The notes beneath the pieces are model-generated. The model worked only from the letters and a program-made list of their open reading frames with translations, had not been told where the DNA came from and did not search any database. This document shows, one piece after another, positions 1 through 64,000 of a stretch of DNA of 64,000 nt. A program made the position numbers and the translations under genes. Location of the stretch: assembly GCA_965197585.1 (NCBI GenBank), contig OZ240215.1, forward strand, positions 192,001-256,000, given 5' to 3'. The stretch comes from Dehalococcoidia bacterium (GTDB lineage: Bacteria > Chloroflexota > Dehalococcoidia > Plut-88900). Each line of letters starts with the position of its first letter. Position 1 is the first letter of the stretch.

Positions 1-456
1 GTTCAATGGGCGGCGACAGGGTGCATCTCAGGGACGGAGAGCAAGTTTCCCGCCTAAGCCCCAGTTATCAGTTTGAGCACTTCCAGCCGAGCAGGACGAT
101 ATTGAGCGTTAGCGTAACTATGGAAGCGAATTCGGAAGGTCAAGAAAGTCCAATGAAATGGAACAAGATCATGCCGGAAGTCGCCCAATGGCGACCTCCC
201 GTCAACAAGAATCCTTCGTCAAAAGGTGATTTGTCGATCACGCGGCGCCACCCCGCGCAAGAGTTGCCCGGAAGGGCCGGCTCTCGTTGTATCCGTCCGC
301 CGGTGGGCATGGCAAGCTTGAAGGCCGAGGACCGGTGGCGTAGGATTAGCGCGAGTGTTGGCGTAGAACCGTGAGGTTCCTTTAGCCGGGGTGGCCGGCA
401 TTCGCTGTTCAATACTAGTCGATTCGGTATTTCTTGATAAGGCTAGGAGGCTAATT

Positions 457-852
457 ATGAGCACTACCGTGGAAAACAAGGCGGTGCAGGTAGTCCATGG
501 CACTCAGGACCCAACTACCACGAGCCAAACCCGGGGCATGATCAGAAAGCCCGGTATTGACTCCAACACCGTTGGCGCCGGCAAGATCTGGCTAGGCCAC
601 GTGACTTGTACGCCTAATACCTTGGGACCGCCACACCATCATGGGGAGGCGGAGACCGCAGCCTTCGTGTTGAGCGGCCAGATTCGGGTCTATTTCGGAG
701 AGAATCTCGAAGAATACGTGGACGCTGGCCCAGGAGACTTTATCTTCGTGCCGGCTCATACGCCCCATATCGAAGGGAACGTAACCGACGAACCTGCTGA
801 GGCGGTGCTCTCGAGGGGGCCGGACAACATAGTGATTAACCTGGAGGAGTGA
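457..852 (+). CDS. Cupin domain protein
   Basis: AGGAGG RBS at 445-450 before ATG 457. Cupin motifs PHHHGEAE and GDFIFVPAHTPH. Confidence 0.85.
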   Translation: MSTTVENKAVQVVHGTQDPTTTSQTRGMIRKPGIDSNTVGAGKIWLGHVTCTPNTLGPPHHHGEAETAAFVLSGQIRVYFGENLEEYVDAGPGDFIFVPAHTPHIEGNVTDEPAEAVLSRGPDNIVINLEE

Positions 853-1386
853 GCACTCCCAGGTTTGCTATGGCTGGGCTTCTAGGCGAAGGCCGCTCAC
901 ACCGCCTCTGATTAATGACAATCCCACCTCACCCTGGTGTCCCATGGCCCATCGAACTAAACAATGCCGAGGGCCTCAATGCCAAGGTATAGCTGCGGAC
1001 CTGCAATTGAGGACCGACACGTAGTGAGAAAGACGGCAGAACCCGAATGTAAGGGTTCCTCCCCTGGCTATTCCTGGCATTTCTCCTGGTCCTAGCCGCC
1101 TATTCGATTGAAATACCGCCTCCTGAGGAGACCCCATTATCTGTCCCGGCAATGCTGGGCCCCACTTCCACGGCGCAAGTTCCGGAGGACATCACGCCGA
1201 CATCTCGGGCCACCATAGAGTCCGCGGCCGCGACCGGCAATCCGTCACCTGGCTCCTTAAAGAGAACATCCTGCCCGATACCAACCCAGGTGCGAGCTGC
1301 GCCTCCAGAAACCCCGGTGCCGGGCTTGGCCGCCGCCTTCCCGATAACCGTGGAGCCAGGCACCGCGGAAATATAGAGAGGGCGAT

Positions 1387-2241
1387 CTACTCACCCGTCC
1401 CGGGCGACCAGTTGTATATCTTTTCAAGCGTTCCGCCCATTAGCGCGGAGCGCTCCGAATCCGAAAGCTGGTCAGCAACCCGGAATGCTTCAACACCTTG
1501 CTTATAGGTCAACAGTTTAACTGCCCGGGTCCAGTCAGTACCCCACATGCATCGATCGAAGCCGAACGCATCGAACACCTTGCCCAGATGCCCCCAGATG
1601 TCCGCGTACGGAAATGGCTCGTGGGAGAGGGTACAGGCTCCGGAAATCTTGATGGCCACGTTGTCATATTCGGCCAGTGAAAACACATCGGCCAGGTCAG
1701 CAAACGGTTCCGGAGGTGGGGGTGGCTTGAAGGGTTGGACCAGGCCCACATGATCGATCACCACCTGAGTGTTTGGATGGCGGCGAGCCAGCTCGCCCAT
1801 TAAGGGTAGCTTTCCCCAACACAAGACGTTCACCGGAACGCCCACGAGAGCACCGGCAGCGAGGATGCGATTTAGACCCGGGTCGTCCGCTTCGAATGGC
1901 CGGTACGCAAGCATGATGCGGGCGCCGACCACGCCAGGCAAACCGGTCCACTCCACCATCTCGTCAGCCGTCGCTTCGGACTGCGGATCGAATGGCTTGA
2001 TCAGGCCGAAACTGCCGGGATGTTTCGCGTATACCTCGAGAGCGTAGCTGGCATCGTAGCCATACATGGAGAACGGCGAAACCAACAAGGCCCCATCGAC
2101 GCCTACCGAGTCCATCGCGGCCACCATATCGTCGCCAGTCACCTCATCGGGGCCCTCCAAAAAGCCACTCCAGGGGCGCTCAGGGCGGTTACGCTCGTAC
2201 GCATGGACCTGCGAGTCAATTGTGGGAGTGCGAGTCGTCAT
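1387..2241 (-). CDS. Amidohydrolase family protein (Amidohydro_2, lactonase-like)
   Basis: IDSQVH start, VVIDHVG, IKISG and RCMWGTDW motifs. AAGGAGG RBS upstream of ATG 2241. Confidence 0.85.
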   Translation of the reverse strand: MTTRTPTIDSQVHAYERNRPERPWSGFLEGPDEVTGDDMVAAMDSVGVDGALLVSPFSMYGYDASYALEVYAKHPGSFGLIKPFDPQSEATADEMVEWTGLPGVVGARIMLAYRPFEADDPGLNRILAAGALVGVPVNVLCWGKLPLMGELARRHPNTQVVIDHVGLVQPFKPPPPPEPFADLADVFSLAEYDNVAIKISGACTLSHEPFPYADIWGHLGKVFDAFGFDRCMWGTDWTRAVKLLTYKQGVEAFRVADQLSDSERSALMGGTLEKIYNWSPGTGE

Positions 2242-2796
2242 CGCCTTCCTCCTTTTCATTCATGGATTTCGGGTGGTTGCATGAGGCTCTGCGCCAGAGT
2301 GCCCCTGAGCTATAAACCGATACATGTCAGACCTATATTCTTCATTGCAACTGCCCGGCGAGACATTCGCCGCACGGTACGTGTAGCCCTACCAACACTG
2401 CCGGGCCGACAATTCATCCAATACGCTTCATGTTTTGTAGTGCGCCTGTCAATATACCCGAGTGCTGTTGTCGCGCCACATGGGTGGTGCATTAAAGTAT
2501 GGCCAATTGTTCCCGGACATCTTGGTCTTGTAGCCATGGTCGGCGCTTCTGGAATCAGATTCCTGCCATCTGTTGGCGCTGGATGCGCCTGCTTGTCCTT
2601 AAGGACAAACAGACTGCCAAAGAAAGCGTAGTGATGTATTATGCAACGAGCCCCCCTAGACTGCCTTTCCTCCAACGACTCCGTAAGGTTTACCTGAACC
2701 CCTTCTGCTAAGTGCATATGTATCTATCCCCTATGTTACAAACGAACCTTTTCACAGGAACCGTACAGCGTAGACTACTTTTGTTGAGGCTTTGAT

Positions 2797-4056
2797 TTGG
2801 AGATGACTGTACGAAATGCGGTTGTTCAGTCCCGACGCGCGGTCGGGCGTACTGGTATTGACTACCTGCGCTTCGGACTGAGGATTTCAGTATGGTTCCG
2901 ATGGTTCGCTGTAATTGCGTGGTTGGCCCAGCTGCACCATCAAGTCTCCTTCGCGCACCCCGGCTATATCGCCCAGATGCTGTTCGGGGTGTTGCTGTTG
3001 GCACTGAACGGCTACGTCCTCTACCGTATCGAAACGAAACGGACGGCGTCGTGGCGGTGGGTCTTGGCACTGAGTGCGATGGACGTAGTGATGCTCACGG
3101 GCGGGCTGGTGGTCTCAAGCGGATCCGGGGACGACTTCTTCGTGCTGTATTACGCAGCACTTGCCATGTTCGCCGCCGTGTGTGCGTCCATCAGGGTCAG
3201 CTTCGCGGGCGCCACGGCTATATCAGCAATGTACATTGCTCTGAGTCTGACGTCAGAGCCGGGCGGCGGCTTCGAATTCGAAGAAGAGGAGGTCCTGCTC
3301 TCTAGGATTATCGCCATGTACGCTGTGGTAGCAGCAGTTGGTCTCGTGGCAAGGTTCGAGAGAATCAGATCGAGTTACGATCGAGCCAGAAGACGGAAGG
3401 CGGTGGAACGGGAACGCGAGCTCCTGCAGGAGCGGATCGAACTATCACAGACCATCCATGACACTATAGCCCAATCGGCGTACCTGATTGGGCTTGGACT
3501 GGAGTCAGCTATTGAGATGGCCGAGGCCCGAAGAAACGAAAACCGTAGAGAGCTTATAGCCAAATTGGAGGCCACCCTGGCCCTGTCAAAGTCCGCCATG
3601 TGGGAACTGAGGCATCCCATCGACATAGGAGCGATATTCGAAGGGCAAGGCCTGAGCTGGGTGCTGCAGTCCCACGCTTCTACATTCACCACCGTCACTT
3701 CGATTCCTACTGAAGTGCTCCAGTCTGGAAAGGAGCCGGAACTTCCTACGGCCACGCGGAGAGCGCTATTCTCAATAGCCCACAACGCCCTGACGAACGC
3801 ATTTCGCCACTCAAGAGCCAGCAAAATTATTATCAAGCTGGACTTTGAGGATGATTGGCTTCGAATGTCCATATTGGACGACGGTATTGGGCTACCCGAC
3901 GACTTTTCTGACCGAGGCCAGGGCTTCAGGAACATGAGGGCCGACGTGGAGCGTATGAGCGGCAGTATGGTGGCCGGCCCAGGCGAATCCGGACAAGGCA
4001 CTACCGTATCGTGCACTATTCCATACCACCCAGATAAAGAGGGGTTGGTGCATTGA
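2797..4056 (+). CDS. Membrane sensor histidine kinase (HisKA_3/NarX-like)
   Basis: Multiple N-terminal TM helices, ELSQTIHD H-box, NAFRHS N-box, DDGIG and GQGFRNM G-boxes. Start may be ATG 2803. Confidence 0.9.
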   Translation: MEMTVRNAVVQSRRAVGRTGIDYLRFGLRISVWFRWFAVIAWLAQLHHQVSFAHPGYIAQMLFGVLLLALNGYVLYRIETKRTASWRWVLALSAMDVVMLTGGLVVSSGSGDDFFVLYYAALAMFAAVCASIRVSFAGATAISAMYIALSLTSEPGGGFEFEEEEVLLSRIIAMYAVVAAVGLVARFERIRSSYDRARRRKAVERERELLQERIELSQTIHDTIAQSAYLIGLGLESAIEMAEARRNENRRELIAKLEATLALSKSAMWELRHPIDIGAIFEGQGLSWVLQSHASTFTTVTSIPTEVLQSGKEPELPTATRRALFSIAHNALTNAFRHSRASKIIIKLDFEDDWLRMSILDDGIGLPDDFSDRGQGFRNMRADVERMSGSMVAGPGESGQGTTVSCTIPYHPDKEGLVH

Positions 4057-4715
4057 CCCCAGAAGCACAAACCCGATTGATGCTCGTGGACGATCACGAG
4101 ATTATGCGGGACGGTCTCCGCGAAGTCCTTGAGCATTCGGGTGAATTCCGAGTTGTTGGCGAAGCCGGAGACGGCGACGAAGCGGTGACGGTCGCGCTGA
4201 ATATCAAGCCCGATGTCATCATCATGGATGTGATGATGCCGGTAAAGAACGGCATCGAAGCGTGCCGTGAGATAACGGCGATTCTGCCTGACACCAGAGT
4301 TCTTGTTCTGACAGCATCCCGGCAAGAATACGCTGTTATGGAAGCATTCGCCGCGGGCGCAACGGGATACCTCCAGAAGTATTCGGGCAAAGAGCAGTTG
4401 CTGCGCACCGTCCGGGACGTTGCGAATGGAGAATACCGAATGCCTGCCGACGCCATTAGACGCGCTTTCGCCGGAGTAAAGGCCACGTCGAATCAGATTG
4501 GCGCCCCAATGCCGGGAAGATTAACCCAGCGAGAGCGAGAGATACTGACGCTGTTCAGCCAGGGGCTGTCATATATTGATATTGCCAAAATCAGGGGCAA
4601 CAAGTGGGTGACAATCCGCAACGCAATCTACGGTATCCAGGACAAGTTGGGAATTAATACGAAACAGGAACTAGCGGTCTGGGCAGTGCGAAACGGTCTA
4701 CTTGATGACTACTAG
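4053..4715 (+). CDS. NarL/LuxR-family response regulator
   Basis: LVDDH, IMDVMMP phospho-Asp, LTQREREIL LuxR HTH. Start overlaps the kinase stop. Confidence 0.92.
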   Translation: MTPEAQTRLMLVDDHEIMRDGLREVLEHSGEFRVVGEAGDGDEAVTVALNIKPDVIIMDVMMPVKNGIEACREITAILPDTRVLVLTASRQEYAVMEAFAAGATGYLQKYSGKEQLLRTVRDVANGEYRMPADAIRRAFAGVKATSNQIGAPMPGRLTQREREILTLFSQGLSYIDIAKIRGNKWVTIRNAIYGIQDKLGINTKQELAVWAVRNGLLDDY

Positions 4716-4841
4716 CCAGATAAACAGCGCTGGGATACACAGCTTCGTGCAGCATCTGGTTGCCAAGGAATAAGCCTGCCGCAGTTTACGATTCTTGGAC
4801 TGTTACCTTTTGTCCTGAAGTGGTTAGCAGTGAAGTTCTGA

Positions 4842-7800
4842 GTGGCGGAGTTGAGGGATGGGAACATGAACATTGTCGATGGCTGGCCTCGGCCAGCCAT
4901 GCTGGCCCTGAAGTCGGCGGTGGGCATGCTCGCCCTGATAGCAATACTGGCTTGCGGTGATTCTGCCGACGAGTTGTCGCCGACCGCGACCCCGCCGTCA
5001 ATTCAATTCGCCACCCCTCCAGGCGCTACATCCACGAGTGCCGACGACCAATCCGGCTCCGATATCGACATTCAACTTGACGGGACGCCAACTCCCTACC
5101 CGACGGCAACTCCTTACCCTACTGCCACTCCATATCCCACGGCCACGCCGTATGTCGTGGATGCTGGCACGGACGGAAAGACGGCCACTGAATCGACTGC
5201 TGGTGACTCAACAGAATCTTCTACATCCGGGCCAACAACCGGTATCACGATACCGAAGAAGACCGACTTGGAACGTCCCAAGGTGGGTTCGAAGCTAGAT
5301 GGCCTGATTGCGAAGGTGGAGGCGGGAGAAATATCGCCACGGGAAGCCGCAAGAGAAGCGCCCCTGCACTTAGGAGAGTCGGTGGGCGTAACCATCTGGC
5401 TCTCCGGCAACGTGGACGGTGTCGTGCGCTTCTTGGAAAACAATGGGGCCACCAACATAGCCGCTGGCGAGGACTACATCGAAGCTTACGTACCGGTATT
5501 GCTGCTGGTGGAAACATCCCAGCAAGCAGGCGTGCTGCAAATCAGGCTCATCCAACCCCCAGGAGAGACAGGAAGCACTTTTCAGATCGCCGGCAATGGC
5601 CCCGGAGTGCATGGCTCGGCGGCCTGGAACCAGGCGGGATATAGCGGGCAAGGCATCAAAGTAGGGGTGATAGACATCGGGTTCTCTGGGCTTCAGGAAG
5701 TCCTGGGCACCGAAGTGCCGGCGAACGTACAGGCCAGGTGTTACACGGTTTTGGGACTGCACACTCGGAATTTGTCTGATTGTGGCGGGGGTACCCACGG
5801 CACTGAGGTTTCCGAGTCGGTCGTTGACATTGCTCCGGAAGTAACGCTGTACATTTCGGACCCCAGGTCTCGAACGGAATTGCAGGACGCCGTCGACTGG
5901 ATGATCTCGGAGGGCGTATCGGTAATCAACCACTCGAGACTATGGCCATTCGACGGCCCGGGAGACGGCACTTCCCCTTTTTCCATTAGCCCGCTGAACA
6001 CTATTGATACAGCGGTGTCGGCGGGCATCGTCTGGGTTAACGCGGCTGGAAACCAGGCCCGGGGCGTGTGGTTTCAACGCGGTCCTTTCGAGTACACAAC
6101 CATAAATGTGGATGGTGAGGACGTGAAGTTTCTCAGATTTTCGGGATCTGAATTCAAGAATACGGGTTCCTACGTCGGGGGCAAGCTAGAGTTGCGATGG
6201 GAGGACGACTGGGGCAGGGCTAATACCGACCTGGACCTTTTTGCCCTGGCGCGAGGAACAGACGATATAGCGCTGCAGAGCATTGATCTCCAGTCGGGTG
6301 GGGAGGGTCACTACCCCTACGAAACGGTGGGCGGCCTGGCCACATTTGACATCCTGGTTGCGCACCGCGGCGGCTCGGAGCCCGATTGGATCCAGTTGAT
6401 CGGCTGGGGCCCGACTCGGCTAACGGTGAACTCGTCCGGAGCCGGTAGCATTATCAACCCGGCAGAGAGCGCCAGCCCCGGTCTGCTGGCAGTGGGCGCC
6501 GCCCCCTGGTACAGCGCAAGCACCATAGAGGGTTTCAGCAGCCGCGGGCCCACTCCGGACGGGAGAATCAAGCCGGATATAGTAGCCGCGGACTGCGGCC
6601 AAACGGCAACTGGCGACAGGGGATTTTGCGGCACCAGCCAGGCATCCCCTCACGTGGCCGGCATGGTCGCCTTGGTTCGTCAGCGGTTTCCCCAGTATAC
6701 CCCGGCTCAAGTTGTCTCCTATCTGAAGGAGAACGCCCAACAGCGGATTACCAGCCCTGACCCCAACAACACATGGGGCCACGGATTTCTCGTCCTTCCC
6801 CCAATCACCGGAATAACCACTACGATAGCGCCAGCGGCACCGACCGCATTAATCGCCTCGGCGGACGGCCAGACTCAGATCATTCTGTCGTGGAGAGCGC
6901 CGTCTGATGATGGTGGCACGCCCATCACCGGCTACCGGATCGAAGCCTCGACCAACGGCTCCGCCTGGAGCGATTTGGTGGCCAATACCCGCTCCACCGC
7001 CACCAACTACTCCCACACCGGCCTGACGGCGGGCAGCACCCGCCACTACCGAGTGTCGGCCATTAACTCCGCCGGCGCGGGCACGGCGTCCAACGTCGCC
7101 AATGACACTACTGACGTCGCATCCGTATCGGACCTCTTGGTGGACTCGCCCACGGTGAGCGATAGCGCTCCGGCAGCACGAGCGCGGTTCACGCTGAACG
7201 CCACAGTGCGTAACGAGGGCAACGGCCCATCAGCGTTCACTACGCTGCGGTACTATCAATCCAGCGACGCAACCATCACAAGTTCTGACACCCCCGTTGG
7301 TACGGACTCCGTGTCCCGCCTAGATGCATCGGAGAGCGGAGACGAGTGGATTAGCCTAACAGCTCCTTCCACACACGGGACGTATTACTATGGGGCCTGT
7401 GTGGACTCGGTATCAGATGAGTCCAATATGACCAACAACTGCTCACCCGCGGTGGCCGTATTTGTCGGTGTTGCACCTGCGCCCGACCTTGTAGTGGATA
7501 CGCCCACGGTGGACGCCAGCGCTCCGGCAGCGGGAGCGCGGTTCTCACTGAGTGCTAAGGTGCGCAACGAGGGCAACGGCTCTTCGGCGTTCACCACGCT
7601 GCGCTACTACCAATCCAGCGACTCAAGAATCACAAGTTCTGACACGTCCGTTGGCACAGACTCAGTGTCCAGCCTCGACGCATTGGAGAGCGGAGACGAG
7701 TCGATCAGCCTGGTCGCTCCGTCCACACCCGGAACCTACTACTATGGTGCGTGCGTGGACTCGCTATCAGATGAGCTCGATGCCCAGAATAACTGCTCGT

Positions 7801-10800
7801 CCGCGGTGACCGTAACGGTTGGCGTAGCTCCCGCACCTGACCTGGTGTTGGACACGCCCACGGTCAGCGAGAGCGTACCGGCAGCAGGAGCGCGGTTCAC
7901 GCTGAACGCCACGGTGAGGAACCAGGGTAACGGCTCATCGACGTTCACGACGCTGCGCTATTACCGGTCCACCGATTCCGCCATAACAACTTCCGATAAT
8001 CCCGTCGGCACGGACCTATTATTCCGGCTTGACGACTCGGAGGCCGGAGACGAATGGATCAGCCTGACCGCTCCCTCGGACCCCGGCACCTACTACTATG
8101 GAGCGTGCGTGGACTCGGTAACAGATGAACTGGACACGACCAACAACTGCTCGTCCGCGGTAACCGTAACGGTTGGTGTTGCTCCCGCACCTGACCTGGT
8201 GATGGACACACCCACGGTCAGCGAGAGCGCACCGGCAGCAGGAGCGCGTTTCACGCTGAACGTCACGGTGCGCAACCAGGGCAATGGGCCGTCGGACTCG
8301 ACTACTCTGCGCTACTACCGCTCCACTGACTCTACGATCACGACCGGCGACGCGGAGGCAGGCACGGACTCCGTGTTCCGGCTTGGGGTATCTGCCAACG
8401 GAGACGAGTGGATCAGCCTGACGGCTCCCTCGGACCCCGGCACGTACTATTACGGAGCGTGCGTGGACGCGGTATCAGATGAGCTGGACACGACCAACAA
8501 CTGCTCCGCTGCCGTGACCGTTAATGTGGGAAGAGCGCCCGCTCCCGACTTGGTCGTTGGCCCCCTCAATCTAGGGGGCAGCATCCCGCTAGCAGGAAAG
8601 TCCTTCCTTTTGAACGGCGGCGCGGAGAACCAGGGCGACGCCCCATCAGCCAGTACCACCTTGCGCTACTATCTTTCGACCGACACTACAATCACTACGA
8701 GTGATACGGAAATAGGCAATGCATCGGTTATCCCACTCGGTCCGTCGGGAGGTTACAGAGCCGGTATCAGGCCCACTGCTCCCTCTACTCCCGGAACTTA
8801 CTACTACGGTGCGTGTGTGGACTCGGTATCCGGGGAGTTGGACACTACCAACAATTGCTCCACTGCGTTGGAAGTCGTAGTTGGGGCAGCCCCGGTTCCC
8901 GACCTGGTCGTAGACACGCCCACGGTCAGCGAGAGTGCACCGGCTGCAGGAGCCCGGTTCACCCTGAGCGCCACGGTGCGTAACCAGGGCAATGACCGGT
9001 CAGACTCAACCACCCTGCGCTACTACCGGTCCACCGACTCGACCATCACAGCTTCCGATACTGCCGCAGGTACGGACTTCGTGTCCCGGCTTGACGGATT
9101 GGAGACCGGCGATGAGTTCATCAGCGTAACTGCTCCTTCTGATCCGGGCACCTACTACTACGGAGCGTGCGTGGACTCGGTAACCGAAGAGTCTGACACG
9201 ACCAACAACTGCTCCTCGGCAGTGACAGTATCAGTCGGAGCAGCCCCTGCACCTGACCTGTTCGTAGACACACCCACGGTCAGCGAGAGGGCTCCGGCTG
9301 CAGGAGCCCTCTTCACCCTGAGCGCCACGGTGCGTAACCAGGGCAATGACCGGTCAGACTCAACCACCCTGCGCTACTATTGGTCCACAGACTCGACCAT
9401 CACAACTTCCGATACTGCCGCAGGCACGGACTCGGTATCTGGACTTAGCTCGAACGGGACCAGCGATGAGTCGATCAGCGTAACTGCTCCTTCTGATCCG
9501 GGCACCTACTACTATGGGGCCTGCGTGGACGGGGTAACCGATGAGTCTGACACGACCAACAACTGCTCCACTGCAGTGACCGTTAATGTGGGAAGAGCGC
9601 CCGCTCCCGACTTGGTCGTTGGCCCCCTCAATCTAGGGGGCAGCATCCCGCTAGCAGGAAAGTCCTTCCTTTTGAACAGCGGCGCGGAGAACCAGGGCGA
9701 CGCCCCATCAGCCAGTACCACCTTGCGCTACTATCTTTCGACCGACACTACAATCACTACGAGTGATACGGAAATAGGCAATGCATCGGTTGTCCCACTC
9801 GGTCCGTCGGGAGGTTACAGAGCCGGTATCAGGCCCACTGCTCCCTCTACTCCCGGAACTTACTACTACGGTGCGTGTGTGGACTCGGTATCCGGGGAGT
9901 TGGACACTACCAACAATTGCTCCACTGCGTTGGAAGTCGTAGTTGGGGCAGCCCCGGTTCCCGACCTAGTCGTAGACACGCCCACGGTCAGCGAGAGTGC
10001 ACCGGCAGCAGAAGCGCGGTTCACGCTGAACGCCACGGTGAGGAACCGGAGTAACGGCTCATCGACGTTCACGACGCTGCGCTATTACCGCTCCACTGAT
10101 TCGACTATTACAAGTTCTGACACGTCCGTGGGCACGGACTTGGTATCCGGGCTTAGCTCGTCCGGGAGCAGCGATGAGTCGATCAGCCTGACTGCGCCTT
10201 CTACACCCGGGACCTACTATTACGGGGCCTGCGTGGACTCGGTAACCGATGAGTCTGACACGACCAACAACTGCTCCGTAGCGGTGACAGTGGTCGTGGG
10301 TGCAGCACCTGCGCCCGACTTGGTAGTTGCCATGCCCACAGTTAGCGATAACAGCCCGACTGCCGGAGCGTCCTTCACACTGAACGCCACGGTGCGCAAC
10401 CAGGGCAACGGCTCATCGACGTTCACGACGCTGCGCTATTACCGCTCCACCGATTCGACTATTACAAGTTCTGACACGTCCGTGGGCACGGACTTCGTGT
10501 CCCGCCTAGATGCAGCAGAGACCGGAGATGAGTCTATCAGCCTGACGGCTCCCTCAGACCCGGGCACCTACTATTACGGAGCGTGCGTGGACTCGGTAAC
10601 AGATGAGCTGGACACGACCAACAATTGCTCGTCCGCGGTGACCGTAACGGTTGGTGCAGCTCCCGCACCTGACCTGGTGATGGACACGCCCACGGTCAGC
10701 GAGAGCGCACCGGCTGCAGGAGCCTCCTTCACCCTAAACGCGACGGTGCGGAACCAGGGCAACGGCTCATCGGCGTTCACTACGCTGCGCTACTACCAAT

Positions 10801-13800
10801 CCAGCGACCCAACCATCACAAGTTCTGACACGTCCGTGGGCACGGACTCGGTATCCGGGCTTAGCTCGTCCGGGAGCAGCGATGAGTCGATCAGCCTGAC
10901 TGCTCCCTCGGACCCCGGCACCTACTACTATGGGGCCTGCGTGGACGAAGTATCCGACGAGTTGGACACCGCCAACAATTGCTCCTCTGCCGCGTCTGTC
11001 ACTGTCGGCGCAGCGCCCGCTCCCGACCTGGTCGTTGGCCCCCTCAATCTAGGGGGCAGCATCCCGCTAGCAGGAAAGTCCTTCCTTTTGAACGGCGGCG
11101 CGGAGAACCAGGGCGACGCCCCATCGGCCAGTACCACCTTGCGCTACTATCTTTCGACCGACACTACAATCACTACGAGTGATACGGAAATAGGCAATGC
11201 ATCGGTTAACCCACTCGGTCCGTCGGGAGGTTACAGAGCCGGTATCAGGCCCACTGCTCCCTCTACTCCCGGAACTTACTATTACGGCGCCTGCGTGGAC
11301 TCGGTATCCAGGGAGTTGGACACTACCAACAATTGCTCCACTGTGTTGGAAGTCGTAGTTGGGGCGGCCCCGGTCCCCGACCTGGTCGTAGACGCGTCCA
11401 CGGTCAGCGAGAGCGCTCCGGCGGCAGGAGCCCGGTTCACCCTGAGCGCAATGGTGCGCAACCAGGGCGATGACCGGTCAGACTCAACCACTCTGCGCTA
11501 CTACCGGTCCACCGACGCAACAATTACGACTTCAGACACATCCGTGGGCACCGACTCGGTGAACGGGCTGAATGCATCCGGGAGCAGTCCCGAGTCGATC
11601 AGTCTGACTGCACCGTCAACACCCGGTACCTACTACTACGGCGCCTGCGTGGACTCGGTCACCGGGGAGTCTGACACGACGAACAACTGCTCCGTAGCGG
11701 TGACAGTGGTCGTGGGTGCCGCACCTGCCCCTGACCTGGTAGTCGGAGTGCCTAATCTAGGAGGCAGTGTTCCGACCGCAGGAAATACCTTCATTCTGAA
11801 CGCCTCTGTGCGCAACCAAGGCAGTGCCCCTTCGGCCAGCACCACCTTGCGCTACTATCTCTCAACTGACTCAACCATCACCACTGGTGACACACAACTC
11901 GGCACAGTCTCGGTGATCCCACTAGGGGCGCCGGGAGGTTCCGTAGGCAATATCAGGCCGACTGCGCCGTCGACACCCGGGACCTACTATTACGGGGCCT
12001 GCGTGGACTCGCTATCAGATGAGTCCGATACGACGAACAACTGCTCCAGTAGCCTTATCGTGACGATTTATCCTCCGGACCTCGTTGTCGACACGCCTAC
12101 AGTCAGAGTCAGCAGACCGCGTGCCGGAGCGACCTTCACGCTGAACGCCACGGTCCGCAACGACGGCGAAGGTTCATCAATTGCTACCACCCTGCGCTAC
12201 TACCGCTCCACCGATTCTACTATCACAAATTCTGACATGTCCGTGGGCACGGACTCAATATCCGGGCTTTCCTCGTACCTGAGTAGCTATGAATCGATCA
12301 GTGTGACTGCACCGTCGACACCCGGTACCTACTACTACGGCGCTTGCGTGGACTCGGTCACCGGAGAGTCCGACACGACGAACAACTGCTCCATTGCGGT
12401 AACCGTGGGCGTGGGTGCTGCGCCTGCGCCCGACCTTGCAGTGGACACGCCCACGGTTAGCAACAGCAGCCCGACTGCAGGAGCGTCCTTCACTCTGAGC
12501 GCCACGGTGCGCAACCAGGGCAGCAGTTCATCAACTTCTACCACTTTGCGCTACTACCGCTCTACCGATTCGACTATCACAAGCTCTGATACATCCGTTG
12601 GCACGGACTCGGTATCCGGGCTTAACTCGTCCGGGAGCGGCGATGAATCGATCAGTCTGACTGCACCGTCGACACCCGGTACCTACTACTATGGCGCGTG
12701 CGTGGAATCGGTATCCGGCGAGTCCGATACGACCAACAACTGCTCCGCGGCGGTGGCTGTAATTATCGCCGCAGTCAGTGTTCCGAGTTCCCCCTCTGGA
12801 TTGACAGCAACCGCGAACGGTTCGACACAGATCGACCTGTCGTGGACGGCACCCTCGGATAACGGTGGTGCTAACATTGCCGGCTACAAGATAGAAGTCT
12901 CCACCGACGGGTCGTCGTGGAGCGACCTTGTAGCCAACACCAATGCCACCGGCACCAGTTACAGCCACACAGGTCTCACGGCGGGAAGCACCCGGCACTA
13001 TCGGGTCTCGGCCATCAACTCTGCTGGGACGGGCTCGGTATCAAATGTCGGCATGGCCACTACAGTCTCCCAGCCCAACAGAGCACCGGTTGCTGTCGGT
13101 ACGATCCCGGACTGGGTTAGTGTACCGGACGGTTGGGAATGGCTAGACGTTTCCTCCTACTTCAGTGATCCGGACGACGACACGCTTTCCTACAGTGCAG
13201 TATCAAGCGACACCGCCGTGGCGATTTCGGATGGCGTGCTCGGCAGCCGGGTATTGATCAGCGCGCTCAAACTCGGAACCGCGACGATGACGGTCACCGC
13301 CCGTGATCCCGGCGGACGGGAAGCCACGCAGACTATCAGCGTAACAGTCAAGTATCCCAACCGACGACCGGAGAGAGTTGGAACAATTCCCAACCAGTCC
13401 ATCGTGGTTGGCCAGACCACCATGGTGGATGTTTCCTCCTACTTCCGCGATCAAGATGGGGACCTGTTGTCCTACGGGGTCGAGACCTCAAACGTAAACG
13501 CAGTCACGGTCTCCGTATCCGGAAGTACGGTGACTATCAGGGGCGTAAGCGCGGCCCCGCTCACGTGGGTGTGGGTGATCGCTCGCGATCCGGACGGTAA
13601 CGAGGCCAGACAGCAATTCAGCGTGGGGGTCCGGGAGCCGGTCACGTTGCGCATTACACAATGCTTCATCTTTGAGAATCAACATTTTGCCAGGTTTAAA
13701 GTTACGGCGCGCGTTTCCGTGTCCTCCCTAATCGTCAAGACGTACGCAGTCGACTCCAGAAACAACGAGCAACATATTATGGAGACCACAAATATAGGTG

Positions 13801-13910
13801 ACCTCTCCGCTGGTAATTCCCACGAAGAACTAACAACGAGGTACTTCCCAGCACACTTGGCCAGATTCCTCACAACTTGTGGTGTAAGTGCGACTGCGAC
13901 TAGCAATTGA
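4842..13910 (+). CDS. Giant lipoprotein: S8 subtilase + Fn3 + 16 CARDB-like repeats + Fn3 + two cadherin-like domains
   Basis: Lipobox-like LALIAILAC, PTATPY linker, catalytic triad VIDIG / HGT / GTSQASPH with NAAGN oxyanion Asn, Fn3 motifs (LSW...YRVSAINSAG), and PNRAP...FSDPD domains. Start uncertain (GTG 4842, ATG 4866 or ATG 4899). Confidence 0.9.
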   Translation: MAELRDGNMNIVDGWPRPAMLALKSAVGMLALIAILACGDSADELSPTATPPSIQFATPPGATSTSADDQSGSDIDIQLDGTPTPYPTATPYPTATPYPTATPYVVDAGTDGKTATESTAGDSTESSTSGPTTGITIPKKTDLERPKVGSKLDGLIAKVEAGEISPREAAREAPLHLGESVGVTIWLSGNVDGVVRFLENNGATNIAAGEDYIEAYVPVLLLVETSQQAGVLQIRLIQPPGETGSTFQIAGNGPGVHGSAAWNQAGYSGQGIKVGVIDIGFSGLQEVLGTEVPANVQARCYTVLGLHTRNLSDCGGGTHGTEVSESVVDIAPEVTLYISDPRSRTELQDAVDWMISEGVSVINHSRLWPFDGPGDGTSPFSISPLNTIDTAVSAGIVWVNAAGNQARGVWFQRGPFEYTTINVDGEDVKFLRFSGSEFKNTGSYVGGKLELRWEDDWGRANTDLDLFALARGTDDIALQSIDLQSGGEGHYPYETVGGLATFDILVAHRGGSEPDWIQLIGWGPTRLTVNSSGAGSIINPAESASPGLLAVGAAPWYSASTIEGFSSRGPTPDGRIKPDIVAADCGQTATGDRGFCGTSQASPHVAGMVALVRQRFPQYTPAQVVSYLKENAQQRITSPDPNNTWGHGFLVLPPITGITTTIAPAAPTALIASADGQTQIILSWRAPSDDGGTPITGYRIEASTNGSAWSDLVANTRSTATNYSHTGLTAGSTRHYRVSAINSAGAGTASNVANDTTDVASVSDLLVDSPTVSDSAPAARARFTLNATVRNEGNGPSAFTTLRYYQSSDATITSSDTPVGTDSVSRLDASESGDEWISLTAPSTHGTYYYGACVDSVSDESNMTNNCSPAVAVFVGVAPAPDLVVDTPTVDASAPAAGARFSLSAKVRNEGNGSSAFTTLRYYQSSDSRITSSDTSVGTDSVSSLDALESGDESISLVAPSTPGTYYYGACVDSLSDELDAQNNCSSAVTVTVGVAPAPDLVLDTPTVSESVPAAGARFTLNATVRNQGNGSSTFTTLRYYRSTDSAITTSDNPVGTDLLFRLDDSEAGDEWISLTAPSDPGTYYYGACVDSVTDELDTTNNCSSAVTVTVGVAPAPDLVMDTPTVSESAPAAGARFTLNVTVRNQGNGPSDSTTLRYYRSTDSTITTGDAEAGTDSVFRLGVSANGDEWISLTAPSDPGTYYYGACVDAVSDELDTTNNCSAAVTVNVGRAPAPDLVVGPLNLGGSIPLAGKSFLLNGGAENQGDAPSASTTLRYYLSTDTTITTSDTEIGNASVIPLGPSGGYRAGIRPTAPSTPGTYYYGACVDSVSGELDTTNNCSTALEVVVGAAPVPDLVVDTPTVSESAPAAGARFTLSATVRNQGNDRSDSTTLRYYRSTDSTITASDTAAGTDFVSRLDGLETGDEFISVTAPSDPGTYYYGACVDSVTEESDTTNNCSSAVTVSVGAAPAPDLFVDTPTVSERAPAAGALFTLSATVRNQGNDRSDSTTLRYYWSTDSTITTSDTAAGTDSVSGLSSNGTSDESISVTAPSDPGTYYYGACVDGVTDESDTTNNCSTAVTVNVGRAPAPDLVVGPLNLGGSIPLAGKSFLLNSGAENQGDAPSASTTLRYYLSTDTTITTSDTEIGNASVVPLGPSGGYRAGIRPTAPSTPGTYYYGACVDSVSGELDTTNNCSTALEVVVGAAPVPDLVVDTPTVSESAPAAEARFTLNATVRNRSNGSSTFTTLRYYRSTDSTITSSDTSVGTDLVSGLSSSGSSDESISLTAPSTPGTYYYGACVDSVTDESDTTNNCSVAVTVVVGAAPAPDLVVAMPTVSDNSPTAGASFTLNATVRNQGNGSSTFTTLRYYRSTDSTITSSDTSVGTDFVSRLDAAETGDESISLTAPSDPGTYYYGACVDSVTDELDTTNNCSSAVTVTVGAAPAPDLVMDTPTVSESAPAAGASFTLNATVRNQGNGSSAFTTLRYYQSSDPTITSSDTSVGTDSVSGLSSSGSSDESISLTAPSDPGTYYYGACVDEVSDELDTANNCSSAASVTVGAAPAPDLVVGPLNLGGSIPLAGKSFLLNGGAENQGDAPSASTTLRYYLSTDTTITTSDTEIGNASVNPLGPSGGYRAGIRPTAPSTPGTYYYGACVDSVSRELDTTNNCSTVLEVVVGAAPVPDLVVDASTVSESAPAAGARFTLSAMVRNQGDDRSDSTTLRYYRSTDATITTSDTSVGTDSVNGLNASGSSPESISLTAPSTPGTYYYGACVDSVTGESDTTNNCSVAVTVVVGAAPAPDLVVGVPNLGGSVPTAGNTFILNASVRNQGSAPSASTTLRYYLSTDSTITTGDTQLGTVSVIPLGAPGGSVGNIRPTAPSTPGTYYYGACVDSLSDESDTTNNCSSSLIVTIYPPDLVVDTPTVRVSRPRAGATFTLNATVRNDGEGSSIATTLRYYRSTDSTITNSDMSVGTDSISGLSSYLSSYESISVTAPSTPGTYYYGACVDSVTGESDTTNNCSIAVTVGVGAAPAPDLAVDTPTVSNSSPTAGASFTLSATVRNQGSSSSTSTTLRYYRSTDSTITSSDTSVGTDSVSGLNSSGSGDESISLTAPSTPGTYYYGACVESVSGESDTTNNCSAAVAVIIAAVSVPSSPSGLTATANGSTQIDLSWTAPSDNGGANIAGYKIEVSTDGSSWSDLVANTNATGTSYSHTGLTAGSTRHYRVSAINSAGTGSVSNVGMATTVSQPNRAPVAVGTIPDWVSVPDGWEWLDVSSYFSDPDDDTLSYSAVSSDTAVAISDGVLGSRVLISALKLGTATMTVTARDPGGREATQTISVTVKYPNRRPERVGTIPNQSIVVGQTTMVDVSSYFRDQDGDLLSYGVETSNVNAVTVSVSGSTVTIRGVSAAPLTWVWVIARDPDGNEARQQFSVGVREPVTLRITQCFIFENQHFARFKVTARVSVSSLIVKTYAVDSRNNEQHIMETTNIGDLSAGNSHEELTTRYFPAHLARFLTTCGVSATATSN
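7131..12775 (+). repeat. Intragenic tandem array of 16 x ~354-bp (118-aa) CARDB-like units
   Basis: PDLxV...TVRNQG...TLRYY...YYYGACVD...NNCS recurs at a 354-bp period. Confidence 0.95.
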
Positions 13911-13979
13911 TTGCGACAAGAGTAGAGATCAACTGACCTAAACATATGGGAGCAAGAGTTGCTTCTGAGGAGGTGAGAC

Positions 13980-14651
13980 GTGAATCATCTTGAGGGCTTA
14001 CACCGAGCTTTAAGACCGTGTTTGACACTGATAGTGGGCACTCTGGCCCTGCTGACGATGTTTGCCTGCAGCGGCTCAGAAATGATGCCCGAGCCCACCG
14101 TCCCATCCGAAGCGCCGCCCACGGCTATTTCTGCAAATGAAACAGAGAGCCCGACGCTGCCCCCGAAAGAGCAAGAACTCTACGATGCTATCTGGAAAAG
14201 CAGTGTCTCCCCGGATGAGTTGCGTGCGCTCATTTCCCAGGACAACCTGGTAAATGCCAACGACGAAGATGGCGACCCATTCCTGTATACAGCCATCTGG
14301 CGGGCCAACCCTGAGAAGGTGCAAATCCTGGTGGACGCCGGTGCGGAAGTGAACGCCAAGGATTCCTCTGGCGAACCGATGCTATACACAGCCATCTGGC
14401 GTGACAGGATTGAAGCGTTGAAGATTCTAGTAGACTCGGGTGCGGACGTGAATGCTCAGGATTCGGACAATGATCCGCTCTTGTACACCGCGGTGTGGCG
14501 GGACAAACAAGAGGCTCTGAAAATCCTGATAGAAGCAGGCGCTGACGTAAACGCACGAAGGGCCAACGGCGAGTCGTTGTTGTACGTAGCTCGCTGGCGG
14601 GGGAATGCGGAGATCGAGCAGATTCTCCTTGCCGCAGGGGCCACGGAATAG
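13980..14651 (+). CDS. Ankyrin-repeat lipoprotein
   Basis: GGAGG RBS, GTG start, LLTMFAC lipobox, ~33-aa repeats ending LVxAGADVNA. Confidence 0.88.
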   Translation: MNHLEGLHRALRPCLTLIVGTLALLTMFACSGSEMMPEPTVPSEAPPTAISANETESPTLPPKEQELYDAIWKSSVSPDELRALISQDNLVNANDEDGDPFLYTAIWRANPEKVQILVDAGAEVNAKDSSGEPMLYTAIWRDRIEALKILVDSGADVNAQDSDNDPLLYTAVWRDKQEALKILIEAGADVNARRANGESLLYVARWRGNAEIEQILLAAGATE

Positions 14652-14707
14652 TTACGGGCGGCCGTCCGGGGTCGGCTTCGGTCGATATGTGTCGGAGGAA
14701 GTGAAGC

Positions 14708-15268
14708 ATGAACGATACACCCAACAGGAGTCTAATTTCCAGCCGGTCCATGAAATTGGTCGCCGGTGGGGTGTCTCTCCTGGCACTGGCCCTCTTGGCG
14801 ATGCTCGCGGTCGGCTTATTTGCCGCCGATCCAGAGCCGACTGTCACCAATTCCGCATCGGCCGCCCGGGATAACGAAGATTCTTCCCCCGAGGGCCGGG
14901 CCCTTCATACAGCCATTGCCGGGGGTGATAGCGAGACCGTTCGGATTCTGGTTGAGGGAGGCGCCGACGTAGGTGCTACAAACGACTTCGGCGATCCGGC
15001 CTTGCATGCCGCCATTGACGGAGAAAACCGCGAAATTGTCAGAATACTCGTGACGGCCGGCGCCGATGTTGACGCCAAGAACAGCTTTGGGGAGGCGGCC
15101 CTTCATAGCGCCATTGTGAAGGGAGACAGCGAATCGGTTCGGATTCTGGTGGAGGCAGGGGCGGACGTCAACATCACCAATGCCTTCGGTGATTCGGCCT
15201 TGAGCCGGGCGGTCCACGAAGGCAACAAGGAGATTCTGCAGATTCTAGCCAACGCCGGAAACAACTAA
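14708..15268 (+). CDS. Ankyrin-repeat protein with N-terminal membrane/signal segment
   Basis: ALHxAI...VRILVxAGADV repeated about four times. Hydrophobic N-terminal helix. Confidence 0.88.
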   Translation: MNDTPNRSLISSRSMKLVAGGVSLLALALLAMLAVGLFAADPEPTVTNSASAARDNEDSSPEGRALHTAIAGGDSETVRILVEGGADVGATNDFGDPALHAAIDGENREIVRILVTAGADVDAKNSFGEAALHSAIVKGDSESVRILVEAGADVNITNAFGDSALSRAVHEGNKEILQILANAGNN

Positions 15269-15286
15269 CAATGTCATATTGGTACA

Positions 15287-16231
15287 ATGATACGGTGGAC
15301 GGGGGCCTTTACAGGTAGACTGACTGGAGAAAACGAGCAAATTTTGGAGAGCAACGCCGGGCGTAGGACACTGAAAATACTCTTGAAGATCGCAGTTGGC
15401 ACGCTGGTGTTGCTGGCAATAATTGCCTGCAACGGCCCTGATGAGGGCTCAGCGTCTTCACCCACACCTCCTACCGGTATGTTCTCCACCCTGCCCACAA
15501 CGGAACCTCCCATAGAGGGTGACCAGCCGCCCACCGTCGAGCTGAACACGCCCCAGCCAACGCTCACACCTAATCCCACCTACACCCCAGTGCCGACTCC
15601 CACTCCCAATCCGACGGGCACTCCAGAACCCACACCCACCCCCAACCCGACAGGCACTCCCGTGCCGACGCCAGAGCCAACACCTGATCCTACGCCCGTG
15701 CCAACACCCGAGCCCACGCCTCAGCCAACACCCGTACCTACGCCGACTCTCAACCCCACTGCCACTTCCAATCCCACAGCCACACCCGACGGAAATAATA
15801 GTGGAACTAATACGGCCGGTGACGGGGCACTACACAGAGCGGTTGGCAATTGCAATTTAGAACTTGTCAAGATCCTCATTGCAGCAGGTGCAGATGTTAA
15901 TTCGAGAGATGAATGGCCCACTGAAGATATGCCCCTCCATAAGGCTCTTAAGAGAAATTGTGATTCTGCCATGGTGCAGTTCCTCGTAGAGTCGGGCGCG
16001 GACCTTAACGAGTTATCGGACTGGCCAGGAGAATACACCCCCCTCCAATTGGCAGTATGGGAAACGATAATTGCTGACAACAGTGCCGATAGGGATGCAA
16101 TGCTGATTGTGGTACAGGTTCTTGTCGACTTGGGGGCTGACATCAACGCAGGCGCATTCTCGCCCCTTGAAAACGCGGTAGCAAATGAGGACTCTGCTCT
16201 GGTGCGAATCTTGACTGGTGATTCCAACTAA
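15287..16231 (+). CDS. Ankyrin-repeat lipoprotein with Pro/Thr linker
   Basis: LLAIIAC lipobox, long PTP linker, ALHRAV/PLHKAL/TPLQLAV ankyrin repeats. True start may be downstream. Confidence 0.85.
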
Positions 16232-16350
16232 TCCAATTTATTGTCCGCTCACATCCCGCAAATCGGTCACTGGCAATTCCTCCGTTACACAAGCCAGGGA
16301 TTCATCGCAACCGTAATACATCCATTCTTTGAGATATTCACGGAACCGAG

Positions 16351-16376
16351 TCACGTCCCTTCTGGCGAAGACGTGA
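16351..16376 (-). terminator. Possible terminator hairpin after batE
   Basis: TCACGTC...GACGTGA stem just past the batE stop. No clear U-tract. Confidence 0.3.
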
Positions 16377-16381
16377 TAAGG

Positions 16382-17188
16382 CTAGCCACCGCCATCCACA
16401 CGCACTGCCTCCAGAGCGTGTGCTGGTGTCCAGCCCTTGAGCTCTCCACCCGGAAGGGCGACCTGCAACCAGCCGTGGCGTGAGTCGACCAGGCGCACCT
16501 GGGCTCCGCTGTGGAGAGCGAATACCTCCTCGTATTGCTGACCGGGACCGCTCAGTACCTCAACGGTGTCTTCAGTTACCACGCCCGTGTTCTTGTAGGG
16601 ATTGGAGTAGAGCATACTCAACAACAGAACCAGGCATATCAGCATGGCGGCAAAGCTGGCGGCGGATCCACCCCTGAGAATGTTTCTTCGTTGCATATCC
16701 GTTCGGATTATTAGTGTGCCTACTGCCGCGGCACCCGCTGCCCAGAGTAGTAGTGCCGCCGCGCCGAACTCTCCTGTAGTGGCCCATCGGCGCCCAAAAT
16801 CCGATATGCTCGCGACGAGGGAGTCTCCTTCGGCCTCTAACTGGTCCACCGTCCTGCCGCGAGCGAGTTCAAGATTAGCGAGTATGTCCGGGTCGCGGGG
16901 CGACAACTCCTCGGCCCGCAGGTAGTTCAGGATTGCACGTCCCAGGTCGCCGCTCTCCAGGTAGGCGTTGCCGAGGTTGTAATGTACGCCGGCGTCCCGG
17001 TATCCCCGCCCGATCAGGGCTTCATACTGCTGTACGGCTTCTGCGTACTCTTCACGGTCGTAGTGGACGTTGGCTCTGGCCATCAACTCTACCGGAGACG
17101 GCTCTTGGGCGATAACGCCTCCGGCCAGCGCCGCAAGCAGCCCTAGCGCCGCCACCGGAACGATCAAGAGTTTCCACAACGCTGTCAT
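16382..17188 (-). CDS. batE: BatE-like TPR + SH3-like protein
   Basis: YNLGNAY...GRAILNYLRA TPR, TM helices, C-terminal SGPG...LHSG...GW SH3b-like domain. Last gene of the bat operon. Confidence 0.8.
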   Translation of the reverse strand: MTALWKLLIVPVAALGLLAALAGGVIAQEPSPVELMARANVHYDREEYAEAVQQYEALIGRGYRDAGVHYNLGNAYLESGDLGRAILNYLRAEELSPRDPDILANLELARGRTVDQLEAEGDSLVASISDFGRRWATTGEFGAAALLLWAAGAAAVGTLIIRTDMQRRNILRGGSAASFAAMLICLVLLLSMLYSNPYKNTGVVTEDTVEVLSGPGQQYEEVFALHSGAQVRLVDSRHGWLQVALPGGELKGWTPAHALEAVRVDGGG

Positions 17189-18582
17189 TGGCCGATAGCC
17201 CCCTCGAGTTCGGACAATAGCTGCGCCGCCCGATTGGCGTAATCCCCGGCCTCAATGGAACTATCAGACGGCGGGGAATAGCTTACAGCCTCGCCCGCAG
17301 ACAGGCTTTCTTCAACCCGCCGTTCCAAATCAGAACCGACCCCAGCGTCCCGAATCCGCTCCAGGAGCCCCTGGCGTGTGAGGCCGCTCACCGGCGTTTC
17401 AAGCCGAGCCGAGAGGTAAGACACCACTGCCTGGGCGGTGGCGGCCCTCGGGTCAACCCCTGTGGTTAGGGCGCGCGACAATGCCTCCTGAGCATCGGGC
17501 AGTGCGTTTCGCTTAAGGGCCTCGGCGCGTGCAGTTTCCAACCTCGCTCGTCTGCGCCGCCAGAGCACCGCGCCCACAATAGCCAGCGCCGGTAGGCTCC
17601 ATACGGCCCAGTACAATGTGCTGCCAATGAACTCTCTCCCGGCCTGGCTGAGAGACGGAGGCGCTGGTTTGATGGATTTCATCTCAGGGCCCTCCTCCCC
17701 TGTCGCCGGGTCGGGGAGGGGCGGGACCTCAGGCAGTCTTTCGGCTCCGACAACGGAAATGACAATAGGAGCAGTCCCGGCCTCAACGTACTGCTCCAAC
17801 CCCGGGTCGAAATGGGTATACCCGATTTCGGGGATAGTCAGTTCTCCGGCCTGTTCCGGGACCAGGACAATTCCGTAAGTGCGGCTTCCGGTGATCTGGC
17901 CCGCGACTACTTGACTGTCCGTATCGGCTGGGGATTCGATGACGCGCCAGCCGGCGAACTCAGGCCATGCAGGGTCCGGGAGCGCCTCGATATTCCCCTC
18001 CCCCGAAACCGTTACCCTGAGTTGCACAGGTTCATTCACTTGCCCGGCAGCTGAATCCGCCTCGGCGAAGATGTCGAACCTGCCGACCGCACCGGTGAAT
18101 CCACCCGGGGATCCCGAAGGGAGTGGCCGCACCTGGACTGTCACGGGAGGGGCCTCCAATTTGCCCTGTCCTCCGGGGGTCCCGTCTGGGATTGTCAAGG
18201 CAGCGGCCTTAATGGCAACCGTTCCCTGGACAGTGGGGAACAACACCGTTCGCAGTTCGATGACCTGGTATTCGTTGGAATCTATGGTCTCGGTATACTC
18301 ATCCTGCTCCACCGATTGGCTGTTCCAGAATCCTGCGAAATCCGGCGACTCATACCGCACTTCTCCGGACGGCAGGGTGACACCTGACTTTTGGTAGAGC
18401 TTGAATATATATGTTATCTGTTGTCCCAAGTAGGGCCGATCATTATCCACTGAAGCCCTGACGAACAGAGAAGCATCTGGGGGAGACTGAGCGTGAGCGG
18501 ATGGAAGGATCACCAACGACATCGTTACTACTACGATGGATGTGACGGTCAAAATCCGGAGAAACTTTCTTAAGTCTGACAC
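17185..18582 (-). CDS. batD: BatD family protein
   Basis: Signal peptide, YLGQQITY, PDFAGFW, FTGAVGRF, SGEGNI and FDP motifs, C-terminal TM helix. Confidence 0.82.
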   Translation of the reverse strand: MSDLRKFLRILTVTSIVVVTMSLVILPSAHAQSPPDASLFVRASVDNDRPYLGQQITYIFKLYQKSGVTLPSGEVRYESPDFAGFWNSQSVEQDEYTETIDSNEYQVIELRTVLFPTVQGTVAIKAAALTIPDGTPGGQGKLEAPPVTVQVRPLPSGSPGGFTGAVGRFDIFAEADSAAGQVNEPVQLRVTVSGEGNIEALPDPAWPEFAGWRVIESPADTDSQVVAGQITGSRTYGIVLVPEQAGELTIPEIGYTHFDPGLEQYVEAGTAPIVISVVGAERLPEVPPLPDPATGEEGPEMKSIKPAPPSLSQAGREFIGSTLYWAVWSLPALAIVGAVLWRRRRARLETARAEALKRNALPDAQEALSRALTTGVDPRAATAQAVVSYLSARLETPVSGLTRQGLLERIRDAGVGSDLERRVEESLSAGEAVSYSPPSDSSIEAGDYANRAAQLLSELEGAIGQ

Positions 18583-18590
18583 TTGCGGGC

Positions 18591-19289
18591 CTACCAGTCG
18601 AACTCACTGGGGGGTTTAGGAGATACCAGCGTCTGACCCCGCCGCTCCTGGAGCGTTTGAGCGCTTTCGCCAACAGACTCCAGTATCTGTCGGGCTTGCG
18701 CTTCAGTTATGGGGTTCTCTTGCTCTTGTTTCTCTTGCTCTTGTTTCTCTTGCTCTTGTTCCTCTTGCTGCTGGTCCTCCTCCTCTTCCTCCTGTTGTTC
18801 GTCCTGTTCCTGTTCTTCCTCCTCTTGTTCCTCTTGTTGCTGGTCCTGCTCCTCTTCCGGCGGCGGTAGCTGGTTCAACGCCAGTTCCAGATTATGCTTG
18901 GCGTCTTCGTCATCCGGGTTCATCCGCAACACTTCCTTATAGGCTTCGACCGCCTGGCGATATTGCTGCTGCTGAAATAAGGCGTTGCCCCGGTTAAAAA
19001 ACCCACTGGACCGCAACTCACCCTGAGCGTGCTTTAGAGACTCGTCGAAATCCTGAACCGAGTCCTCATACTCTCCCGTGCGATACAGAACGTTCCCGGA
19101 GTTGTAGAACGGTTCTCCCGACTTGGAGGAGCGTTCCTGCGCGAATTGATACGCCTCAAGGGCGGCGAGATAATCGCCGCTGAGGTACAGGTCATGGCCC
19201 GAGTTGTTAACCTCCGCCGATGTAGTCCCGCATGCCATCAGGCAGATTGCGAGAACTGCAGTGGCAGCTAGGATTCCCCGACTAAACAT
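18591..19289 (-). CDS. batC: BatC-like TPR protein with Glu/Gln-rich tail
   Basis: YNSGN/FNRGN TPRs, DAKHNLELA, E/Q-rich stretch, C-terminal DW. Confidence 0.8.
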   Translation of the reverse strand: MFSRGILAATAVLAICLMACGTTSAEVNNSGHDLYLSGDYLAALEAYQFAQERSSKSGEPFYNSGNVLYRTGEYEDSVQDFDESLKHAQGELRSSGFFNRGNALFQQQQYRQAVEAYKEVLRMNPDDEDAKHNLELALNQLPPPEEEQDQQQEEQEEEEQEQDEQQEEEEEDQQQEEQEQEKQEQEKQEQENPITEAQARQILESVGESAQTLQERRGQTLVSPKPPSEFDW

Positions 19290-20328
19290 CTCCCGCCCTT
19301 TCTGGGGCCTCCCACCGACTTCTTCTCCGCCGAAGTAATAGACTGTCGGCCATCACCTCGACCAAGACCAGGCAAAGAGCGCCTGCGAGAAGGAACAGCT
19401 GGAACCGCTCTACCTTTCTCTGACTGAACTCGCTCTGAAGAGCCTCGTCCTGGAACGATCGAATCTCGTCTGCCAAGTCCGCCATTGCCCCGCGCTCGGC
19501 TGCCCGGAAGTAACGTCCCCCGCCGCTGTCAGCAATCTGCTGTAGAGCGATCTCATCTATTCTTGAGATAAGGGCAAGGCCTTGGACATCCTGACGGAAC
19601 CCGGTGATGTTGCCTTGGTCGCCGAATTCGGGGACAGGCCCTCCGTCCGGTGAACCGAACCCCACGGTATATATCACCACTCCTTCTTCTGCGGCACGCC
19701 TCGCCGCGGCAATGGGATCATCCTCGTGGTTCTCGCCGTCGGTCATTATGACTATTATTCTCTGGCTCTCCCGTTCATTGCTGAAGCCGACCATCGCGGT
19801 GTCAATGGCCTCGGCAATCACGGTGCCCTGTCTGCTGATGGCATTGGGGCTGGCATGATTCAGGTAGGTCCGGGCAGTGGCGTAATCGGAAGTCAACGGA
19901 AACTGGATGAAGCTGGCGCCGGAGAACAGGACGATACCGACCTCGTCACCTTCCAGACGCGAAATCAGGCTGGATATTTCGAGCTTCGCCCGGTCGAGGC
20001 GGTTGGGTTTGATATCCTGGACCAACATACTGCGCGATATGTCCAGGGCCACCATGACCTGCACACCCCCCTGCTCAACAATTTCGATCTCACTGCCCCA
20101 TTGGGGCCGAGCCAGAGCAACAATAAGGAGGGTGACAGCCACGAACCATAGAGTGAACCGAAGAATGCGCATCTTGCCGTTCGCCGCCGGGCTCAGCCGC
20201 CCCACGAGGGCGGGATCCCCGATGCGCTGTACCAAAGCCGTACGCCGTGACAATGCCCAGCGCAAGAACAAGACCAATACAGGCAGCGCAGCCAGGAGGT
20301 AGAGGGATTGTGGCATGCCAAAGGACAT
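19282..20328 (-). CDS. batB: BatB-like vWA protein
   Basis: ALARPQWG, MIDAS DISRS, PLTSDY and TDGE. Start taken at ATG 20328 after the batA stop. Confidence 0.85.
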   Translation of the reverse strand: MSFGMPQSLYLLAALPVLVLFLRWALSRRTALVQRIGDPALVGRLSPAANGKMRILRFTLWFVAVTLLIVALARPQWGSEIEIVEQGGVQVMVALDISRSMLVQDIKPNRLDRAKLEISSLISRLEGDEVGIVLFSGASFIQFPLTSDYATARTYLNHASPNAISRQGTVIAEAIDTAMVGFSNERESQRIIVIMTDGENHEDDPIAAARRAAEEGVVIYTVGFGSPDGGPVPEFGDQGNITGFRQDVQGLALISRIDEIALQQIADSGGGRYFRAAERGAMADLADEIRSFQDEALQSEFSQRKVERFQLFLLAGALCLVLVEVMADSLLLRRRRSRWEAPERAGDV

Positions 20329-20335
20329 TATTAAC

Positions 20336-21319
20336 CTACGGCAGCCTTCTGAATACGGTCTGAGAGAGAACCAAGTCCAGCAGCAGGAGTGCAAGAGCCG
20401 GGGCCAGCAACCAGACCAGGACCTCTCGATAGCGGGTAAATACCAAAACCTCCACCTCAGACTTCTCAAGGGCGTTGATCTCGGCGTAGATGTCGCGCAG
20501 TCCCTCCGTGTCCGTAGCCAGATAGAACTTGGCGTCTGTAATGTTCGCTATCTCCCGCAGGGTCTCCTCATCCAGCGGACTTTCCTGTGAACCTCCACCT
20601 TCCCCAGAGCCTCCGGGCTGGCTTGTCCCAACTCCTACGGTGTACAGCTTGATGCCCAAGGCCTCGGATGCGGTGGCAACGGTGATCGGGTCCAGTTGGC
20701 CGGCGTTGTTAACTCCATCCGTAATCAGGGTCACCAGCTTGCTCTCTGAGGTAGAGTCCTTCAGCATATTGGCGGCCGTAGCCATGCCAATTCCCATTGC
20801 CGTTCCATCTTCAATCCCCAGCTGGTCTGCCAGATGTACGTCGGTCAGCAGCCGAAGCAGGACACCATGGTCAAGAGTAGGCGGACTCTGGATGAACGCC
20901 TCCTGTGAGAATACGACCAACCCAATGCGATCATATTTACGCTCCTCGATGAATTCCGCCACAATCTGCTTTGCCGCTCCCAGCCTGTTCGGAGCAAAGT
21001 CTGTCTGTCCCATGCTCCCGGAAATGTCCAGTGCGATGGCTATGTCCACCCCCTCGCCGCGAATGACCTCCCGAGCCTCAGCCACCTGGGGGCGGGCAAC
21101 GGCGACAATCAACAATGCCAGCGCCAGGAACCGCAACACCGGGACGAAGGGCATTATCCGAAGGCGGAGGGACCGGCTGCCGGAAGTCAGCCGGGTGTCT
21201 GCGTACCTCATTGTTGCGGGAGCCATGCGTTTTCTCCACATGTAGGGCATCGCTGCGAGTATGGGCACCCCTATCAGCAGAATAAGCAGCCATGGAGAGG
21301 CGAAGCTCAACTCACTCAC
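20336..21319 (-). CDS. batA: BatA-like vWA protein
   Basis: FASPW N-terminus, ARPQ, MIDAS DISGS, PPTLDH, GTAMG and TDGVNN. Confidence 0.87.
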   Translation of the reverse strand: MSELSFASPWLLILLIGVPILAAMPYMWRKRMAPATMRYADTRLTSGSRSLRLRIMPFVPVLRFLALALLIVAVARPQVAEAREVIRGEGVDIAIALDISGSMGQTDFAPNRLGAAKQIVAEFIEERKYDRIGLVVFSQEAFIQSPPTLDHGVLLRLLTDVHLADQLGIEDGTAMGIGMATAANMLKDSTSESKLVTLITDGVNNAGQLDPITVATASEALGIKLYTVGVGTSQPGGSGEGGGSQESPLDEETLREIANITDAKFYLATDTEGLRDIYAEINALEKSEVEVLVFTRYREVLVWLLAPALALLLLDLVLSQTVFRRLP

Positions 21320-22395
21320 GTCGCCCCCCCAATCGTTGCAGGGGAGCCGTACTGCAGTGTCGCTTGTTCAAGAGCTGGTCTGGTTGCATCGACGAAGTGT
21401 CGGATCTGCCTAACAACCTCATTGGCCCGGCCAGCGGGTGGTGAATTATTGGCGAACTTTACCAGGTCAGCCTCCTGGAGCAGTTCAATTACCTCTAGCG
21501 AGTTACGGGAATCAAGCGACGACAGCGATATCGCTGCCTTGATTTCTTCCGTGGACATATCGAGCCCGCCCGCCTGCCCCTCTTTTTTAAGATATGTCGC
21601 CCCTAGATAGGTCCGCAGGGTTCCGGCGACGAGGGTGTAGTGCTCTTTAAAGTCGCCACGCTCCGGTAGATCAAGCCGGCCGATGCGGGTTAGTTCCTGA
21701 TGCGCCACTTCCCAGGGCTTCCGGGAGTCAGTTTCCTGGACTACCACACTGACTAGTGCGCGTGACCGACGGTATACATAGAAGCCAACCGCTACGGACA
21801 TCCCTACAACGACCAGGCCAGCAATAACTAGAACGGCTGGCCGTTTCCAGAGGGGAGTCGAGAGGTCGGCAGGAGGACGTATGTCCTTCAACTCCTCATC
21901 CGGGCCTGCCAATACCGAATTTACGGTCATCTCCACCGGGTCAGGATATACTTGCTCTATGCTGCCATCCGAGTTGCGGATGGAAATTGGCAGGTCGGGA
22001 GTCTCAAAAGCGCCCGGGGAGAACAGGGCTACCTGAATCTGTTTGGCGATGGTCTTTACGCCGTCACTAAGGGATATGGTCTGGACCGAGGTCTGAGCCT
22101 GAACCTCGAATGGGCCCCATTCGCGTTCGAGCCTTGGTAATACCACGACAAGATTATCTGGATGAGAGACCACAAGGCTCAATATAGCCACATCGCCCAC
22201 GGTCATCTCAGGACGGTCGACGGTGAAGGATATGTGGACGGCCGACGACGAGGCTGTCTGGGCCGCTGCGGTGTCAACGGTGTCCATTACCAGCGACACG
22301 GCAAGGAGGAAGGGAAGCAAGATTCGGACTATCAGCCCATTGCTGCCCCTACGATTCGCAAGAGACCTCCAGTCAGGCACGGTGCACAATATCAT
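21316..22395 (-). CDS. Bat-operon-associated membrane protein
   Basis: Signal-like segment, ELKDIRPP, TM helix, ADLVKFA motif. Lies between DUF58 and batA with overlapping stop/start codons. Confidence 0.75.
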   Translation of the reverse strand: MILCTVPDWRSLANRRGSNGLIVRILLPFLLAVSLVMDTVDTAAAQTASSSAVHISFTVDRPEMTVGDVAILSLVVSHPDNLVVVLPRLEREWGPFEVQAQTSVQTISLSDGVKTIAKQIQVALFSPGAFETPDLPISIRNSDGSIEQVYPDPVEMTVNSVLAGPDEELKDIRPPADLSTPLWKRPAVLVIAGLVVVGMSVAVGFYVYRRSRALVSVVVQETDSRKPWEVAHQELTRIGRLDLPERGDFKEHYTLVAGTLRTYLGATYLKKEGQAGGLDMSTEEIKAAISLSSLDSRNSLEVIELLQEADLVKFANNSPPAGRANEVVRQIRHFVDATRPALEQATLQYGSPATIGGAT

Positions 22396-23279
22396 CGTCT
22401 CAGCCTGCGAAGCCGGTCTTTGAAGAACGCTCCCACCTCTGCGACATAATCTCTCTCTGTGGTGACGCTGATCCGGTCAACTCCAGCCGAAGAGAAGACA
22501 TCGCGTTTTCCTTCTTTCAGTCGGGTTACCTCATCGGCAAACTCCTGCCGCCAATCCCTACTGCCGGTATCCACCCAGCGGCGCTCTCCGGTCTCGGCGT
22601 CTTCCAGCGAGAGGATGCCCACGTCTGCCATTTGGTGTTCCAGCGGATCGCTCAGGTCGAAAGCAATCACATCGTGGCGCCGGTTGGTTATCATCATCGC
22701 CTGGCGGTAGGACTCCGGGTCCGCGAGGAAGTCGGAGAGTAGGAATACGATGCTGCGGCGCTTTAGCATCTGATGGACGGTGTTAAGCGCCAGCGTGATG
22801 TCGGTGCCCGAACCTGTGGGATGGAACACCAGCAGGTCCCGAACCATCCTTAGAACGTGGCTTCTTCCCTTGCGGGGCGGTACCATCGACTCGACGCGAT
22901 CAGTAAATAGGAGAAGACCGACCTTGTCGTTGTTGGTGGTGGCTGCAAAGGACATGACGGCAGCCAACTCGACAGCCAACTCCCGCTTGAACCGATTCCT
23001 GGTGCCGAAGTCCCCGGAACCGCTAACGTCAACGACCAGCATGGCTGTCAGTTCCCGCTCCTCGATGAAGCTCTTCACATACGGTTCCCCGGTGCGGGCC
23101 GTGACGTTCCAGTCAATGGTACGCACGTCGTCCCCGGGATGATACTGACGGACCTCGTCGAACTCCATGCCACGGCCCTTGAAGACCGACTGGTACTCTC
23201 CGGCAAAGCTATCAGTGACCAGCTTCCGGGTTGTTATTTCGATTCGTCTTATTCTGGCAATCAGGTCGCCGGTCAGCAT
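22392..23279 (-). CDS. DUF58 domain protein
   Basis: GMEFDEVRQYHPGDDVRTIDWNVTAR and FIEERE signature. Confidence 0.92.
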   Translation of the reverse strand: MLTGDLIARIRRIEITTRKLVTDSFAGEYQSVFKGRGMEFDEVRQYHPGDDVRTIDWNVTARTGEPYVKSFIEERELTAMLVVDVSGSGDFGTRNRFKRELAVELAAVMSFAATTNNDKVGLLLFTDRVESMVPPRKGRSHVLRMVRDLLVFHPTGSGTDITLALNTVHQMLKRRSIVFLLSDFLADPESYRQAMMITNRRHDVIAFDLSDPLEHQMADVGILSLEDAETGERRWVDTGSRDWRQEFADEVTRLKEGKRDVFSSAGVDRISVTTERDYVAEVGAFFKDRLRRLRR

Positions 23280-23280
23280 G

Positions 23281-24276
23281 TCAGGGGACTTCCACGTTAT
23301 CCAGTATGCGCTGAACTATCTGTTCGGAAGTTACATCCTGGGCTTCCGCCTCGAACGTAGTGATGATTCGGTGCCGGAGAACGTCTGGGGCCAGTTGCTT
23401 TACATCGTCGGGAACGACGTAGCCGCGTCCCTTTATGAAGGCATACGCCCGCGTCGCCATGATGAGGAAGATTCCCGCGCGGGGCGATGCGCCAAATGAA
23501 ATCAGGTTCGCCAAATCGCCAAGCCCGGCCGTGCTGGGGTTCCTTGTGGCGATCACGAGATTCAGGACGTAGTCCTTTATCTTCTCGTCTACATAAACTT
23601 GATGCACAATTTCCCGGGCGTTTAGGATGTATTGTGAGTCCACCACCGGACGCACGTCCGGCGGACTGCCGGACGTCATCCGGTCGATTATCTCTCGCTC
23701 TTCCGTCGGCTCCGGATAGTCCACAACCACCTTCAGCATGAACCGGTCTACTTGTGCTTCCGGCAGGGGGTACGTACCCTCTTGTTCAATGGGGTTCTGA
23801 GTCGCCAGGACCAGGAATGGGGCCTCCAACGGAAACGTATCGTTTCCGATAGTGACCTGCTTTTCCTGCATCGCCTCCAGAAGTGCGCTCTGCACCTTGG
23901 CCGGAGCTCGGTTGACTTCGTCGGCGAGAATCAGGTTTGAGAAGACAGGCCCCTTCTGGACGCTGAATTCCCCGGTGCGGGGATTGTAGACTCGCGTGCC
24001 GATGAGGTCCGCGGGCAATAGATCAGGCGTGAACTGGATGCGCGAAAACCCGGCTTGAATCGCTTGGCCGATGGTCTTGATCAGCAGTGTTTTTGCCAGC
24101 CCCGGCACGCCTTCCAGCAGAATGTGCCCATCGGCCAGCAGGGCCACCAGAGCCCGTTCCACCAGCCGGTCCTGGCCAATGATCGCCTTGCGGATCTCGG
24201 CATCGAGAGATTGAACGAATCGCGCCTCCCTCTCTACCATCTCGTTTATCTGTCGGAAGCCTGCTAGAGTCGACAT
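23281..24276 (-). CDS. moxR: MoxR-family AAA+ ATPase
   Basis: EGVPGLAKT Walker A, RIQFTPDLLPAD, ADEVNRAPAKVQSALLEAMQE and ATQNPIEQEGTYPLPEAQ. Confidence 0.95.
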   Translation of the reverse strand: MSTLAGFRQINEMVEREARFVQSLDAEIRKAIIGQDRLVERALVALLADGHILLEGVPGLAKTLLIKTIGQAIQAGFSRIQFTPDLLPADLIGTRVYNPRTGEFSVQKGPVFSNLILADEVNRAPAKVQSALLEAMQEKQVTIGNDTFPLEAPFLVLATQNPIEQEGTYPLPEAQVDRFMLKVVVDYPEPTEEREIIDRMTSGSPPDVRPVVDSQYILNAREIVHQVYVDEKIKDYVLNLVIATRNPSTAGLGDLANLISFGASPRAGIFLIMATRAYAFIKGRGYVVPDDVKQLAPDVLRHRIITTFEAEAQDVTSEQIVQRILDNVEVP

Positions 24277-25137
24277 ATCAATCCTCGGGCTCCTTTAGCG
24301 AGCGATGTGCAATGTTTTGGACTGTTCCTTGCGACCGAGTTCCAAGTATCCGGTTGCAGACCGATCGGATGTATGCGCCTCAACGGATAGGCTACGTCCT
24401 TCGCGCTGACGTTACCCTCTCCAAGGCAATGCTGTAAGGTTCGTTAGCACCTGTTGAGACAGATACAACTGTAACTGCCGCGTGAGTATAAAGGAATACT
24501 GTTGCTGTAACTCAACGGAGCGGTCCGCAAAATCCAAGCTTGGATCTGGAAACTCACTGTGGCAGAGTCCGGGAGCATTTAGGTAGGAGTTGGGGGATGA
24601 TGGTCCTGCAGGCTGGCAAGAAACTGGATTGCGGACCTCATGGCTTCCTGCATTCTCAAGTATGTAGCCTGCAGCTATCGCATCCGGACGGGGCGCTAAG
24701 CGCAAAGATGGCCCTTCGGAGTACTACTACAGTTTTCGGCCAAGCTGTTTTTGCCGCGACCCATTCAATTTGTGACCTGAGGTGTAAGGCGGCCGGCTCT
24801 CCTACCTCGCTTGGAATCACCTGCATGCCGACTTTCCCATCATGCCTTTAAAACCATCCGGCGCCAGCCTATCCAACGCCTTCACGCCTGTTGCGCAATA
24901 GACACCAGACTCTGCACTACTCTTGGGCAGCAGAACTGAATTCCAATTCCGAGAGCTAACTGACCGAGAATCTATCCGTAAAAGCCTTGGCGGTTGCTAG
25001 GTCGAAAGTTATTGGCAGGGGTGAATACTTACAGTGCCCTTCTCTCCAAGAGAGCTGAAATTGAGAGGGGTAATCGCAGACTCACGCATGATCATATTGT
25101 AGGATAGGCCCTGCCAATTTAAGCTCGGAGGAATCCT

Positions 25138-25281
25138 ATGGAAGCATATTGTCTGAAGTGACGGTCCAAGAGGGAGATGAGTAGCCAACAGGCCATTACG
25201 ATGAAGAATGGGCGCCCGGCCACCCGAGGCATCTGCCCAGTCTGCTCCACAAAGATGTTCCGGATTGGCAAAACCGCATAG
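25138..25281 (+). CDS. Small CxxC/zinc-ribbon protein (DUF5679-like) with in-frame TGA at codon 8; pseudogene or recoded
   Basis: GGAGGA RBS, then MEAYCLK*RSKREMSSQQAITMKNGRPATRGICPVCSTKMFRIGKTA. Not in the ORF track. TGA 25159-25161 occupies the second Cys of the first CxxC. Confidence 0.75.
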
Positions 25282-25547
25282 TCCAGCGGTCTGCAACTGA
25301 CGAGAGACCTCCGCTTTAGCAGGGACCTCTTGCTACTATCTGAGCTACCGGTTGTCCTGCTCAGTCGGTTCTTGGTGGGTTTCGCACGACGTGGGAGGAC
25401 AGGAGTTTGACTACAGGTCCAGCACGAACCTCAAGGAGAAGGTTCTCCAATTCGTCCAGTTGGGCGGCATCTTTAGAGAGCGATGAAACAGAGCTGAGCA
25501 GGGTTGTTGTAAGGTTGCGTCCCAGGCAGGCCGATGTCGATCTTTCT

Positions 25548-26318
25548 CTAGCCAAGGGACTTAAGGAAGTCGAGAAATATCCCGTTGGTGGCCATTGGCC
25601 GTTCAATGGACGGGCAATGGCCAACGTTCTCAAGCCAGCGGGCCTGGGCACCGGGTATCTTGTCGAGCAGCACCCGAGATTTCTCCGCATAGGCGTCCTC
25701 ATCACCGCACATTACACAGGTGGGGACATCTATCTTTCCTAGCTCCGCTTCAACGTCGAAGCTGTTGCACGCCTCGAAGTCCCCGATCTGTGAGTCTAAA
25801 GGGGTGGTCTTGTTATTCCATTCGTGCAGCTCGCGGATGGACCGGGGCGTACTTCCAGCAAAGTTCACCTCCATGCCTTCCGTGACGGCTCGGTTGAAAT
25901 CGGTTTTGTAGAGGTCCACGAAATCTTGGGGTATGAACCAGCTGGCTCCCGCCCCGACTAGTATCAAAGCCTCGGCTCCGGAGTAGTGCAGAGCGTAGTC
26001 GAGGGCTACGGACCCACCCATAGAGTGGCCGGCTAGAACGAACGAGTCCAGACCGAGGGCATTGACCATGCCTTTAAGGAATTCGCGATATTCGGAGACG
26101 TCGGTTGAGCCGGGTCCTTCGGAGTCGCCGTGGCCCGGGAGGTCGATTGCTATGGGGGTATGGTCTCTGGCCAGTGCCCGGAGCTGGGGCAACCATATCA
26201 GGCGATTGCCCCTGGCGCCGTGGACTAGGACCACCGCCTTCCCCCGCTTTTCTCCGTTGGCAATATCCCGTGGACAAGCGTAAAAGGCCGTCTTACCGTT
26301 CACCTGTACATGAGCCAT
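25548..26318 (-). CDS. Alpha/beta hydrolase
   Basis: VLVHG, IDLPGHG, GHSMGG nucleophile elbow, C-terminal GH. Confidence 0.9.
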   Translation of the reverse strand: MAHVQVNGKTAFYACPRDIANGEKRGKAVVLVHGARGNRLIWLPQLRALARDHTPIAIDLPGHGDSEGPGSTDVSEYREFLKGMVNALGLDSFVLAGHSMGGSVALDYALHYSGAEALILVGAGASWFIPQDFVDLYKTDFNRAVTEGMEVNFAGSTPRSIRELHEWNNKTTPLDSQIGDFEACNSFDVEAELGKIDVPTCVMCGDEDAYAEKSRVLLDKIPGAQARWLENVGHCPSIERPMATNGIFLDFLKSLG

Positions 26319-26352
26319 TCCTCGCCTCCGATACTAGTTCTGCTACAGGGGT

Positions 26353-27492
26353 CTAACGCGTTCCATGATCCCGTGGGAAATGATAGAGCCGAGCGGCGTT
26401 CCTTCCCACGATTTTGCGGGTCTCGTCATCTGGGACGTCTGCGAAAGTGTGTTCGATTACTTCCTTTGAGTGGGGGAAGGTGCCTTCGTCATGGGGATAG
26501 TCACTACCCCAAATCAGCCCATCGACCCCGGTTACAGAGCGATTTGTCAGGCCCACGGCATCATCCCCGAAGGTGGCATAGCCTTGGCGCTTGAAATATT
26601 CGCTGGATTTCATGGGCAGCTTGGGGTCGGCCCACATGTGGCGCTTGATCTGCATCTCGTCCATCAACTGCAATACCCAGGCAAGCCAACCAATCCCTCC
26701 TTCGACCAGGACGAACCTGAGACCTGGGTGGCGGTCCAAAACCCCCGAGGCTATCAGCAGAGTCAGGGGACTCATGGCATTGGCCATCAGGGTCACAGTG
26801 AAGGCCATGTTGTCCCCGGGCCCTTCCGGCTGGTATTCGATTTCTGCCTTACCCGTCGTTCCATAGGTAAAGACGTGAAATGCAACCGGGACCTGCAACT
26901 CCTCCACCGTTGCCCAGAAGGGTTCGTAGGCAGGGTTGTTATAGGGGAGCAACGGTATGGCCTGGGGCACGGACAAAGAGCGACAGCCCTTTCGGGCCGC
27001 CCTTCTGGCCTCATCCATTGCCGTAGATATATCGACCATGGGCAGAAGGGCTGACACCGCGAACCTATCGGGAAGCCCGCCAAAAATCTCGTGATACCAA
27101 TCGTTGTACAGGCTGGTCAGCGCTCGCTGGTAGCCCGTGTCCGGCGAGGCGAAGGCCTTGAAGATGCCTTGGGGATAGATCACCTCGGCGGCGACCCCGT
27201 CCTCTTCCAGATCAGCCAGGCGGAGAGGAATGTCTATGCCGCCTCCCCGATTGCTGGGACCGCTCATAGGAAGCTCTCCCTCCTGGGTAGTCTCTCTAAA
27301 GAAGCGGCGCATGTCTTCCTGGTTCAGAGGGTTGGGGGCGTCCAGGGGCATGTCCTGCTGCCCCTCCACGTATAGGTATCTTCGGCCATTCTTGAGGATG
27401 ATGTGCGGAGCCGGGGGCCTGTATTCCCGAGGCAGACGCTGGTAGAGCTCCTCGGGCTCCTCGGCATGAGAATCGGCAGAAATGATCAGCAC
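26353..27492 (-). CDS. Amidohydrolase family protein (Amidohydro_2)
   Basis: ISADSH, DGVAAEVIYP, YNDW, LVEGGIGW and WGSDYPHDEGTFP. Confidence 0.9.
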   Translation of the reverse strand: MLIISADSHAEEPEELYQRLPREYRPPAPHIILKNGRRYLYVEGQQDMPLDAPNPLNQEDMRRFFRETTQEGELPMSGPSNRGGGIDIPLRLADLEEDGVAAEVIYPQGIFKAFASPDTGYQRALTSLYNDWYHEIFGGLPDRFAVSALLPMVDISTAMDEARRAARKGCRSLSVPQAIPLLPYNNPAYEPFWATVEELQVPVAFHVFTYGTTGKAEIEYQPEGPGDNMAFTVTLMANAMSPLTLLIASGVLDRHPGLRFVLVEGGIGWLAWVLQLMDEMQIKRHMWADPKLPMKSSEYFKRQGYATFGDDAVGLTNRSVTGVDGLIWGSDYPHDEGTFPHSKEVIEHTFADVPDDETRKIVGRNAARLYHFPRDHGTR

Positions 27493-27519
27493 TTAACACA
27501 CCTCCTCTTTCCCTCTCCC

Positions 27520-28248
27520 TCAGACGACGATCCTGCCGCCGTCGATGGGCAGCTCGATCCCGGTCACGAAAGAAGACTGGTCCGAGGCCAGGTATAGGGC
27601 GCCTTCGGCTATCTCCTCGGGCCGGCCCATTCTGCCCATGGGCAGGTCGTGGAGTGTCCTCGTGCCTGGCATACCGGTGTCGATTGGGCCAGGGTGAATG
27701 GAGTTTGCGCGTATGTTGTACCTGCCGTACTGGGCGGCCGTGGCCTTCGTCAGTATCCTCAGTGCGCCCTTGGAGGCCGTGTATGCAGCGGCCTCGTAGG
27801 TTGCCACAATGCCGAAGGCGGAGGACATGTTTACAATCGATCAGCCGCCGGCCTTCTTCATTTCCGGTATAGCCAGCTTGGTCCCGATGAAGGGACCGGT
27901 GGCATGGACCGCCATCGACTGTTCCCAGGTCTCAAGGCTGGTCTCGTCTACGATTTCGGGGCTGTAAATGCCGGCGTTGTTGACCAGGACGTTCAGCTTG
28001 CCGAACTCCTTGACCGTGGCATCGATGGCGGCCCGCCAGTCCTCCTCCTTGGTCACGTCAAGGGCCACAAATAGGGCCCGTCCTCCAGCGTCGGCTATCT
28101 CCCCGGCTACCCTCCGGCTCTGCTCGACGAGAATATCGCCGATGGTGACGCAGGCACCCTCCTCGGCGAAGAGCCTGGCTATCGCCTCGCCGATTCCCCT
28201 GGCTCCCCCGGTGACTAAGGCCACCTTGTCCTCCATTCTCACGGTCAA
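27520..28248 (-). pseudogene. SDR oxidoreductase interrupted by one in-frame TGA
   Basis: TGGARGIG and NNAGI in the first half, YTASK and DGG in the second. Same frame, reading GG*SIVNMSS (TGA at 27841-27843 where Gly is expected). Confidence 0.85.
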
Positions 28249-28424
28249 TCACCCCCTTTTCCATCGTCTGCTAGGCGAAATCCGAGCCCGTGCCGCCACT
28301 TGTGACTCCACCTTATTTGATTCGTCCACTGCCCCGTCTGGTCTATCAGATTTACTCAACCCTCTGTACGCCAGTCCTAAGAGAGGATCGGTAATGTCAT
28401 ATGGCGCAGAGGCAGGGGGGTAAA

Positions 28425-29567
28425 CTAATTTCCGAACCGGAAGAGTTTTGCGGCGTTTGAGTATACGAACTTAGTCTGCTCATCTGCGGGAATATCTTTC
28501 AGGATCTCGCCCAGGACCTGCTGGGAACGGGGCCAGGTCGACTCTCTGTGGGGATAGTCGGAGCCCCACATGATGTTGTCGACGCCAATCAAGTCTCGGT
28601 GGGTCATTCCGATGAGGTCCTCGGTGAAGTTTACAAACACGTTGGAATGCCAGAAGTCGCTGGGCTTCTTCCCATCCTTGAAGTGGGCCTCTTGCGTGTA
28701 GCGCAGGTCGCTGTAATTCCTGTCCATGCGTTCCAGGTAGTAGGGCGCCCATCCCATTTCGAACTCTATGAGCGCCAGTTTGACCCCCGGATAGCGTTCG
28801 AATACCCGGCCGAAAATCATGGCGGAAATTGACCGCAAAGCCCAGTCGACCGGGTCGAACCCCGAGGCGGCTCCCTGCACCCCAAAGCTTGTCCGGGCGA
28901 AAACGGTTGGCGGGCTGCCCGGCCCGTGGCGCTGCGTGGTGGTGTGAATGACCAAGGGTCTTCCTGCATCCTGCGCTCTCTCCCACAGCGGTTTATATTC
29001 CGGCTGGTAATATTGCTTCTCTTCGCCCGGGAATGATGTGATTAGCACCGACTCCAATCCCATATCGAGGCACCGTTCGTATTCCCCAACGCCATCTTCA
29101 ACGTCGTCTACGTTGATCGATCCCAGGCCTTTCAATACGTCGGGATACGGCCTGCAGAAATCTGCCATCCAGTCGTTCATGGTCCTGAAGCAGGCGGAGA
29201 GGAACTCGGCGTCTAGGGGAAGGCTGTAGAATCTTGTTGATACCGTGGGGATAACTACTTCCCCAACCACGCCATCTACTTCCAGGTCCTTCAGGCGGGC
29301 GTGAGGGTCGTAGGCCCCTCTCCGGACTCCCTCAAAGCTGGAATCTATGCTCATAGAGTCCGGATCATCGTACCTCTTGCCCGCTTCGGAGAGGACCTCA
29401 CCCCCAGGCCCCGCCGGGGTATCTCCATCGACGAACCAGGTATGAGTATTGCCCGTCCACACCAGCCTCGGGGCCCGGTCTCTGAACTCCGGGTCTATCC
29501 TCTCCGTCCAGATATCCGGCGGCTCGATCACATGAGAATCGGCCGATATCAGCTTGTTCAGTGCCAT
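28425..29567 (-). CDS. Amidohydrolase family protein (Amidohydro_2)
   Basis: ISADSH, DGVVGEV, NDW and WGSDYPHRESTWP. GGAGG RBS before ATG 29567. Confidence 0.9.
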   Translation of the reverse strand: MALNKLISADSHVIEPPDIWTERIDPEFRDRAPRLVWTGNTHTWFVDGDTPAGPGGEVLSEAGKRYDDPDSMSIDSSFEGVRRGAYDPHARLKDLEVDGVVGEVVIPTVSTRFYSLPLDAEFLSACFRTMNDWMADFCRPYPDVLKGLGSINVDDVEDGVGEYERCLDMGLESVLITSFPGEEKQYYQPEYKPLWERAQDAGRPLVIHTTTQRHGPGSPPTVFARTSFGVQGAASGFDPVDWALRSISAMIFGRVFERYPGVKLALIEFEMGWAPYYLERMDRNYSDLRYTQEAHFKDGKKPSDFWHSNVFVNFTEDLIGMTHRDLIGVDNIMWGSDYPHRESTWPRSQQVLGEILKDIPADEQTKFVYSNAAKLFRFGN

Positions 29568-29951
29568 CACACCCTCCTGTTTTTGCCAATCCCACATAAG
29601 GCTGGTCCTACTCTGTGGACTCCTAAGAACAGCTGCTTGGAAGCAATTCCTATCGGCAGCGCTGATGAATACAGCCAAAGGTCCAGTCAATCAGCTCCAG
29701 GTCAGAGACTGTACGATAGGCTGGGTACAACCCTGATCCAGCGCTGAGCCCATCGTGAACCTAGAAGCTCCTATTCCACCACGGAGCCCGGCAATTCCGG
29801 AGCGCCAGCGCATGCAAGTTACCCATATGCCGGGTCTGGGTGGGCATTCTTAAGGATCTTGGTCTTCGCCTTCAATATAACGGGCGCGCCAGTCAACGAC
29901 AACCGGATCTCCCGGAGGCTGTCGAGGCAGGAATTCAGGGATTACAGGCAG

Positions 29952-30323
29952 TCAGCACCACTCCATTGGGGCTTCCCTCATGGATACTCCCCTACCCAGG
30001 CCCCGCTCCACGTGCATCTGGGGGTCGTACTGTATCTCCGTATACACGACATTCTGGGACTTTTACTTCAACAGGAATGCGCAGGTCAGATCGTAGAAGT
30101 CCCGCTCCGTCTTCAGCACTTTATCAGCCTCGCATCAGATGTCGAACCACATCATGATGTCGGGGTAGACATAAGTGGCCGCTATCTCATCCGACGTGGC
30201 GTACGGCAAATCCACTTCGGTGCACCTGGCAAGCTCCAACCGCAGGGCAGGCTCCATAGTGGACTCCAGATGAACGTGGAGCTCCGCCTTGGGCATGCGC
30301 CGGATGAACGTTGTCACATCCAA
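29952..30323 (-). pseudogene. Adenosine/adenine deaminase N-terminal remnant
   Basis: MPKAELHVHLE...VLKTERDFYDL...NVVYTEIQYDPQMH with in-frame TGA (30135) and TAA (30063). Homology fades after ~HVERG. Confidence 0.8.
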
Positions 30324-30741
30324 TGGTTCAGTACGTCCTTCAGATCGTTCGATGGAACTGCGGGTCGAGCGATAGTTGGATTTTCCTCGAAAACAAGGGG
30401 ATCGTCCACTCGGCAATGTGTAGGGAAGCAAGATGGTGGACCAAGTTGGGCTATACCGCTGACTTCTCTGTGCAGGATTTCCGTTTGGGAATCACCCCAG
30501 AAGTCATGTAACACCCTGCCGGTTCGAATTCGGCTGGGTAGACCTTACTTGACCGGACCCAGTGGCATTTCCGAAATGTATGTTGACCCGCAGCTATAGC
30601 CAGGCTCAGGTTAGTGGACTTCGCAGGTTGACCCAGACCTTCTTGTTCCGACAGGAGCAAGTTGCAGGAGTGTCGCGAGGGGCGGATACTGGACTGCGAG
30701 CGGGCGACCTGAAGACAACCCCAGACTGGCTGGAGATGATC

Positions 30742-31623
30742 ATGGCCTTCGCAAATCCGGAGTTCCTCGTTTCGACCGATTGGTTGGCGGAACACCTGGG
30801 GGACGACGATGTCCGCGTCTTCGAGACGATCGTCTTCCTCCATCCCCGCGACGGCGGCGGCTATCGCGTCGAGTCGGGACGAAGCGAGTACGAGTCGGGA
30901 CACATTCCCGGAGCGGGATTCCTGGACCTGCAGGGCGACTTCTCCGATAACGACCAACGCTTCCGTTTCATGATGCCCTCGGCCGAAGCGTTTGCCGAGG
31001 CGGCCGGAATGCACGGAATCTCGGAGTCGTCGAAGCTGGTCCTCTACGACCGGTCAGGTTCGATGTGGGCTGCGAGGCTGTGGTGGATGTTTCGGTCAAT
31101 GGGCTGTCATGGTGCGGTGGTGCTGGACGGAGGCTGGCGTCGCTGGGTCGCTGAGGGCAGGCCCGTGTCGACTGGTCCACCGACGCACCAACCAACGGCC
31201 TTCACGCCGACTATCGATGCAGCCAGGTTCGCCGACTTGGACGAGGTCATGGCGTTTGTCGAGTCCGGCGGTGTGGATGGCAGCTGCCTGATAAACGCAC
31301 TGGGTCGGGAGCAACACTCGGGGGCGGATGGGGGGAGAATCTACGGGCGTCCCGGGCATATCCCCGGCTCGGCCAACGTACCGGCGGCGGAGCTTACCGA
31401 TGCTGAGACCGGCCTATACCGCCCGGCGGAGGAGCTGGCGCCATTGTTTGAAGAGGCGGGTGCGGACAGGACTCGGCGCGTGGTCACCTACTGCGGCGGG
31501 GGCATCGCAGCATCCAACGACGCCTTCGTACTCTCGCTACTGGGATACGAGGACATCGCGGTATACGACGCCTCAATGTCGGAGTACGCCGCCGATCCGT
31601 CTCTGCCACTGGAACTCGCCTGA
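30742..31623 (+). CDS. Tandem rhodanese sulfurtransferase (SseA/MPST-like)
   Basis: LVSTDWL, two GHIPG motifs, AARLWW, active-site YCGGGIAA and YDAS. Confidence 0.9.
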   Translation: MAFANPEFLVSTDWLAEHLGDDDVRVFETIVFLHPRDGGGYRVESGRSEYESGHIPGAGFLDLQGDFSDNDQRFRFMMPSAEAFAEAAGMHGISESSKLVLYDRSGSMWAARLWWMFRSMGCHGAVVLDGGWRRWVAEGRPVSTGPPTHQPTAFTPTIDAARFADLDEVMAFVESGGVDGSCLINALGREQHSGADGGRIYGRPGHIPGSANVPAAELTDAETGLYRPAEELAPLFEEAGADRTRRVVTYCGGGIAASNDAFVLSLLGYEDIAVYDASMSEYAADPSLPLELA

Positions 31624-32497
31624 GCGCAGTGCATCACCGGCAAGTGTCCCAGGCACTTCCACAACCAGGACGCGGAGCTTGCGCGGTGCGAGGGCGTGCT
31701 GCGGGTTAGACGGGCTGAGCCGACTCGCGGCCAAGGCCCGCAGGACGAGTGGGGAGCGCCTCCGCCAGCACTGGGAACAGGAGGGGCACATGTGGCCTTT
31801 GAGTGACCTTGCCTCCTAAAGGCCTGTCACACTTACGTCCGCGTCACGTAGCATCTCAAACTTCGCCCAGTGACCCATATCTTCCAAGGGCCGGTAGTCC
31901 TATCTCGCCTGGCGAACGATGCGTGCCAGGTGATGATCTGCATTTCGCCTGCCGGCTACAACGGCCCAGTAATGACCGCGGGATTCTTCGCACCACCCTC
32001 GTGAGCCCCATGGTCTCGGCTACGGTCATACCTGAGAAGCAATAGGAACGAAATGTTGCGCTACTCGTGGGAGCCGGATCTGGAATCCATCTTAATGCGC
32101 GATCAGCTGTTAGATTATAGTTCGAGCCCCCGTAGGTGGGGAGAAGGAGGTTCGGGTCGACAACGACCTCCTGTCCCGGATGACTGGCCATTACGTTGGC
32201 AATGCGTGCCTCAGGGTTATTCCCCCGCCTATGGAATACTGTCCTCAACGTCATAGTCCATGCTACAGTCCAAAGTCATGCGTCGCACTGCCGCTTGGAT
32301 GTCTGTTTCGGCGCGTGAGGACCCTTTTCAGCAGGAGACCTGGCCCAGCCCCGAGAATCCCGCCACGTTTGTAGACACTAGGCCGTCAGCGACAATCGAA
32401 CGCTAGAGGGGGTAGAAAAACCCGAGAGATGCTCAAACACGCCGTAGCCGGTTCCGCCTCCGGCAAGCCCAACACGAAATAGGGGTAAACAACCGAA

Positions 32498-33895
32498 ATG
32501 AGCGGATACGCAGAGAGAATACGCTGGCTCGCATTCGTGACAGTTCTGACCGTCTCGGTCGTCCTGAGCGCCTGCAGCGACAGTCCCGCGCCCACGTCAG
32601 GGCCAACGGCAACCCCCACGCCCACCATGACACTCACTCAGACCCCGGTTCCCACCGCTACGCCCTCACCTGTTCCTTCAGCGACACCCTCTCAGACCCC
32701 GGTTCCCACCGCCACGCCCTCACCTGTTCCTTCAGCGACACCCTCTCAGACTCCGACGCCTATCGCCGCGCCGACGCCGACCCAAACGGCAACCACCACT
32801 CCCACCATGACACCCACTCAGACTCCGGTTCCCACCGCCACGCCCTCACCTGTTTCTACAGCGACACCAACTCAGACTCCGACGCCTATCGCCACGCTGA
32901 CGCCGACACCCACACCCGTCACGGACTTTACGAAGCCACAAATATACAACGATAACGTGTACGTCATGCCGGTTACGGAGAATCTCGCAGGCGGCGAGCC
33001 ACCGCTAAAGGACTATGCGGTGCACTTCTACGAGCGCTTTGACGATGAGTTCGACTTCCTTATGTTCGTTTCGAATGTGGGCCCGGATCAGCATGAACCC
33101 GGCGCTTACGCGGGAGCGTACCACGTGGGTGTGCAGAACGATGTGAAGGGCATTGGCATGGAGACTTTTGCCAACAACGAAGACTGGGGATCGGCAGGTA
33201 GACTCCAGGGAGCAAGTTTCTTTGGGAGCTATTCGATCTATCACGACCACGATCTGAGCATCTTTGCCGAAGGGCCGACCTTACACGAGCTTATGCATCA
33301 ATGGGCAAACTTTGTCGTTCCGTCAGCCTGGGGTAGCCATTGGGGCTTCAGTAGCGCCGACGGCAACCTGGGAGGGTTTGACATTGCCGACCTCGTGAAC
33401 CATGGTGGCGGCCGGTACTCCGCTGGGGGGTTCACGGTGGCAGGCGCAGCTGACAACATCGTTCCCTACAGTCCTATCGAGCTTTACTTGGCGGGTTTCG
33501 CACCTCCGGACCAAGTCCCCGACCTTTGGGTTGCCGAAGATGGAGAGTGGCTGCTCGATGAGGAAGGCGAGCACGTCAGCGCCCCTGACGGGTCTTGGAT
33601 GTTCACCGCAAGTCATATCAGGACCTACACCATCGAGGAGATCATCGCCGAGCATGGCGCGCGCGTTCCCGACTCTTCGCAAGCTCAGACGGATTTTCGC
33701 GCGGCGGTGATTCTGTTGGTTGATCAAGATCACCCAGCCACCCGAGAAGTCTTGGAGACACTGAGCGCCGACGTTTCTTGGTTCAGCCGCCCCGGTGACG
33801 ACGAAACCTATCGATTCAACTTCTACGAAGCAACAGGTGGCCGGGGTACGATCATCATGGACAGCCTGTCGGAGTTCCTGAAAGATAGTGAATAG
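32498..33895 (+). CDS. Lipoprotein with Pro/Thr repeats and HExxH metallopeptidase-like domain
   Basis: VLSAC lipobox, 54-bp PTATP repeats (32636-32910), HELMHQW followed by SHWG and ELYLAG. Confidence 0.8.
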
Positions 33896-33974
33896 CAGGT
33901 GCAGTAGGCCGGGAGGTCGTATTGATCGACACCCGCTAGCGGGTACGCTCGCTATGTGTCCAGGGGTGACGAAT

Positions 33975-34215
33975 CGCGAACTGGTTGTCGTGGAGCCACA
34001 GCAACGTCAGATTGGAAAGGTGGCCCCGCTCCGGCGGTATCTCCCCGCTCAACTCGTTGGCGCTGAGGAGCAGCCATTTAAGGTTGGAGAGGCTGCCCAG
34101 CTCTGGCGGAATCTCGCCCGTTTACTGTTTGGAGACGAGATCCAGACGAATAACTCAGCCGTTGCTATCCGTGGTGACGCCGTGCCACTCGCCAATGGGC
34201 CTGTCGCTCAGCCGT
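33975..34215 (-). pseudogene. Receptor-like LRR protein remnant
   Basis: Minus frame reads LSDRPIGEWHGVTTDSNG*VIRLDLVSKQ*TGEIPPELGSLSNLKWLLLSANELSGEIPPERGHLSNLTLLWLHDNQ: an N-cap plus 24-aa GxIP LRRs with two stops. Confidence 0.8.
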
Positions 34216-34223
34216 CCGCCCGG

Positions 34224-34898
34224 TCAATCATCCAGCAGCCCGTTCTGCGCAGCCCACACCACGATCTCCTGCTTCGAGTCAACGCCCAGCTTTACCTGAA
34301 TGGTGTAGATGGCGTTTCGGATGGTGACCGCTTTGACTTCCCTCGCCGCCGCAATCGCAACGTATGACATGCCCCGGCAGAACGACACAAGTATCTCCTT
34401 CTCCCTCTGGGTCAGGTTGACCTCCTTTGATTTCGCTCCGCGCCGAATCCTGTCGAAGACCCGCCTCACCACCTCGGTAGGCAGACGCCCCTCGCCTGCA
34501 GCCGCGCTCTTCATCATGCCCAGGACCTGGTCCATTCCGGCCACCTTCTGAAGATAGCCGGCCGCACCGGCGGCCACCGCCTCTATCACGGCGTTCGCCT
34601 CCGTGGATGCGGTCAGCATGATGACCCGTGTCTTGGGCAGAGACTCCATGATCTCCCGGCACGCCTCCACGCCGTCCTTCCTGGGCATCATGACGTCCAT
34701 GACGATCAAGTCGGGCGACAGCTCGGAGGCCGCCTTCACCGCCTCCACTCCGTCCCTGGCCTGGCCCACCACCTCGAACTCCTCAGACCGCTCCAGAATC
34801 ACCTGAAGACCTTCCCGAGTGACCGCATGGTCGTCGGCGAGCAGCACCCTTATGCGACGAGACTCTGTTGACAATTTATCCCTCCTGTTGTCCGCCAC
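34224..34898 (-). CDS. NarL/LuxR-family response regulator (paralogue of 4053-4715)
   Basis: LADDH, VMDVMMP, LTQREKEIL and VTIRNAIY. Start may be TTG 34874. Confidence 0.92.
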   Translation of the reverse strand: MADNRRDKLSTESRRIRVLLADDHAVTREGLQVILERSEEFEVVGQARDGVEAVKAASELSPDLIVMDVMMPRKDGVEACREIMESLPKTRVIMLTASTEANAVIEAVAAGAAGYLQKVAGMDQVLGMMKSAAAGEGRLPTEVVRRVFDRIRRGAKSKEVNLTQREKEILVSFCRGMSYVAIAAAREVKAVTIRNAIYTIQVKLGVDSKQEIVVWAAQNGLLDD

Positions 34899-36138
34899 CG
34901 GACAATGGCATCACGCAGGTCACGCTGGCGCCCCCGGCCGGTCCCGTGGGCTCGACGATAAGGCGTCCGCTCAGACGCCCGGCGTACACCCGCATGTTTG
35001 CGAAGCCGTGGCCCCGCTCCTCGTAGTCGTCGGGAAGGCCCACCCCGTCGTCCGACACCGACAGCCTGAGCTCATCCCGTCCGAAGTCGAGATCGACCAG
35101 CACCCGGCTCGCCCCGGCATGGCGAAGGGCGTTGGCGAGGGCGTTGTGGGCTAAGGAGAACAGGAGGCTCCTGACCTCTACCGAGAGTGGCGGCTCCACA
35201 CCGTTCTGCGTCAGCTCCGCCGACACCGACGTGATGGACTTGAACGTCGCGACGTGCGAGTCCAGGGTCCAGCCCAACTCACCGCCCTCGAATATGCGGC
35301 CCATGTCAATCGGGTGTCTCAGCTGCCAGACGGCGGTCTTGGAAAGCCGTGAGGTGGCATCGAGCCGTGCGGTGAGCTCCTCGTTGGAGTCTCCGGCAAC
35401 CTGTTGGGCGGCGTCTATCCCCAGGCCGATCATGAAGGCGGTCTGGGCGGCCGTATCGTGAATGGCCTGGGAGAGCTCGATCCGCTCCCGCTGAAGCGTC
35501 CGCTCCCGCTCCACTGCGGCTCTCCACCTGCTCCGCTCGAAGTTGGAGATCAGGTTGACCGTTGCGGCCACCGCATACATGACGAAGATCCTGGCGAGCA
35601 GGGACTTCTCGTCCCTTGCCCCCATGTCGATTCCTTCCCCCACCGTGAGGCTTATCGCCAGATAGAGGACGGACACAACTGTCACACAGACCATGGTCAG
35701 CCTGAAGGAGGTGAGAACCAACGCATACCCGGCCAGCGGGGGGTAGTACAGCAGGTGCAAGAAGTAGTGGTCGAAGCCTCCCCCTATCACCGTGGCGACC
35801 GAGACCATTGTTACATCCATGGCCGCGAACGCAAGAATCCAGCGCCATGTGATGGGCCTTTTCGTCGCAAGCCGGTACTGCGTCATTCCATTGAACGCCA
35901 CTAGCAGAATGAATAGCGGCGCATACACGACGTAGCGCTCCGGCCAACCCACAGGCCGGTACGCCAGCTGCACCAAATTGAAGGCGACCACGAACCAGTG
36001 TGCCCAGACCAGTATGGTCGCTATGTATCTCAGCCCATCCGGGTCGAGCCGCATGAGCGTCGAGTTTTTAATTCGAAAGACGCCAGCGGCCTTACTGATT
36101 GGACGGAAGCCCCGGCTCTGCTGAGGTGCCTGAGACAT
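34876..36138 (-). CDS. Membrane sensor histidine kinase (paralogue of 2797-4056)
   Basis: TM helices, ERIELSQAIHD, WQLRHPIDMG, NALRHA and DDGVG. Confidence 0.9.
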   Translation of the reverse strand: MSQAPQQSRGFRPISKAAGVFRIKNSTLMRLDPDGLRYIATILVWAHWFVVAFNLVQLAYRPVGWPERYVVYAPLFILLVAFNGMTQYRLATKRPITWRWILAFAAMDVTMVSVATVIGGGFDHYFLHLLYYPPLAGYALVLTSFRLTMVCVTVVSVLYLAISLTVGEGIDMGARDEKSLLARIFVMYAVAATVNLISNFERSRWRAAVERERTLQRERIELSQAIHDTAAQTAFMIGLGIDAAQQVAGDSNEELTARLDATSRLSKTAVWQLRHPIDMGRIFEGGELGWTLDSHVATFKSITSVSAELTQNGVEPPLSVEVRSLLFSLAHNALANALRHAGASRVLVDLDFGRDELRLSVSDDGVGLPDDYEERGHGFANMRVYAGRLSGRLIVEPTGPAGGASVTCVMPLSGGGQQEG

Positions 36139-36231
36139 CTCCTCTCCTGTATGCGCGTGAAACCAAGGAATGTTTGGTGGTCACGACAGTGCGTAGGTGA
36201 CCGCTAATCTAGCCACTTTCGTTTATGTCCA

Positions 36232-36688
36232 CAAGAGTGAAATGTTGCAGAAACACACTCTCTCAGAGCCAACACTATTGCTGTCCTAAGAGTGTGATTA
36301 GGCACTTACCAAACCGACGAAGAGGCTCTATTTTCCTTGCTGGTAGAAACCGGACGATAGTTGGGGTCACAGGCCGCCACGTCAGCTGTGGAAGTCGGAG
36401 GAGGTCGTAGGTTCCGCTGGCTTCGCCTGTGCCGGGGAGGCTCTCACGTGGTGCTCGACAGGCCAGTCCATCCACCTCGGACCGCGGACGGAACTGCGGC
36501 GCCCGCAGTCGCTGCGCCGCTCGCCCCTGGGGTTCGCCGCCTACGGCGAGCTAGCACAGACGTCCTCCCCGAATTTTCGGACTCGGCTAGCCGGGGGTAA
36601 GTTATGACCACCTCCCGGCGTCTTGCGACGCTCCCACTGCTGCTCATCGGACTGGCGGTCATCGCCGCCCTGCTTCTCACTCCTGGGG
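36232..36688 (+). repeat. Copy 1 of ~455-bp direct repeat (upstream region, structured leader, RBS, signal-peptide start)
   Basis: Aligns by eye nearly end to end with 50893-51351, with scattered substitutions and small indels. Confidence 0.92.
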
Positions 36689-39600
36689 CCCAGGCCCAGA
36701 GCCGGGACTCCGGCAGCGATTTCACCCTGGACGCCGCCAACGGCTACCCGACCGGCATCTGGTCGGACGGGACCACCATGTGGGTCGCGGACTTCGAGGA
36801 TCACAAGCTGTACGCCTACCGGATGTCGGACCGGAGCCGGGACTCGGGCAAGGACTTCACTCTGGACGCCGACAACGGCTCTCCGGTGGGCATCTGGTCG
36901 GACGGGACCACCATGTGGGCGTCGGACTTCACCGACGCCAAGCTGTACGCCTACCGGATGTCGGACCGGAGCCGGGACTCGGGCAAGGACTTCAACACGC
37001 TTTCTGCAGCCGGCAACCTCTTTCCCGAGGGCATCTGGTCGGACGGGACCACGATGTGGGTGGCGGACACCGGCAACGACACGGTGTTCGCCTACGACCT
37101 GTCGACCAGGGCCTGGGACTTCGAGAAGGACATCACGCTGGGCCCCGGCCACGGCTCTCCGATGGGCGTCTGGTCGAACGGATCCACGATGTGGGTTTCG
37201 GACTGGCGGGACACCAAGCTGTACGCCTACCGGATGTCGGACCAGACGCGGGACTCCGGCAAGGACTTCGCGCTGGACGCCGACGATGAATCTTACGAGG
37301 GCATCTGGTCGGTCGGGTCCACGATGTGGGTAGCGTCCCGCGACGACGACAGGCTCTACGCATACGACTGGAACAATCCTGCGACGGGAGCGCCGACGAT
37401 AACCGGCGCGGTCCGAGTGGGCCAGACGCTGGCGGCGGGCACCCGCTCCATCGCCGACGCGGACGGGCTGGACGCCGCCATCTTCGAATATCAATGGGTT
37501 TCGAACGGCGGGAACGCCGACACGGACATCGCGGGCGCTACCGATTCGACCTACACCATCGTCCCCGGCGACCGGGGCAGGGCCGTCAAGGTCAGGGTGT
37601 CCTTCACCGACGGCGCCGGCAACAGAGAGTCGTTGACCAGCGAGCCGACGGGTCAGGTCGGGACCCCGGGCATCTGCGACCGGACGCCTGCGGTGATGGC
37701 GGCCATCGTCGCCGGGATGACCGGCGTCGGCGACTGCTCCGAGGCTTCCGAAACGAGGCTCAGGACTTGGACCGGCTCTCAGCACTTCGGCCCCGGCGTC
37801 ACGCCCGGGCTGTACCTGCAGGGGAGGGGACTGTCGGCCCTGCAGGCCGGAGACTTCCGGGACCTGTACACGCTGCGCGCCCTGGACCTGAACCGGAACT
37901 TCCTCGAGACCGTCCCGGACGGGCTCTTCGAAGACCTACGCGCCGTGGACGAGCTCTATCTGTCGGGAAACTTCATAGACGAACTGCCGGACGGGGTGTT
38001 CGACGGTCCAGGGGAAGAACTGAGCCTGCTGGACCTGTCGGCGAACGGCCTTGAGACGCTGCCGGAGGGCGTGCTGCGAAATCTGGCCGGACTCGTCTCG
38101 CTGTCGCTCTCGGGCAACGGGCTCTCGGACCTTCCGGCGGGCCTTTTCGACGGCCTGGTCGAACTCGAGGAGCTGGACCTGTCCGCCAACTCGATAGACG
38201 AGCTGCCGGACGGGGTGTTTGACCGCAATCTCGAGCTGCGCGGCCTGGACCTGTCGATCAACGAGATCTCCGAGCTGCCGGAAGGGGTCTTCGGCGGTCT
38301 CGGCGACCTGCAGAGCCTCTCCCTCGCGGGGAACGACCTGAAGAGCCTGCCGGAGGACGTGTTCGCCGACCTCGGGAGTCTCGCTGAGCTGGACCTTTCG
38401 GGAAACAAGCTCAAGGACCTGCCTACCGGCCTCTTCGAAGGTCTGTCGGGGCTGACCGACCTCGACGCGAGCGACAATCCTGGCGCACCCTTCACGTTCA
38501 CCGCAGAGCTGGAGCGACGGGGAGACGATACGGTCGTGGTCCGATTGGCCGAGGGCGCGACGCCGTTTGATCTTCAGATCGAACTGTCGGCCCGTAACGG
38601 AGACCTGTCCGCCGAGACCGTCACCATCGCATCAGGCAGTTCCTATTCGGACGTTGTCGAGGTTCGTGCGCACGGGCATCATCCCGTCACGGTGGAGATC
38701 GACTCAGTTGCTTTCCTGTTGCCTTCCGGGGGTTCAGCGTCGGGAATCCACGCCGACCGCGGCAGCGCCATGCTTATGTGGGTCGGCAGACCATTGGTCC
38801 AAAGGGAATGGATCCAGGATGGACCCTTTGCCCTGCATCCGGAGAACGCGGACCCGAAGAGCATATGGTCGGACGGCGAGACGCTTTGGGTGGGCGACGA
38901 GAGTGCCCGGAAGGTCTTCGCCTACAAGCTGTGGGACAATCCCGGCACTGCAGTCAGCGAGTACGGGACCCGAGACCCCGGCAGGGACCTTCCGAGCCTC
39001 GGCGACGAGGACTTCTACGTCACCGGCCACGGCCTCCGATTGTACGTCGCCGAAGAGTCCCTTGACGGCGCCAGCCGGGACGTCTTCGGCTACGACCTGA
39101 CGAGTTTCACGCGTGCGGAGGACCGGGACTTCGTCTACGGGGGCTTGAACGTCGCGGGGGGCGTGTTCATAGTGCGCGGCACGGCTACGGACGGCCGTCA
39201 CATGTGGATCACGAACACCACGTCGCATGCGCACGCCTTCCGTCTGTTCGACGACCCTGAGACGCCGGAGGACGAATACGGGAAGCCGGACACGTCCCGG
39301 AAACTGACGATCCCCGGCTTGGGCCAGCTGAGCGGCCTCTTCACCGACGGGCGGACGATGTGGGGCGTCAGGTTCGCCTCGAACGACGCCTCGGTGCGGA
39401 GCGTGAAACTGTCCGACGGAACCGATGCGGGGTACGACTTTCCGCTCCACGAGGACAACGACCACGCCTACGGCATCTGGTCGAACGGGGAGACCTTCTA
39501 CGTCGTTGACGCCGACGATGACATGATCTACACCTATCATGGCGTCGGCGGCGTCGTACGGCCCTCCGTCGAAGACGCGGAGACCGCCGCCCCGCTGGTC

Positions 39601-42600
39601 GGCAACACGGGGCAGCCCGGCGACGCCGGCCATGACCTGGGCTTGGCCGGCGCAAAGAGGGCCCAGGCGTTCACCACCGGGACCAGCAGAGCCGGGTATT
39701 CGCTGGCGTCCGTCGGGATCGAGTTCGGCGACGTCTCGGACACGTCGTCCGCGCCGTCCGACCTCGAGGTGACGCTCAACGCGGACGGCGGCGGCGTCCC
39801 GGGCGACGCTCTCTGCACGCTGATCGCCCCGGCGAGCCTGTTCGAGCGGAGCGTGAACACCTTCGCCGCTCCGGCCTCGGGGACGACCTGCCCGGTTCTC
39901 GAGAAAGAGACGACCTACTTCGTGGTCGTCGAAAGGGTCCGCGTCACCGGTTCCGGCGCCATCGCTGTCAGTGGAACGGTGAGCGGCTCCGAAGACACGG
40001 GAGCCGCGGAGGGGTGGTCCATCGCGGACGGAAGCGCGACATATTCTCCTCAGGCCGCCGCTCAGGGATGGGTCTACGACGCGTTTTCCTACAAGATCGA
40101 GGTGCGCGGCTCCTTCATCAACAACCCGGCTACCGGCGAGCCGACGATCGCGGGCACGCCGCAGGTTAAGCGAACCCTCGCCGTGGCGGTCTCCGACGTG
40201 TCGGATGAGGACGGGCTGTCCAACGTTTCTTACAGCTACCAGTGGATTGCCGGAGGGTTGGACATCGCCGGAGCCACCGGCTCCAGCTACACGCTCACGT
40301 CCAACGAGCAGGGCAAGCGGATCAAGGTGCAGGTGGCGTTCGTCGACGACCGTGGCAATCATGAAACGCTGACCAGCGAGGCCACGCCATCGGTCCAGGC
40401 GCCGGATCGGCCCGGAACCGTTTCGCTCTTTCCGGCGCGGCCGAGGGTCGGGATGGTGGTCAGCGCCGCGCTGAGCGATCCCGACGGCCTCCAGGGCGGC
40501 GGTTCGGGCCCTGCGGCATCTTCGGGCGCGGTTTCGTGGAGCTGGGCCAGGTCTCCTGATGGAAACGACTGGACCCGCATCGAGGCCTACGGCGAAGGAG
40601 ACAGCTACGTTCCAACCGAAGAAGACGAAGGGATGCTGCTCAAGGCCGAGGCGTCGTACACCGACGGGCACGGCTCAGGCAAGTCCGCTCAGGCCGTTTC
40701 GTCCGCTGGCGTGGGTGCCCGCGAACCGGTTCCGGAGTTGACGGTGACGGTAATCGTCACGGGCCTGTCCCACCCCTGGGGCATCGATTTCACCCCCGAC
40801 GGGACGATGCTGTTCACCCAGCGCGCCGGCGTGCTGAACGCGAGGCTGACCGACGGCACCGTCAAGCGGGTCGACGCGGATCTCGGAGATCTGCTCGTCG
40901 ACGGGTTCGCCGGCCTGCAGGCGCTGGCCGTGGACCCGGACTTTACGACCAACCGGCGGTTCTACACGCTCCAGGGGCGCGCCGGACGCGAGATGCAGGT
41001 GATCGCCTGGACGATCGATGCGGACTACGACGAGGCCACACGCGTCGTCGATCCCCTGGTAAAGGGAATACCGATCGGGCCCGGGCCCTGGCACTCGGGA
41101 GGCCGGCTGCTATTCGGTCCGGAGGGATATCTATGGATCGCGACCGGCGACGGGCGGGTGGTAACGGGCGCGCAGGACCTGACGTCCCTGGGCGGCAAGG
41201 TCCTGCGCGTAGACCCGCGGACGGGCGCTGGGGCGCCTGGCAATCCGTTCGTATCTTCCGAACTGGTGTATGCCTACGGCTTCCGCAACCCCCAGGGCCT
41301 GGCTCTGCGCCCGGGCACGGACCAGATGTGGCTGGTGGAGCACGGCCCGAAACACGACGACGAGATCAACCTGCTGAAAGCAGGCGGCAACTTCGGCTGG
41401 GATCCGGACCCGGCCGGCGGATCGTCGGGCTCCTACCACGAGGCCGGCGTCCCCATGACCGACCTGGAGAAGTACCCATCCGCCCGCCAGGCCAGATGGT
41501 CCTCGGGATTCCCCACCCTGGCAACCAGCGGGGCCGTTTTCCTGGATGGCCCCCAATGGGGGGAGTGGGAAGGGCGACTCGCGGTGGCTACGCTCAATGC
41601 GAAGTCGCTGCGGGTCTTCGAGTTCACCGAACAGGGCGATTTCGCGGGTCAGATCGTCGTTCCGGAGCTCGATGGCAGCCACGGCCAGTTGCGGACCCCG
41701 GTGCTCGGCCCCGACGGGGCGCTGTACATCGCCACCTCCAACGCACCCGGCGTCGACAGGATTCTCAGGGTGGCCGCCAACAGTGCCGCGACGGGAGCGC
41801 CCGTCATCAGCGGCACCGTTGAAGTCGGCGAATCGCTGACGGCGGTCGTGTCCGGGATCGCCGACCCCGACGGGCTCGACGATGCTGCGTTCAGTTTCCA
41901 GTGGGCCCGCAGCCACTACGGGAGCAATTTCTCCGACATCGAAGGAGCGACGGCTTCGACCTACACCCTGGTTATGGCTGACCTTGGCAAGACTATCAAC
42001 GTGCGGGTGTCGTTCTATGACGACGGAGGCAGCCTGGAGGCGCTGACCAGTCAGAGGACGGTCAAGGTATCAGTCGTGGCATGTACGGTCGGCGAGCATG
42101 CCCCTGCGGCAACGGCGGTAGAGGTAGAAGCCGTTCCCGCTATCGTCGAGTCCACCACCGAGGAATACTTCGTGCTCTACGTGCGGCCCGCCCTGAGCTC
42201 CGAACGAGAGTTCCCGATCTCGGTGACCCTGGGCGAAGACGGCACAACAACGCTGACCGAGCAGCTGTCCCCGCTCCCCAAGGAGCATTACCGGGTGGAG
42301 AAGTTCCTCATCGCCGACCCGGCCGACATCGACAACGACTGCATCGACGACATCACCGAATTGGGGGACCCGGTGGGGATGAACCCGCTGAACCCCGCGC
42401 GGGCGGTCCCTTTTCGTGATGGCGCTGTGGCCATTCCAGACCGTGAGACATTCGAGGCGCTTTCCTACAAGGGCAGAGACGTTCCCTATCACCGTCATCT
42501 CCAGGACCTGGAGTTTGTCAAGTTCTACATTATCGGCTCGTCTGCCGAGAACATGGGTGTCTATTTCATTAACACCGAGACCCACCGAATACATCCCGAT

Positions 42601-45600
42601 TTCGGGGATGCAATCGGTCTCTGGAACGATCCGCTCTGGGGACAGGGGTACATGGGCGGCGAGATCATATACCATCCCAATGTGGTTGCTCCCGATGGTT
42701 CCCTGGGCGTCTACCGCTATCAGTTCCAGCCTATGGACGTATACTCCTTCGGCGCTGTGGCCCGTTCGTATGAGGCGCTTGCTGCCAGCATGCCGCTGCT
42801 TGATAACAACTTTGCCTACTATCCGATGCCGAGGAGAGCCCTGCCGCTCTATCACAGAGAACGGGCCCTCTACGATGATTCCCGGATCAATGTGGTGTTG
42901 AGAGAGGACATCCTGCCAGATGTTCCATTTATCCCCCTCAACGTTGGGGAGGGGTACGGTTTCCTCAGGCTCATGTCGTTGGAGGAACGCCCCGACCCGC
43001 GCGACGTGGTGATCTACGAGACTATCCCCAACGAGCTTTCCCGGGTCGTCGGCCTCATCACCACCGTACCCCAGACACCGCTTTCCCACGTCAACCTGCG
43101 GGCCGTCCAGGACGGTGTCCCCAACGCCTTCATTCGCGACGCTCTCGACGAGGGCGACATCAATGATCTCATCGGCAGATATGTCCACTACAGCATCACG
43201 GCGGACGGCTACTCCATCCGCGCCGCCACTCCCGCCGAAGTCGAGGCCTACTTCGCCGCTTCGCGCCCTCTCGGAACCCAGACGCCGGAACGGGACCTCA
43301 CAGTCACCCAGATCACCGACCTGGACGACATCGGCTTCGACGACTGGAACGCTTTCGGCGTAAAGGCGGCCAACGTGGCCGTGCTGCGGACGCTGGGTTT
43401 TCCTGACGGAACCGTCCCCCACGGGTTCGCGGTGCCCTTCTACTTCTACGACGAGTTCATGAAATACAACGGGTTCTATGACGACGTGGAGGAGATGCTG
43501 GCCGACCCGGAGTTCCAGTCGGACTATGACACCCAGGAGAAAGAACTCAAGAAACTGCGCAAGAAGATCAAGAAGGGGGAAACGCCCGACTGGATCATCA
43601 CAGCACTGGAGGAGATGCACGCCACCTACGCCGAAGGGCAATCCCTGCGCTACCGGTCGAGCACAAACAACGAGGATCTGCCGGGCTTCAGTGGCGCTGG
43701 GCTGTACGACTCAAAGACCCAGGACCCGGAGGAGACGGAGGAGGACGGTATCGACAAGTCCATCAAAGGGGTGTGGGCCAGCCTGTGGAACTTCCGGGCA
43801 TTCACTGAACGCGAGTTCCACCGCATCGACCACATAGAGACGGCCATGGGGGTCCTGGTGCATCCCAACTACTCGGACGAGCTGGCCAACGGCGTGGCCG
43901 TCAGCTTCGACCCTATCTACGGAACGGAGGGGAGCTACTACGTCAACACGCAACTCGGGGAGGACCTGGTCACCAATCCCGACGCACACTCGGTGCCCGA
44001 GGAAATCCTGTTGGACCTGTCCGGTTCATACACCACCCTGGTGACCTCCAACCAGGTGGCAGGAGGACAACTCCTCATGAGCGATGCTCAAATTGGCCAG
44101 TTGAGCCGGCATCTCCAGGACATCCATGACCATTTCGAGGGTCTGTACAACCCCGGACCCGACGAACCCTTTGCAATGGAGATCGAGTTCAAGATCACCA
44201 GCGACGACGTCCTGTCCATCAAACAGGCCCGCCCCTGGGTGTTTGACGCAACTAACGCCGGACCACCGCAGGAAGAGCCGATATGGTCCGCGACCCTTAC
44301 GGTGGGGACCGCAGAGAACTTCGCCGGCTACACGACATTCGTGGCCTCGCCGGAAACCAACACCCTGGGCGCACTCTCGTCGGACACCATCACTCTGGAT
44401 GGTGTCAGCTACACCGTGAAGGCCCTGGCGGTTCGGGACGGCGAGTTGATCCTCTCCGTGACGCCAAAGCTGGCTGCAGGTTTTGTGCTGGTTGCGGGGA
44501 CATCTGAATTCGCCTCCACCGATGCATCTACCCTGGAAACGGACTCTCTCTTGCAGTTCTACTGGAATAACCCAGGACTGGACTGGTCCGAGGAGGAAGA
44601 GGTCGCTGTCAGACTAACTGAGCCGAACGATAACGACCCGGCCACGGGAGCGCCCACGATCACTGGAACTTCGCAGGTGGACCAGACGTTGACGACGGAC
44701 ACCTGGGCCATTACCGACGAAGACGGGCTGACCAACGTTTCCTACAGCTACCAGTGGATCAGGAGCGACGGCAACACCGACACCGACATAGCGGGAGAGA
44801 CGGACTCGACCTACACGCTGGTCCGCGCCGACGAGGGCAAGACCATCAAGGTGCGGGTGAGCTTCACCGACGACGCCGACAATGCCGAGACGCTGACCAG
44901 CGCGGCGACGGGGGTGGTTGAGGCCAAGCCCAACACCCTGGCCACGGGAACGCCCACGATCACTGGAACGGCCCAGGTGGGAGAGACGCTGACGGTCCTC
45001 ACCAACGGGATCGCCGACGAAGACGGGCTGACCAATGTTCTCTACAGCTACCAGTGGATCAGGAGCGACGGCAACGCCGACACCGACATAGCGGGAGAGA
45101 CGGACTCGACCTATACGCTGGTCCGCGCCGACGAGGGCAAGACCATCAAGGTGGGGGTGAACTTCACCGACGACGCCGATAACGCCGAGACGCTGACCAG
45201 CGCAGCGACGGGGGTGGTTGAGGCCAAGCCCAACACCCCGGCGACGGGAGCGCCCACGATCACTGGAACTTCGCAGGTGGACCAGACGTTGACGGCGGAC
45301 ACCTGGGCCATTGCCGACGAAGACGGGCTGACCAACGTTTCCTACAGCTACCAGTGGATCAGGAGCGACGGCAACACCGACACCGACATAGCGGGAGAGA
45401 CGGACTCGACCTACACGCTGGTCCGCGCCGACGAGGGCAAGACCATCAAGGTAGGGGTGAGCTTCACCGACGACGCCGACAATGCCGAGACGCTGACCAG
45501 CGCGGCGACGGGGGTGGTTGAGGCCAAGCCCAACACCCTGGCCACGGGAACGCCCACGATCACTGGAACGGCCCAGGTGGGAGAGACGCTGACGGTCCTC

Positions 45601-48600
45601 ACCAACGGGATCGCCGACGAAGACGGGCTGACCAATGTTCTCTACAGCTACCAGTGGATCAGGAGCGACGGCAACGCCGACACCGACATAGCGGGAGAGA
45701 CGGACTCGACCTATACGCTGGTCCGCGCCGACGAGGGCAAGACCATCAAGGTGGGGGTGAACTTCACCGACGACGCCGATAACGCCGAGACGCTGATTAG
45801 CGCGGCGACGGGGGTGGCGTCCCGCTCCGACAAGCCGGTGGCGGATGGGTCGACCCCGGTGTGGTCGGCGGACATGTCTGTGGTGGATCTCGGTAACGGC
45901 TCCATTGGCGCCGTCAGCGCCAATCTCTTTTCGAACCAAGAAGGCAGTGCGGGTCTTCAGGCAAAGTGGCTGTGGTACTACAGCCCGGGGCGTTATATAC
46001 GCCTGTCATTTACGGATGTTGTACCCAGTGGGGAGGAACTGACGCTAGAGATCGGAGATGTGGCCCTGACGTTGCAGGCGGGAGATTCGGCCTTCACCTG
46101 GGAGGAGGTCGACGTCGATTGGGAGGACGGTCAGGTCATTCCAGTGCGCATCGTCCCGACGTCGGAGACAGCGGTGTCCCAGCCCAACACCCCGGCGACA
46201 GGAGGGCCGACCATCAGTGGAACGGCCCAGGTGGACCAGACGCTGTCCGTGGACACGTCTAACATCGCCGACCAGGACGGGCTGAACAACGTTTCCTACA
46301 GCTACCAGTGGATCAGGAGCGACGGCAACACCGACACCGACATAGCGGAAGAGACGGACCCGACCTACATCCTAGTCCCCGCCGACGAGGGCAAGACCAT
46401 CAAGGTGCGGGTGAGCTTCACCGACGAAGCAGACCACGAGGAGACGCTGACCGGCAATCCGACCAGGCCAGTGACTGCGGCACCCAACCGTCACGCGACG
46501 GGCAAGCCCACCATTGGCGGGACGCCCCAGGTGGACCAGACGCTGACCGCGGACACGTCTAACATCGCCGACCATGACGGGCTGAACAACGTCTCTTACA
46601 GCTACCAGTGGATCGCCGGAGGTACGGACATTGATGGGGCCACCGGGTCCACCTACACCCTGACTGCCAGTGAGCAGGGGCAGACCATCCGGGTTCGTGT
46701 GACGTTCACCGACGACCGGGACAACGCCGAGACCCTGACCAGCGTGGCGACTGTGGCCGTTGTTGCAGCGCCCAACCGCGAGGCCACGGGCCACCCCGCC
46801 ATCGGCGGGACGCCCCAGGTGGACCAGACGCTGACCGCGGACACGTCTAACATCGCCGACCAGGACGGGCTGAACAACGTCTCTTACAGCTACCAATGGA
46901 TGGCCGGAGGTTCGGACATTGATGGGGCCACCGGGTCCACCTACACCCTGACTGCCAGCGAGCAGGGGCAGACCGTACAGGTGAAGGTGACGTTCACTGA
47001 CGACCGGAACAACGCCGAGACCCTGACCAGCGTGGCGACTGTGGCCGTTGCTGTAGCGCCCAACCGAGAGGCCACGGGCCAGCCCACCATCGACGGGACG
47101 CCCCAGGTGGGAGAGACACTAACGGCGGATACGGCAAACATCGCCGACCAGGACGGGCTGAATAACGTGTCCTACAGCTACCAGTGGATCGCTGGAGGTA
47201 CGGACATCGTCGGGGCCACCGGCTCGAGCTACGAGCTTACGTCCAGCGAGCAGGGGCAGCCCATCCAGGTCCGGGTGACTTTCACCGACGATGCCGATAA
47301 CGAGGAGACGCTTATAAGCGCTGCAACGGAGGTGGTGCAGCAGGGTGGTAACGCCTGGTCCGCCACTATCACCGTGGGGACAAGAGATGGATACACAGGG
47401 TATTCGTACTGGGGCGATCCCGGCCTGGGGTCCCTGTCGGCCACCGAGGCCGAATGGGACGGCAAGACCCACTACGTCAGGTACATCTTTCTCAAGGATG
47501 GAGAGCTCTGGCTTGGCCTGAACAACGAGATGTTCTCCACCGGCTTCGTGCTGTCGGTTGGGGACGAGGAGTTCGGTTCGGCGGACGCCTTGGTGGATAG
47601 GAGTGGCGGTGCGTCCTACAGATTCCGGTGGGATGACCGGGGATTGGGCTGGTCGGATGGGGAGGAAGTGTCGGTGAACCTCCTGCAGTCCGACCAGAAT
47701 ACCCCGGCCCTGGGCGCGCCGACCATCAGCGGAACGGCACAGGTGGACGAGACACTGACTGCGGATACCTCTGGCGTTGAGGACGCGGACGGGTTGACCA
47801 ACGTGTCGTACAGCTACCAGTGGATGGCTGACGGCGTGGACATTCAGGACGCGACCAGTTCCACCCACAAGCTCGTATTCCCCGACCGGGGCAAGAGCAT
47901 CAAGGTGAAGGTGTCCTTCACCGACGACCGGGACAACGCCGATACCCTTACCAGCGCGGCGACTGTGGTCGTTGTTGCAGCGCCCAACCGCGAGGCCATG
48001 GGATATCCCACCATCACCGGAATGCCCCAGGTGGGACAGACCCTGACGGCGGACACTTCGCCAATCGCCGACCGCGACGGGCTGAACAACGTCTCTTACA
48101 GCTACCAGTGGATCGGCGGAGGGTCGGACATCGATGAGGCCACAGGCTCTAACTACGAGCTTGCGTCCAGCGAGCAGGGACAGACCATCCAGGTTCGGGT
48201 GACTTTCACCGACGACCGGGACAACGCCGAGACCCTTACCAGCGCGGCAACTGTGGCCGTTGTTGCAGCGCCCGACCGTCAGGCCACGGGCCTGCCCACC
48301 ATCAGCGGTACGCTCCAGGTAGGAGAGACCCTAATGGCGGGCACGTCGGGTATTACCGACGCCGACGGGCTCACCAACGTTTCCTTCGAGTACCAGTGGA
48401 TCAGGGGCGACAGCGGTGCCGGAGCGGACATAGACGGAGCGACGGACGCCACCTACACTCTGACCGCCGGCGACCAGGGGAAGACCATCAAGGTGAAGGT
48501 GTCCTTCACCGACGACGCAGACCACGAGGAGAAGCTGACCAGCGCGGCGACGGGAGTGGTTGCGGCCAAGCCCAACACTCCGGCCATGGGAGCGCCCACC

Positions 48601-50724
48601 ATTGATGGAACGGCCCAGGTGGGAGAGACGCTTACGGTCCTCACCAACGGCATCACCGACGAAGACGGGCTGACCAACCCAACGTACAGCTACCAGTGGA
48701 TTCGGAACGACGGAACCAATGACGCGCACATAGGAGGTAAGACAGGTTCGACCTACACCCTGAACGATGACGACGTGGGGAAGAGCATCAAGATGCGGGT
48801 GAGCTTCACCGACGACGCCGACCACGAGGAGACCCTGACCAGCGCGGCGACGGGGGTGGTTACAGCCAAGCCCAACTCTCCAGCCACGGGAGCGCCCACC
48901 ATTGATGGCACGGCCCAGGTGGGAGAGACGTTCACTGCCCTCACCAACGGCATCACCGACGAAGACGGGCTGACCAACCCAACGTACAGCTACCAGTGGA
49001 TCAGGAGCGACAACGGCACCGACGCCGATATAGCAGGGCAGACAGACTCCACCTACACGCTAGTGGCCGCCGACCAAGGCAAGACCATCATGGTGCGGGT
49101 GACCTTCACCGACGACGCCGATAACGAGGAGACCCTGACCAGCGCGGCAACGGAGGTGGTGCAGCAGGGTAGCAACGCTTGGTCCGCCACGATGACCGTG
49201 GGGACAAGAGATGGGTTCACCGGGTATTCGTACTGGAGCAATCCACACCTGGGGTCCCTGTCGGCCACCGAGGTCGAATGGGACGGCAAGACCCACTATG
49301 TCAGGTTCCTTTTTCTCAAGGACGGCGAGCTCCGGCTCGGCCTGAACGAAGAGATGTTCTCCACCGGCTTCGTGCTGTCGGTTGGGGACGAGGAGTTCGG
49401 CTCGGCGGACGCCATGGTGGATCATGGCGGTGCGTCCTACAGATTCCGGTGGGATGACCGGGGATTGGGCTGGTCGGATGGGAACGAGGTGTCGCTAAAC
49501 CTCGTGCTGTCCGACCAGAATACCCCGGCCCTGGGCGCGCCGACCATCAGCGGTACGGACCAAGTGGATGAGACGCTGACTGCGGACATCTCCGGTGTTG
49601 AGGACGCGGACGGGCTGGACAACGTGTTGTACAGCTACCAGTGGATGGCTGACGGCGTGGATATTCAGGACGCGACCAGTTCCACCTACAAGCCAGTATT
49701 CCCCGACCAGGGCAAGACCATCAAGGTGCGGGTGACCTTCACCGACGACCGGGACAACACCGAGACCCTTGGCAGCGAGGCGACGGGTGCAGTAGCGGCG
49801 GCGCCCAACCGTGATGCCACGGGAGCTCCCACCATCACAGAAATGCCCCAAGTGGGACAGACGCTGACGGCGGACACGTCTAACATCGCCGACCAGGACG
49901 GGCTGACCAACGTCTCTTACAGCTACCAGTGGATCGCCGGAGGGTCGGACATCGATGGGGCCACCAGCTTCAGCTACGAGCTCACGTCTAGCGAACAGGG
50001 TCGGACCATCCAGGTCCGGGTGACCTTCACCGACGACCGGGACAACGCCGAGACCCTTACCAGCGAGGCGACTGTGGCCGTTGTTGCAGCGCCCAACCGC
50101 GAGGCCACCGGCCTGCCGGCCATCAGCGGCACGCCGCAGGTGGGGGAGACCCTCACCGCATCAACCTCGTCCATAGCCGACGGGGACGGGCTGAACAACG
50201 TGTCCTACCGTTACCAGTGGATCGCCGGAGGTACGGACATCGATGGGGCCACCGGCTCCAGTTACGAGCTCACGTCCAGCGAGCAGGGGCAGACCATCCA
50301 GGTCCGTGTGACTTTCACAGACGACCGCGACAATGAGGAAACTCTGACCAGCGCGGCTACTGTCGAAGTGGCGGCGGCGCCAGTTCCGCTCACCGTCCGA
50401 CTGAAGGTCGCCGCCCCGACCTCCCACGACGGCTCGTCTGAGTTTACCTTCGAAATCGAGTTCAGCGAGGAGTTCGGCCTGAGCTACGTGACCCTGAAGA
50501 ACCATGCCTTCAATGCAGCCGGCGGATCCGTGGAGAGGGCGCAGAGAACGAACAAGCCCAGCAACATCTCCTGGAGCATCATGGTAAAGCCCACCTCCAC
50601 CGGGGACGTGACGATCGAACTCCGGGCAACCACGGACTGCGGAGCTACCGGAGCCATCTGCACCGGCGACGACAGGAAACTGTCCAACTCGCTGAGCTTC
50701 ACCGTCTTTGGGCCGGGGGGCTAG
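36604..50724 (+). CDS. Giant secreted modular protein (4706 aa): NHL-like repeats, LRR, PQQ sugar dehydrogenase, dikinase module, 19 ~96-100-aa Ig/cadherin-like repeats
   Basis: Signal peptide ending AQA. GIWSDGTTMWV repeats; LPxGxFxxLxxL LRRs; GSDH motifs HPWGI, HSGGRL, GFRNPQG, DDEIN; LSHVNLRA, RSSTNNEDLPGFSGAGLYDS, EIEF and QARP; ATGxPTIxG...YQW...VSFTDD repeats. Confidence 0.92.
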   Translation: MTTSRRLATLPLLLIGLAVIAALLLTPGAQAQSRDSGSDFTLDAANGYPTGIWSDGTTMWVADFEDHKLYAYRMSDRSRDSGKDFTLDADNGSPVGIWSDGTTMWASDFTDAKLYAYRMSDRSRDSGKDFNTLSAAGNLFPEGIWSDGTTMWVADTGNDTVFAYDLSTRAWDFEKDITLGPGHGSPMGVWSNGSTMWVSDWRDTKLYAYRMSDQTRDSGKDFALDADDESYEGIWSVGSTMWVASRDDDRLYAYDWNNPATGAPTITGAVRVGQTLAAGTRSIADADGLDAAIFEYQWVSNGGNADTDIAGATDSTYTIVPGDRGRAVKVRVSFTDGAGNRESLTSEPTGQVGTPGICDRTPAVMAAIVAGMTGVGDCSEASETRLRTWTGSQHFGPGVTPGLYLQGRGLSALQAGDFRDLYTLRALDLNRNFLETVPDGLFEDLRAVDELYLSGNFIDELPDGVFDGPGEELSLLDLSANGLETLPEGVLRNLAGLVSLSLSGNGLSDLPAGLFDGLVELEELDLSANSIDELPDGVFDRNLELRGLDLSINEISELPEGVFGGLGDLQSLSLAGNDLKSLPEDVFADLGSLAELDLSGNKLKDLPTGLFEGLSGLTDLDASDNPGAPFTFTAELERRGDDTVVVRLAEGATPFDLQIELSARNGDLSAETVTIASGSSYSDVVEVRAHGHHPVTVEIDSVAFLLPSGGSASGIHADRGSAMLMWVGRPLVQREWIQDGPFALHPENADPKSIWSDGETLWVGDESARKVFAYKLWDNPGTAVSEYGTRDPGRDLPSLGDEDFYVTGHGLRLYVAEESLDGASRDVFGYDLTSFTRAEDRDFVYGGLNVAGGVFIVRGTATDGRHMWITNTTSHAHAFRLFDDPETPEDEYGKPDTSRKLTIPGLGQLSGLFTDGRTMWGVRFASNDASVRSVKLSDGTDAGYDFPLHEDNDHAYGIWSNGETFYVVDADDDMIYTYHGVGGVVRPSVEDAETAAPLVGNTGQPGDAGHDLGLAGAKRAQAFTTGTSRAGYSLASVGIEFGDVSDTSSAPSDLEVTLNADGGGVPGDALCTLIAPASLFERSVNTFAAPASGTTCPVLEKETTYFVVVERVRVTGSGAIAVSGTVSGSEDTGAAEGWSIADGSATYSPQAAAQGWVYDAFSYKIEVRGSFINNPATGEPTIAGTPQVKRTLAVAVSDVSDEDGLSNVSYSYQWIAGGLDIAGATGSSYTLTSNEQGKRIKVQVAFVDDRGNHETLTSEATPSVQAPDRPGTVSLFPARPRVGMVVSAALSDPDGLQGGGSGPAASSGAVSWSWARSPDGNDWTRIEAYGEGDSYVPTEEDEGMLLKAEASYTDGHGSGKSAQAVSSAGVGAREPVPELTVTVIVTGLSHPWGIDFTPDGTMLFTQRAGVLNARLTDGTVKRVDADLGDLLVDGFAGLQALAVDPDFTTNRRFYTLQGRAGREMQVIAWTIDADYDEATRVVDPLVKGIPIGPGPWHSGGRLLFGPEGYLWIATGDGRVVTGAQDLTSLGGKVLRVDPRTGAGAPGNPFVSSELVYAYGFRNPQGLALRPGTDQMWLVEHGPKHDDEINLLKAGGNFGWDPDPAGGSSGSYHEAGVPMTDLEKYPSARQARWSSGFPTLATSGAVFLDGPQWGEWEGRLAVATLNAKSLRVFEFTEQGDFAGQIVVPELDGSHGQLRTPVLGPDGALYIATSNAPGVDRILRVAANSAATGAPVISGTVEVGESLTAVVSGIADPDGLDDAAFSFQWARSHYGSNFSDIEGATASTYTLVMADLGKTINVRVSFYDDGGSLEALTSQRTVKVSVVACTVGEHAPAATAVEVEAVPAIVESTTEEYFVLYVRPALSSEREFPISVTLGEDGTTTLTEQLSPLPKEHYRVEKFLIADPADIDNDCIDDITELGDPVGMNPLNPARAVPFRDGAVAIPDRETFEALSYKGRDVPYHRHLQDLEFVKFYIIGSSAENMGVYFINTETHRIHPDFGDAIGLWNDPLWGQGYMGGEIIYHPNVVAPDGSLGVYRYQFQPMDVYSFGAVARSYEALAASMPLLDNNFAYYPMPRRALPLYHRERALYDDSRINVVLREDILPDVPFIPLNVGEGYGFLRLMSLEERPDPRDVVIYETIPNELSRVVGLITTVPQTPLSHVNLRAVQDGVPNAFIRDALDEGDINDLIGRYVHYSITADGYSIRAATPAEVEAYFAASRPLGTQTPERDLTVTQITDLDDIGFDDWNAFGVKAANVAVLRTLGFPDGTVPHGFAVPFYFYDEFMKYNGFYDDVEEMLADPEFQSDYDTQEKELKKLRKKIKKGETPDWIITALEEMHATYAEGQSLRYRSSTNNEDLPGFSGAGLYDSKTQDPEETEEDGIDKSIKGVWASLWNFRAFTEREFHRIDHIETAMGVLVHPNYSDELANGVAVSFDPIYGTEGSYYVNTQLGEDLVTNPDAHSVPEEILLDLSGSYTTLVTSNQVAGGQLLMSDAQIGQLSRHLQDIHDHFEGLYNPGPDEPFAMEIEFKITSDDVLSIKQARPWVFDATNAGPPQEEPIWSATLTVGTAENFAGYTTFVASPETNTLGALSSDTITLDGVSYTVKALAVRDGELILSVTPKLAAGFVLVAGTSEFASTDASTLETDSLLQFYWNNPGLDWSEEEEVAVRLTEPNDNDPATGAPTITGTSQVDQTLTTDTWAITDEDGLTNVSYSYQWIRSDGNTDTDIAGETDSTYTLVRADEGKTIKVRVSFTDDADNAETLTSAATGVVEAKPNTLATGTPTITGTAQVGETLTVLTNGIADEDGLTNVLYSYQWIRSDGNADTDIAGETDSTYTLVRADEGKTIKVGVNFTDDADNAETLTSAATGVVEAKPNTPATGAPTITGTSQVDQTLTADTWAIADEDGLTNVSYSYQWIRSDGNTDTDIAGETDSTYTLVRADEGKTIKVGVSFTDDADNAETLTSAATGVVEAKPNTLATGTPTITGTAQVGETLTVLTNGIADEDGLTNVLYSYQWIRSDGNADTDIAGETDSTYTLVRADEGKTIKVGVNFTDDADNAETLISAATGVASRSDKPVADGSTPVWSADMSVVDLGNGSIGAVSANLFSNQEGSAGLQAKWLWYYSPGRYIRLSFTDVVPSGEELTLEIGDVALTLQAGDSAFTWEEVDVDWEDGQVIPVRIVPTSETAVSQPNTPATGGPTISGTAQVDQTLSVDTSNIADQDGLNNVSYSYQWIRSDGNTDTDIAEETDPTYILVPADEGKTIKVRVSFTDEADHEETLTGNPTRPVTAAPNRHATGKPTIGGTPQVDQTLTADTSNIADHDGLNNVSYSYQWIAGGTDIDGATGSTYTLTASEQGQTIRVRVTFTDDRDNAETLTSVATVAVVAAPNREATGHPAIGGTPQVDQTLTADTSNIADQDGLNNVSYSYQWMAGGSDIDGATGSTYTLTASEQGQTVQVKVTFTDDRNNAETLTSVATVAVAVAPNREATGQPTIDGTPQVGETLTADTANIADQDGLNNVSYSYQWIAGGTDIVGATGSSYELTSSEQGQPIQVRVTFTDDADNEETLISAATEVVQQGGNAWSATITVGTRDGYTGYSYWGDPGLGSLSATEAEWDGKTHYVRYIFLKDGELWLGLNNEMFSTGFVLSVGDEEFGSADALVDRSGGASYRFRWDDRGLGWSDGEEVSVNLLQSDQNTPALGAPTISGTAQVDETLTADTSGVEDADGLTNVSYSYQWMADGVDIQDATSSTHKLVFPDRGKSIKVKVSFTDDRDNADTLTSAATVVVVAAPNREAMGYPTITGMPQVGQTLTADTSPIADRDGLNNVSYSYQWIGGGSDIDEATGSNYELASSEQGQTIQVRVTFTDDRDNAETLTSAATVAVVAAPDRQATGLPTISGTLQVGETLMAGTSGITDADGLTNVSFEYQWIRGDSGAGADIDGATDATYTLTAGDQGKTIKVKVSFTDDADHEEKLTSAATGVVAAKPNTPAMGAPTIDGTAQVGETLTVLTNGITDEDGLTNPTYSYQWIRNDGTNDAHIGGKTGSTYTLNDDDVGKSIKMRVSFTDDADHEETLTSAATGVVTAKPNSPATGAPTIDGTAQVGETFTALTNGITDEDGLTNPTYSYQWIRSDNGTDADIAGQTDSTYTLVAADQGKTIMVRVTFTDDADNEETLTSAATEVVQQGSNAWSATMTVGTRDGFTGYSYWSNPHLGSLSATEVEWDGKTHYVRFLFLKDGELRLGLNEEMFSTGFVLSVGDEEFGSADAMVDHGGASYRFRWDDRGLGWSDGNEVSLNLVLSDQNTPALGAPTISGTDQVDETLTADISGVEDADGLDNVLYSYQWMADGVDIQDATSSTYKPVFPDQGKTIKVRVTFTDDRDNTETLGSEATGAVAAAPNRDATGAPTITEMPQVGQTLTADTSNIADQDGLTNVSYSYQWIAGGSDIDGATSFSYELTSSEQGRTIQVRVTFTDDRDNAETLTSEATVAVVAAPNREATGLPAISGTPQVGETLTASTSSIADGDGLNNVSYRYQWIAGGTDIDGATGSSYELTSSEQGQTIQVRVTFTDDRDNEETLTSAATVEVAAAPVPLTVRLKVAAPTSHDGSSEFTFEIEFSEEFGLSYVTLKNHAFNAAGGSVERAQRTNKPSNISWSIMVKPTSTGDVTIELRATTDCGATGAICTGDDRKLSNSLSFTVFGPGG
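44641..45817 (+). repeat. Near-perfect 600-bp-period tandem duplication (two pairs of stalk repeats)
   Basis: 44641-45217 is almost identical to 45241-45817. Confidence 0.92.
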
Positions 50725-50729
50725 GAGCG

Positions 50730-50788
50730 GCGCTATAGAGGGTTCCGGGCCGAAAAGATAGACCGGGCAGTGCATAGCGCTTGTTTTT
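50730..50788 (+). terminator. Possible terminator after the giant gene
   Basis: GCGCTAT...ATAGCGC stem followed by TTGTTTTT. The loop is unusually large. Confidence 0.35.
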
Positions 50789-50892
50789 CCGGTCAACAAG
50801 AAAAGCCCGCGTATGCGGATGGCCGGAGGCCAGCGGCCTCTCCCGGCCCGGATGCGTACCGGTGGCGTGTGCCTGACTTTCGTCGATACTAG

Positions 50893-51351
50893 CAAGAGCA
50901 AAACGTTGCAGAAACACTCTCTCTAAAAGCTAACGACATTGCTGCCGAGAAAGTGTGATTAGGCACTTACCAAATCGACGAAGAGGCTCTATTTTCTTGC
51001 TGGTAGAAACCGGACGATAGTTGGAGTCACAGGCCACCATATCGGCTGTGGAAGTCGGAGGAGGTCGTAGGTTCCGCTGGCTTCGCCTGTGCCGGGGAGG
51101 CTCTCACATGGTGCTCGACAGGCCAGTCCATCCACCTCCGACCGCGGACGGAACTGCGGCCCCCACAGTCGCTGCACCGCTCGCCCCTGGGTTCGCCGCC
51201 TACGGCGAGCCGGCACAGACGTCCTCCCGGAATTTTCGGACTCGGCTAGCCGGAGGTAAGTCATGACCACCTCCCGGCGTCTTGCGCCGCTCCCCACTGC
51301 TGCTCATTGGGCTGGCGGCCCTCTGCGCCGCCCTGGTGCTCATCCCCTGGG
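50893..51351 (+). repeat. Copy 2 of ~455-bp direct repeat
   Basis: Matches 36232-36688 and includes ATG ACC ACC TCC CGG CGT CTT GCG at 51263. Confidence 0.92.
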
Positions 51352-51557
51352 TTGTCCAGGCCCAGAACCAGGAGGTGACCGCCACCGCGGCCGCCACCGG
51401 CGCCAACCCCCCGGCCCAGCCCACGAACCTCCAGGCCTCGGCGGTACACGATTCGGTCACCCTCACCTGGACGGCCTCGACGGACCAGACGGTCACCCAC
51501 TACGCCATCCTCCGCCGCAACCCGGACACCGACGCATCGCAGGTCTTCCACGTCATC
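51263..51557 (+). pseudogene. Truncated, frameshifted secreted Fn3 protein sharing the giant gene's leader
   Basis: Starts MTTSRRLA; an extra C (CTCCCCACT vs CTCCCACT) shifts the frame to PLLLIGLAAL...AQNQ...PAQPTNLQAS...VTLTW...THYAILRR. Fn3 similarity ends after FHVI. Confidence 0.8.
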
Positions 51558-51711
51558 CTCCGACCGTCGAAGCGGTTCGGGGAGGCGGTAGGCTTTCTCG
51601 CGGCCAGTGTTGGATCTGTCCATCGAGACAGGTTTACACAGTTCGATGAAAACGGCAGCCATGACGATGAAGTATACGGTGAAGAGAAAACTAAAGTGCT
51701 AGGAGGAGATA

Positions 51712-51915
51712 ATGACGCCTGGACCGGAACAAGACCGATTTGGCGAGATGTTGGAACAGTTCAACAGGGGTCTTGATGACCTGGAGAGTAAGCGCCGACG
51801 ATGGGCTAGCACGGGAGATCATCCTTACCACGAGCTCTTTTCCAACTTATTGCGCTACCAGCTTGACATGATAGTTCTGCTCGAAAACCGGATGCGCAAG
51901 CTGGAAGACCAATAA
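51712..51915 (+). CDS. Small helical hypothetical protein
   Basis: AGGAGG RBS before ATG. Coiled-coil-like composition, no recognised family. Confidence 0.55.
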   Translation: MTPGPEQDRFGEMLEQFNRGLDDLESKRRRWASTGDHPYHELFSNLLRYQLDMIVLLENRMRKLEDQ

Positions 51916-53009
51916 GGAGAATGCCGTTCAGTCCAGGATAGACAACCTCGGCCATCCATCTGCTTACATCAGTGTGGAGACACGAGAGGAGTTATTGGCA
52001 TGCGACTCGTGATATCCCGGAATCGATAAGAAATTTATTGTCACCGGTATCAGCTCTGAACAGGCCTTACACCCGGCGGGTGCACTTAGGTTTTTTGGGC
52101 AAACGGCATTGAGCCGCAACCCCCTCAAGATGAAGGGTAGCCTCCGAAAATGCAGCTCAAGGTCACAGGAAGGGTGTGCCTCCCTGAAGTTAAGAAGAGA
52201 CAAATTAATCGATCCCAATGACACCCGGAATGTATGCATCGGGTTGGAGAAGCAAGAAGGATGGTCGAGATTCGGCTGCGGCCTTGGCGCAAGCTCACGG
52301 ATGGTCTTCAGAAATGGTATGAATCGGGCTGCGCCGGCTTGACTATCAATGCAAAAGAATGTGTGCCGAGGGTGGCAATATGCCGATGGACCTGATGTGG
52401 CATGAAGGGCTCCCCCAGACAGCGCACTCACGTATTCAAAGTAGGAACAAGGATAACCCTCACAAACAGACGCCGACCCGCCATTCCGTTTGCCACCCCA
52501 AGGAGTATTGCGTGCGGTGCAATTTCTGATATCGAACGACTTCTAACGACAACTGCTGTGTGTGTGATGTTTCCGACCTACGCCCGGTGCTCAAGAGATA
52601 GCCACAAACGATACGCCATCCCGGCTGAGATGGTGGAAGTCTATCGGGTTCAATGGCTAGTGACCCTTGTCGGAGTCTGCTGGCGGTTGAAGGATAGTCT
52701 TTCGGATAGTGACGTTGTCCGTCGCTGGGGCGAAGCGATACGAATGGGAGCGACAATATCTGATTCTTACTGACGATGGCCGTGGTTCGGTTTGGCGCAG
52801 CCTTCTCCTGTTCCGGGCAGGAGGGGGCTGCGCCAAACCCATCCGCCGAGGCTCCGGACTCCACGTCAAACACCTGGTCATGGCGCTGGTCATCATGTTC
52901 GTCTGCATACTACTCGCGAATATGATCCCGAACGGTCCCGTAGGCCATTTAGCGTATGCGCAGACGGCCGACTCTTCCCTTCTTCACCCTCCTGCTCGGC
53001 CCCAAGACC

Positions 53010-53396
53010 GCCGGCCAGGCCCAGGAGACCGTAGAGCGCCTCGCCCTTGATGCCATCGCTTTCCTGGTCCTTGGTCCTCAGCTCGGGCGTGGTGGGTTGG
53101 GACTTTTCCTGTTTCGCGTCGGTGAAGAAGTTCATCTCCTCCATCCGGCCCGGCCGAGTGGACAGCACAGGCACGTAGGGGTCCCAGAAAAGTTTGGGTT
53201 TCGCTCCGACACCGGAGCCCCCGCCAAATCCAAGCTGCTTGCCCCCGGCGAAACATTGCTCGCAGATCTCCGTGCCTTCCACGTGCGGCATCCGGTCCCT
53301 CAGGTGGTCCGGGGCGCTGGGGGTGAACAGGTCCGCGGGCAGCCACGGTATGTCCACGCGGCAGTCCCCAGAGATTACCTTCCCCGTGTAACCCAC
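53010..53396 (-). pseudogene. Amidohydrolase N-terminal fragment
   Basis: KVISGDCRVDIPWLPADLF...KDQESDGIKGEALYG resembles an Amidohydro_2 start with the metal His replaced by Arg. No C-terminal half. Confidence 0.65.
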
Positions 53397-53603
53397 GGTG
53401 TTCCCCCGCAGAAAACTCTAAGTTATGCCGATGGGAGTGGCGCGGCATATGGGCTTGTCTGCGCAAAGTCCAACCTCTTCTTCCCCTCCCCGGACAAGTC
53501 CCTCCGCCTACCCAATGCCTTTGCCCTTCCTACCGTCTCGTCCACTATCCTCATCATGACACCATTCCAGGTGTCACCTGTCTTTCCGAACGAGAACGGA
53601 TGG

Positions 53604-53632
53604 TTGACAGGTTAAGACGGATGGAGCACGAT
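53604..53632 (+). promoter_or_regulatory. Sigma70-like promoter of the TA operon
   Basis: TTGACA, 17-nt spacer, CACGAT. Short GT(T)AAGAC repeats nearby could be antitoxin sites. Confidence 0.5.
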
Positions 53633-53662
53633 ACCAGTAAGACCCGTTAACAAGAGGTGCAC

Positions 53663-53920
53663 ATGCCACGTACGACCAAGACCATCACCTTCTCATTGCC
53701 ACCGGATATGGCCGATAGGGTGAACGAGGTGATGAAGCAGCAGGGGAGGTCGAGGAGTGAGTTCCTTCGGGAAGCGCTGCTCCGCTACATCGAAGAGTGT
53801 GAGTGGAGACAGCTGACGCAGTACGGGGAAAGGAAGGCCAGGGAACGGGGCATCGGCCCGGAGGACGTCGCTTCTCTGGTGGATGAGTACAGGGCGGAGA
53901 CCGGTTCGTCCTCGACATGA
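53663..53920 (+). CDS. RHH/CopG-type antitoxin
   Basis: TITFSLP...RSRSEFLREALLRYI ribbon-helix-helix. ATGA overlap with the PIN gene. Confidence 0.85.
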   Translation: MPRTTKTITFSLPPDMADRVNEVMKQQGRSRSEFLREALLRYIEECEWRQLTQYGERKARERGIGPEDVASLVDEYRAETGSSST

Positions 53921-54120
53921 GGGTGGTCCTCGACACCAACGTCATCGTCTCCGGCCTGAACTTCCCGGGAAACGAGCGCCTCGTCCTGGAATTGGCTCTC
54001 AGGGGACGGTTCCAGATGTACCTGTCTCCCTTCATCCTTGAGGAAGTTGAGGGGGTGCTGGGGAGCAAGTTCGGCTGGATACCAGGGCCGGGTCTAGGGG
54101 CTGGGACAGCTCTTTCGTAA
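53917..54120 (+). pseudogene. Truncated PIN-domain toxin
   Basis: MRVVLDTNVIVSG...SPFILEE...KFGW then unrelated sequence from ~54079. About half the usual PIN length. Confidence 0.8.
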
Positions 54121-54229
54121 CCCGGGGAGGGAGGCTGTCCCAGAGAAGGTCCAGTTCCCTGTCACCCATCGGGGTGGTGTCGGGCCGGACGCCGTTCGTG
54201 CTGCCGTTCCTGTGCGTTCCGTTCGTCAT
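54078..54229 (-). pseudogene. N-terminal fragment of a putative Rad52/22-like annealing protein
   Basis: AAGGAG RBS, then MTNGTHRNG...LWDSLPPRVTKELSQPLDPALVS, resembling the segment preceding a Rad52_Rad22 core. Cut off at the PIN junction. Confidence 0.5.
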
Positions 54230-54512
54230 GATGTGTCTCCTTTGCGATGCTCTTCTGGCTCTTCCAATGGACCGGGGCGGGCCTGCGATGGGGTCCGTGA
54301 GCGGCGTCCGTACCGGTGTGGCCGGTACAGGCGCCGCCATGGCACGGGCATGGGGATTCCCGCGTGGGGGCGCGCAAGGGCGCGGGCCGAGAGGGGGTTG
54401 TGGGGGAGGGGCTATGGGAAGGGGTGGGATGGGGGTTGATGAGGGGGTGATTAAGCAGGTGGGGTTGGGGGAGGATTGGGGCCTTGGCACGGTGCGGGGT
54501 AGGGGTGGCCCC

Positions 54513-55554
54513 CTACCGGGCGGCTCTTGCCGCCCGCTCCAGCAGGCGCAGGAACAGGTCCCTTCCGGAGGCGTGGGCCGCAAGCTCGCCCACGTCGCCG
54601 ACGCCCTGGGGAAGGGTGACGGCGGCGGCCCTGCGTCCGAGCAGGTTACTGAGCCGCTCCGTCGCCACCCGGCCCGCGTCGTCTGAGTCGAAGGCGAGGA
54701 AGACCCGGTGACAACCCCGGAGGGCGGAGGCGACCCGCTCGACCCCCTGGGCGCCCAGGGCGGCCACCGCCGGAATGCCCCATCCTGTGAGGGCGAGCCA
54801 GTCGAACAGGCCTTCGGCCACGACGGCAAGGGGCGGAGCGGGGCCGAGTCTCCCGAGTCCGAGCACCGGCTTGGGGCCGGGAAGGGCCTGGAACCGGGGC
54901 CTCAGCTCCGGGTTCAGGGCCCGGCCCGCGAGCCATCGGACGAGGCCGCCGGCGACGTCGGGGACGACGACCATGCCGGCGAACCGCTCCCCGCCCCATG
55001 AGGAGCCCCGAGTCCTGGATGCGCTTATCCGGGAAGCCGCGGAACTCGAGGGCCCGCCGCAGCCCGCCGCCCGGCGAGTAGCCGAGGCATAGGCGGGCTG
55101 CGGCGGCCGGGCCCACGCCCCGGGAGGCCAGGTATTCCCGCCCCTCGGAGCGGTGGCGCAGCTGCCTGGCGTAGAACTGGGCGGCCTCCGTCAGCAGGGC
55201 GGGGTAGCGGGGAGGCAGAGCGGAGGAGCTGGGACGCCGCGTTCCGGCTGGACGGGATGCGGCCCCGGGCGCAGGACCCGGGCTGCCATCCAGACGGCGG
55301 ATCGCCTCCGGCAGCGTGAGACCCTCGGCCCGCTGGACGAAGTCCAGCACGTCCCCTCCGAGGCCGCAGCCGAAGCAGTAGAACCGCTCAGAGTCTGCGT
55401 AGACCGTGAAGCTGCCCTCGGCCTCATCGTGGAAGGGGCAGACGCCCTGCCGTACCCGGCCCCTTCCCCTGAGGCCTACGCCCGAGGCCTCCACCGTGTC
55501 ACCCAGCGGGTGCCGGGCTTTCAGCGCGGGGATGTCGACGCTGGCCGCGTCCAT
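54513..55554 (-). CDS. DnaG-like primase (CHC2 zinc finger + TOPRIM) with a frameshift near 54990
   Basis: CPFHDE...FYCFGC and YLASRG in one frame; ERFAGMVVVP, AEGLFD and FDSDDAG in another. The shift lies in a G-run. Confidence 0.85.
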
Positions 55555-56021
55555 CACGCACCCCCTTTCGCCAGGGGCCGGAGGCCCCGCAGGCTGCGCC
55601 CCGAGACGACCTTGCCGGGCCGCCAGCGCATCCCCAGCACGGCCACGACCTCCATGGAGCCGTCGACCCGCGGCGCCAGAGCCGCGGCCCTGCCCGTGTC
55701 CTGGCTGTAGACCGCCACGTCGCGGCCCCCGAACCTCCGCCTGACCATCTGCTTCCACTCGGCGAAGGCCCACCGGGCCTCCCAGGGCGCCGCCCTCGCC
55801 GCGTCCACCCCGCCGAGCACCGTCAGTGCGGCGTCCACGTCCCCCGCCTGCCTGAGCCGCCTCGCCTCGTGGATGGTCCGCGTCGCGCTGGGCGCCGCCT
55901 CCACAGTCTCCTCCCCGAACAGCGCCGCTATTAGCCGGTCCACCAGCTCTTCGAGGCTCCGCCGGGGCCGCACCGCCGTCTCCATCGTCCGATTGCCAGC
56001 TGCCAATGTTGCCGTCGTCAC
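55554..56021 (-). CDS. Hypothetical protein coupled to the primase
   Basis: GGAGG RBS, GTG start. Its stop overlaps the primase ATG. Confidence 0.65.
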   Translation of the reverse strand: MTTATLAAGNRTMETAVRPRRSLEELVDRLIAALFGEETVEAAPSATRTIHEARRLRQAGDVDAALTVLGGVDAARAAPWEARWAFAEWKQMVRRRFGGRDVAVYSQDTGRAAALAPRVDGSMEVVAVLGMRWRPGKVVSGRSLRGLRPLAKGGA

Positions 56022-56080
56022 GTTGCACCTCCTTAGTGCCTATGCCTTGTTTCCGTCGCCTCTAGCGCCCCCTTGGGGGC

Positions 56081-56117
56081 AAAGAAGAAGGGCCGCCTCC
56101 GGTGGGAGGCGACCCTT
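56081..56117 (-). terminator. Probable intrinsic terminator
   Basis: Minus strand AAGGGTCGCCTCC-CACC-GGAGGCGGCCCTT followed by CTTCTTT. Confidence 0.5.
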
Positions 56118-56146
56118 GCGTTGCATATGTTTCGGGACCCGAACCG

Positions 56147-56641
56147 TCAGCGCCTGGACCGCCGCACAGTGCGCCTAATGAGGAGCCGCCTGAGCAGCAG
56201 CGCGCCGATGCCCAGCCCGAGCAGATTGAGCGCCGCCTCCTCAAGTCCCAGGCCCAGCAGCAGCGGCGCCGCAATGACCAGCGCCGCAACCCCTGCCAGT
56301 GCGATCCGCCTCCTCGTCCACCGCTTCTTCCTGGGGGCGTTTGCCGCGGCGCCGCTCCCCGGTTCCCAGGCCGTTCGGATGGGCAGCCCGATGAGGGCCT
56401 CCAGCCGGGCGAGGATCACGCCGGGTATGCATCCCCCGGAGTGGCACCGTACGTCGATGCCGCCCCCGTCCGGCCTCTGCCTGAACGCCAGCCCGTCGGA
56501 GCGGCCGCCATGGCAGATGGCCGTGGTGGTCCGGAACCAGCCCCGCTCGATGCTTACCCGGTGGGGCACCAGCTCCGCTATCCGCGACGCGCTGGGTCCA
56601 ACGTACCGCCCCGTCCCGTCTACTGTCCGTGAATTGTTCAT
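56147..56641 (-). CDS. Cys/His zinc-binding-like domain with C-terminal TM hairpin
   Basis: AICHGG...LAF...VRCHSGGC resembles primase-type Zn ribbons, followed by a basic patch and two hydrophobic helices. RBS before ATG 56641. Confidence 0.65.
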   Translation of the reverse strand: MNNSRTVDGTGRYVGPSASRIAELVPHRVSIERGWFRTTTAICHGGRSDGLAFRQRPDGGGIDVRCHSGGCIPGVILARLEALIGLPIRTAWEPGSGAAANAPRKKRWTRRRIALAGVAALVIAAPLLLGLGLEEAALNLLGLGIGALLLRRLLIRRTVRRSRR

Positions 56642-56689
56642 CCTTTCGCTACCTCCTTCGCTATGTGTCCTATTTCCATGTCCGATTGC

Positions 56690-57180
56690 CGAAGACGCAG
56701 CTCGACCCGGTGCGGATTCAGTCCATCGGGGTGGCTGCAAGACGTGAAGCGGCCAGCCTGGCTCGCGGTGGCAGACCGGCGCGTGCAAGAGTTGCGGCCC
56801 GGCGGGGTTGCCGTCACGCCGCAGACGTGAGGATCCGGCCGGAGCGGCGTATGCACTTCGGCCTAGGGGTCGAGGACGAGGCGCCGGATGCGCTGCGTCC
56901 CTTGCGTCCAACGGCGTGAGCGAGTGAGCCCAACCGCAAGAGCGTGCCCGGCGAAAGAAACGACCAACTGCGAACGCCGGACTGGACCGAGGACGAAGGG
57001 ATTCATCGACTCCGTCGTTACGGCCCGCGCTGCTTGCGGAGAACCAGGTCGAATCCGCAGCGGCAGCATTCCCTCGTGGGCTACCAGTCAGGAGAGCGAA
57101 TCATCCTCTGGTCGGACCCGGGCAACAGGGATCGCGCCCCCAGGTTTCTGTGGCGGGAAACCTTGGTTGAAAGCCAAACA
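56690..57180 (+). other. Highly structured non-coding region (candidate ncRNA or ssDNA element)
   Basis: Series of hairpins with G-T pairs that close only on the plus strand. No credible ORF over most of it. Confidence 0.5.
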
Positions 57181-58136
57181 TCGAGAATATGATCGCTGAG
57201 CGTGGTCACGCGGGTAAGGGCCTGCAGGACCCCCCTCGAAAAGTGTTCACAAAAGTTCACAGCGAATGGCGGGCGCCCCGGGTACCGCCACCACAGTCCG
57301 AAGGTGCAGACCCGCCTGACCCGCCGGAGGAGCTCGCGTCTGGCCCTCGCTCTCCGCGTGTCCGACAGCGCGGTCCTCCGCCAGTTGACCTGGCCGTTGC
57401 GGTCGAAGCCCCGCAGAGGAAACTTCGCCGGGGGAAGCGTCAGGCCGTGCTCCTCCAACAGGGTCAGCTCTGCCGTCAGGAACCGCTCCTCGGCCAGCAG
57501 CCACTGAAGGCCCCTGCCACTGTTGGGATGGGTCGCCTTCAGCTCCCGCCACTCGACGATCAGCGGCCATGCGTCGCCGAAGGCCTCCTCGTCGCCCGGG
57601 GCCGGCTCAAGGGTCACCAGATCGGGGTACTCACGCCGCAGGGGAGCCTTCCCCTCAGGCTGCACCCCGCCGTCCCTCCCGCTCGTGTCGTTCGGCCCGC
57701 CATCGGCGGCGCCCTGCGCCTTCAGGCCGGCCATCGCCCGCTCCATCACCCGGTGCGCCTGGGAATGCTCCTCCCGGACGGCACTCGTCGCCTCCTCGCA
57801 GGCCCTGCGTCCGGCGCTCGTCTCATTGGCGACCATCTCGATGCGGCTCTCCAGGTCGTCCAGCCGGTCTGACAGCTTGTCGTTGCGGTCCCGTTGCTCT
57901 GCGGCTGCCGAGCCCAGCCCGTACTGAAGGGCCTTGTCCAACGCACCCCGGATGCGCCTCGACAGCACGCCCTCGTCCAGGCTGGCGTCCAGCGTCCGGC
58001 GGTCGACGCCCAGGAGTGCAGCCGCTTTCTTGCGCCCGTGGTCGCGCTCAAGCTCCTGCAGCAGCGCCATGAACCGCAGGTGTTGCATGTCCCTTACGCT
58101 CCTGCTCTTCTCGAACACGTCGTTCTTCGTATCCAT
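57081..58136 (-). CDS. Hypothetical protein with N-terminal HTH-like motif and coiled coil
   Basis: GGAGG RBS; GRKKAAALLGVDRRTL HTH-like motif. The ~65 aa after GLWWR look like run-on into non-coding DNA. Confidence 0.7.
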   Translation of the reverse strand: MDTKNDVFEKSRSVRDMQHLRFMALLQELERDHGRKKAAALLGVDRRTLDASLDEGVLSRRIRGALDKALQYGLGSAAAEQRDRNDKLSDRLDDLESRIEMVANETSAGRRACEEATSAVREEHSQAHRVMERAMAGLKAQGAADGGPNDTSGRDGGVQPEGKAPLRREYPDLVTLEPAPGDEEAFGDAWPLIVEWRELKATHPNSGRGLQWLLAEERFLTAELTLLEEHGLTLPPAKFPLRGFDRNGQVNWRRTALSDTRRARARRELLRRVRRVCTFGLWWRYPGRPPFAVNFCEHFSRGVLQALTRVTTLSDHILDVWLSTKVSRHRNLGARSLLPGSDQRMIRSPDW

Positions 58137-58589
58137 CAGCCCTCCTGCTCCTCACCGGCCACAGTCCAGTGCCCCGCCCACTCCGCCGGACCGCATTGCC
58201 ACCGGCTGCCTCATGTGGACCACCTGTAGGGGGTCTTGCACGATTTAGGCCCGCTGGGCGGTTTCGCCATGTGGCCCACCAGGGCCTGCGATGTATCGCC
58301 GGGCCGGAATGGGGACTTGCGCCAAAGTGTTCACAACTTTTGTTCCTTTTCGCCGTCATTTGTTCCTCTTTCAGCTTGTCCACGACAGGACCTAAAACTG
58401 TGCAACTAAAGTCGAATTCCAGTACACCCCCATTACTTCATAAGAGGCGCCGTCTGAACAGGTGGCAAATGGGGGAACGCAAATGTAGGAGCCGCCATAG
58501 GAGGTTATTTAGAACTTTTCGCTTGTTCACACTCTTTTGCAGACGCTGCGATTCCATGAATCGTACAAAACCGCAGGGAGGTGAATGCG

Positions 58590-59183
58590 TTGGCGCTGAA
58601 ATCGAGATATCGGTCGGTCAGGCAACTTTTGCCGCTGGTAAGCACCCTGCTTTTGGCGGCGCTTCTGGCAATTGCATCAAGTGGCATCGTTCTGGCCCAG
58701 GCCCCCGGCCTCACCTTCGTCAACGAGGACCGTGAGGTTGTGGAACGAAAGAAGGACGGCAGGTTCATTGCCCGTCCCGTCTTCAGCCGGGAGCTGGACG
58801 TCCTCTACTACGCCGTCCGCGATGCGGACAACGGCGACTGGTTGACCCTGATGTATCGGGTGCAGGGCGGCGAGAAGAAGCTGAAGGACGGCTGGGAGTA
58901 TTCCTGGGAGTACCCGGCCCTGTCCGAGCAGCCCGACCTGGACCCCGGGAAGGCCTACCTGCTGGTGATCGGCGTCCCCGCCGACGCCCAGGGCGGCCCC
59001 TACGTCTTCCACGCCCTTGTACCCGTGTACCAGCCCAGCGGGATTTTCGACCGGATCCTGGCGGCCCTCAACCCCGCCAGGTGGGCAAAGGCCTTCGCCC
59101 GCTGGGTGATAGAGGGCGTCCACGGCGGCCTGTGTGGGGTCGTTGAGCGGGCCACAAGGACCGAGATCGACAACTGCGGCTAA
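58590..59183 (+). CDS. Secreted hypothetical protein heading the conjugation operon
   Basis: GGAGG RBS then TTG. Signal peptide ending VLA-QAP. Confidence 0.7.
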   Translation: MALKSRYRSVRQLLPLVSTLLLAALLAIASSGIVLAQAPGLTFVNEDREVVERKKDGRFIARPVFSRELDVLYYAVRDADNGDWLTLMYRVQGGEKKLKDGWEYSWEYPALSEQPDLDPGKAYLLVIGVPADAQGGPYVFHALVPVYQPSGIFDRILAALNPARWAKAFARWVIEGVHGGLCGVVERATRTEIDNCG

Positions 59184-59197
59184 GGACTCTATATGCC

Positions 59198-60184
59198 ATG
59201 AACGACATCCTCACCGGAACTCCCCCCGAGCTGACCTACCTGCACCCCATGGTGCGGGAGGCCTGGATGGTGGTCTGGGGCATCACCTCCGGGGCCCTCA
59301 TCGTCATCCTGGGCTGGATGGGCCTGAGCCTCATCATGCAGAACCTCCTGGGCCATACCAGCACCGGATGGCGGGAGACGGTCCCCCGGCTGGTGCTGGG
59401 CCTTGTGGCCGCCGCCACCTCCTACTGGTGGTGCGCCCTGGTCATCGACGTGGCCCACGTCGTCTCCAAGTACATCGCCGCGGAACTGGACGTAACCCCC
59501 GGCGACCTGCTGAGAGCGCCCCTGGAGACGTTCCTCAGGACGGTGGAGGCGGGGAGCGTGGGCATGGCCCAGTTGGTGGCCCTGCTCTACGTGGTCTACG
59601 GGTTCTTCGTCCTCTACGTCCTGGTGCAGCTGGTCTTGAGGCTGGCCCTTATCGACATCCTGCTGGCCCTTGCGCCCATAGCGTTGGGCCTCTGGATACT
59701 GCCCCATACGGCGGGCTGGGGACGTCACTGGCTGAAGCTCTTCCTGACCACGGTGTTCCAGCAGTCGATCCAGCTGATAGCCCTGGCCCTGGGGTTTGGG
59801 TTCCTGAGGCAGTACGCCGCCATAGAGGCCTTCGAGCCGGCCCAGGACCTGGTGTGGAAGCTGCTGATGTCGGTGGCCTTCGTCTACATGGCGACGAGAG
59901 TGCCCTCGATCCTGGGCAACGCCGGTACCTTCGACTCCTGGGTGAGCACCCTCTACTTCGGCCTCAACCTGCCGGGGACCCTGATGCGCTCTGCCAAGAC
60001 GATTGGGCTGCTCTCCGGGGGAATGGGTGGGGGGCCTGCAGGAGCAGCAGTGGGGGCGGTGGCTGCCACGGCGGCGGGGACCGGCGCGGGTGCGGCCTCG
60101 GGCCTTCGCTCGGCTGCGGAAGGTGCAACCGCCGGTGGAGATGCGACCGGGGCCGGGCCTGCCCCGAGGAGCAGCGGCGAGTGA
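59198..60184 (+). CDS. VirB6/TrbL-like polytopic membrane protein
   Basis: Several TM helices, LRLALIDILLALAPIA...LPHTAGWGRHW motif, Gly/Ala-rich tail. Confidence 0.75.
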   Translation: MNDILTGTPPELTYLHPMVREAWMVVWGITSGALIVILGWMGLSLIMQNLLGHTSTGWRETVPRLVLGLVAAATSYWWCALVIDVAHVVSKYIAAELDVTPGDLLRAPLETFLRTVEAGSVGMAQLVALLYVVYGFFVLYVLVQLVLRLALIDILLALAPIALGLWILPHTAGWGRHWLKLFLTTVFQQSIQLIALALGFGFLRQYAAIEAFEPAQDLVWKLLMSVAFVYMATRVPSILGNAGTFDSWVSTLYFGLNLPGTLMRSAKTIGLLSGGMGGGPAGAAVGAVAATAAGTGAGAASGLRSAAEGATAGGDATGAGPAPRSSGE

Positions 60185-60349
60185 GCCCACTTATTTCGAT
60201 AGACGGGACTTCGACAGATACACGAAACGAACAGATAGACGAGAAGGCACGAGGAGGTCAAGAGATGTGCAGCTAGGCAAGCGAGAACGACGCGACCCCT
60301 GGACCAGGGATAAAGACTCCCAAACAGCAACGGAAACAGGAGAAAGCGA

Positions 60350-60643
60350 ATGGAACAGTTGACCCAGACCATATCGAACATCGTGGGGATCATGATGGGG
60401 GTGGTGGGTGCGGTGGGCGTGGCCTACTTCGTCTACGGGGCCTTCCTGTACATGACGGCAGGCGGCGGGCCGCAGCAGATGGACCGGGGGAAGAGCGCCA
60501 TGCTCACCTCCCTGGCGGGTGTCGTGCTGGCGCTGCTGGCCTACGTGGTCGTTGAGGTGGTGACCGGTGCAATCGTCGCCCCGGGCGTCGATGTGGATAT
60601 CCCCGAGCCCGGCACCCCCACGCCAACACCAGACGGGGGATAG
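60350..60643 (+). CDS. VirB2/TrbC-like pilin
   Basis: YGAFLYMTAGGGPQQMDRGKSAM...G between two hydrophobic helices. Confidence 0.78.
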   Translation: MEQLTQTISNIVGIMMGVVGAVGVAYFVYGAFLYMTAGGGPQQMDRGKSAMLTSLAGVVLALLAYVVVEVVTGAIVAPGVDVDIPEPGTPTPTPDGG

Positions 60644-60668
60644 GCAAAGCAGAAGTGGAGGAAGAGTC

Positions 60669-62344
60669 ATGAGAGAACACGAGGTGCCAACCCACCTGCA
60701 GGCCGAGGACCGGGTGCTGCTGTGGTTCACCTTCCAACAGCTGGTGGCCATCACCGCCGTGGCCGCCCTGTCCTACGGGGCGTACCGCTACGCACCCGTG
60801 GGCCCCTCCGAGGTGAGGATAGTGCTGGCCGTCCTCCTGGGGCTGGCGGGAATGACGATGATCGTGGGAAAGGTGGGAGGCCGGCGGCTGCCCCTGGTGG
60901 CCGCCGACCTCCTCCGGTTCCGGCTGGGTCCCCGGCGCTACGCCGGACCCCTGCCCAGCTGGTGCGCCCCGAAGCGCCGACGCCGGTCAGGACTGCGCCG
61001 AGCCCTCTAACCCTATTGGTCAGGAAGGCCAGACGGATCATCATGCGCCGCCGCAACGGTAGGATGCCCCTCCGTCCCCGCGGCCGTTCCGGCAAGGACC
61101 GCCGCAGGCGCCGGGGGAAGCGCAAGTACCCAAAGCAGGACAGGAAGAAGACCGGGAGAAGCAGGGGCCGGAGGAACCTGCTGGCCGTCCTGGCCGTCGC
61201 CCTTACGGCGGCGGCCGGGGCGGTGTCCCCCGTTGCCCTGGCTGACGACCATCATCCCGAGGGGATCGGCTTCGAGCTGAGGGAGCCCGTCCCCGGAAGA
61301 AGGATATACGTCGAGAGATTGCATGTGTCGGGCGACTCCGCCGGGGTAACCGTCAGGGCCGCCGCTGACATCGACCTGCAGGTGAGAGGCTACGGCGGAC
61401 CCGAGGGCCGGATATCCGTGTTCCGGGCGACGGCCAGGCTGCAGGGGGGAGAGACCAGGAGCTACACATTCCCACTCTCCGGTGACTCGCCTTCCCTCAC
61501 CCTCTCCTGGCGGGACGGGCTGGGGCAGGCGGGCGCTCTCAGCCTGAAGGGAGACCAGATCCCGCACCCCCTGCCCTTTGTTGAGGGAGAGCTTTGCGAC
61601 CTGGAGCTCGATTACCTGCTTTGGACGCCCGGACGGGTGGATGGAGCCATAGATTCCAGCTGCGAGGACTCCGTCGAAGAACCGGTGGCCCTTACGACGG
61701 TGTCCGGGCACGAGAGCGTGACGGTGACGGCGCTGATGGATGCGGATGTCACTGCAGTTGCCGGGACCGTAATAGTCACCGTCGGCGGGGCCCAGGGACC
61801 AGTCCCCTTCGTTCCGAACGGGTTCACTGACTTCCGGGTCAATGTGCCCGCTGGCGAGGCGGTCCACAAGGTCACCTTGCAAGCCGCCCTGGAAGGGGCC
61901 CTGCGGATCGATCTCCCTCCCCTGGTTGCCCTGACCCACCACCCCAAGAGGGACGAGGAGATAACCACGAGAGTCAAGCTGTACCGTCCCGGAACTAGCA
62001 GGACGGTCTCCGAGACGGTGACTGTCTCCCACCCCGACGGGACAACCACCCAGCACGTCATCTCGGCCACCCTGTCCGTACGCGGCACAACGGTGGCCAG
62101 GGACGTGACCGTCACCGTGGAACATGAGGAGCACGTGAGGGCTGAGGTCATGGAACGGGCGCCCCTGGCCCGAACGAGGATAGAGGCCCTGGACATGGCG
62201 TCGACCATCGGCGCCGACGACAGCTTCGAGCTCCTCACCCTGCCCGAGCCGGAGCCCACCCCCGAGCCCGCCGAGCAGACCCCGGCGGACACCGAAGAGC
62301 TGAGGCGCCTGTTCGAGCTGCTGGGCTGGAGGTGGCCGTGGTGA
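60669..62344 (+). CDS. PrgI-like domain joined by a 1-nt frameshift (~60950) to a large beta-rich exported domain
   Basis: MREHEVPTHLQAEDRVLLWFTFQQL is a PrgI-like start. One more C in GGACCCCT gives ...YAGPPAQLVRPE... continuing to 62344. Confidence 0.7.
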
Positions 62345-62655
62345 TACGCGTTCTGTGGGTAGTCTTAATGGTGGGTGCGGCGTTTGCCTCCTTGGGCGCG
62401 GGGACAGACATCGAGAAGGGGAACATGCTGCTCAAGTTCGTCGAGGTGGTGGACGCGATGGCCTATGCCGCGGTGGAACTCTGCCTATTTGCCGTCGTCT
62501 GGGCCGGGTTCCTTCTCATGGCCGAGGGAGCCGAAGAGCGGAGCTCGGGCAGGGCCAGGAGCGCAGTGGCCCTGGCTATCACGGGCCTAGTCCTCACGCT
62601 CTCGGCCAAAGGGATAGCCCTGGCCTTGCTGAAGGTCACCCCAACGCTCCCATAG
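62332..62655 (+). CDS. Second pilin-like membrane protein
   Basis: WAGFLLMAEGAEERSSGRARSAV...G pattern parallels the first pilin. Confidence 0.6.
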   Translation: MAVVIRVLWVVLMVGAAFASLGAGTDIEKGNMLLKFVEVVDAMAYAAVELCLFAVVWAGFLLMAEGAEERSSGRARSAVALAITGLVLTLSAKGIALALLKVTPTLP

Positions 62656-62676
62656 CGGCAAGAAAAGGACAACGAT

Positions 62677-64000
62677 TTGAAATCTATATTTAAGAGATTC
62701 AACAGGACGATTCCCATGCACGGGAGAACGGGGGCCACTGCGGCCCCGAAGAAGAATGCCGCCCCGGCCAAACCGCCCGTCCCCTTGCCATCGTTCTACA
62801 TGCTGTCCCACCTGGAGGAGGAAGGTCCCGTGAGGCTGGACGGGGTCAAGCTGGGCGTCTGCGAGGTGATGGGCCTGGAGCTGGACGAGCCGAGGCTCGG
62901 CTCCTTCGCCGGGGCCCTGAACGCTCTGGACTTCCCCGTCCAGCTTCTTGTCAGGCAGCACCCGCCGGTGCTGGACAGCTTGAGGGAGACCCTCAGGGAG
63001 GCCCAGCCGGAGGACCTGCCGCCGAAGACCGAAGAAGCCGCAAATTCCCTCAGGGGCCTGCTCAGGGACCTCGAGACCCGGGAGGGGGTGCTGGACCGGC
63101 GGTTCTACGTAGTCTGCAAACACGACCGGGCCGACGACGTGGCGTCTCTCCTCTCGCGAGTCGGCCTCTTCGTCCAGCCCCTCAGTGGCCGGACCCTCAG
63201 GATGTTCATCCTCGCATGCGCACTTGGCGGCTCTCCCAGGGACATGGACGAGGACAAGCCGGTGGAGGTGGAGATCAACCGTCGGGAACTGCGCATCGGC
63301 GACAGGCTCACCCGCTCCCTCCACCTGGGCCGCTGGCCCCGCACCCTTGTTCCCGGGTTCCTGCAGGCCCTCATGAACTCGGGCATCCCCATGGACATAT
63401 CCGTCCACCTCGCTCCCATCACGGCTGACCAGGCGGCCCGCACACTGGAGTGGCAGAAGGTGCGCTTCGAATCGGCCCGCTCCATGTCCTTCCGCAAGGG
63501 CCGCAGCCTCTCCCCGGAGGCGGAGATAGCCCTGGAGGACGTCACCCGCCTCAGAGACGACGTTCAGCGGGGCAGGGAGCGTCTCTTCCACTCCTCCCTT
63601 TCCCTGACCCTTCATGCAGACGATCAGAAGAGCTTGAAGGAGATGACCCAGAGGACCAGGGCCCACTTCGCCGCCACCCTGGGCAAGCTGGACACCCTCC
63701 CCTTCCGCCAGAGGGAGGGGCTCCTCTCAACGCTGCCCATCAACCTCAACGCCGTGGCAATGTGGAGGAACCTGGACACCTCCTCCCTGGCCCGGCTGTT
63801 CCCCTTCTCTCCCCCCGACATGGACACCCGCAGCGGCACTCTCTACGGCCTGGACCTGAGGGCCCGGGCGCCCATCGTCTACGACCCGTGGGACGGCACC
63901 CATCTGAACGCCAACACCGCCGTCCTGGCCCGCTCGGGCAGCGGAAAATCCTTCGCCACCAAGCTGGGAGTATTGCGGGGTATATGCCGGGGCATCACCG
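62677..64000 (+). CDS. virB4: VirB4-like conjugative ATPase (partial, runs off the window)
   Basis: AAGGA RBS then TTG; frame open to the window end. DRRFYVV, LFPF, LYGLD and NANTAVLARSGSGKS Walker A near 63928-63951. Absent from the ORF track. Confidence 0.85.
   Translation, partial: MKSIFKRFNRTIPMHGRTGATAAPKKNAAPAKPPVPLPSFYMLSHLEEEGPVRLDGVKLGVCEVMGLELDEPRLGSFAGALNALDFPVQLLVRQHPPVLDSLRETLREAQPEDLPPKTEEAANSLRGLLRDLETREGVLDRRFYVVCKHDRADDVASLLSRVGLFVQPLSGRTLRMFILACALGGSPRDMDEDKPVEVEINRRELRIGDRLTRSLHLGRWPRTLVPGFLQALMNSGIPMDISVHLAPITADQAARTLEWQKVRFESARSMSFRKGRSLSPEAEIALEDVTRLRDDVQRGRERLFHSSLSLTLHADDQKSLKEMTQRTRAHFAATLGKLDTLPFRQREGLLSTLPINLNAVAMWRNLDTSSLARLFPFSPPDMDTRSGTLYGLDLRARAPIVYDPWDGTHLNANTAVLARSGSGKSFATKLGVLRGICRGIT

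Follow-up and report, generated by a model that had tools for sequence, protein, structure and literature searches.

We analyzed a 64,000-nt stretch of DNA from a Dehalococcoidia bacterium (GCA_965197585.1 OZ240215.1:192001-256000; hereafter, the window), in which positions are counted from the first letter. The locus is dominated by a gene for a giant modular protein. A divergent two-component system, consisting of a HisKA_3 histidine kinase and the response regulator that is its downstream partner, lies upstream. Between the kinase and the giant gene is a conserved segment, a second copy of which sits after the end of the giant gene with no kinase upstream. We divided the segment into modules A, B, and C (Table 1). 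An earlier note on this DNA had read it as an undescribed structured cis-regulatory RNA of ~370 nt, either a switch or a processive-antitermination leader for very long genes.

Table 1. Genes and segment features at the locus, in window coordinates
Feature	Position	Strand	Remarks
Response regulator (receiver + LuxR/GerE helix-turn-helix)	34224..34898	-	Pfam Response_reg (1.5e-27), GerE (4e-08)
HisKA_3 histidine kinase	34876..36138	-	Pfam HisKA_3, HATPase_c; divergent from the segment
Module A, upstream part	36215..36305	.	Conserved AT-richer DNA; boxes GTTGCAGAAACAC, CTCTCAGAGC-AAC, AGAGTGTGATTAGGCAC; inverted repeat CACACTCT/AGAGTGTG
Putative sigma70-type promoter	36306..36334	+	-35 TTACCA (36306-36311), 17-nt spacer, -10 TATTTT (36329-36334)
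Module B, 5' leader segment	36341..36432	+	Small hairpins; poorly conserved; missing or truncated in some copies
Putative uORF Shine-Dalgarno (SD), GGGGAGG	36434..36440	+	7 nt before the start codon
Putative upstream ORF (uORF; module C)	36448..36600	+	GTG start, 50 codons, TAA (36598-36600), 3 nt before the main ATG
C-rich tract CCTCCCC	36564..36570	+	Encodes the Pro run of the uORF
Main start region	36590..36619	+	SD GGGGGT (36593-36598) can pair with codons 3-4, ACCTCC (36610-36615); AUG in the loop
Giant secreted modular protein, 4706 aa	36604..50724	+	Signal-peptide-like N-terminus; Pfam GSDH, LRR_8, PPDK_N, Ig-like repeats
Copy 2 of the segment	50876..51262	+	-35 50967-50972; -10 50990-50995; uORF SD 51094-51100; uORF ATG 51108 to TGA 51264-51266

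The duplicated segment and its relatives

Aligning 36140-36760 with 50800-51420, we found approximately 91% identity between 36215-36680 and 50876-51340, with unrelated flanks. The shared block begins at ACTTTCGT (36215 / 50876), takes in the main ATG (36604 / 51263) together with the signal-peptide codons, and breaks off near 36680, inside the giant gene. The duplication of a non-coding segment ahead of the giant gene and of the ORF at 51263, as the earlier note had described it, was thus borne out. Its account of the extent, conserved into the signal-peptide codons and then lost, also held, but the onset is earlier than claimed. The second ORF had been called an Fn3 pseudogene; its frame is broken within the signal-peptide codons (frame 51263 versus 51282), but Pfam gave no Fn3 match even at E ≤ 5.

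BLAST across the genome and relatives returned matches beyond this pair, and the segment proved to belong to a mosaic family with approximately 35 members, spread over 9 of the 401 genomes sampled from the class (9 is the confident tally; 13 when weak matches are included). The genome itself (3.43 Mb) contained five full or partial copies and two to three fragments, as found by BLAST and an nhmmer profile; copies were also found in G010, G011, G037, G084, G133, G331, G349, and G374, and the eight congeners searched gave no match. After removal of overlapping loci, the working set comprised 35 pieces, of which 27 carried the 5' module and 26 the 3' module; these copies are related to each other, and counts across them are therefore not independent. 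A six-frame profile search of the 401 genomes of the class gave strong matches only in genomes already known from the DNA search; matches elsewhere at E~1e-3 looked like Ala/Pro-rich noise and were left out. When genome contigs were scanned with a degenerate module-A motif, the matches listed were only chance matches in unrelated organisms. Searches of JGI metagenome contigs gave 30 stretches with peptide patterns, none of which was confirmed, and no match with a 25-base pattern of the uORF core. In every copy with a recognizable downstream gene, the N-terminus of that ORF, judged by eye, shows a basic stretch and, after it, a hydrophobic run. Near-identical RNA contigs came from four runs labelled sponge metagenome, all of one study. 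The segment is found in a few sponge-associated Dehalococcoidia, before genes for secreted giant proteins.

The modules of the family are separable. Module A occurred alone, with short unrelated leaders, at six loci (L005, L015, L017, L020, L041, and L046), and module C, which starts ~12 nt before 36434, occurred alone behind unrelated AT-rich DNA at two positions in the same genome as the window (C1:2596835 and C1:2605221). Modules A and C were joined directly in L009, with module B absent; half of module B was missing from L013 and L016; and L011 was split by an inserted piece similar to the 3' end of a giant gene. This mosaic structure disfavors a single folded RNA, which would not tolerate such rearrangement.

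Promoter footprint, leader and RNA folding

Module A differs in composition from what follows: its GC content was 0.42-0.50, against 0.60-0.78 downstream and 0.59 for the genome. The hexamer TTACCA, which lies inside the motif GGCACTTACCAAA, was itself invariant in 27/27 copies, and at a fixed spacing of 17 nt it is followed by TAnnnT, in which the first T was conserved in 25/27 copies and the A and last T in 27/27 each, with the three middle positions variable (mean entropy 1.24). Judged by this pattern of conservation, it is the footprint of a sigma70-type promoter. A simple promoter/terminator scan reported nothing here, because the candidate promoter scores 8 of 12, below the threshold of 9. 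From the position of the promoter, transcription is predicted to start near 36341, and the first ~110 nt of the segment are probably not transcribed. Another sequence considered as a -10 element, TAGGTT (36408-36413), was rejected; it has no credible -35 element and is covered by RNA contigs.

Module A was also well retained in distant copies, with an identity of 0.78-0.79 where the third codon positions of the linked kinase showed 0.52-0.65. At least 14 other copies also have a homologous kinase, intact or remnant, immediately upstream, and we propose that module A may be the binding region for the LuxR-type response regulator. Its inverted repeat was considered as an RNA hairpin and rejected; the arms are nearly invariant, the pairing is broken in L033, L039, and L044, and the hairpin is absent from the RNAalifold prediction. 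Module B had an identity of 0.40-0.64 to distant copies, no better than kinase third codon positions.

RNA contigs from the four sponge metatranscriptome runs included the uORF region and the main gene. One contig (36417-36650, run X14) spans the uORF into the main ORF, and another (36410-36580, run X12) matches the uORF region exactly; none covered 36210-36392. The 5' ends of the contigs fell at 36393-36417, in a stretch identical between copies 1 and 2, and are therefore probably assembly branch points. Because these are assemblies of low depth with ends in copy-shared sequence, neither the gap nor the ends can be used to place the transcription start.

We then compared the stems listed in the earlier note with the family. 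All of them exist in copy 1, although the palindrome CGGCTAGCCG is at 36584-36593 and not where it had been placed. The hairpin at 36377-36391 does keep its pairing in copy 2 despite both changes (CCACG/TGTGG to CCATA/TGTGG), and 36394-401 pairs perfectly with 36475-82 in copy 2 only, both as described. Over 17 copies, however, the six helices (42 pairs) were paired in 66.0% of cells, against 65.0% in shuffled alignments (35/500 as high), and the covariation score of the same pairs was 0.111, against 0.103 (67/500 as high). Slid controls for those helices were lower (29-43%), as expected of a structure drawn from one of the sequences. The helices within module B were 52-55% paired. The hairpin at 36532-36551 alone showed several two-sided changes (4 of 8 pairs; 74.6% pairing), and that at 36377-36391 occurred as CCAC/GTGG, CCGC/GCGG, and CUGCA/UGCGG.

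Folding energies pointed the same way as the pairing tests. The minimum free energy of 36341-36612 (272 nt) was -117.9 kcal/mol (z +0.18), with 112/200 dinucleotide shuffles folding at least as well, and that of 36232-36612 (381 nt) was -145.7 kcal/mol (z -0.07), with 43/100 shuffles at least as stable. RNAalifold gave -6.74 kcal/mol with a covariation term of +0.24 for 17 copies from the predicted start to the ATG, -8.6 kcal/mol with three tiny stems for 15 copies of the 3' half, and -1.7 kcal/mol for 27 copies of the 5' half. No match to Rfam 15 was found at E ≤ 1 for window positions 35000-52500. A conserved RNA fold for the 370-base stretch is thus not supported, and the listed stems are what such GC-rich sequence yields by chance.

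These results bear directly on the idea of a ~370-nt cis-regulatory RNA that senses a signal in the manner of a riboswitch, with alternative folds or a pseudoknot. The individual stems of copy 1, the two-sided changes at 36532-36551, and the paired variants at 36377-36391 favor it, but pairing and covariation equal those of shuffles, no covariation was seen among the 17 family members, an outcome that the earlier note had itself named as refuting its idea, and there is neither a consensus fold nor an excess of stability. Moreover, the modules are separable, several copies do without the middle one in whole or in part, and the promoter footprint falls in the first ~110 nt, inside the proposed RNA. 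We regard this explanation as largely refuted and a sensing RNA as very unlikely. What survives of the earlier note's view is an undescribed cis-acting region that is conserved, specific to genes for secreted modular or giant proteins, and absent from Rfam; its action as one structured RNA does not.

Processive antitermination of the RfaH/LoaP type typically serves very long genes for surface or secreted proteins. The genes downstream of the segment are likewise very long, with surface or secreted products, and module B contains GG(C/T)CGTAGG, which we take to be loosely like the ops core. However, the module bearing this motif is missing in some copies. The whole genome has one match to PF02357, that is, a single NusG-family gene and no specialized paralog, which disfavors antitermination further. 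An antitermination leader, the second function that had been suggested for the segment, is accordingly extremely unlikely.

The putative upstream open reading frame and the main start

The 3' half of the segment, module C, has the features of a small ORF. The GGAGG core, placed 7 nt ahead of the putative start, was the most conserved block upstream of it (entropy 0.24-0.39 in 26 copies), and a start codon occurred at a fixed position in 19/26 copies (ATG in 13, GTG in 4, and TTG in 2). Seven of the 26 lacked a canonical start (ATA 5, ACG 1, ATC 1, GGG 1), and three of the copies with ATA precede intact genes, which counts against a uORF. In one subfamily, the ORF is kept by a start five codons further upstream (MKGVHLERNKP...). 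The peptide begins M-A-L-D-R-P-V-H-A-P-E-T-A-D-G, and the SD together with the first 13 codons had a mean pairwise identity of 0.78, against 0.51 for the rest.

Codon statistics were computed for those copies, 14 of 26, whose first 28 codons are free of indels. Fitch parsimony changes at codon positions 1, 2, and 3 numbered 41, 35, and 59 (Mann-Whitney p=0.032), and pN/pS was 0.65 in the uORF frame versus 1.02 and 1.20 for the two alternative frames. This codon signal is weak (p=0.03) and does not extend beyond the first ~28 codons. Third positions within this stretch are still more conserved than those of the kinase, indicating some constraint at the nucleotide level too. The uORF frame ran for 40 or more codons without a stop in 25/26 copies, as did the two alternative frames in only 6/26 and 4/26, and the 15 canonical copies had no stops in the uORF frame, against 19 and 18 in the others. 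This open-frame argument is weak for the 3' half, where just one conserved stop (TAG) is present in the alternative frames. The C-terminal halves are in fact in different frames between copies; copy 1 of the window is frame-shifted relative to the family consensus after codon ~28 by an extra G in 36529-36532.

In 13 of the 15 canonical copies, the uORF ends at the main ATG or shortly ahead of it: 7 have an ATGA overlap, 2 (copy 1 among them) stop at -6, and 4 stop at -16/-18; the other 2 read past the main start. Copy 2 of the window has the overlap (TGA 51264-51266 on ATG 51263). Stops in all three frames stand beside the main ATG (TAG 36588, TAA 36598, and TGA 36605), and the ending of the uORF there is therefore not independent evidence. 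In rearranged copies, the uORF ends 27-202 nt before the next gene.

A profile of 17 uORF peptides was searched against 1.84 billion cluster representatives from public protein predictions, so that any match is an ORF that a gene caller had also predicted; this gave 99 matches at E ≤ 0.001 (36 at ≤ 1e-10), 92 of them belonging to the family. These 92 peptide clusters, at <50% mutual identity, have a median length of 63 aa, and 71 begin at the same Met; over the latter, the N-terminal 15 residues were 71-91% conserved. A protein-database search with the copy 2 peptide gave 1 match, but this search was word-based and its sensitivity too low. From these features, we read module C as an upstream ORF that is probably translated. 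Its N-terminal conservation and pN/pS could also reflect a functional ~50-aa protein acting in trans, perhaps one that helps to export or regulate the giant proteins. However, its C-terminal half is free in frame and length and of low complexity (Ala/Pro/Gly), synonymous sites are conserved as well, and the ten peptide clusters looked up had 1-3 members each and no names. We consider a trans-acting protein highly improbable.

The C-rich tract varies among copies. An uninterrupted run of C was present in 5/15 canonical copies (7, 9, 9, 13, and 14 C), whereas the two copies of the window have 4. Pro runs of up to 10 residues occurred in the peptide clusters, and loose ends of RNA contigs carried 7-13 C.

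The start region of the main gene may itself be structured. Over 16 copies, the pairing between its SD and codons 3-4 was found in 72.2% of cells versus 68.0% in shuffles (10/500), with slid controls at 41-54%, and the covariation score was 0.244 versus 0.172 (6/500). The energy of the hairpin was not above that of shuffles (mean z -0.44). Its variants, GGTAGG/CCTACC, GGCGGT/ACCGCC, and GUGAG/CUCAU, keep the hairpin while the register shifts between copies. It is plausible from this pairing that the main start is partly occluded.

The segment might nevertheless have no dedicated leader function at all, its similarity between loci being due to recent duplication, gene conversion, and horizontal transfer, and its open frame and SD-like site being by-products of GC-rich sequence. 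In this respect, the linked kinase was 86%, 76%, 65%, and 61% identical to its top matches in G331, G349, G133, and G037, all of them from other GTDB families, where the MoxR ATPase of the same window, the one benchmark protein of this comparison, was 57%, 56%, 49%, and 57% identical; this only suggests that the locus was exchanged horizontally between families. Copies 1 and 2 differ by only ~9%, the structure is mosaic (including the interruption of L011), the conservation of module B does not exceed that of kinase third positions, and composition alone gives a probability of ~0.43 per copy for the open frame. Arguing against this are the selective conservation of the promoter footprint and of the SD and first 13 codons, the excess of module A over kinase third positions in distant pairs, and the codon periodicity. 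Module C also recurs behind unrelated promoters, and 92 peptide clusters retain the N-terminus at <50% mutual identity. On balance, we think that a segment without function is unlikely.

Proposed mechanism and related systems

We interpret the segment, with moderate confidence, as a modular 5' expression cassette, made up of regulatory DNA, a promoter, and a uORF coupled to the main gene, and not as one folded RNA. This reading builds on the duplication, the family and its modularity, the promoter footprint, the lack of a conserved fold, and the ORF features. Control at the DNA level would reside in 36215-36340, where the conserved boxes accompany an activator-type sigma70 promoter that is most likely driven by the LuxR-type regulator of the divergent HisKA_3 two-component system. 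Transcription would run from ~36341 through ~90 nt of loosely conserved leader, after which a strong ribosome-binding site would load ribosomes onto the ~50-codon uORF. These ribosomes would cross the C-rich/proline tract and terminate at the main ATG or a few bases short of it. In doing so, they may open the occluded start region and re-initiate, such that the uORF serves as a 'landing pad' for termination-reinitiation. We infer that translation of the very long secreted-protein mRNA would thus be coupled to that of the uORF, with the leader kept covered by ribosomes.

The closest parallel is ppe2 of Mycobacterium tuberculosis. Its uORF (uPPE2) is a 'landing pad' with an AUGA overlap, and expression of the main gene needs uORF translation and proceeds by termination-reinitiation, a mechanism that was demonstrated experimentally (PMC11260477). 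The ppe2 uORF sits under a B12 riboswitch and its main gene has no SD, whereas the cassette has no detectable aptamer and its main gene has an SD of its own, possibly occluded (PMC11260477). Compared with ppe2, the cassette uORF belongs to a multi-copy family and has a poly-C/Pro tract and stops in three frames, and its coupling is one that we infer. Coupled uORFs that unmask a ribosome-binding site are also described in the Sinorhizobium meliloti uRBS survey (PMC13285730) and for Salmonella mgtQ (PMC8092293). In both, as proposed here, a short uORF opens or feeds a sequestered downstream start; these are single-locus cases in Proteobacteria, whereas the cassette is transferable and precedes many paralogous secreted-protein genes.

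The same uORF could act at another level, with control moved from translation to transcription elongation. The C-rich tract would then be a Rho loading site that is masked while the uORF is translated, and an untranslated uORF would lead to early termination before the 14-kb gene. The genome has a gene for Rho, 5/15 copies contain tracts of 7-14 C, the GC skew is -0.20 around 36520-36579, and the Pro runs could slow ribosomes, with EF-P present in the genome. Rho attenuation that depends on a uORF is moreover of a known kind: as reviewed in PMC12360218, tnaC, speFL, and cruR have a leader peptide ORF over a potential C-rich Rho entry site, as would the cassette. However, the cassette uORF has no conserved C-terminal arrest motif such as these have, its conserved part being the N-terminus. 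The copies in the window also carry CCTCCCC only, and the leader is G-rich too and not G-poor overall (C 0.37, G 0.31). Rho attenuation appears improbable, and uORF-coupled translation is retained as the preferred reading.

We found no description of this element in the literature or in Rfam. The class of mechanism is known; what is new is the packaging, namely a reusable promoter-leader-uORF cassette that contains a variable poly-C tract and three-frame stops and serves giant secreted proteins. If our reading holds, a group of sponge-associated Dehalococcoidia uses a common control unit, a two-component-regulated promoter followed by a ribosome 'landing-pad' ORF, to express eukaryote-like secreted giants (with LRR, Ig-like, and beta-propeller repeats). 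One regulator, one promoter, and one uORF would then offer a handle on when symbionts display their host-interaction proteins. In addition, uORF coupling, which has been studied locus by locus in Proteobacteria and mycobacteria, would extend to a transferable multi-copy cassette in Chloroflexota. The case also calls for caution: many stems can be drawn in a 'leader' that is long, conserved, and GC-rich, and yet it can consist of a promoter and a small ORF and not of a structured RNA.

In the sap S-layer cassettes of Campylobacter fetus, paralogous surface-protein genes diverge after a conserved upstream region and N-terminal codons that they have in common. A shared conserved 5' region of this kind favors recombination between copies, and the present family resembles sap in this respect; unlike in sap, each copy here has its own promoter, and no invertible segment or single-promoter arrangement was seen. 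The contingency loci of Neisseria, Haemophilus, and Campylobacter have variable poly-C runs near the starts of genes for surface or secreted proteins. As in those loci, poly-C varies between copies of the cassette, but the tract is in the uORF and not in the main ORF or promoter spacer. One may speculate that the cassette is a horizontally exchanged 'plug-in' for giant surface proteins of sponge symbionts and that poly-C slippage in its uORF shifts termination among the TAG at -16, the TAA at -6, the TGA overlap, and a stop past the start, which would set re-initiation or Rho access stepwise and make the coupling of host-facing giant proteins phase-variable; we give this idea little credence. 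As a separate observation, the minimum-free-energy fold contained a long-range pairing between the uORF SD and the C tract, which is perfect only with CCTCC and mismatched in the poly-C copies.

Reading frame of the leader ORF and its variants

A GGGG run (window 36529-36532) shifts the proposed leader ORF of copy 1, the cassette copy ahead of the 4706-aa giant gene, off the family consensus frame. RNA contigs from three of the four sponge metatranscriptome runs (X13, X14, and X15) have one G fewer at this site; in the fourth, X12, the tract has its full length. With GGG, the stop of this ORF would become a TGA that overlaps the main ATG, matching the consensus. The difference in tract length comes either from variation between strains or from an assembly error at the homopolymer.

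Among database representatives related to the leader ORF, a sub-family (P0035, P0038, P0039, P0057, P0059, P0070, P0072, and P0080) has ...LERNKP(L/V)(Q/H)APE... in place of MALDRPVHAPE. Its members start further upstream, for example at MKGVHLERNKP, indicating that the start codon has moved and the ORF has been retained. In some copies, as at the related locus L047 (genome G349), where the C tract comprises 14 C, and in P0063, the leader ORF is continuous and in frame with the main gene, so that one long protein is predicted whose signal peptide lies approximately 60-80 residues from the N-terminus.

The copy 2 gene and the block ahead of it

The frame of the copy 2 gene is broken within the signal-peptide codons, where copy 2 has CCCC versus CCC in copy 1; the hydrophobic core is absent from the frame of ATG 51263 and carries on in that of 51282. 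Pfam identified no domain in this gene. The 275-aa database protein P0062 shares its N-terminus, and the sequence that follows in P0062 resembles Fn3, judged by eye only.

A separate conserved block, containing a GC-rich hairpin (GGCCGGAGGCC...GGCCTCTCCCGGCC), lies upstream of copy 2; in another genome the block also precedes L008 and L015. It may serve to terminate transcription of the giant gene ahead of it. No T-run follows the hairpin.

Neighboring genes and possible signs of mobility

A second histidine-kinase-like gene and a second giant ORF are also encoded in the window, and no copy of the cassette leader was detectable at this giant ORF.

Features of the window discussed in this part
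Feature	Position	Strand	Remark
Second histidine-kinase-like gene	2797-4056		HATPase_c
Second giant ORF	4842-13910		3022 aa; after the second histidine-kinase-like gene
Conserved hairpin block	50800-50875		upstream of copy 2
Copy 2 gene	51263-51776		
Primase-like ORF	54646-56028	(-)	DnaG-type CHC2 zinc-finger; 3 kb beyond copy 2

At L011 of genome G011 (1830-2150), an insert of approximately 300 nt separates the leader-ORF module from the conserved main start, and its end resembles the final ~90 nt of the giant gene in the window (~50630-50720). The insert appears to be a scar left by recombination between tandem genes belonging to this family. The CHC2 ORF, together with the patchy distribution of the cassette locus, may mark an integrated mobile region.

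Follow-up and report, generated by a model that had tools for sequence, protein, structure and literature searches.

Layout of the giant reading frame

The window analysed here is a stretch of 64,000 nucleotides from a metagenome-derived, single-contig genome (estimated contamination 6.9%) of a Dehalococcoidia bacterium that is probably sponge-associated. It contains a giant open reading frame, whose features are listed in Table 1. The 14-kb frame is uninterrupted (no stop, no frameshift) and a Shine-Dalgarno-like GGGGG run lies 7–11 nt 5′ of its ATG. The N-terminus of the protein, MTTSRRLATLPLLLIGLAVIAALLLTPGAQA/QS, resembles a signal peptide, with a hydrophobic 12-mer score of 3.1; signal peptides were called here with a home-made hydrophobicity heuristic with controls, not with a trained predictor. 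The whole-protein Pfam scan matched only 11 families, including GSDH, LRR_8, PPDK_N and AIR9/SCAB Ig repeats. In the stalk that follows the module, the Ig-like repeats correspond to IG_AIR9/SCAB-Ig, and the ‘WSATxTVG’ domain, with copies at aa 2561, 3585 and 4193 (motif positions), gave no Pfam match. The C-terminus of one homologue, P0194, is similar to the C-terminal domain of this protein.

Table 1. Features of the giant reading frame (positions in the window)
Feature	Position	Strand	Basis or description
Giant ORF, multidomain protein, predicted to be exported	36604..50724	+	4706 aa; ORF list and translation
Signal-peptide-like N-terminus (aa 1-31, ...PGAQA/QS)	36604..36696	+	Sequence reading
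Leucine-rich repeat region (aa about 400-640)	37801..38523	+	Pfam LRR_8, E 1.4e-40, 5 stretches
PQQ-type glucose/sorbosone dehydrogenase beta-propeller (aa 1388-1716)	40765..41751	+	Pfam GSDH, E 2.2e-64
Conserved dikinase-like module, 735 aa (aa 1826-2560)	42079..44283	+	End-to-end alignment with homologues, 41-94% identity
N-domain (aa 1826-2110)	42079..42933	+	Presumed acceptor-binding role
EF-hand/TSP3-like 12-residue Ca-binding-type loop DIDNDCIDDITE (aa 1908-1919)	42325..42360	+	Sequence
His segment (aa about 2111-2235), candidate phospho-acceptor His2162	42934..43308	+	Conservation, weak GWD1_pHisD match
PPDK_N-type ATP-grasp nucleotide-binding domain (aa 2251-2546)	43354..44241	+	Pfam E 1.4e-27
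Post-module stalk	44284..50373	+	3 ‘WSATxTVG’ domains and ~18 Ig-like A9 repeats
C-terminal domain, ~110 aa, two Cys	50386..50721	+	Pfam: nothing above noise

The original prediction had placed a glucan/water-dikinase (GWD)-like module inside this protein, and all the motifs that it quoted were found in the frame. The module exists, but its start had been set 341 nt too far downstream: homologues begin at aa 1826 (42079), and their alignments end near aa 2560 (nt 44283). Its parts are arranged in the order N-domain, His segment, PPDK_N ATP-grasp. Compared with 7 close relatives, dN/dS was 0.22–0.25 for the module and 0.16–0.22 over the ATP-grasp part. No motif is lost in the 4706-aa protein or in 24 of 25 diverse members, while in the relative P0254 the histidine is replaced by proline and the motifs are degraded. 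The catalytic motifs of the module are undamaged and evolve under purifying selection.

The three parts of the module

The ATP-grasp domain gave a match to PF01326 (PPDK_N) of 97.3 bits (cut-off 27) covering profile positions 4–310 of 328, which is far above chance. Its motifs FGVKAAN, RSSTNNEDLPGFSGAGLYDS, VWASLW, EIEFK and QARP start at aa 2251, 2351, 2390, 2526 and 2541, respectively, and the lysine of GVKAAN as well as RSSTNxEDLPxFxGAGLY are invariant in 29 sequences. The family profile matches the PEP synthases 9dae_A (E 8e-17) and 2ols_A, and the alignment with the latter spans the whole domain including MEIEFK...QARP. The closest NCBIfam models were those of PEP synthase and rifampin phosphotransferase (RPH), all far under their cut-offs: 84 bits versus 598 for PRK06464 and 63.9 versus 999 for NF041857 (RPH). 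In the PEP synthase/PPDK group, TIGR01828 reached 19 versus 843, and NF052631 (PigC) reached 43 versus 1300. With the RPH and PigC models the ATP-grasp part alone aligns. As anticipated, no PEP/pyruvate barrel family was matched in the protein by Pfam, even at E ≤ 1.

The His segment precedes the ATP-grasp domain, again as proposed. His2162 (codon CAC, 43087–43089) lies in the motif QTPLSH2162VNLRA, within ITTVPQTPLSHVNLRA, which begins at aa 2152 (nt 43057). QTPLSH.NL.A is invariant in alignment A1, the histidine is found in 24 of the 25 rows of alignment A2, and the motif is present in 241 of 265 retrieved homologues. PF00391 (PEP-utilizers) was not matched at E ≤ 1, and in a whole-genome search it was still missing from the module at E ≤ 10. 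The ordinary PPDK-like gene of the same genome has a PF00391 score of 87.5 bits. An hhalign comparison placed the histidine on the catalytic His of canonical swivel domains in the expected register, but not significantly (probability 0.1, E-value 0.54), and one control segment scored higher. Pfam GWD1_pHisD (PF22973) matched the segment at 43018–43227 with 12.7–13.2 bits (cut-off 27; E 0.139 per genome). This was its sole match in the 3.43-Mb genome, and of the 19 weak matches that it gave in 24 other module-bearing genomes, 9 fell on the same segment; the match, although weak, is specific to this segment. Among 26 His segments, no other Pfam family was matched more than once (GWD1_pHisD 4/26, best E 0.006). 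The profile searches that had been suggested as a check were therefore positive for PPDK_N, negative for PEP-utilizers and below cut-off for GWD1_pHisD. The motifs are only in part characteristic of GWD, as had been claimed: RSSxxxEDLP..AG occurs equally in PEP synthases and rifampin phosphotransferase, and the GWD1_pHisD match of the His segment is below threshold.

The N-domain (285 aa) is 39–93% identical among homologues and contains invariant polar residues, including K148, H172 and S268-R269 (module numbering). No relative was found in Pfam, PDB sequences or the ESM Atlas, a profile search of PDB chains returned only a chance-level match to multicystatin, and the domain carries no carbohydrate-binding signature. 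In its EF-hand/TSP3-like loop, D83, D85, D87, D91 and E94 show little or no variation, and the loop may bind Ca. The loop cysteine co-occurs with an upstream cysteine (173/6/4/16, Fisher p 2e-15), with which it would probably form a disulfide.

Distribution, export signals and fusion partners

The module family is very large, with 1269 clusters (50% identity, E ≤ 1e-30); it is patchy inside phyla and intermixed across them. The lineages of many members bear sponge-derived names, and sequencing runs labelled sponge metagenome contain close relatives. Since the family is also found in a marine Crocinitomicaceae record without any host-related label, a sponge-specific acceptor is not required.

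Export of the protein had been predicted and a survey of its homologues suggested; signals of three kinds point to export across the family: N-terminal signal peptides, as in the protein studied here, type IX secretion (T9SS) tails and CWB2 wall anchors. The heuristic recognised a signal-peptide-like N-terminus in 155 of 206 assessable homologues, compared to 39 of 4628 internal windows (0.8%) and none of 30 cytoplasmic-type PPDK/PEPS ORFs. Of 6 Bacteroidota-like members, 4 have a Por_Secre_tail match that reaches the cut-off, and three CWB2 copies were present in 2 other members. In one ESM Atlas cluster, 62% of the members carry Por_Secre_tail. The simplest form, P0021, consists of a signal peptide and the module.

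In its carriers the module is N-terminal, central or C-terminal. The succession GSDH, module, repeats recurs in a single frame of 2455–4528+ aa in 7 other assemblies (91–94% identity) and likewise in P0123. Because this architecture is repeated in independent assemblies, it is not taken as a chimera, in line with the original prediction, which had named chimeric assembly as a possible pitfall. GSDH is fused to the module in relatives L003–L009, L023, P0123 and P0222, as well as in a second paralogue of the same genome, which has the same domain set in a different order. Sulfatase and SGSH_C domains are fused in P0193 and P0134 and lie in or near L019, L025, L038 and L051. Such enzyme fusions are a minority among 18 large homologues (sulfatase 2/18, GSDH 1/18). 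The repeats of the protein and its large relatives are of the LRR, cadherin, fn3 and Ig types. No CBM family was recognised in the 18 large homologues, apart from weak partial F5/8-type-C-like matches in one of them, and no conserved partner gene (e.g. phosphatase or transporter) was seen nearby.

Relation to known dikinases and interpretation

Among characterised enzymes, the closest layout is that of GWD1/PWD (EC 2.7.9.4/2.7.9.5) of plants and algae, with acceptor-side domain(s) followed by a small His domain and a C-terminal ATP-grasp. The domain order that had been ascribed to GWD is borne out by the description of StGWD1, in which the His domain precedes the C-terminal ATP-grasp (PMC13553574). 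The same work reports conserved V989, L990 and H992 around the catalytic His and an ATP-grasp that resembles the PEPS/RPH type more than PPDK (PMC13553574). The module shares L-S-H around the histidine as well as the PEPS/RPH-like ATP-grasp. However, in this comparison, made via the Pfam profile and the published description, it stays below the GWD1_pHisD cut-off (13 bits versus 27), and the whole-protein scan found no CBM45, CBM20 or other carbohydrate-binding module. As the N-domain has no sequence match among PDB chains, it would have none to the all-alpha central domain (9HA9) either, provided that 9HA9 was among the chains searched. GWD is plastidial, whereas the module protein is bacterial, horizontally spread and apparently exported, with a putative Ca-loop and a Cys pair. 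With neither CBM45 nor a detectable central domain, the module is GWD-like in layout without being a GWD.

PEP synthase (PpsA) and PPDK have in common with the module the PPDK_N ATP-grasp, which gave the best solved-structure and NCBIfam matches, and the motifs RSSxxxEDLP..AG and E..QARP. In these enzymes, however, the ATP domain comes first, a PEP/pyruvate TIM barrel is C-terminal and the His domain matches PF00391. Absence of the barrel, reversed order and the PRK06464 score (84 versus 598) rule out this assignment. Rifampin phosphotransferase, BsPPS, PigC and RedH are likewise three-part enzymes (ATP-grasp, swivel His and a non-barrel acceptor domain), are similar to the module in ATP-grasp sequence, and phosphorylate hydroxyls while converting ATP to AMP and Pi. 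Their order is nevertheless ATP-grasp, acceptor domain, His, as judged by NCBIfam profile positions and PMC13553574, and they are cytoplasmic, whereas the module protein carries putative export signals. Order and scores (63.9 versus 999, 43 versus 1300) set the module apart from this type. In agreement with the original prediction, which knew of no characterised example, none was found in the literature, nor any description of the family.

Taken together, we favour, at a probability of roughly one half, an exported, catalytically competent swivelling-histidine dikinase module (aa 1826–2560) carried on an adhesin-like stalk at the Dehalococcoidia cell surface. In this scheme, drawn from sequence comparison, the C-terminal ATP-grasp would bind a nucleoside triphosphate and His2162, in the preceding small domain, would accept the beta-phosphate, while water would take up the gamma-phosphate, the pattern known from PEP synthase, GWD and rifampin phosphotransferase. 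The His domain, presumably with a swivel fold, would then carry the phosphate to the family-specific N-domain, which would hold the hydroxyl of an extracellular acceptor. Overall, ATP, acceptor and H2O would yield AMP, Pi and acceptor-phosphate. A glycan of the surrounding matrix is our best, still tentative, candidate for the acceptor, given that in relatives the module is fused to sulfatase/SGSH or PQQ sugar dehydrogenase domains. The premise is unusual since ATP is scarce outside cells and we know of no exported member of the His-swivel dikinase superfamily; to our knowledge, dikinases of the starch-phosphorylating kind occur only inside cells, where ATP is.

The same catalytic motifs and export evidence would also suit a sink for extracellular ATP, releasing AMP and 2 Pi or passing the phosphate to water, with the N-domain as a regulator. 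Extracellular ATP is a danger signal in animals, and such an activity could blunt host purinergic or danger signalling, or scavenge phosphate. The sponge-named lineages of many members, the relatives in sponge metagenomes and the lack of a recognisable acceptor-type domain are in favour. Yet the conservation of a 285-aa N-domain and its invariant polar residues would be puzzling if no acceptor were bound, secreted nucleotidases of simpler build exist, and the Crocinitomicaceae record bears no host-related label; we regard this explanation as unlikely. Phosphorylation outside the cell of a secondary-metabolite hydroxyl, for instance of a host or microbial phenolic that would be inactivated or activated, appears slightly more doubtful. 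It would fit the ATP-grasp scores with the rifampin-phosphotransferase, PigC/RedH and PEP synthase models and with RPH structures, the action of BsPPS on many polyphenols (PMC13553574) and an N-domain of a size probably comparable to such substrate domains. Against this, RPH, PPS and PigC have the ATP-grasp first, the NCBIfam scores are far under their cut-offs, and the module is fused with adhesion repeats and with glycan or sugar enzymes rather than with anything drug-related.

The scarcity of ATP would be resolved if the giant protein delivered the module into a sponge cell, after uptake, or into a competitor, both of which are rich in ATP. Eukaryote-like repeat proteins belong to the repertoire of sponge symbionts, and repeats of the LRR, cadherin, fn3 and Ig types are typically found in proteins that interact with a host. 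We consider delivery improbable: no translocation, pore-forming or autoprocessing domain was found in the protein or in 18 large relatives, the module varies in position in a way unlike toxin cassettes, display at the surface is indicated by T9SS tails and CWB2 anchors, and a Ca-loop with a probable disulfide would suit an extracellular milieu. P0254 illustrates that dead copies exist, but retention of all motifs here and in nearly all diverse members, together with the low dN/dS of the ATP-grasp part, makes it very improbable that the module is a non-catalytic relic kept for binding or structure. Least credible of all is an assembly chimera or a mis-called cytoplasmic gene. The metagenomic origin and estimated contamination of the contig would allow it, and the region is covered by short contigs alone, with no read-level bridge over the module borders; the recurrence of the architecture in other assemblies and P0123, the paralogue with its own domain order and the intact 14-kb frame speak against it.

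The wider form of the favoured dikinase reading is possible rather than probable: this may be the first genuinely extracellular family of ATP-driven His-relay dikinases, mounted on the cell surface and phosphorylating matrix glycans with the nucleotide of dense host- or particle-associated habitats. If so, it would be a bacterial counterpart of starch phosphorylation by GWD, in which the polymer would be loosened or marked for the fused sulfatases and sugar oxidoreductases, and unrelated sponge symbionts would exchange the family horizontally as a tool specific to their habitat.

Architecture of the giant protein and its genomic setting

The dikinase-like module is one part of a giant protein that elsewhere carries leucine-rich repeats and many Ig-like A9 repeats (Pfam, motif positions). 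All motifs listed in the original prediction were present at their positions in the giant ORF. Its module start at nt 42420 was wrong, since relatives put the start of the conserved unit at aa 1826 (nt 42079). No Pfam match to a PEP/pyruvate barrel or to PEP-utilizers was obtained on the 800-aa region even at E ≤ 1, bearing out the claim that no barrel is present.

Features of the giant ORF (nt positions refer to the window, aa positions to the giant protein)
Feature	Position	Strand	Evidence
Giant ORF, 4706 aa, uninterrupted	36604-50724	+	ORF list, translation
PQQ-type glucose/sorbosone dehydrogenase (GSDH) propeller	aa 1388-1716	+	Pfam E 2e-64
His motif ITTVPQTPLSHVNLRA	from aa 2152; His2162 = CAC 43087-43089	+	motif positions
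PPDK_N ATP-grasp	aa 2251-2546	+	Pfam E 1.4e-27, 97.3 bits vs cut-off 27
FGVKAAN	aa 2251	+	motif position
RSSTNNEDLPGFSGAGLYDS	aa 2351	+	motif position
VWASLW	aa 2390	+	motif position
EIEFK	aa 2526	+	motif position
QARP	aa 2541	+	motif position

Read from the sequence, the N-terminus of the giant protein, MTTSRRLATLPLLLIGLAVIAALLLTPGAQA/QS, resembles a signal peptide. A G-rich ribosome-binding stretch lies upstream of the ATG, and a promoter and terminator scan upstream of the gene found neither. A Tat signal was considered on account of the 'SRR' near the N-terminus and rejected, the h-region being strongly hydrophobic and a folded cargo of 4706 aa implausible. The stalk contains three copies of a domain of ~120 aa that starts with WSATxTVG and is without Pfam match (window 44284-44670, 47356 and 49180; aa 2561, 3585 and 4193), with which several homologues (e.g. 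P0007 and P0023) begin. Two Pfam matches on the Ig/WSDG repeats of the giant ORF and of the locus L113 were evidently spurious, both being sums of weak repeat matches: Ribosomal_S28e (58.9 bits, above cut-off, with 0 accepted stretches) and NACHT NCH3.

The genome is a single 3.43-Mb contig. A module with 91-94% identity is found in seven other Dehalococcoidia assemblies, in frames of 2455 to >4528 aa, with the GSDH domain equally far upstream, and the domain order of a homologue of 3210 aa (P0123) is that of the giant protein. This recurrence of the GSDH and module arrangement argues against a chimeric assembly, a doubt raised with the original prediction. A second module gene of the same genome (4167 aa, module 71% identical) comprises signal peptide, module, LRR, GSDH, Ig and fn3, the same parts as the giant gene in another order. 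Short contigs of relatives (92-99% identical) on the region did not bridge the module borders. Single low-depth contigs in two runs of two studies skip 2857-2858 nt, so that an Ig repeat upstream of the module (window 41971) is linked to one downstream (44829/44830); the matched sides are 22-23 letters long with extra letters between, and other genes with Ig repeats are the most likely source of these joints.

Directly downstream of the giant gene, window 50893-51373 is 89% identical to 36232-36707, the gene's own 5′ region. An ATG at 51263 encodes MTTSRRLAPLP before the frame shifts, and an overlapping frame (51282-51776) runs on through a signal peptide into the first part of an fn3-like domain and stops after 164 aa. 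The stretch 50893-51776 has the appearance of a remnant, truncated and frameshifted, of a further gene for a giant protein. Upstream lies a two-component system on the minus strand (34210-36492; LuxR-type regulator 34224-34898, HisKA_3 kinase 34876-36138), a copy of which, with 93% DNA identity, is found at 466570-472068 of the same genome (G000:C1), ~4 kb before the second giant gene with a module. The two giant genes also share their leader region (73-81%), and seem to lie in duplicated 'regulator + giant gene' cassettes. The G+C content is 0.64-0.67 in the first 6 kb of the giant gene and 0.68-0.73 at 54000-58000, compared to ~0.58-0.63 in most of the window. The latter region, with an ORF bearing a CHC2 primase-type zinc finger on the minus strand (54646-56028), may be an integrated mobile element. 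A tRNA scan of the whole window found no tRNA gene.

Comparison of the module with glucan dikinases

By eye, the His segment reads G-E-G-Y-G-x-L-R...D-V-V-I-Y-E-x-x-P-N-E-L...V-x-G-x-I-T-T-x-x-Q-T-P-L-S-H-V-N-L-R-A-x-Q-D-G-V-P-N. It parallels the canonical swivel pattern derived from 26 PPDK/PEP synthase-like genes of related genomes (G-x-x-x-G...I-L-V...T-x-P...G-x-x-T-x-x-G-G-x-T-S-H-A-A-I-V-x-R-x-x-G-x-P), a likeness that is statistically weak: hhalign against canonical swivel domains placed His on His with a probability of 0.1 and E 0.54, one control segment scoring higher. Pfam PEP-utilizers gave no match on the module at E ≤ 10, compared to 87.5 bits for the ordinary PPDK-like gene of the same genome. 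A search of the PDB with the His-segment profile returned only a chance-level stomatin match.

For GWD1_pHisD (PF22973), a recent addition to Pfam for the phosphohistidine domain of the plant glucan dikinases (GWD), the genome yielded a single match at E ≤ 10, which surrounds His2162 (window 43018-43227, aa 2139-2208; 13.2 bits, E 0.139; cut-off 27). Nineteen weak matches (10.8-18.6 bits) occurred in 24 other module-bearing genomes; by contig coordinates, 9 lie on His segments of module genes (loci L012, L026, L028, L054, L059, L065, L073 and L079, and a paralogue in the genome of L013), 9 fall elsewhere and 1 is unverified. Of all Pfam families, this was the only one matched by more than one of 26 His segments scanned (4/26, best E 0.006), and the sole match of the window's segment. 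Because the scores are all below 27 bits and the members are mutually related, these matches amount to one recurrent weak signal. At E ≤ 0.001, none of 301 Chloroflexota and none of 14 control genomes contained GWD1_pHisD, and no bacterial bridge to plant GWD was found. The comparison suggests that the likeness of the His segment to the GWD domain is real but remote.

In a recent article on potato StGWD1 (PMC13553574, JBC 2026), the enzyme is described as two CBM45 domains followed by an all-alpha central domain, the His domain and the ATP domain, an order that 'differs dramatically' from those of PPDK and rifampin phosphotransferase. Its catalytic His is H992, preceded by the conserved V989 and L990; the ATP domain is closer to that of rifampin phosphotransferase than to that of PPDK, and the His domain is only distantly like other swivel domains. 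On these three points, domain order, ATP domain and distant His domain, the module resembles GWD1 as there described (PMC13553574). In particular, His2162 precedes the ATP-grasp, as originally predicted. The RSS...EDLP...AG motif, proposed as typical of GWD, is indeed present, but equally so in PEP synthases and rifampin phosphotransferase. Unlike GWD, the module has no CBM45 (Pfam, whole giant protein), and for its 285-aa N-domain no relative rose above noise in Pfam, PDB sequences or the ESM Atlas. Judged by sequence, the module is GWD-like in layout and faintly so in its His domain; it is not a GWD.

The best solved-structure match of the family profile was a PEP synthase (9dae_A, E 8e-17), and the profile aligns with another, 2ols_A, over the whole ATP-grasp including the MDIEW...ILQARP region. 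Against NCBIfam, the ATP-grasp scored 84 and 81 bits with PEP synthase, 64 with rifampin phosphotransferase, 43 with PigC and 19 with PPDK, all far under the family cut-offs and aligned only with the N-terminal ATP part of the models.

Size, export and spread of the family

The 735 aa of the module can be aligned over their full length with thousands of predicted proteins. In a word-indexed search, 2157 of the 8000 candidates scored matched at E ≤ 1e-3. Among 1.84 billion cluster representatives, scanned exhaustively, there were 4958 matches at E ≤ 1e-3, of which 2648 reached ≤ 1e-10 and 1269 reached ≤ 1e-30, the last being the family clusters (50% identity); weaker matches probably share the ATP-grasp domain only. 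Carriers range from 700 to >3700 aa, with the module at the N-terminus, in the middle or at the C-terminus. The smallest complete form, P0021 (786 aa), is a module preceded only by a signal peptide, and a protein of 3227 aa (P0122) holds two copies in one polypeptide (2 matched stretches, 2 PPDK_N stretches). Partner domains among the 120 matches listed were fn3 (36), cadherin (16), cadherin-like (10) and AIR9 Ig (7). Source names were only 'hypothetical protein' or 'PEP/pyruvate-binding domain-containing protein', and full-text literature searches found no paper on an exported dikinase family. The module family is thus undescribed as far as these searches go, and has probably spread horizontally.

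Export was scored by the most hydrophobic 12-mer in the first 70 residues (Kyte-Doolittle mean ≥ 2.3). Of 265 homologues, 206 could be scored, since 53 begin within the module and the anchor motif is missing from 6; 155 of the 206 passed, as did 39/4628 internal 70-aa windows and 0/30 cytoplasmic-type PPDK/PEP synthase ORFs used as controls. Most of the 51 failing homologues begin in the middle of an Ig/fn3 repeat or with a shortened signal-like start, and none has an evidently cytoplasmic N-terminus, which suggests that failures are mostly truncated gene calls. Of 6 Bacteroidota-like proteins, 4 reach the cut-off for the type IX secretion C-terminal domain, a fifth falls just short of it and the sixth lacks the domain; Por_Secre_tail occurs in 62% of the members of an ESM Atlas neighbour cluster. 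Two further homologues carry three CWB2 cell-wall-binding repeats, and one family member, in a precomputed list, an SLH domain. Thus a hydrophobicity heuristic and the sorting signals of distant members support export, in line with the extracellular role originally proposed. The module also contains a loop of EF-hand/TSP3 type, 12 residues long, whose DxDxDxxxDxxE pattern is invariant. Across the family, C1827 and C1913, the only cysteines of the module, tend to occur together (both in 173, the loop one only in 6, the upstream one only in 4, neither in 16; Fisher p 2e-15, relatedness not corrected for). The loop may bind Ca and the cysteines may form a disulfide, both of which would suit an extracellular protein.

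With one genome per species, at least 599 relatives were found among 603 pattern-matched stretches examined. The best 80 loci come from records titled Dehalococcoidia, Acidimicrobiia (including Candidatus Poriferisodalis and Poriferisocius), Acidobacteriota, Latescibacterota, Poribacteria, Thermodesulfobacteriota, Planctomycetota and a Prolixibacteraceae, and many family members are in sponge-named lineages. The 119-member cluster of a relative bearing the type IX domain includes a Crocinitomicaceae record, and membership therefore extends beyond sponge symbionts. Within phyla it is rare: 4 of 400 other Chloroflexota genomes sampled (query, N-terminal 420 aa) and 1 of 350 other Bacteroidota genomes (N-domain profile). 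None of 8 genomes of the window's own genus (G401-G408) has the module, and copies 92-94% identical occur in two other genera of the same taxonomic family and in one genome of another (G410, G411, G430). The dS to close copies is only 0.14-0.17. These data suggest a recent gain or exchange of the module. Synteny with the 8 same-genus genomes yielded only 66-82% identical fragments of paralogous genes, and the insertion site is therefore not definable.

A FastTree phylogeny of 79 modules (3 of 82 loci dropped for an uninterrupted translation <600 aa) required 22 phylum-label changes, with a minimum of 7 and a shuffled mean of 30.1. Well-supported cross-phylum sister pairs on short branches were L054/L068, L021/L063, L075/L079, L036/L044 and L033/L042. 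Horizontal transfer would be the simplest reading, with mis-binned contigs and paralogy as caveats; several records are chromosome-scale. None of 23 pattern matches on viral contigs encodes a module relative. Two RNA libraries labelled sponge metagenome contain contig pieces with 92-99% identity to the module (for example 795 nt over 42454-43248 with 47 differences, and 534 nt over 42952-43484 with 17), and similar pieces turn up in runs of two further studies. Close relatives therefore occur in sponge samples and in RNA preparations, though this is no proof of transcription.

Catalytic conservation and candidate activities

In 29 aligned members (41-93% identical), Q-T-P-L-S-H-x-N-L-x-A around His2162, the GVKAAN Lys, RSSTN.EDLP.F.GAGLY, the E and K of EIEFK, and QARPW are invariant. 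The catalytic-position His is kept in 24 of 25 of a more divergent set, and a loose His-motif regular expression was met by 241 of 265 retrieved homologues, many being fragments. The exception among the 25, P0254, has Pro instead of His (QTPLSPSNLRA) with decayed RSS, GAGLY and EIEFK motifs, and is a probable inactive paralogue, a dead copy. Comparison with seven close relatives gave a dN/dS of 0.22-0.25 over the module as a whole and of 0.16-0.22 within its ATP-grasp part. That the module itself is a dead, non-catalytic domain is very improbable.

The module is best read, as far as sequence can tell, as an exported His-relay dikinase: the ATP-grasp would load His2162, which would hand the phosphate to an acceptor held by the N-domain. 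Its main difficulty is the nucleotide source outside the cell. Among 18 large homologues, fn3 occurs in 13, GSDH in 1, and in 2 (P0193, P0134) a sulfatase together with SGSH_C, of the heparan-type N-sulfoglucosamine sulfohydrolase family. BLAST places sulfatases within four more loci or adjacent to them on the upstream side (L019, L025, L038, L051) and GSDH fusions in the window's clade, L023 and P0222. Sulfatase and GSDH are extracytoplasmic, sugar-directed enzymes; for this reason a glycan acceptor would be the most economical guess, on the basis of fusions in a minority of members. A conserved partner enzyme was found nowhere across the neighbourhoods of 80 loci, where the largest cluster was other giant repeat proteins (43/80 loci) and the second was antisense artefacts. 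A role as a sink for extracellular ATP is unlikely, though the foremost of the other readings; phosphotransfer to a small molecule is slightly less likely again, and a delivered effector, set beside the type IX tails and CWB2 anchors of some members, is improbable.

To our knowledge, all characterised enzymes of the superfamily (PEP synthase, PPDK, GWD and its relative PWD, rifampin phosphotransferase, PigC) act where ATP is abundant. Since a large conserved family is nevertheless built for export, one assumption is challenged: either ATP-dependent phosphotransfer extends beyond the cell interior, or the catalytic engine takes another donor. Sponge-named lineages, the phylum-mixed tree and relatives in sponge metatranscriptome libraries thus make the family a candidate for a tool that host-associated consortia share. 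Should the acceptor prove to be a matrix glycan, polymers outside the cell would be modified by a new route, and the module might be of use as a biocatalyst for polysaccharide phosphorylation.
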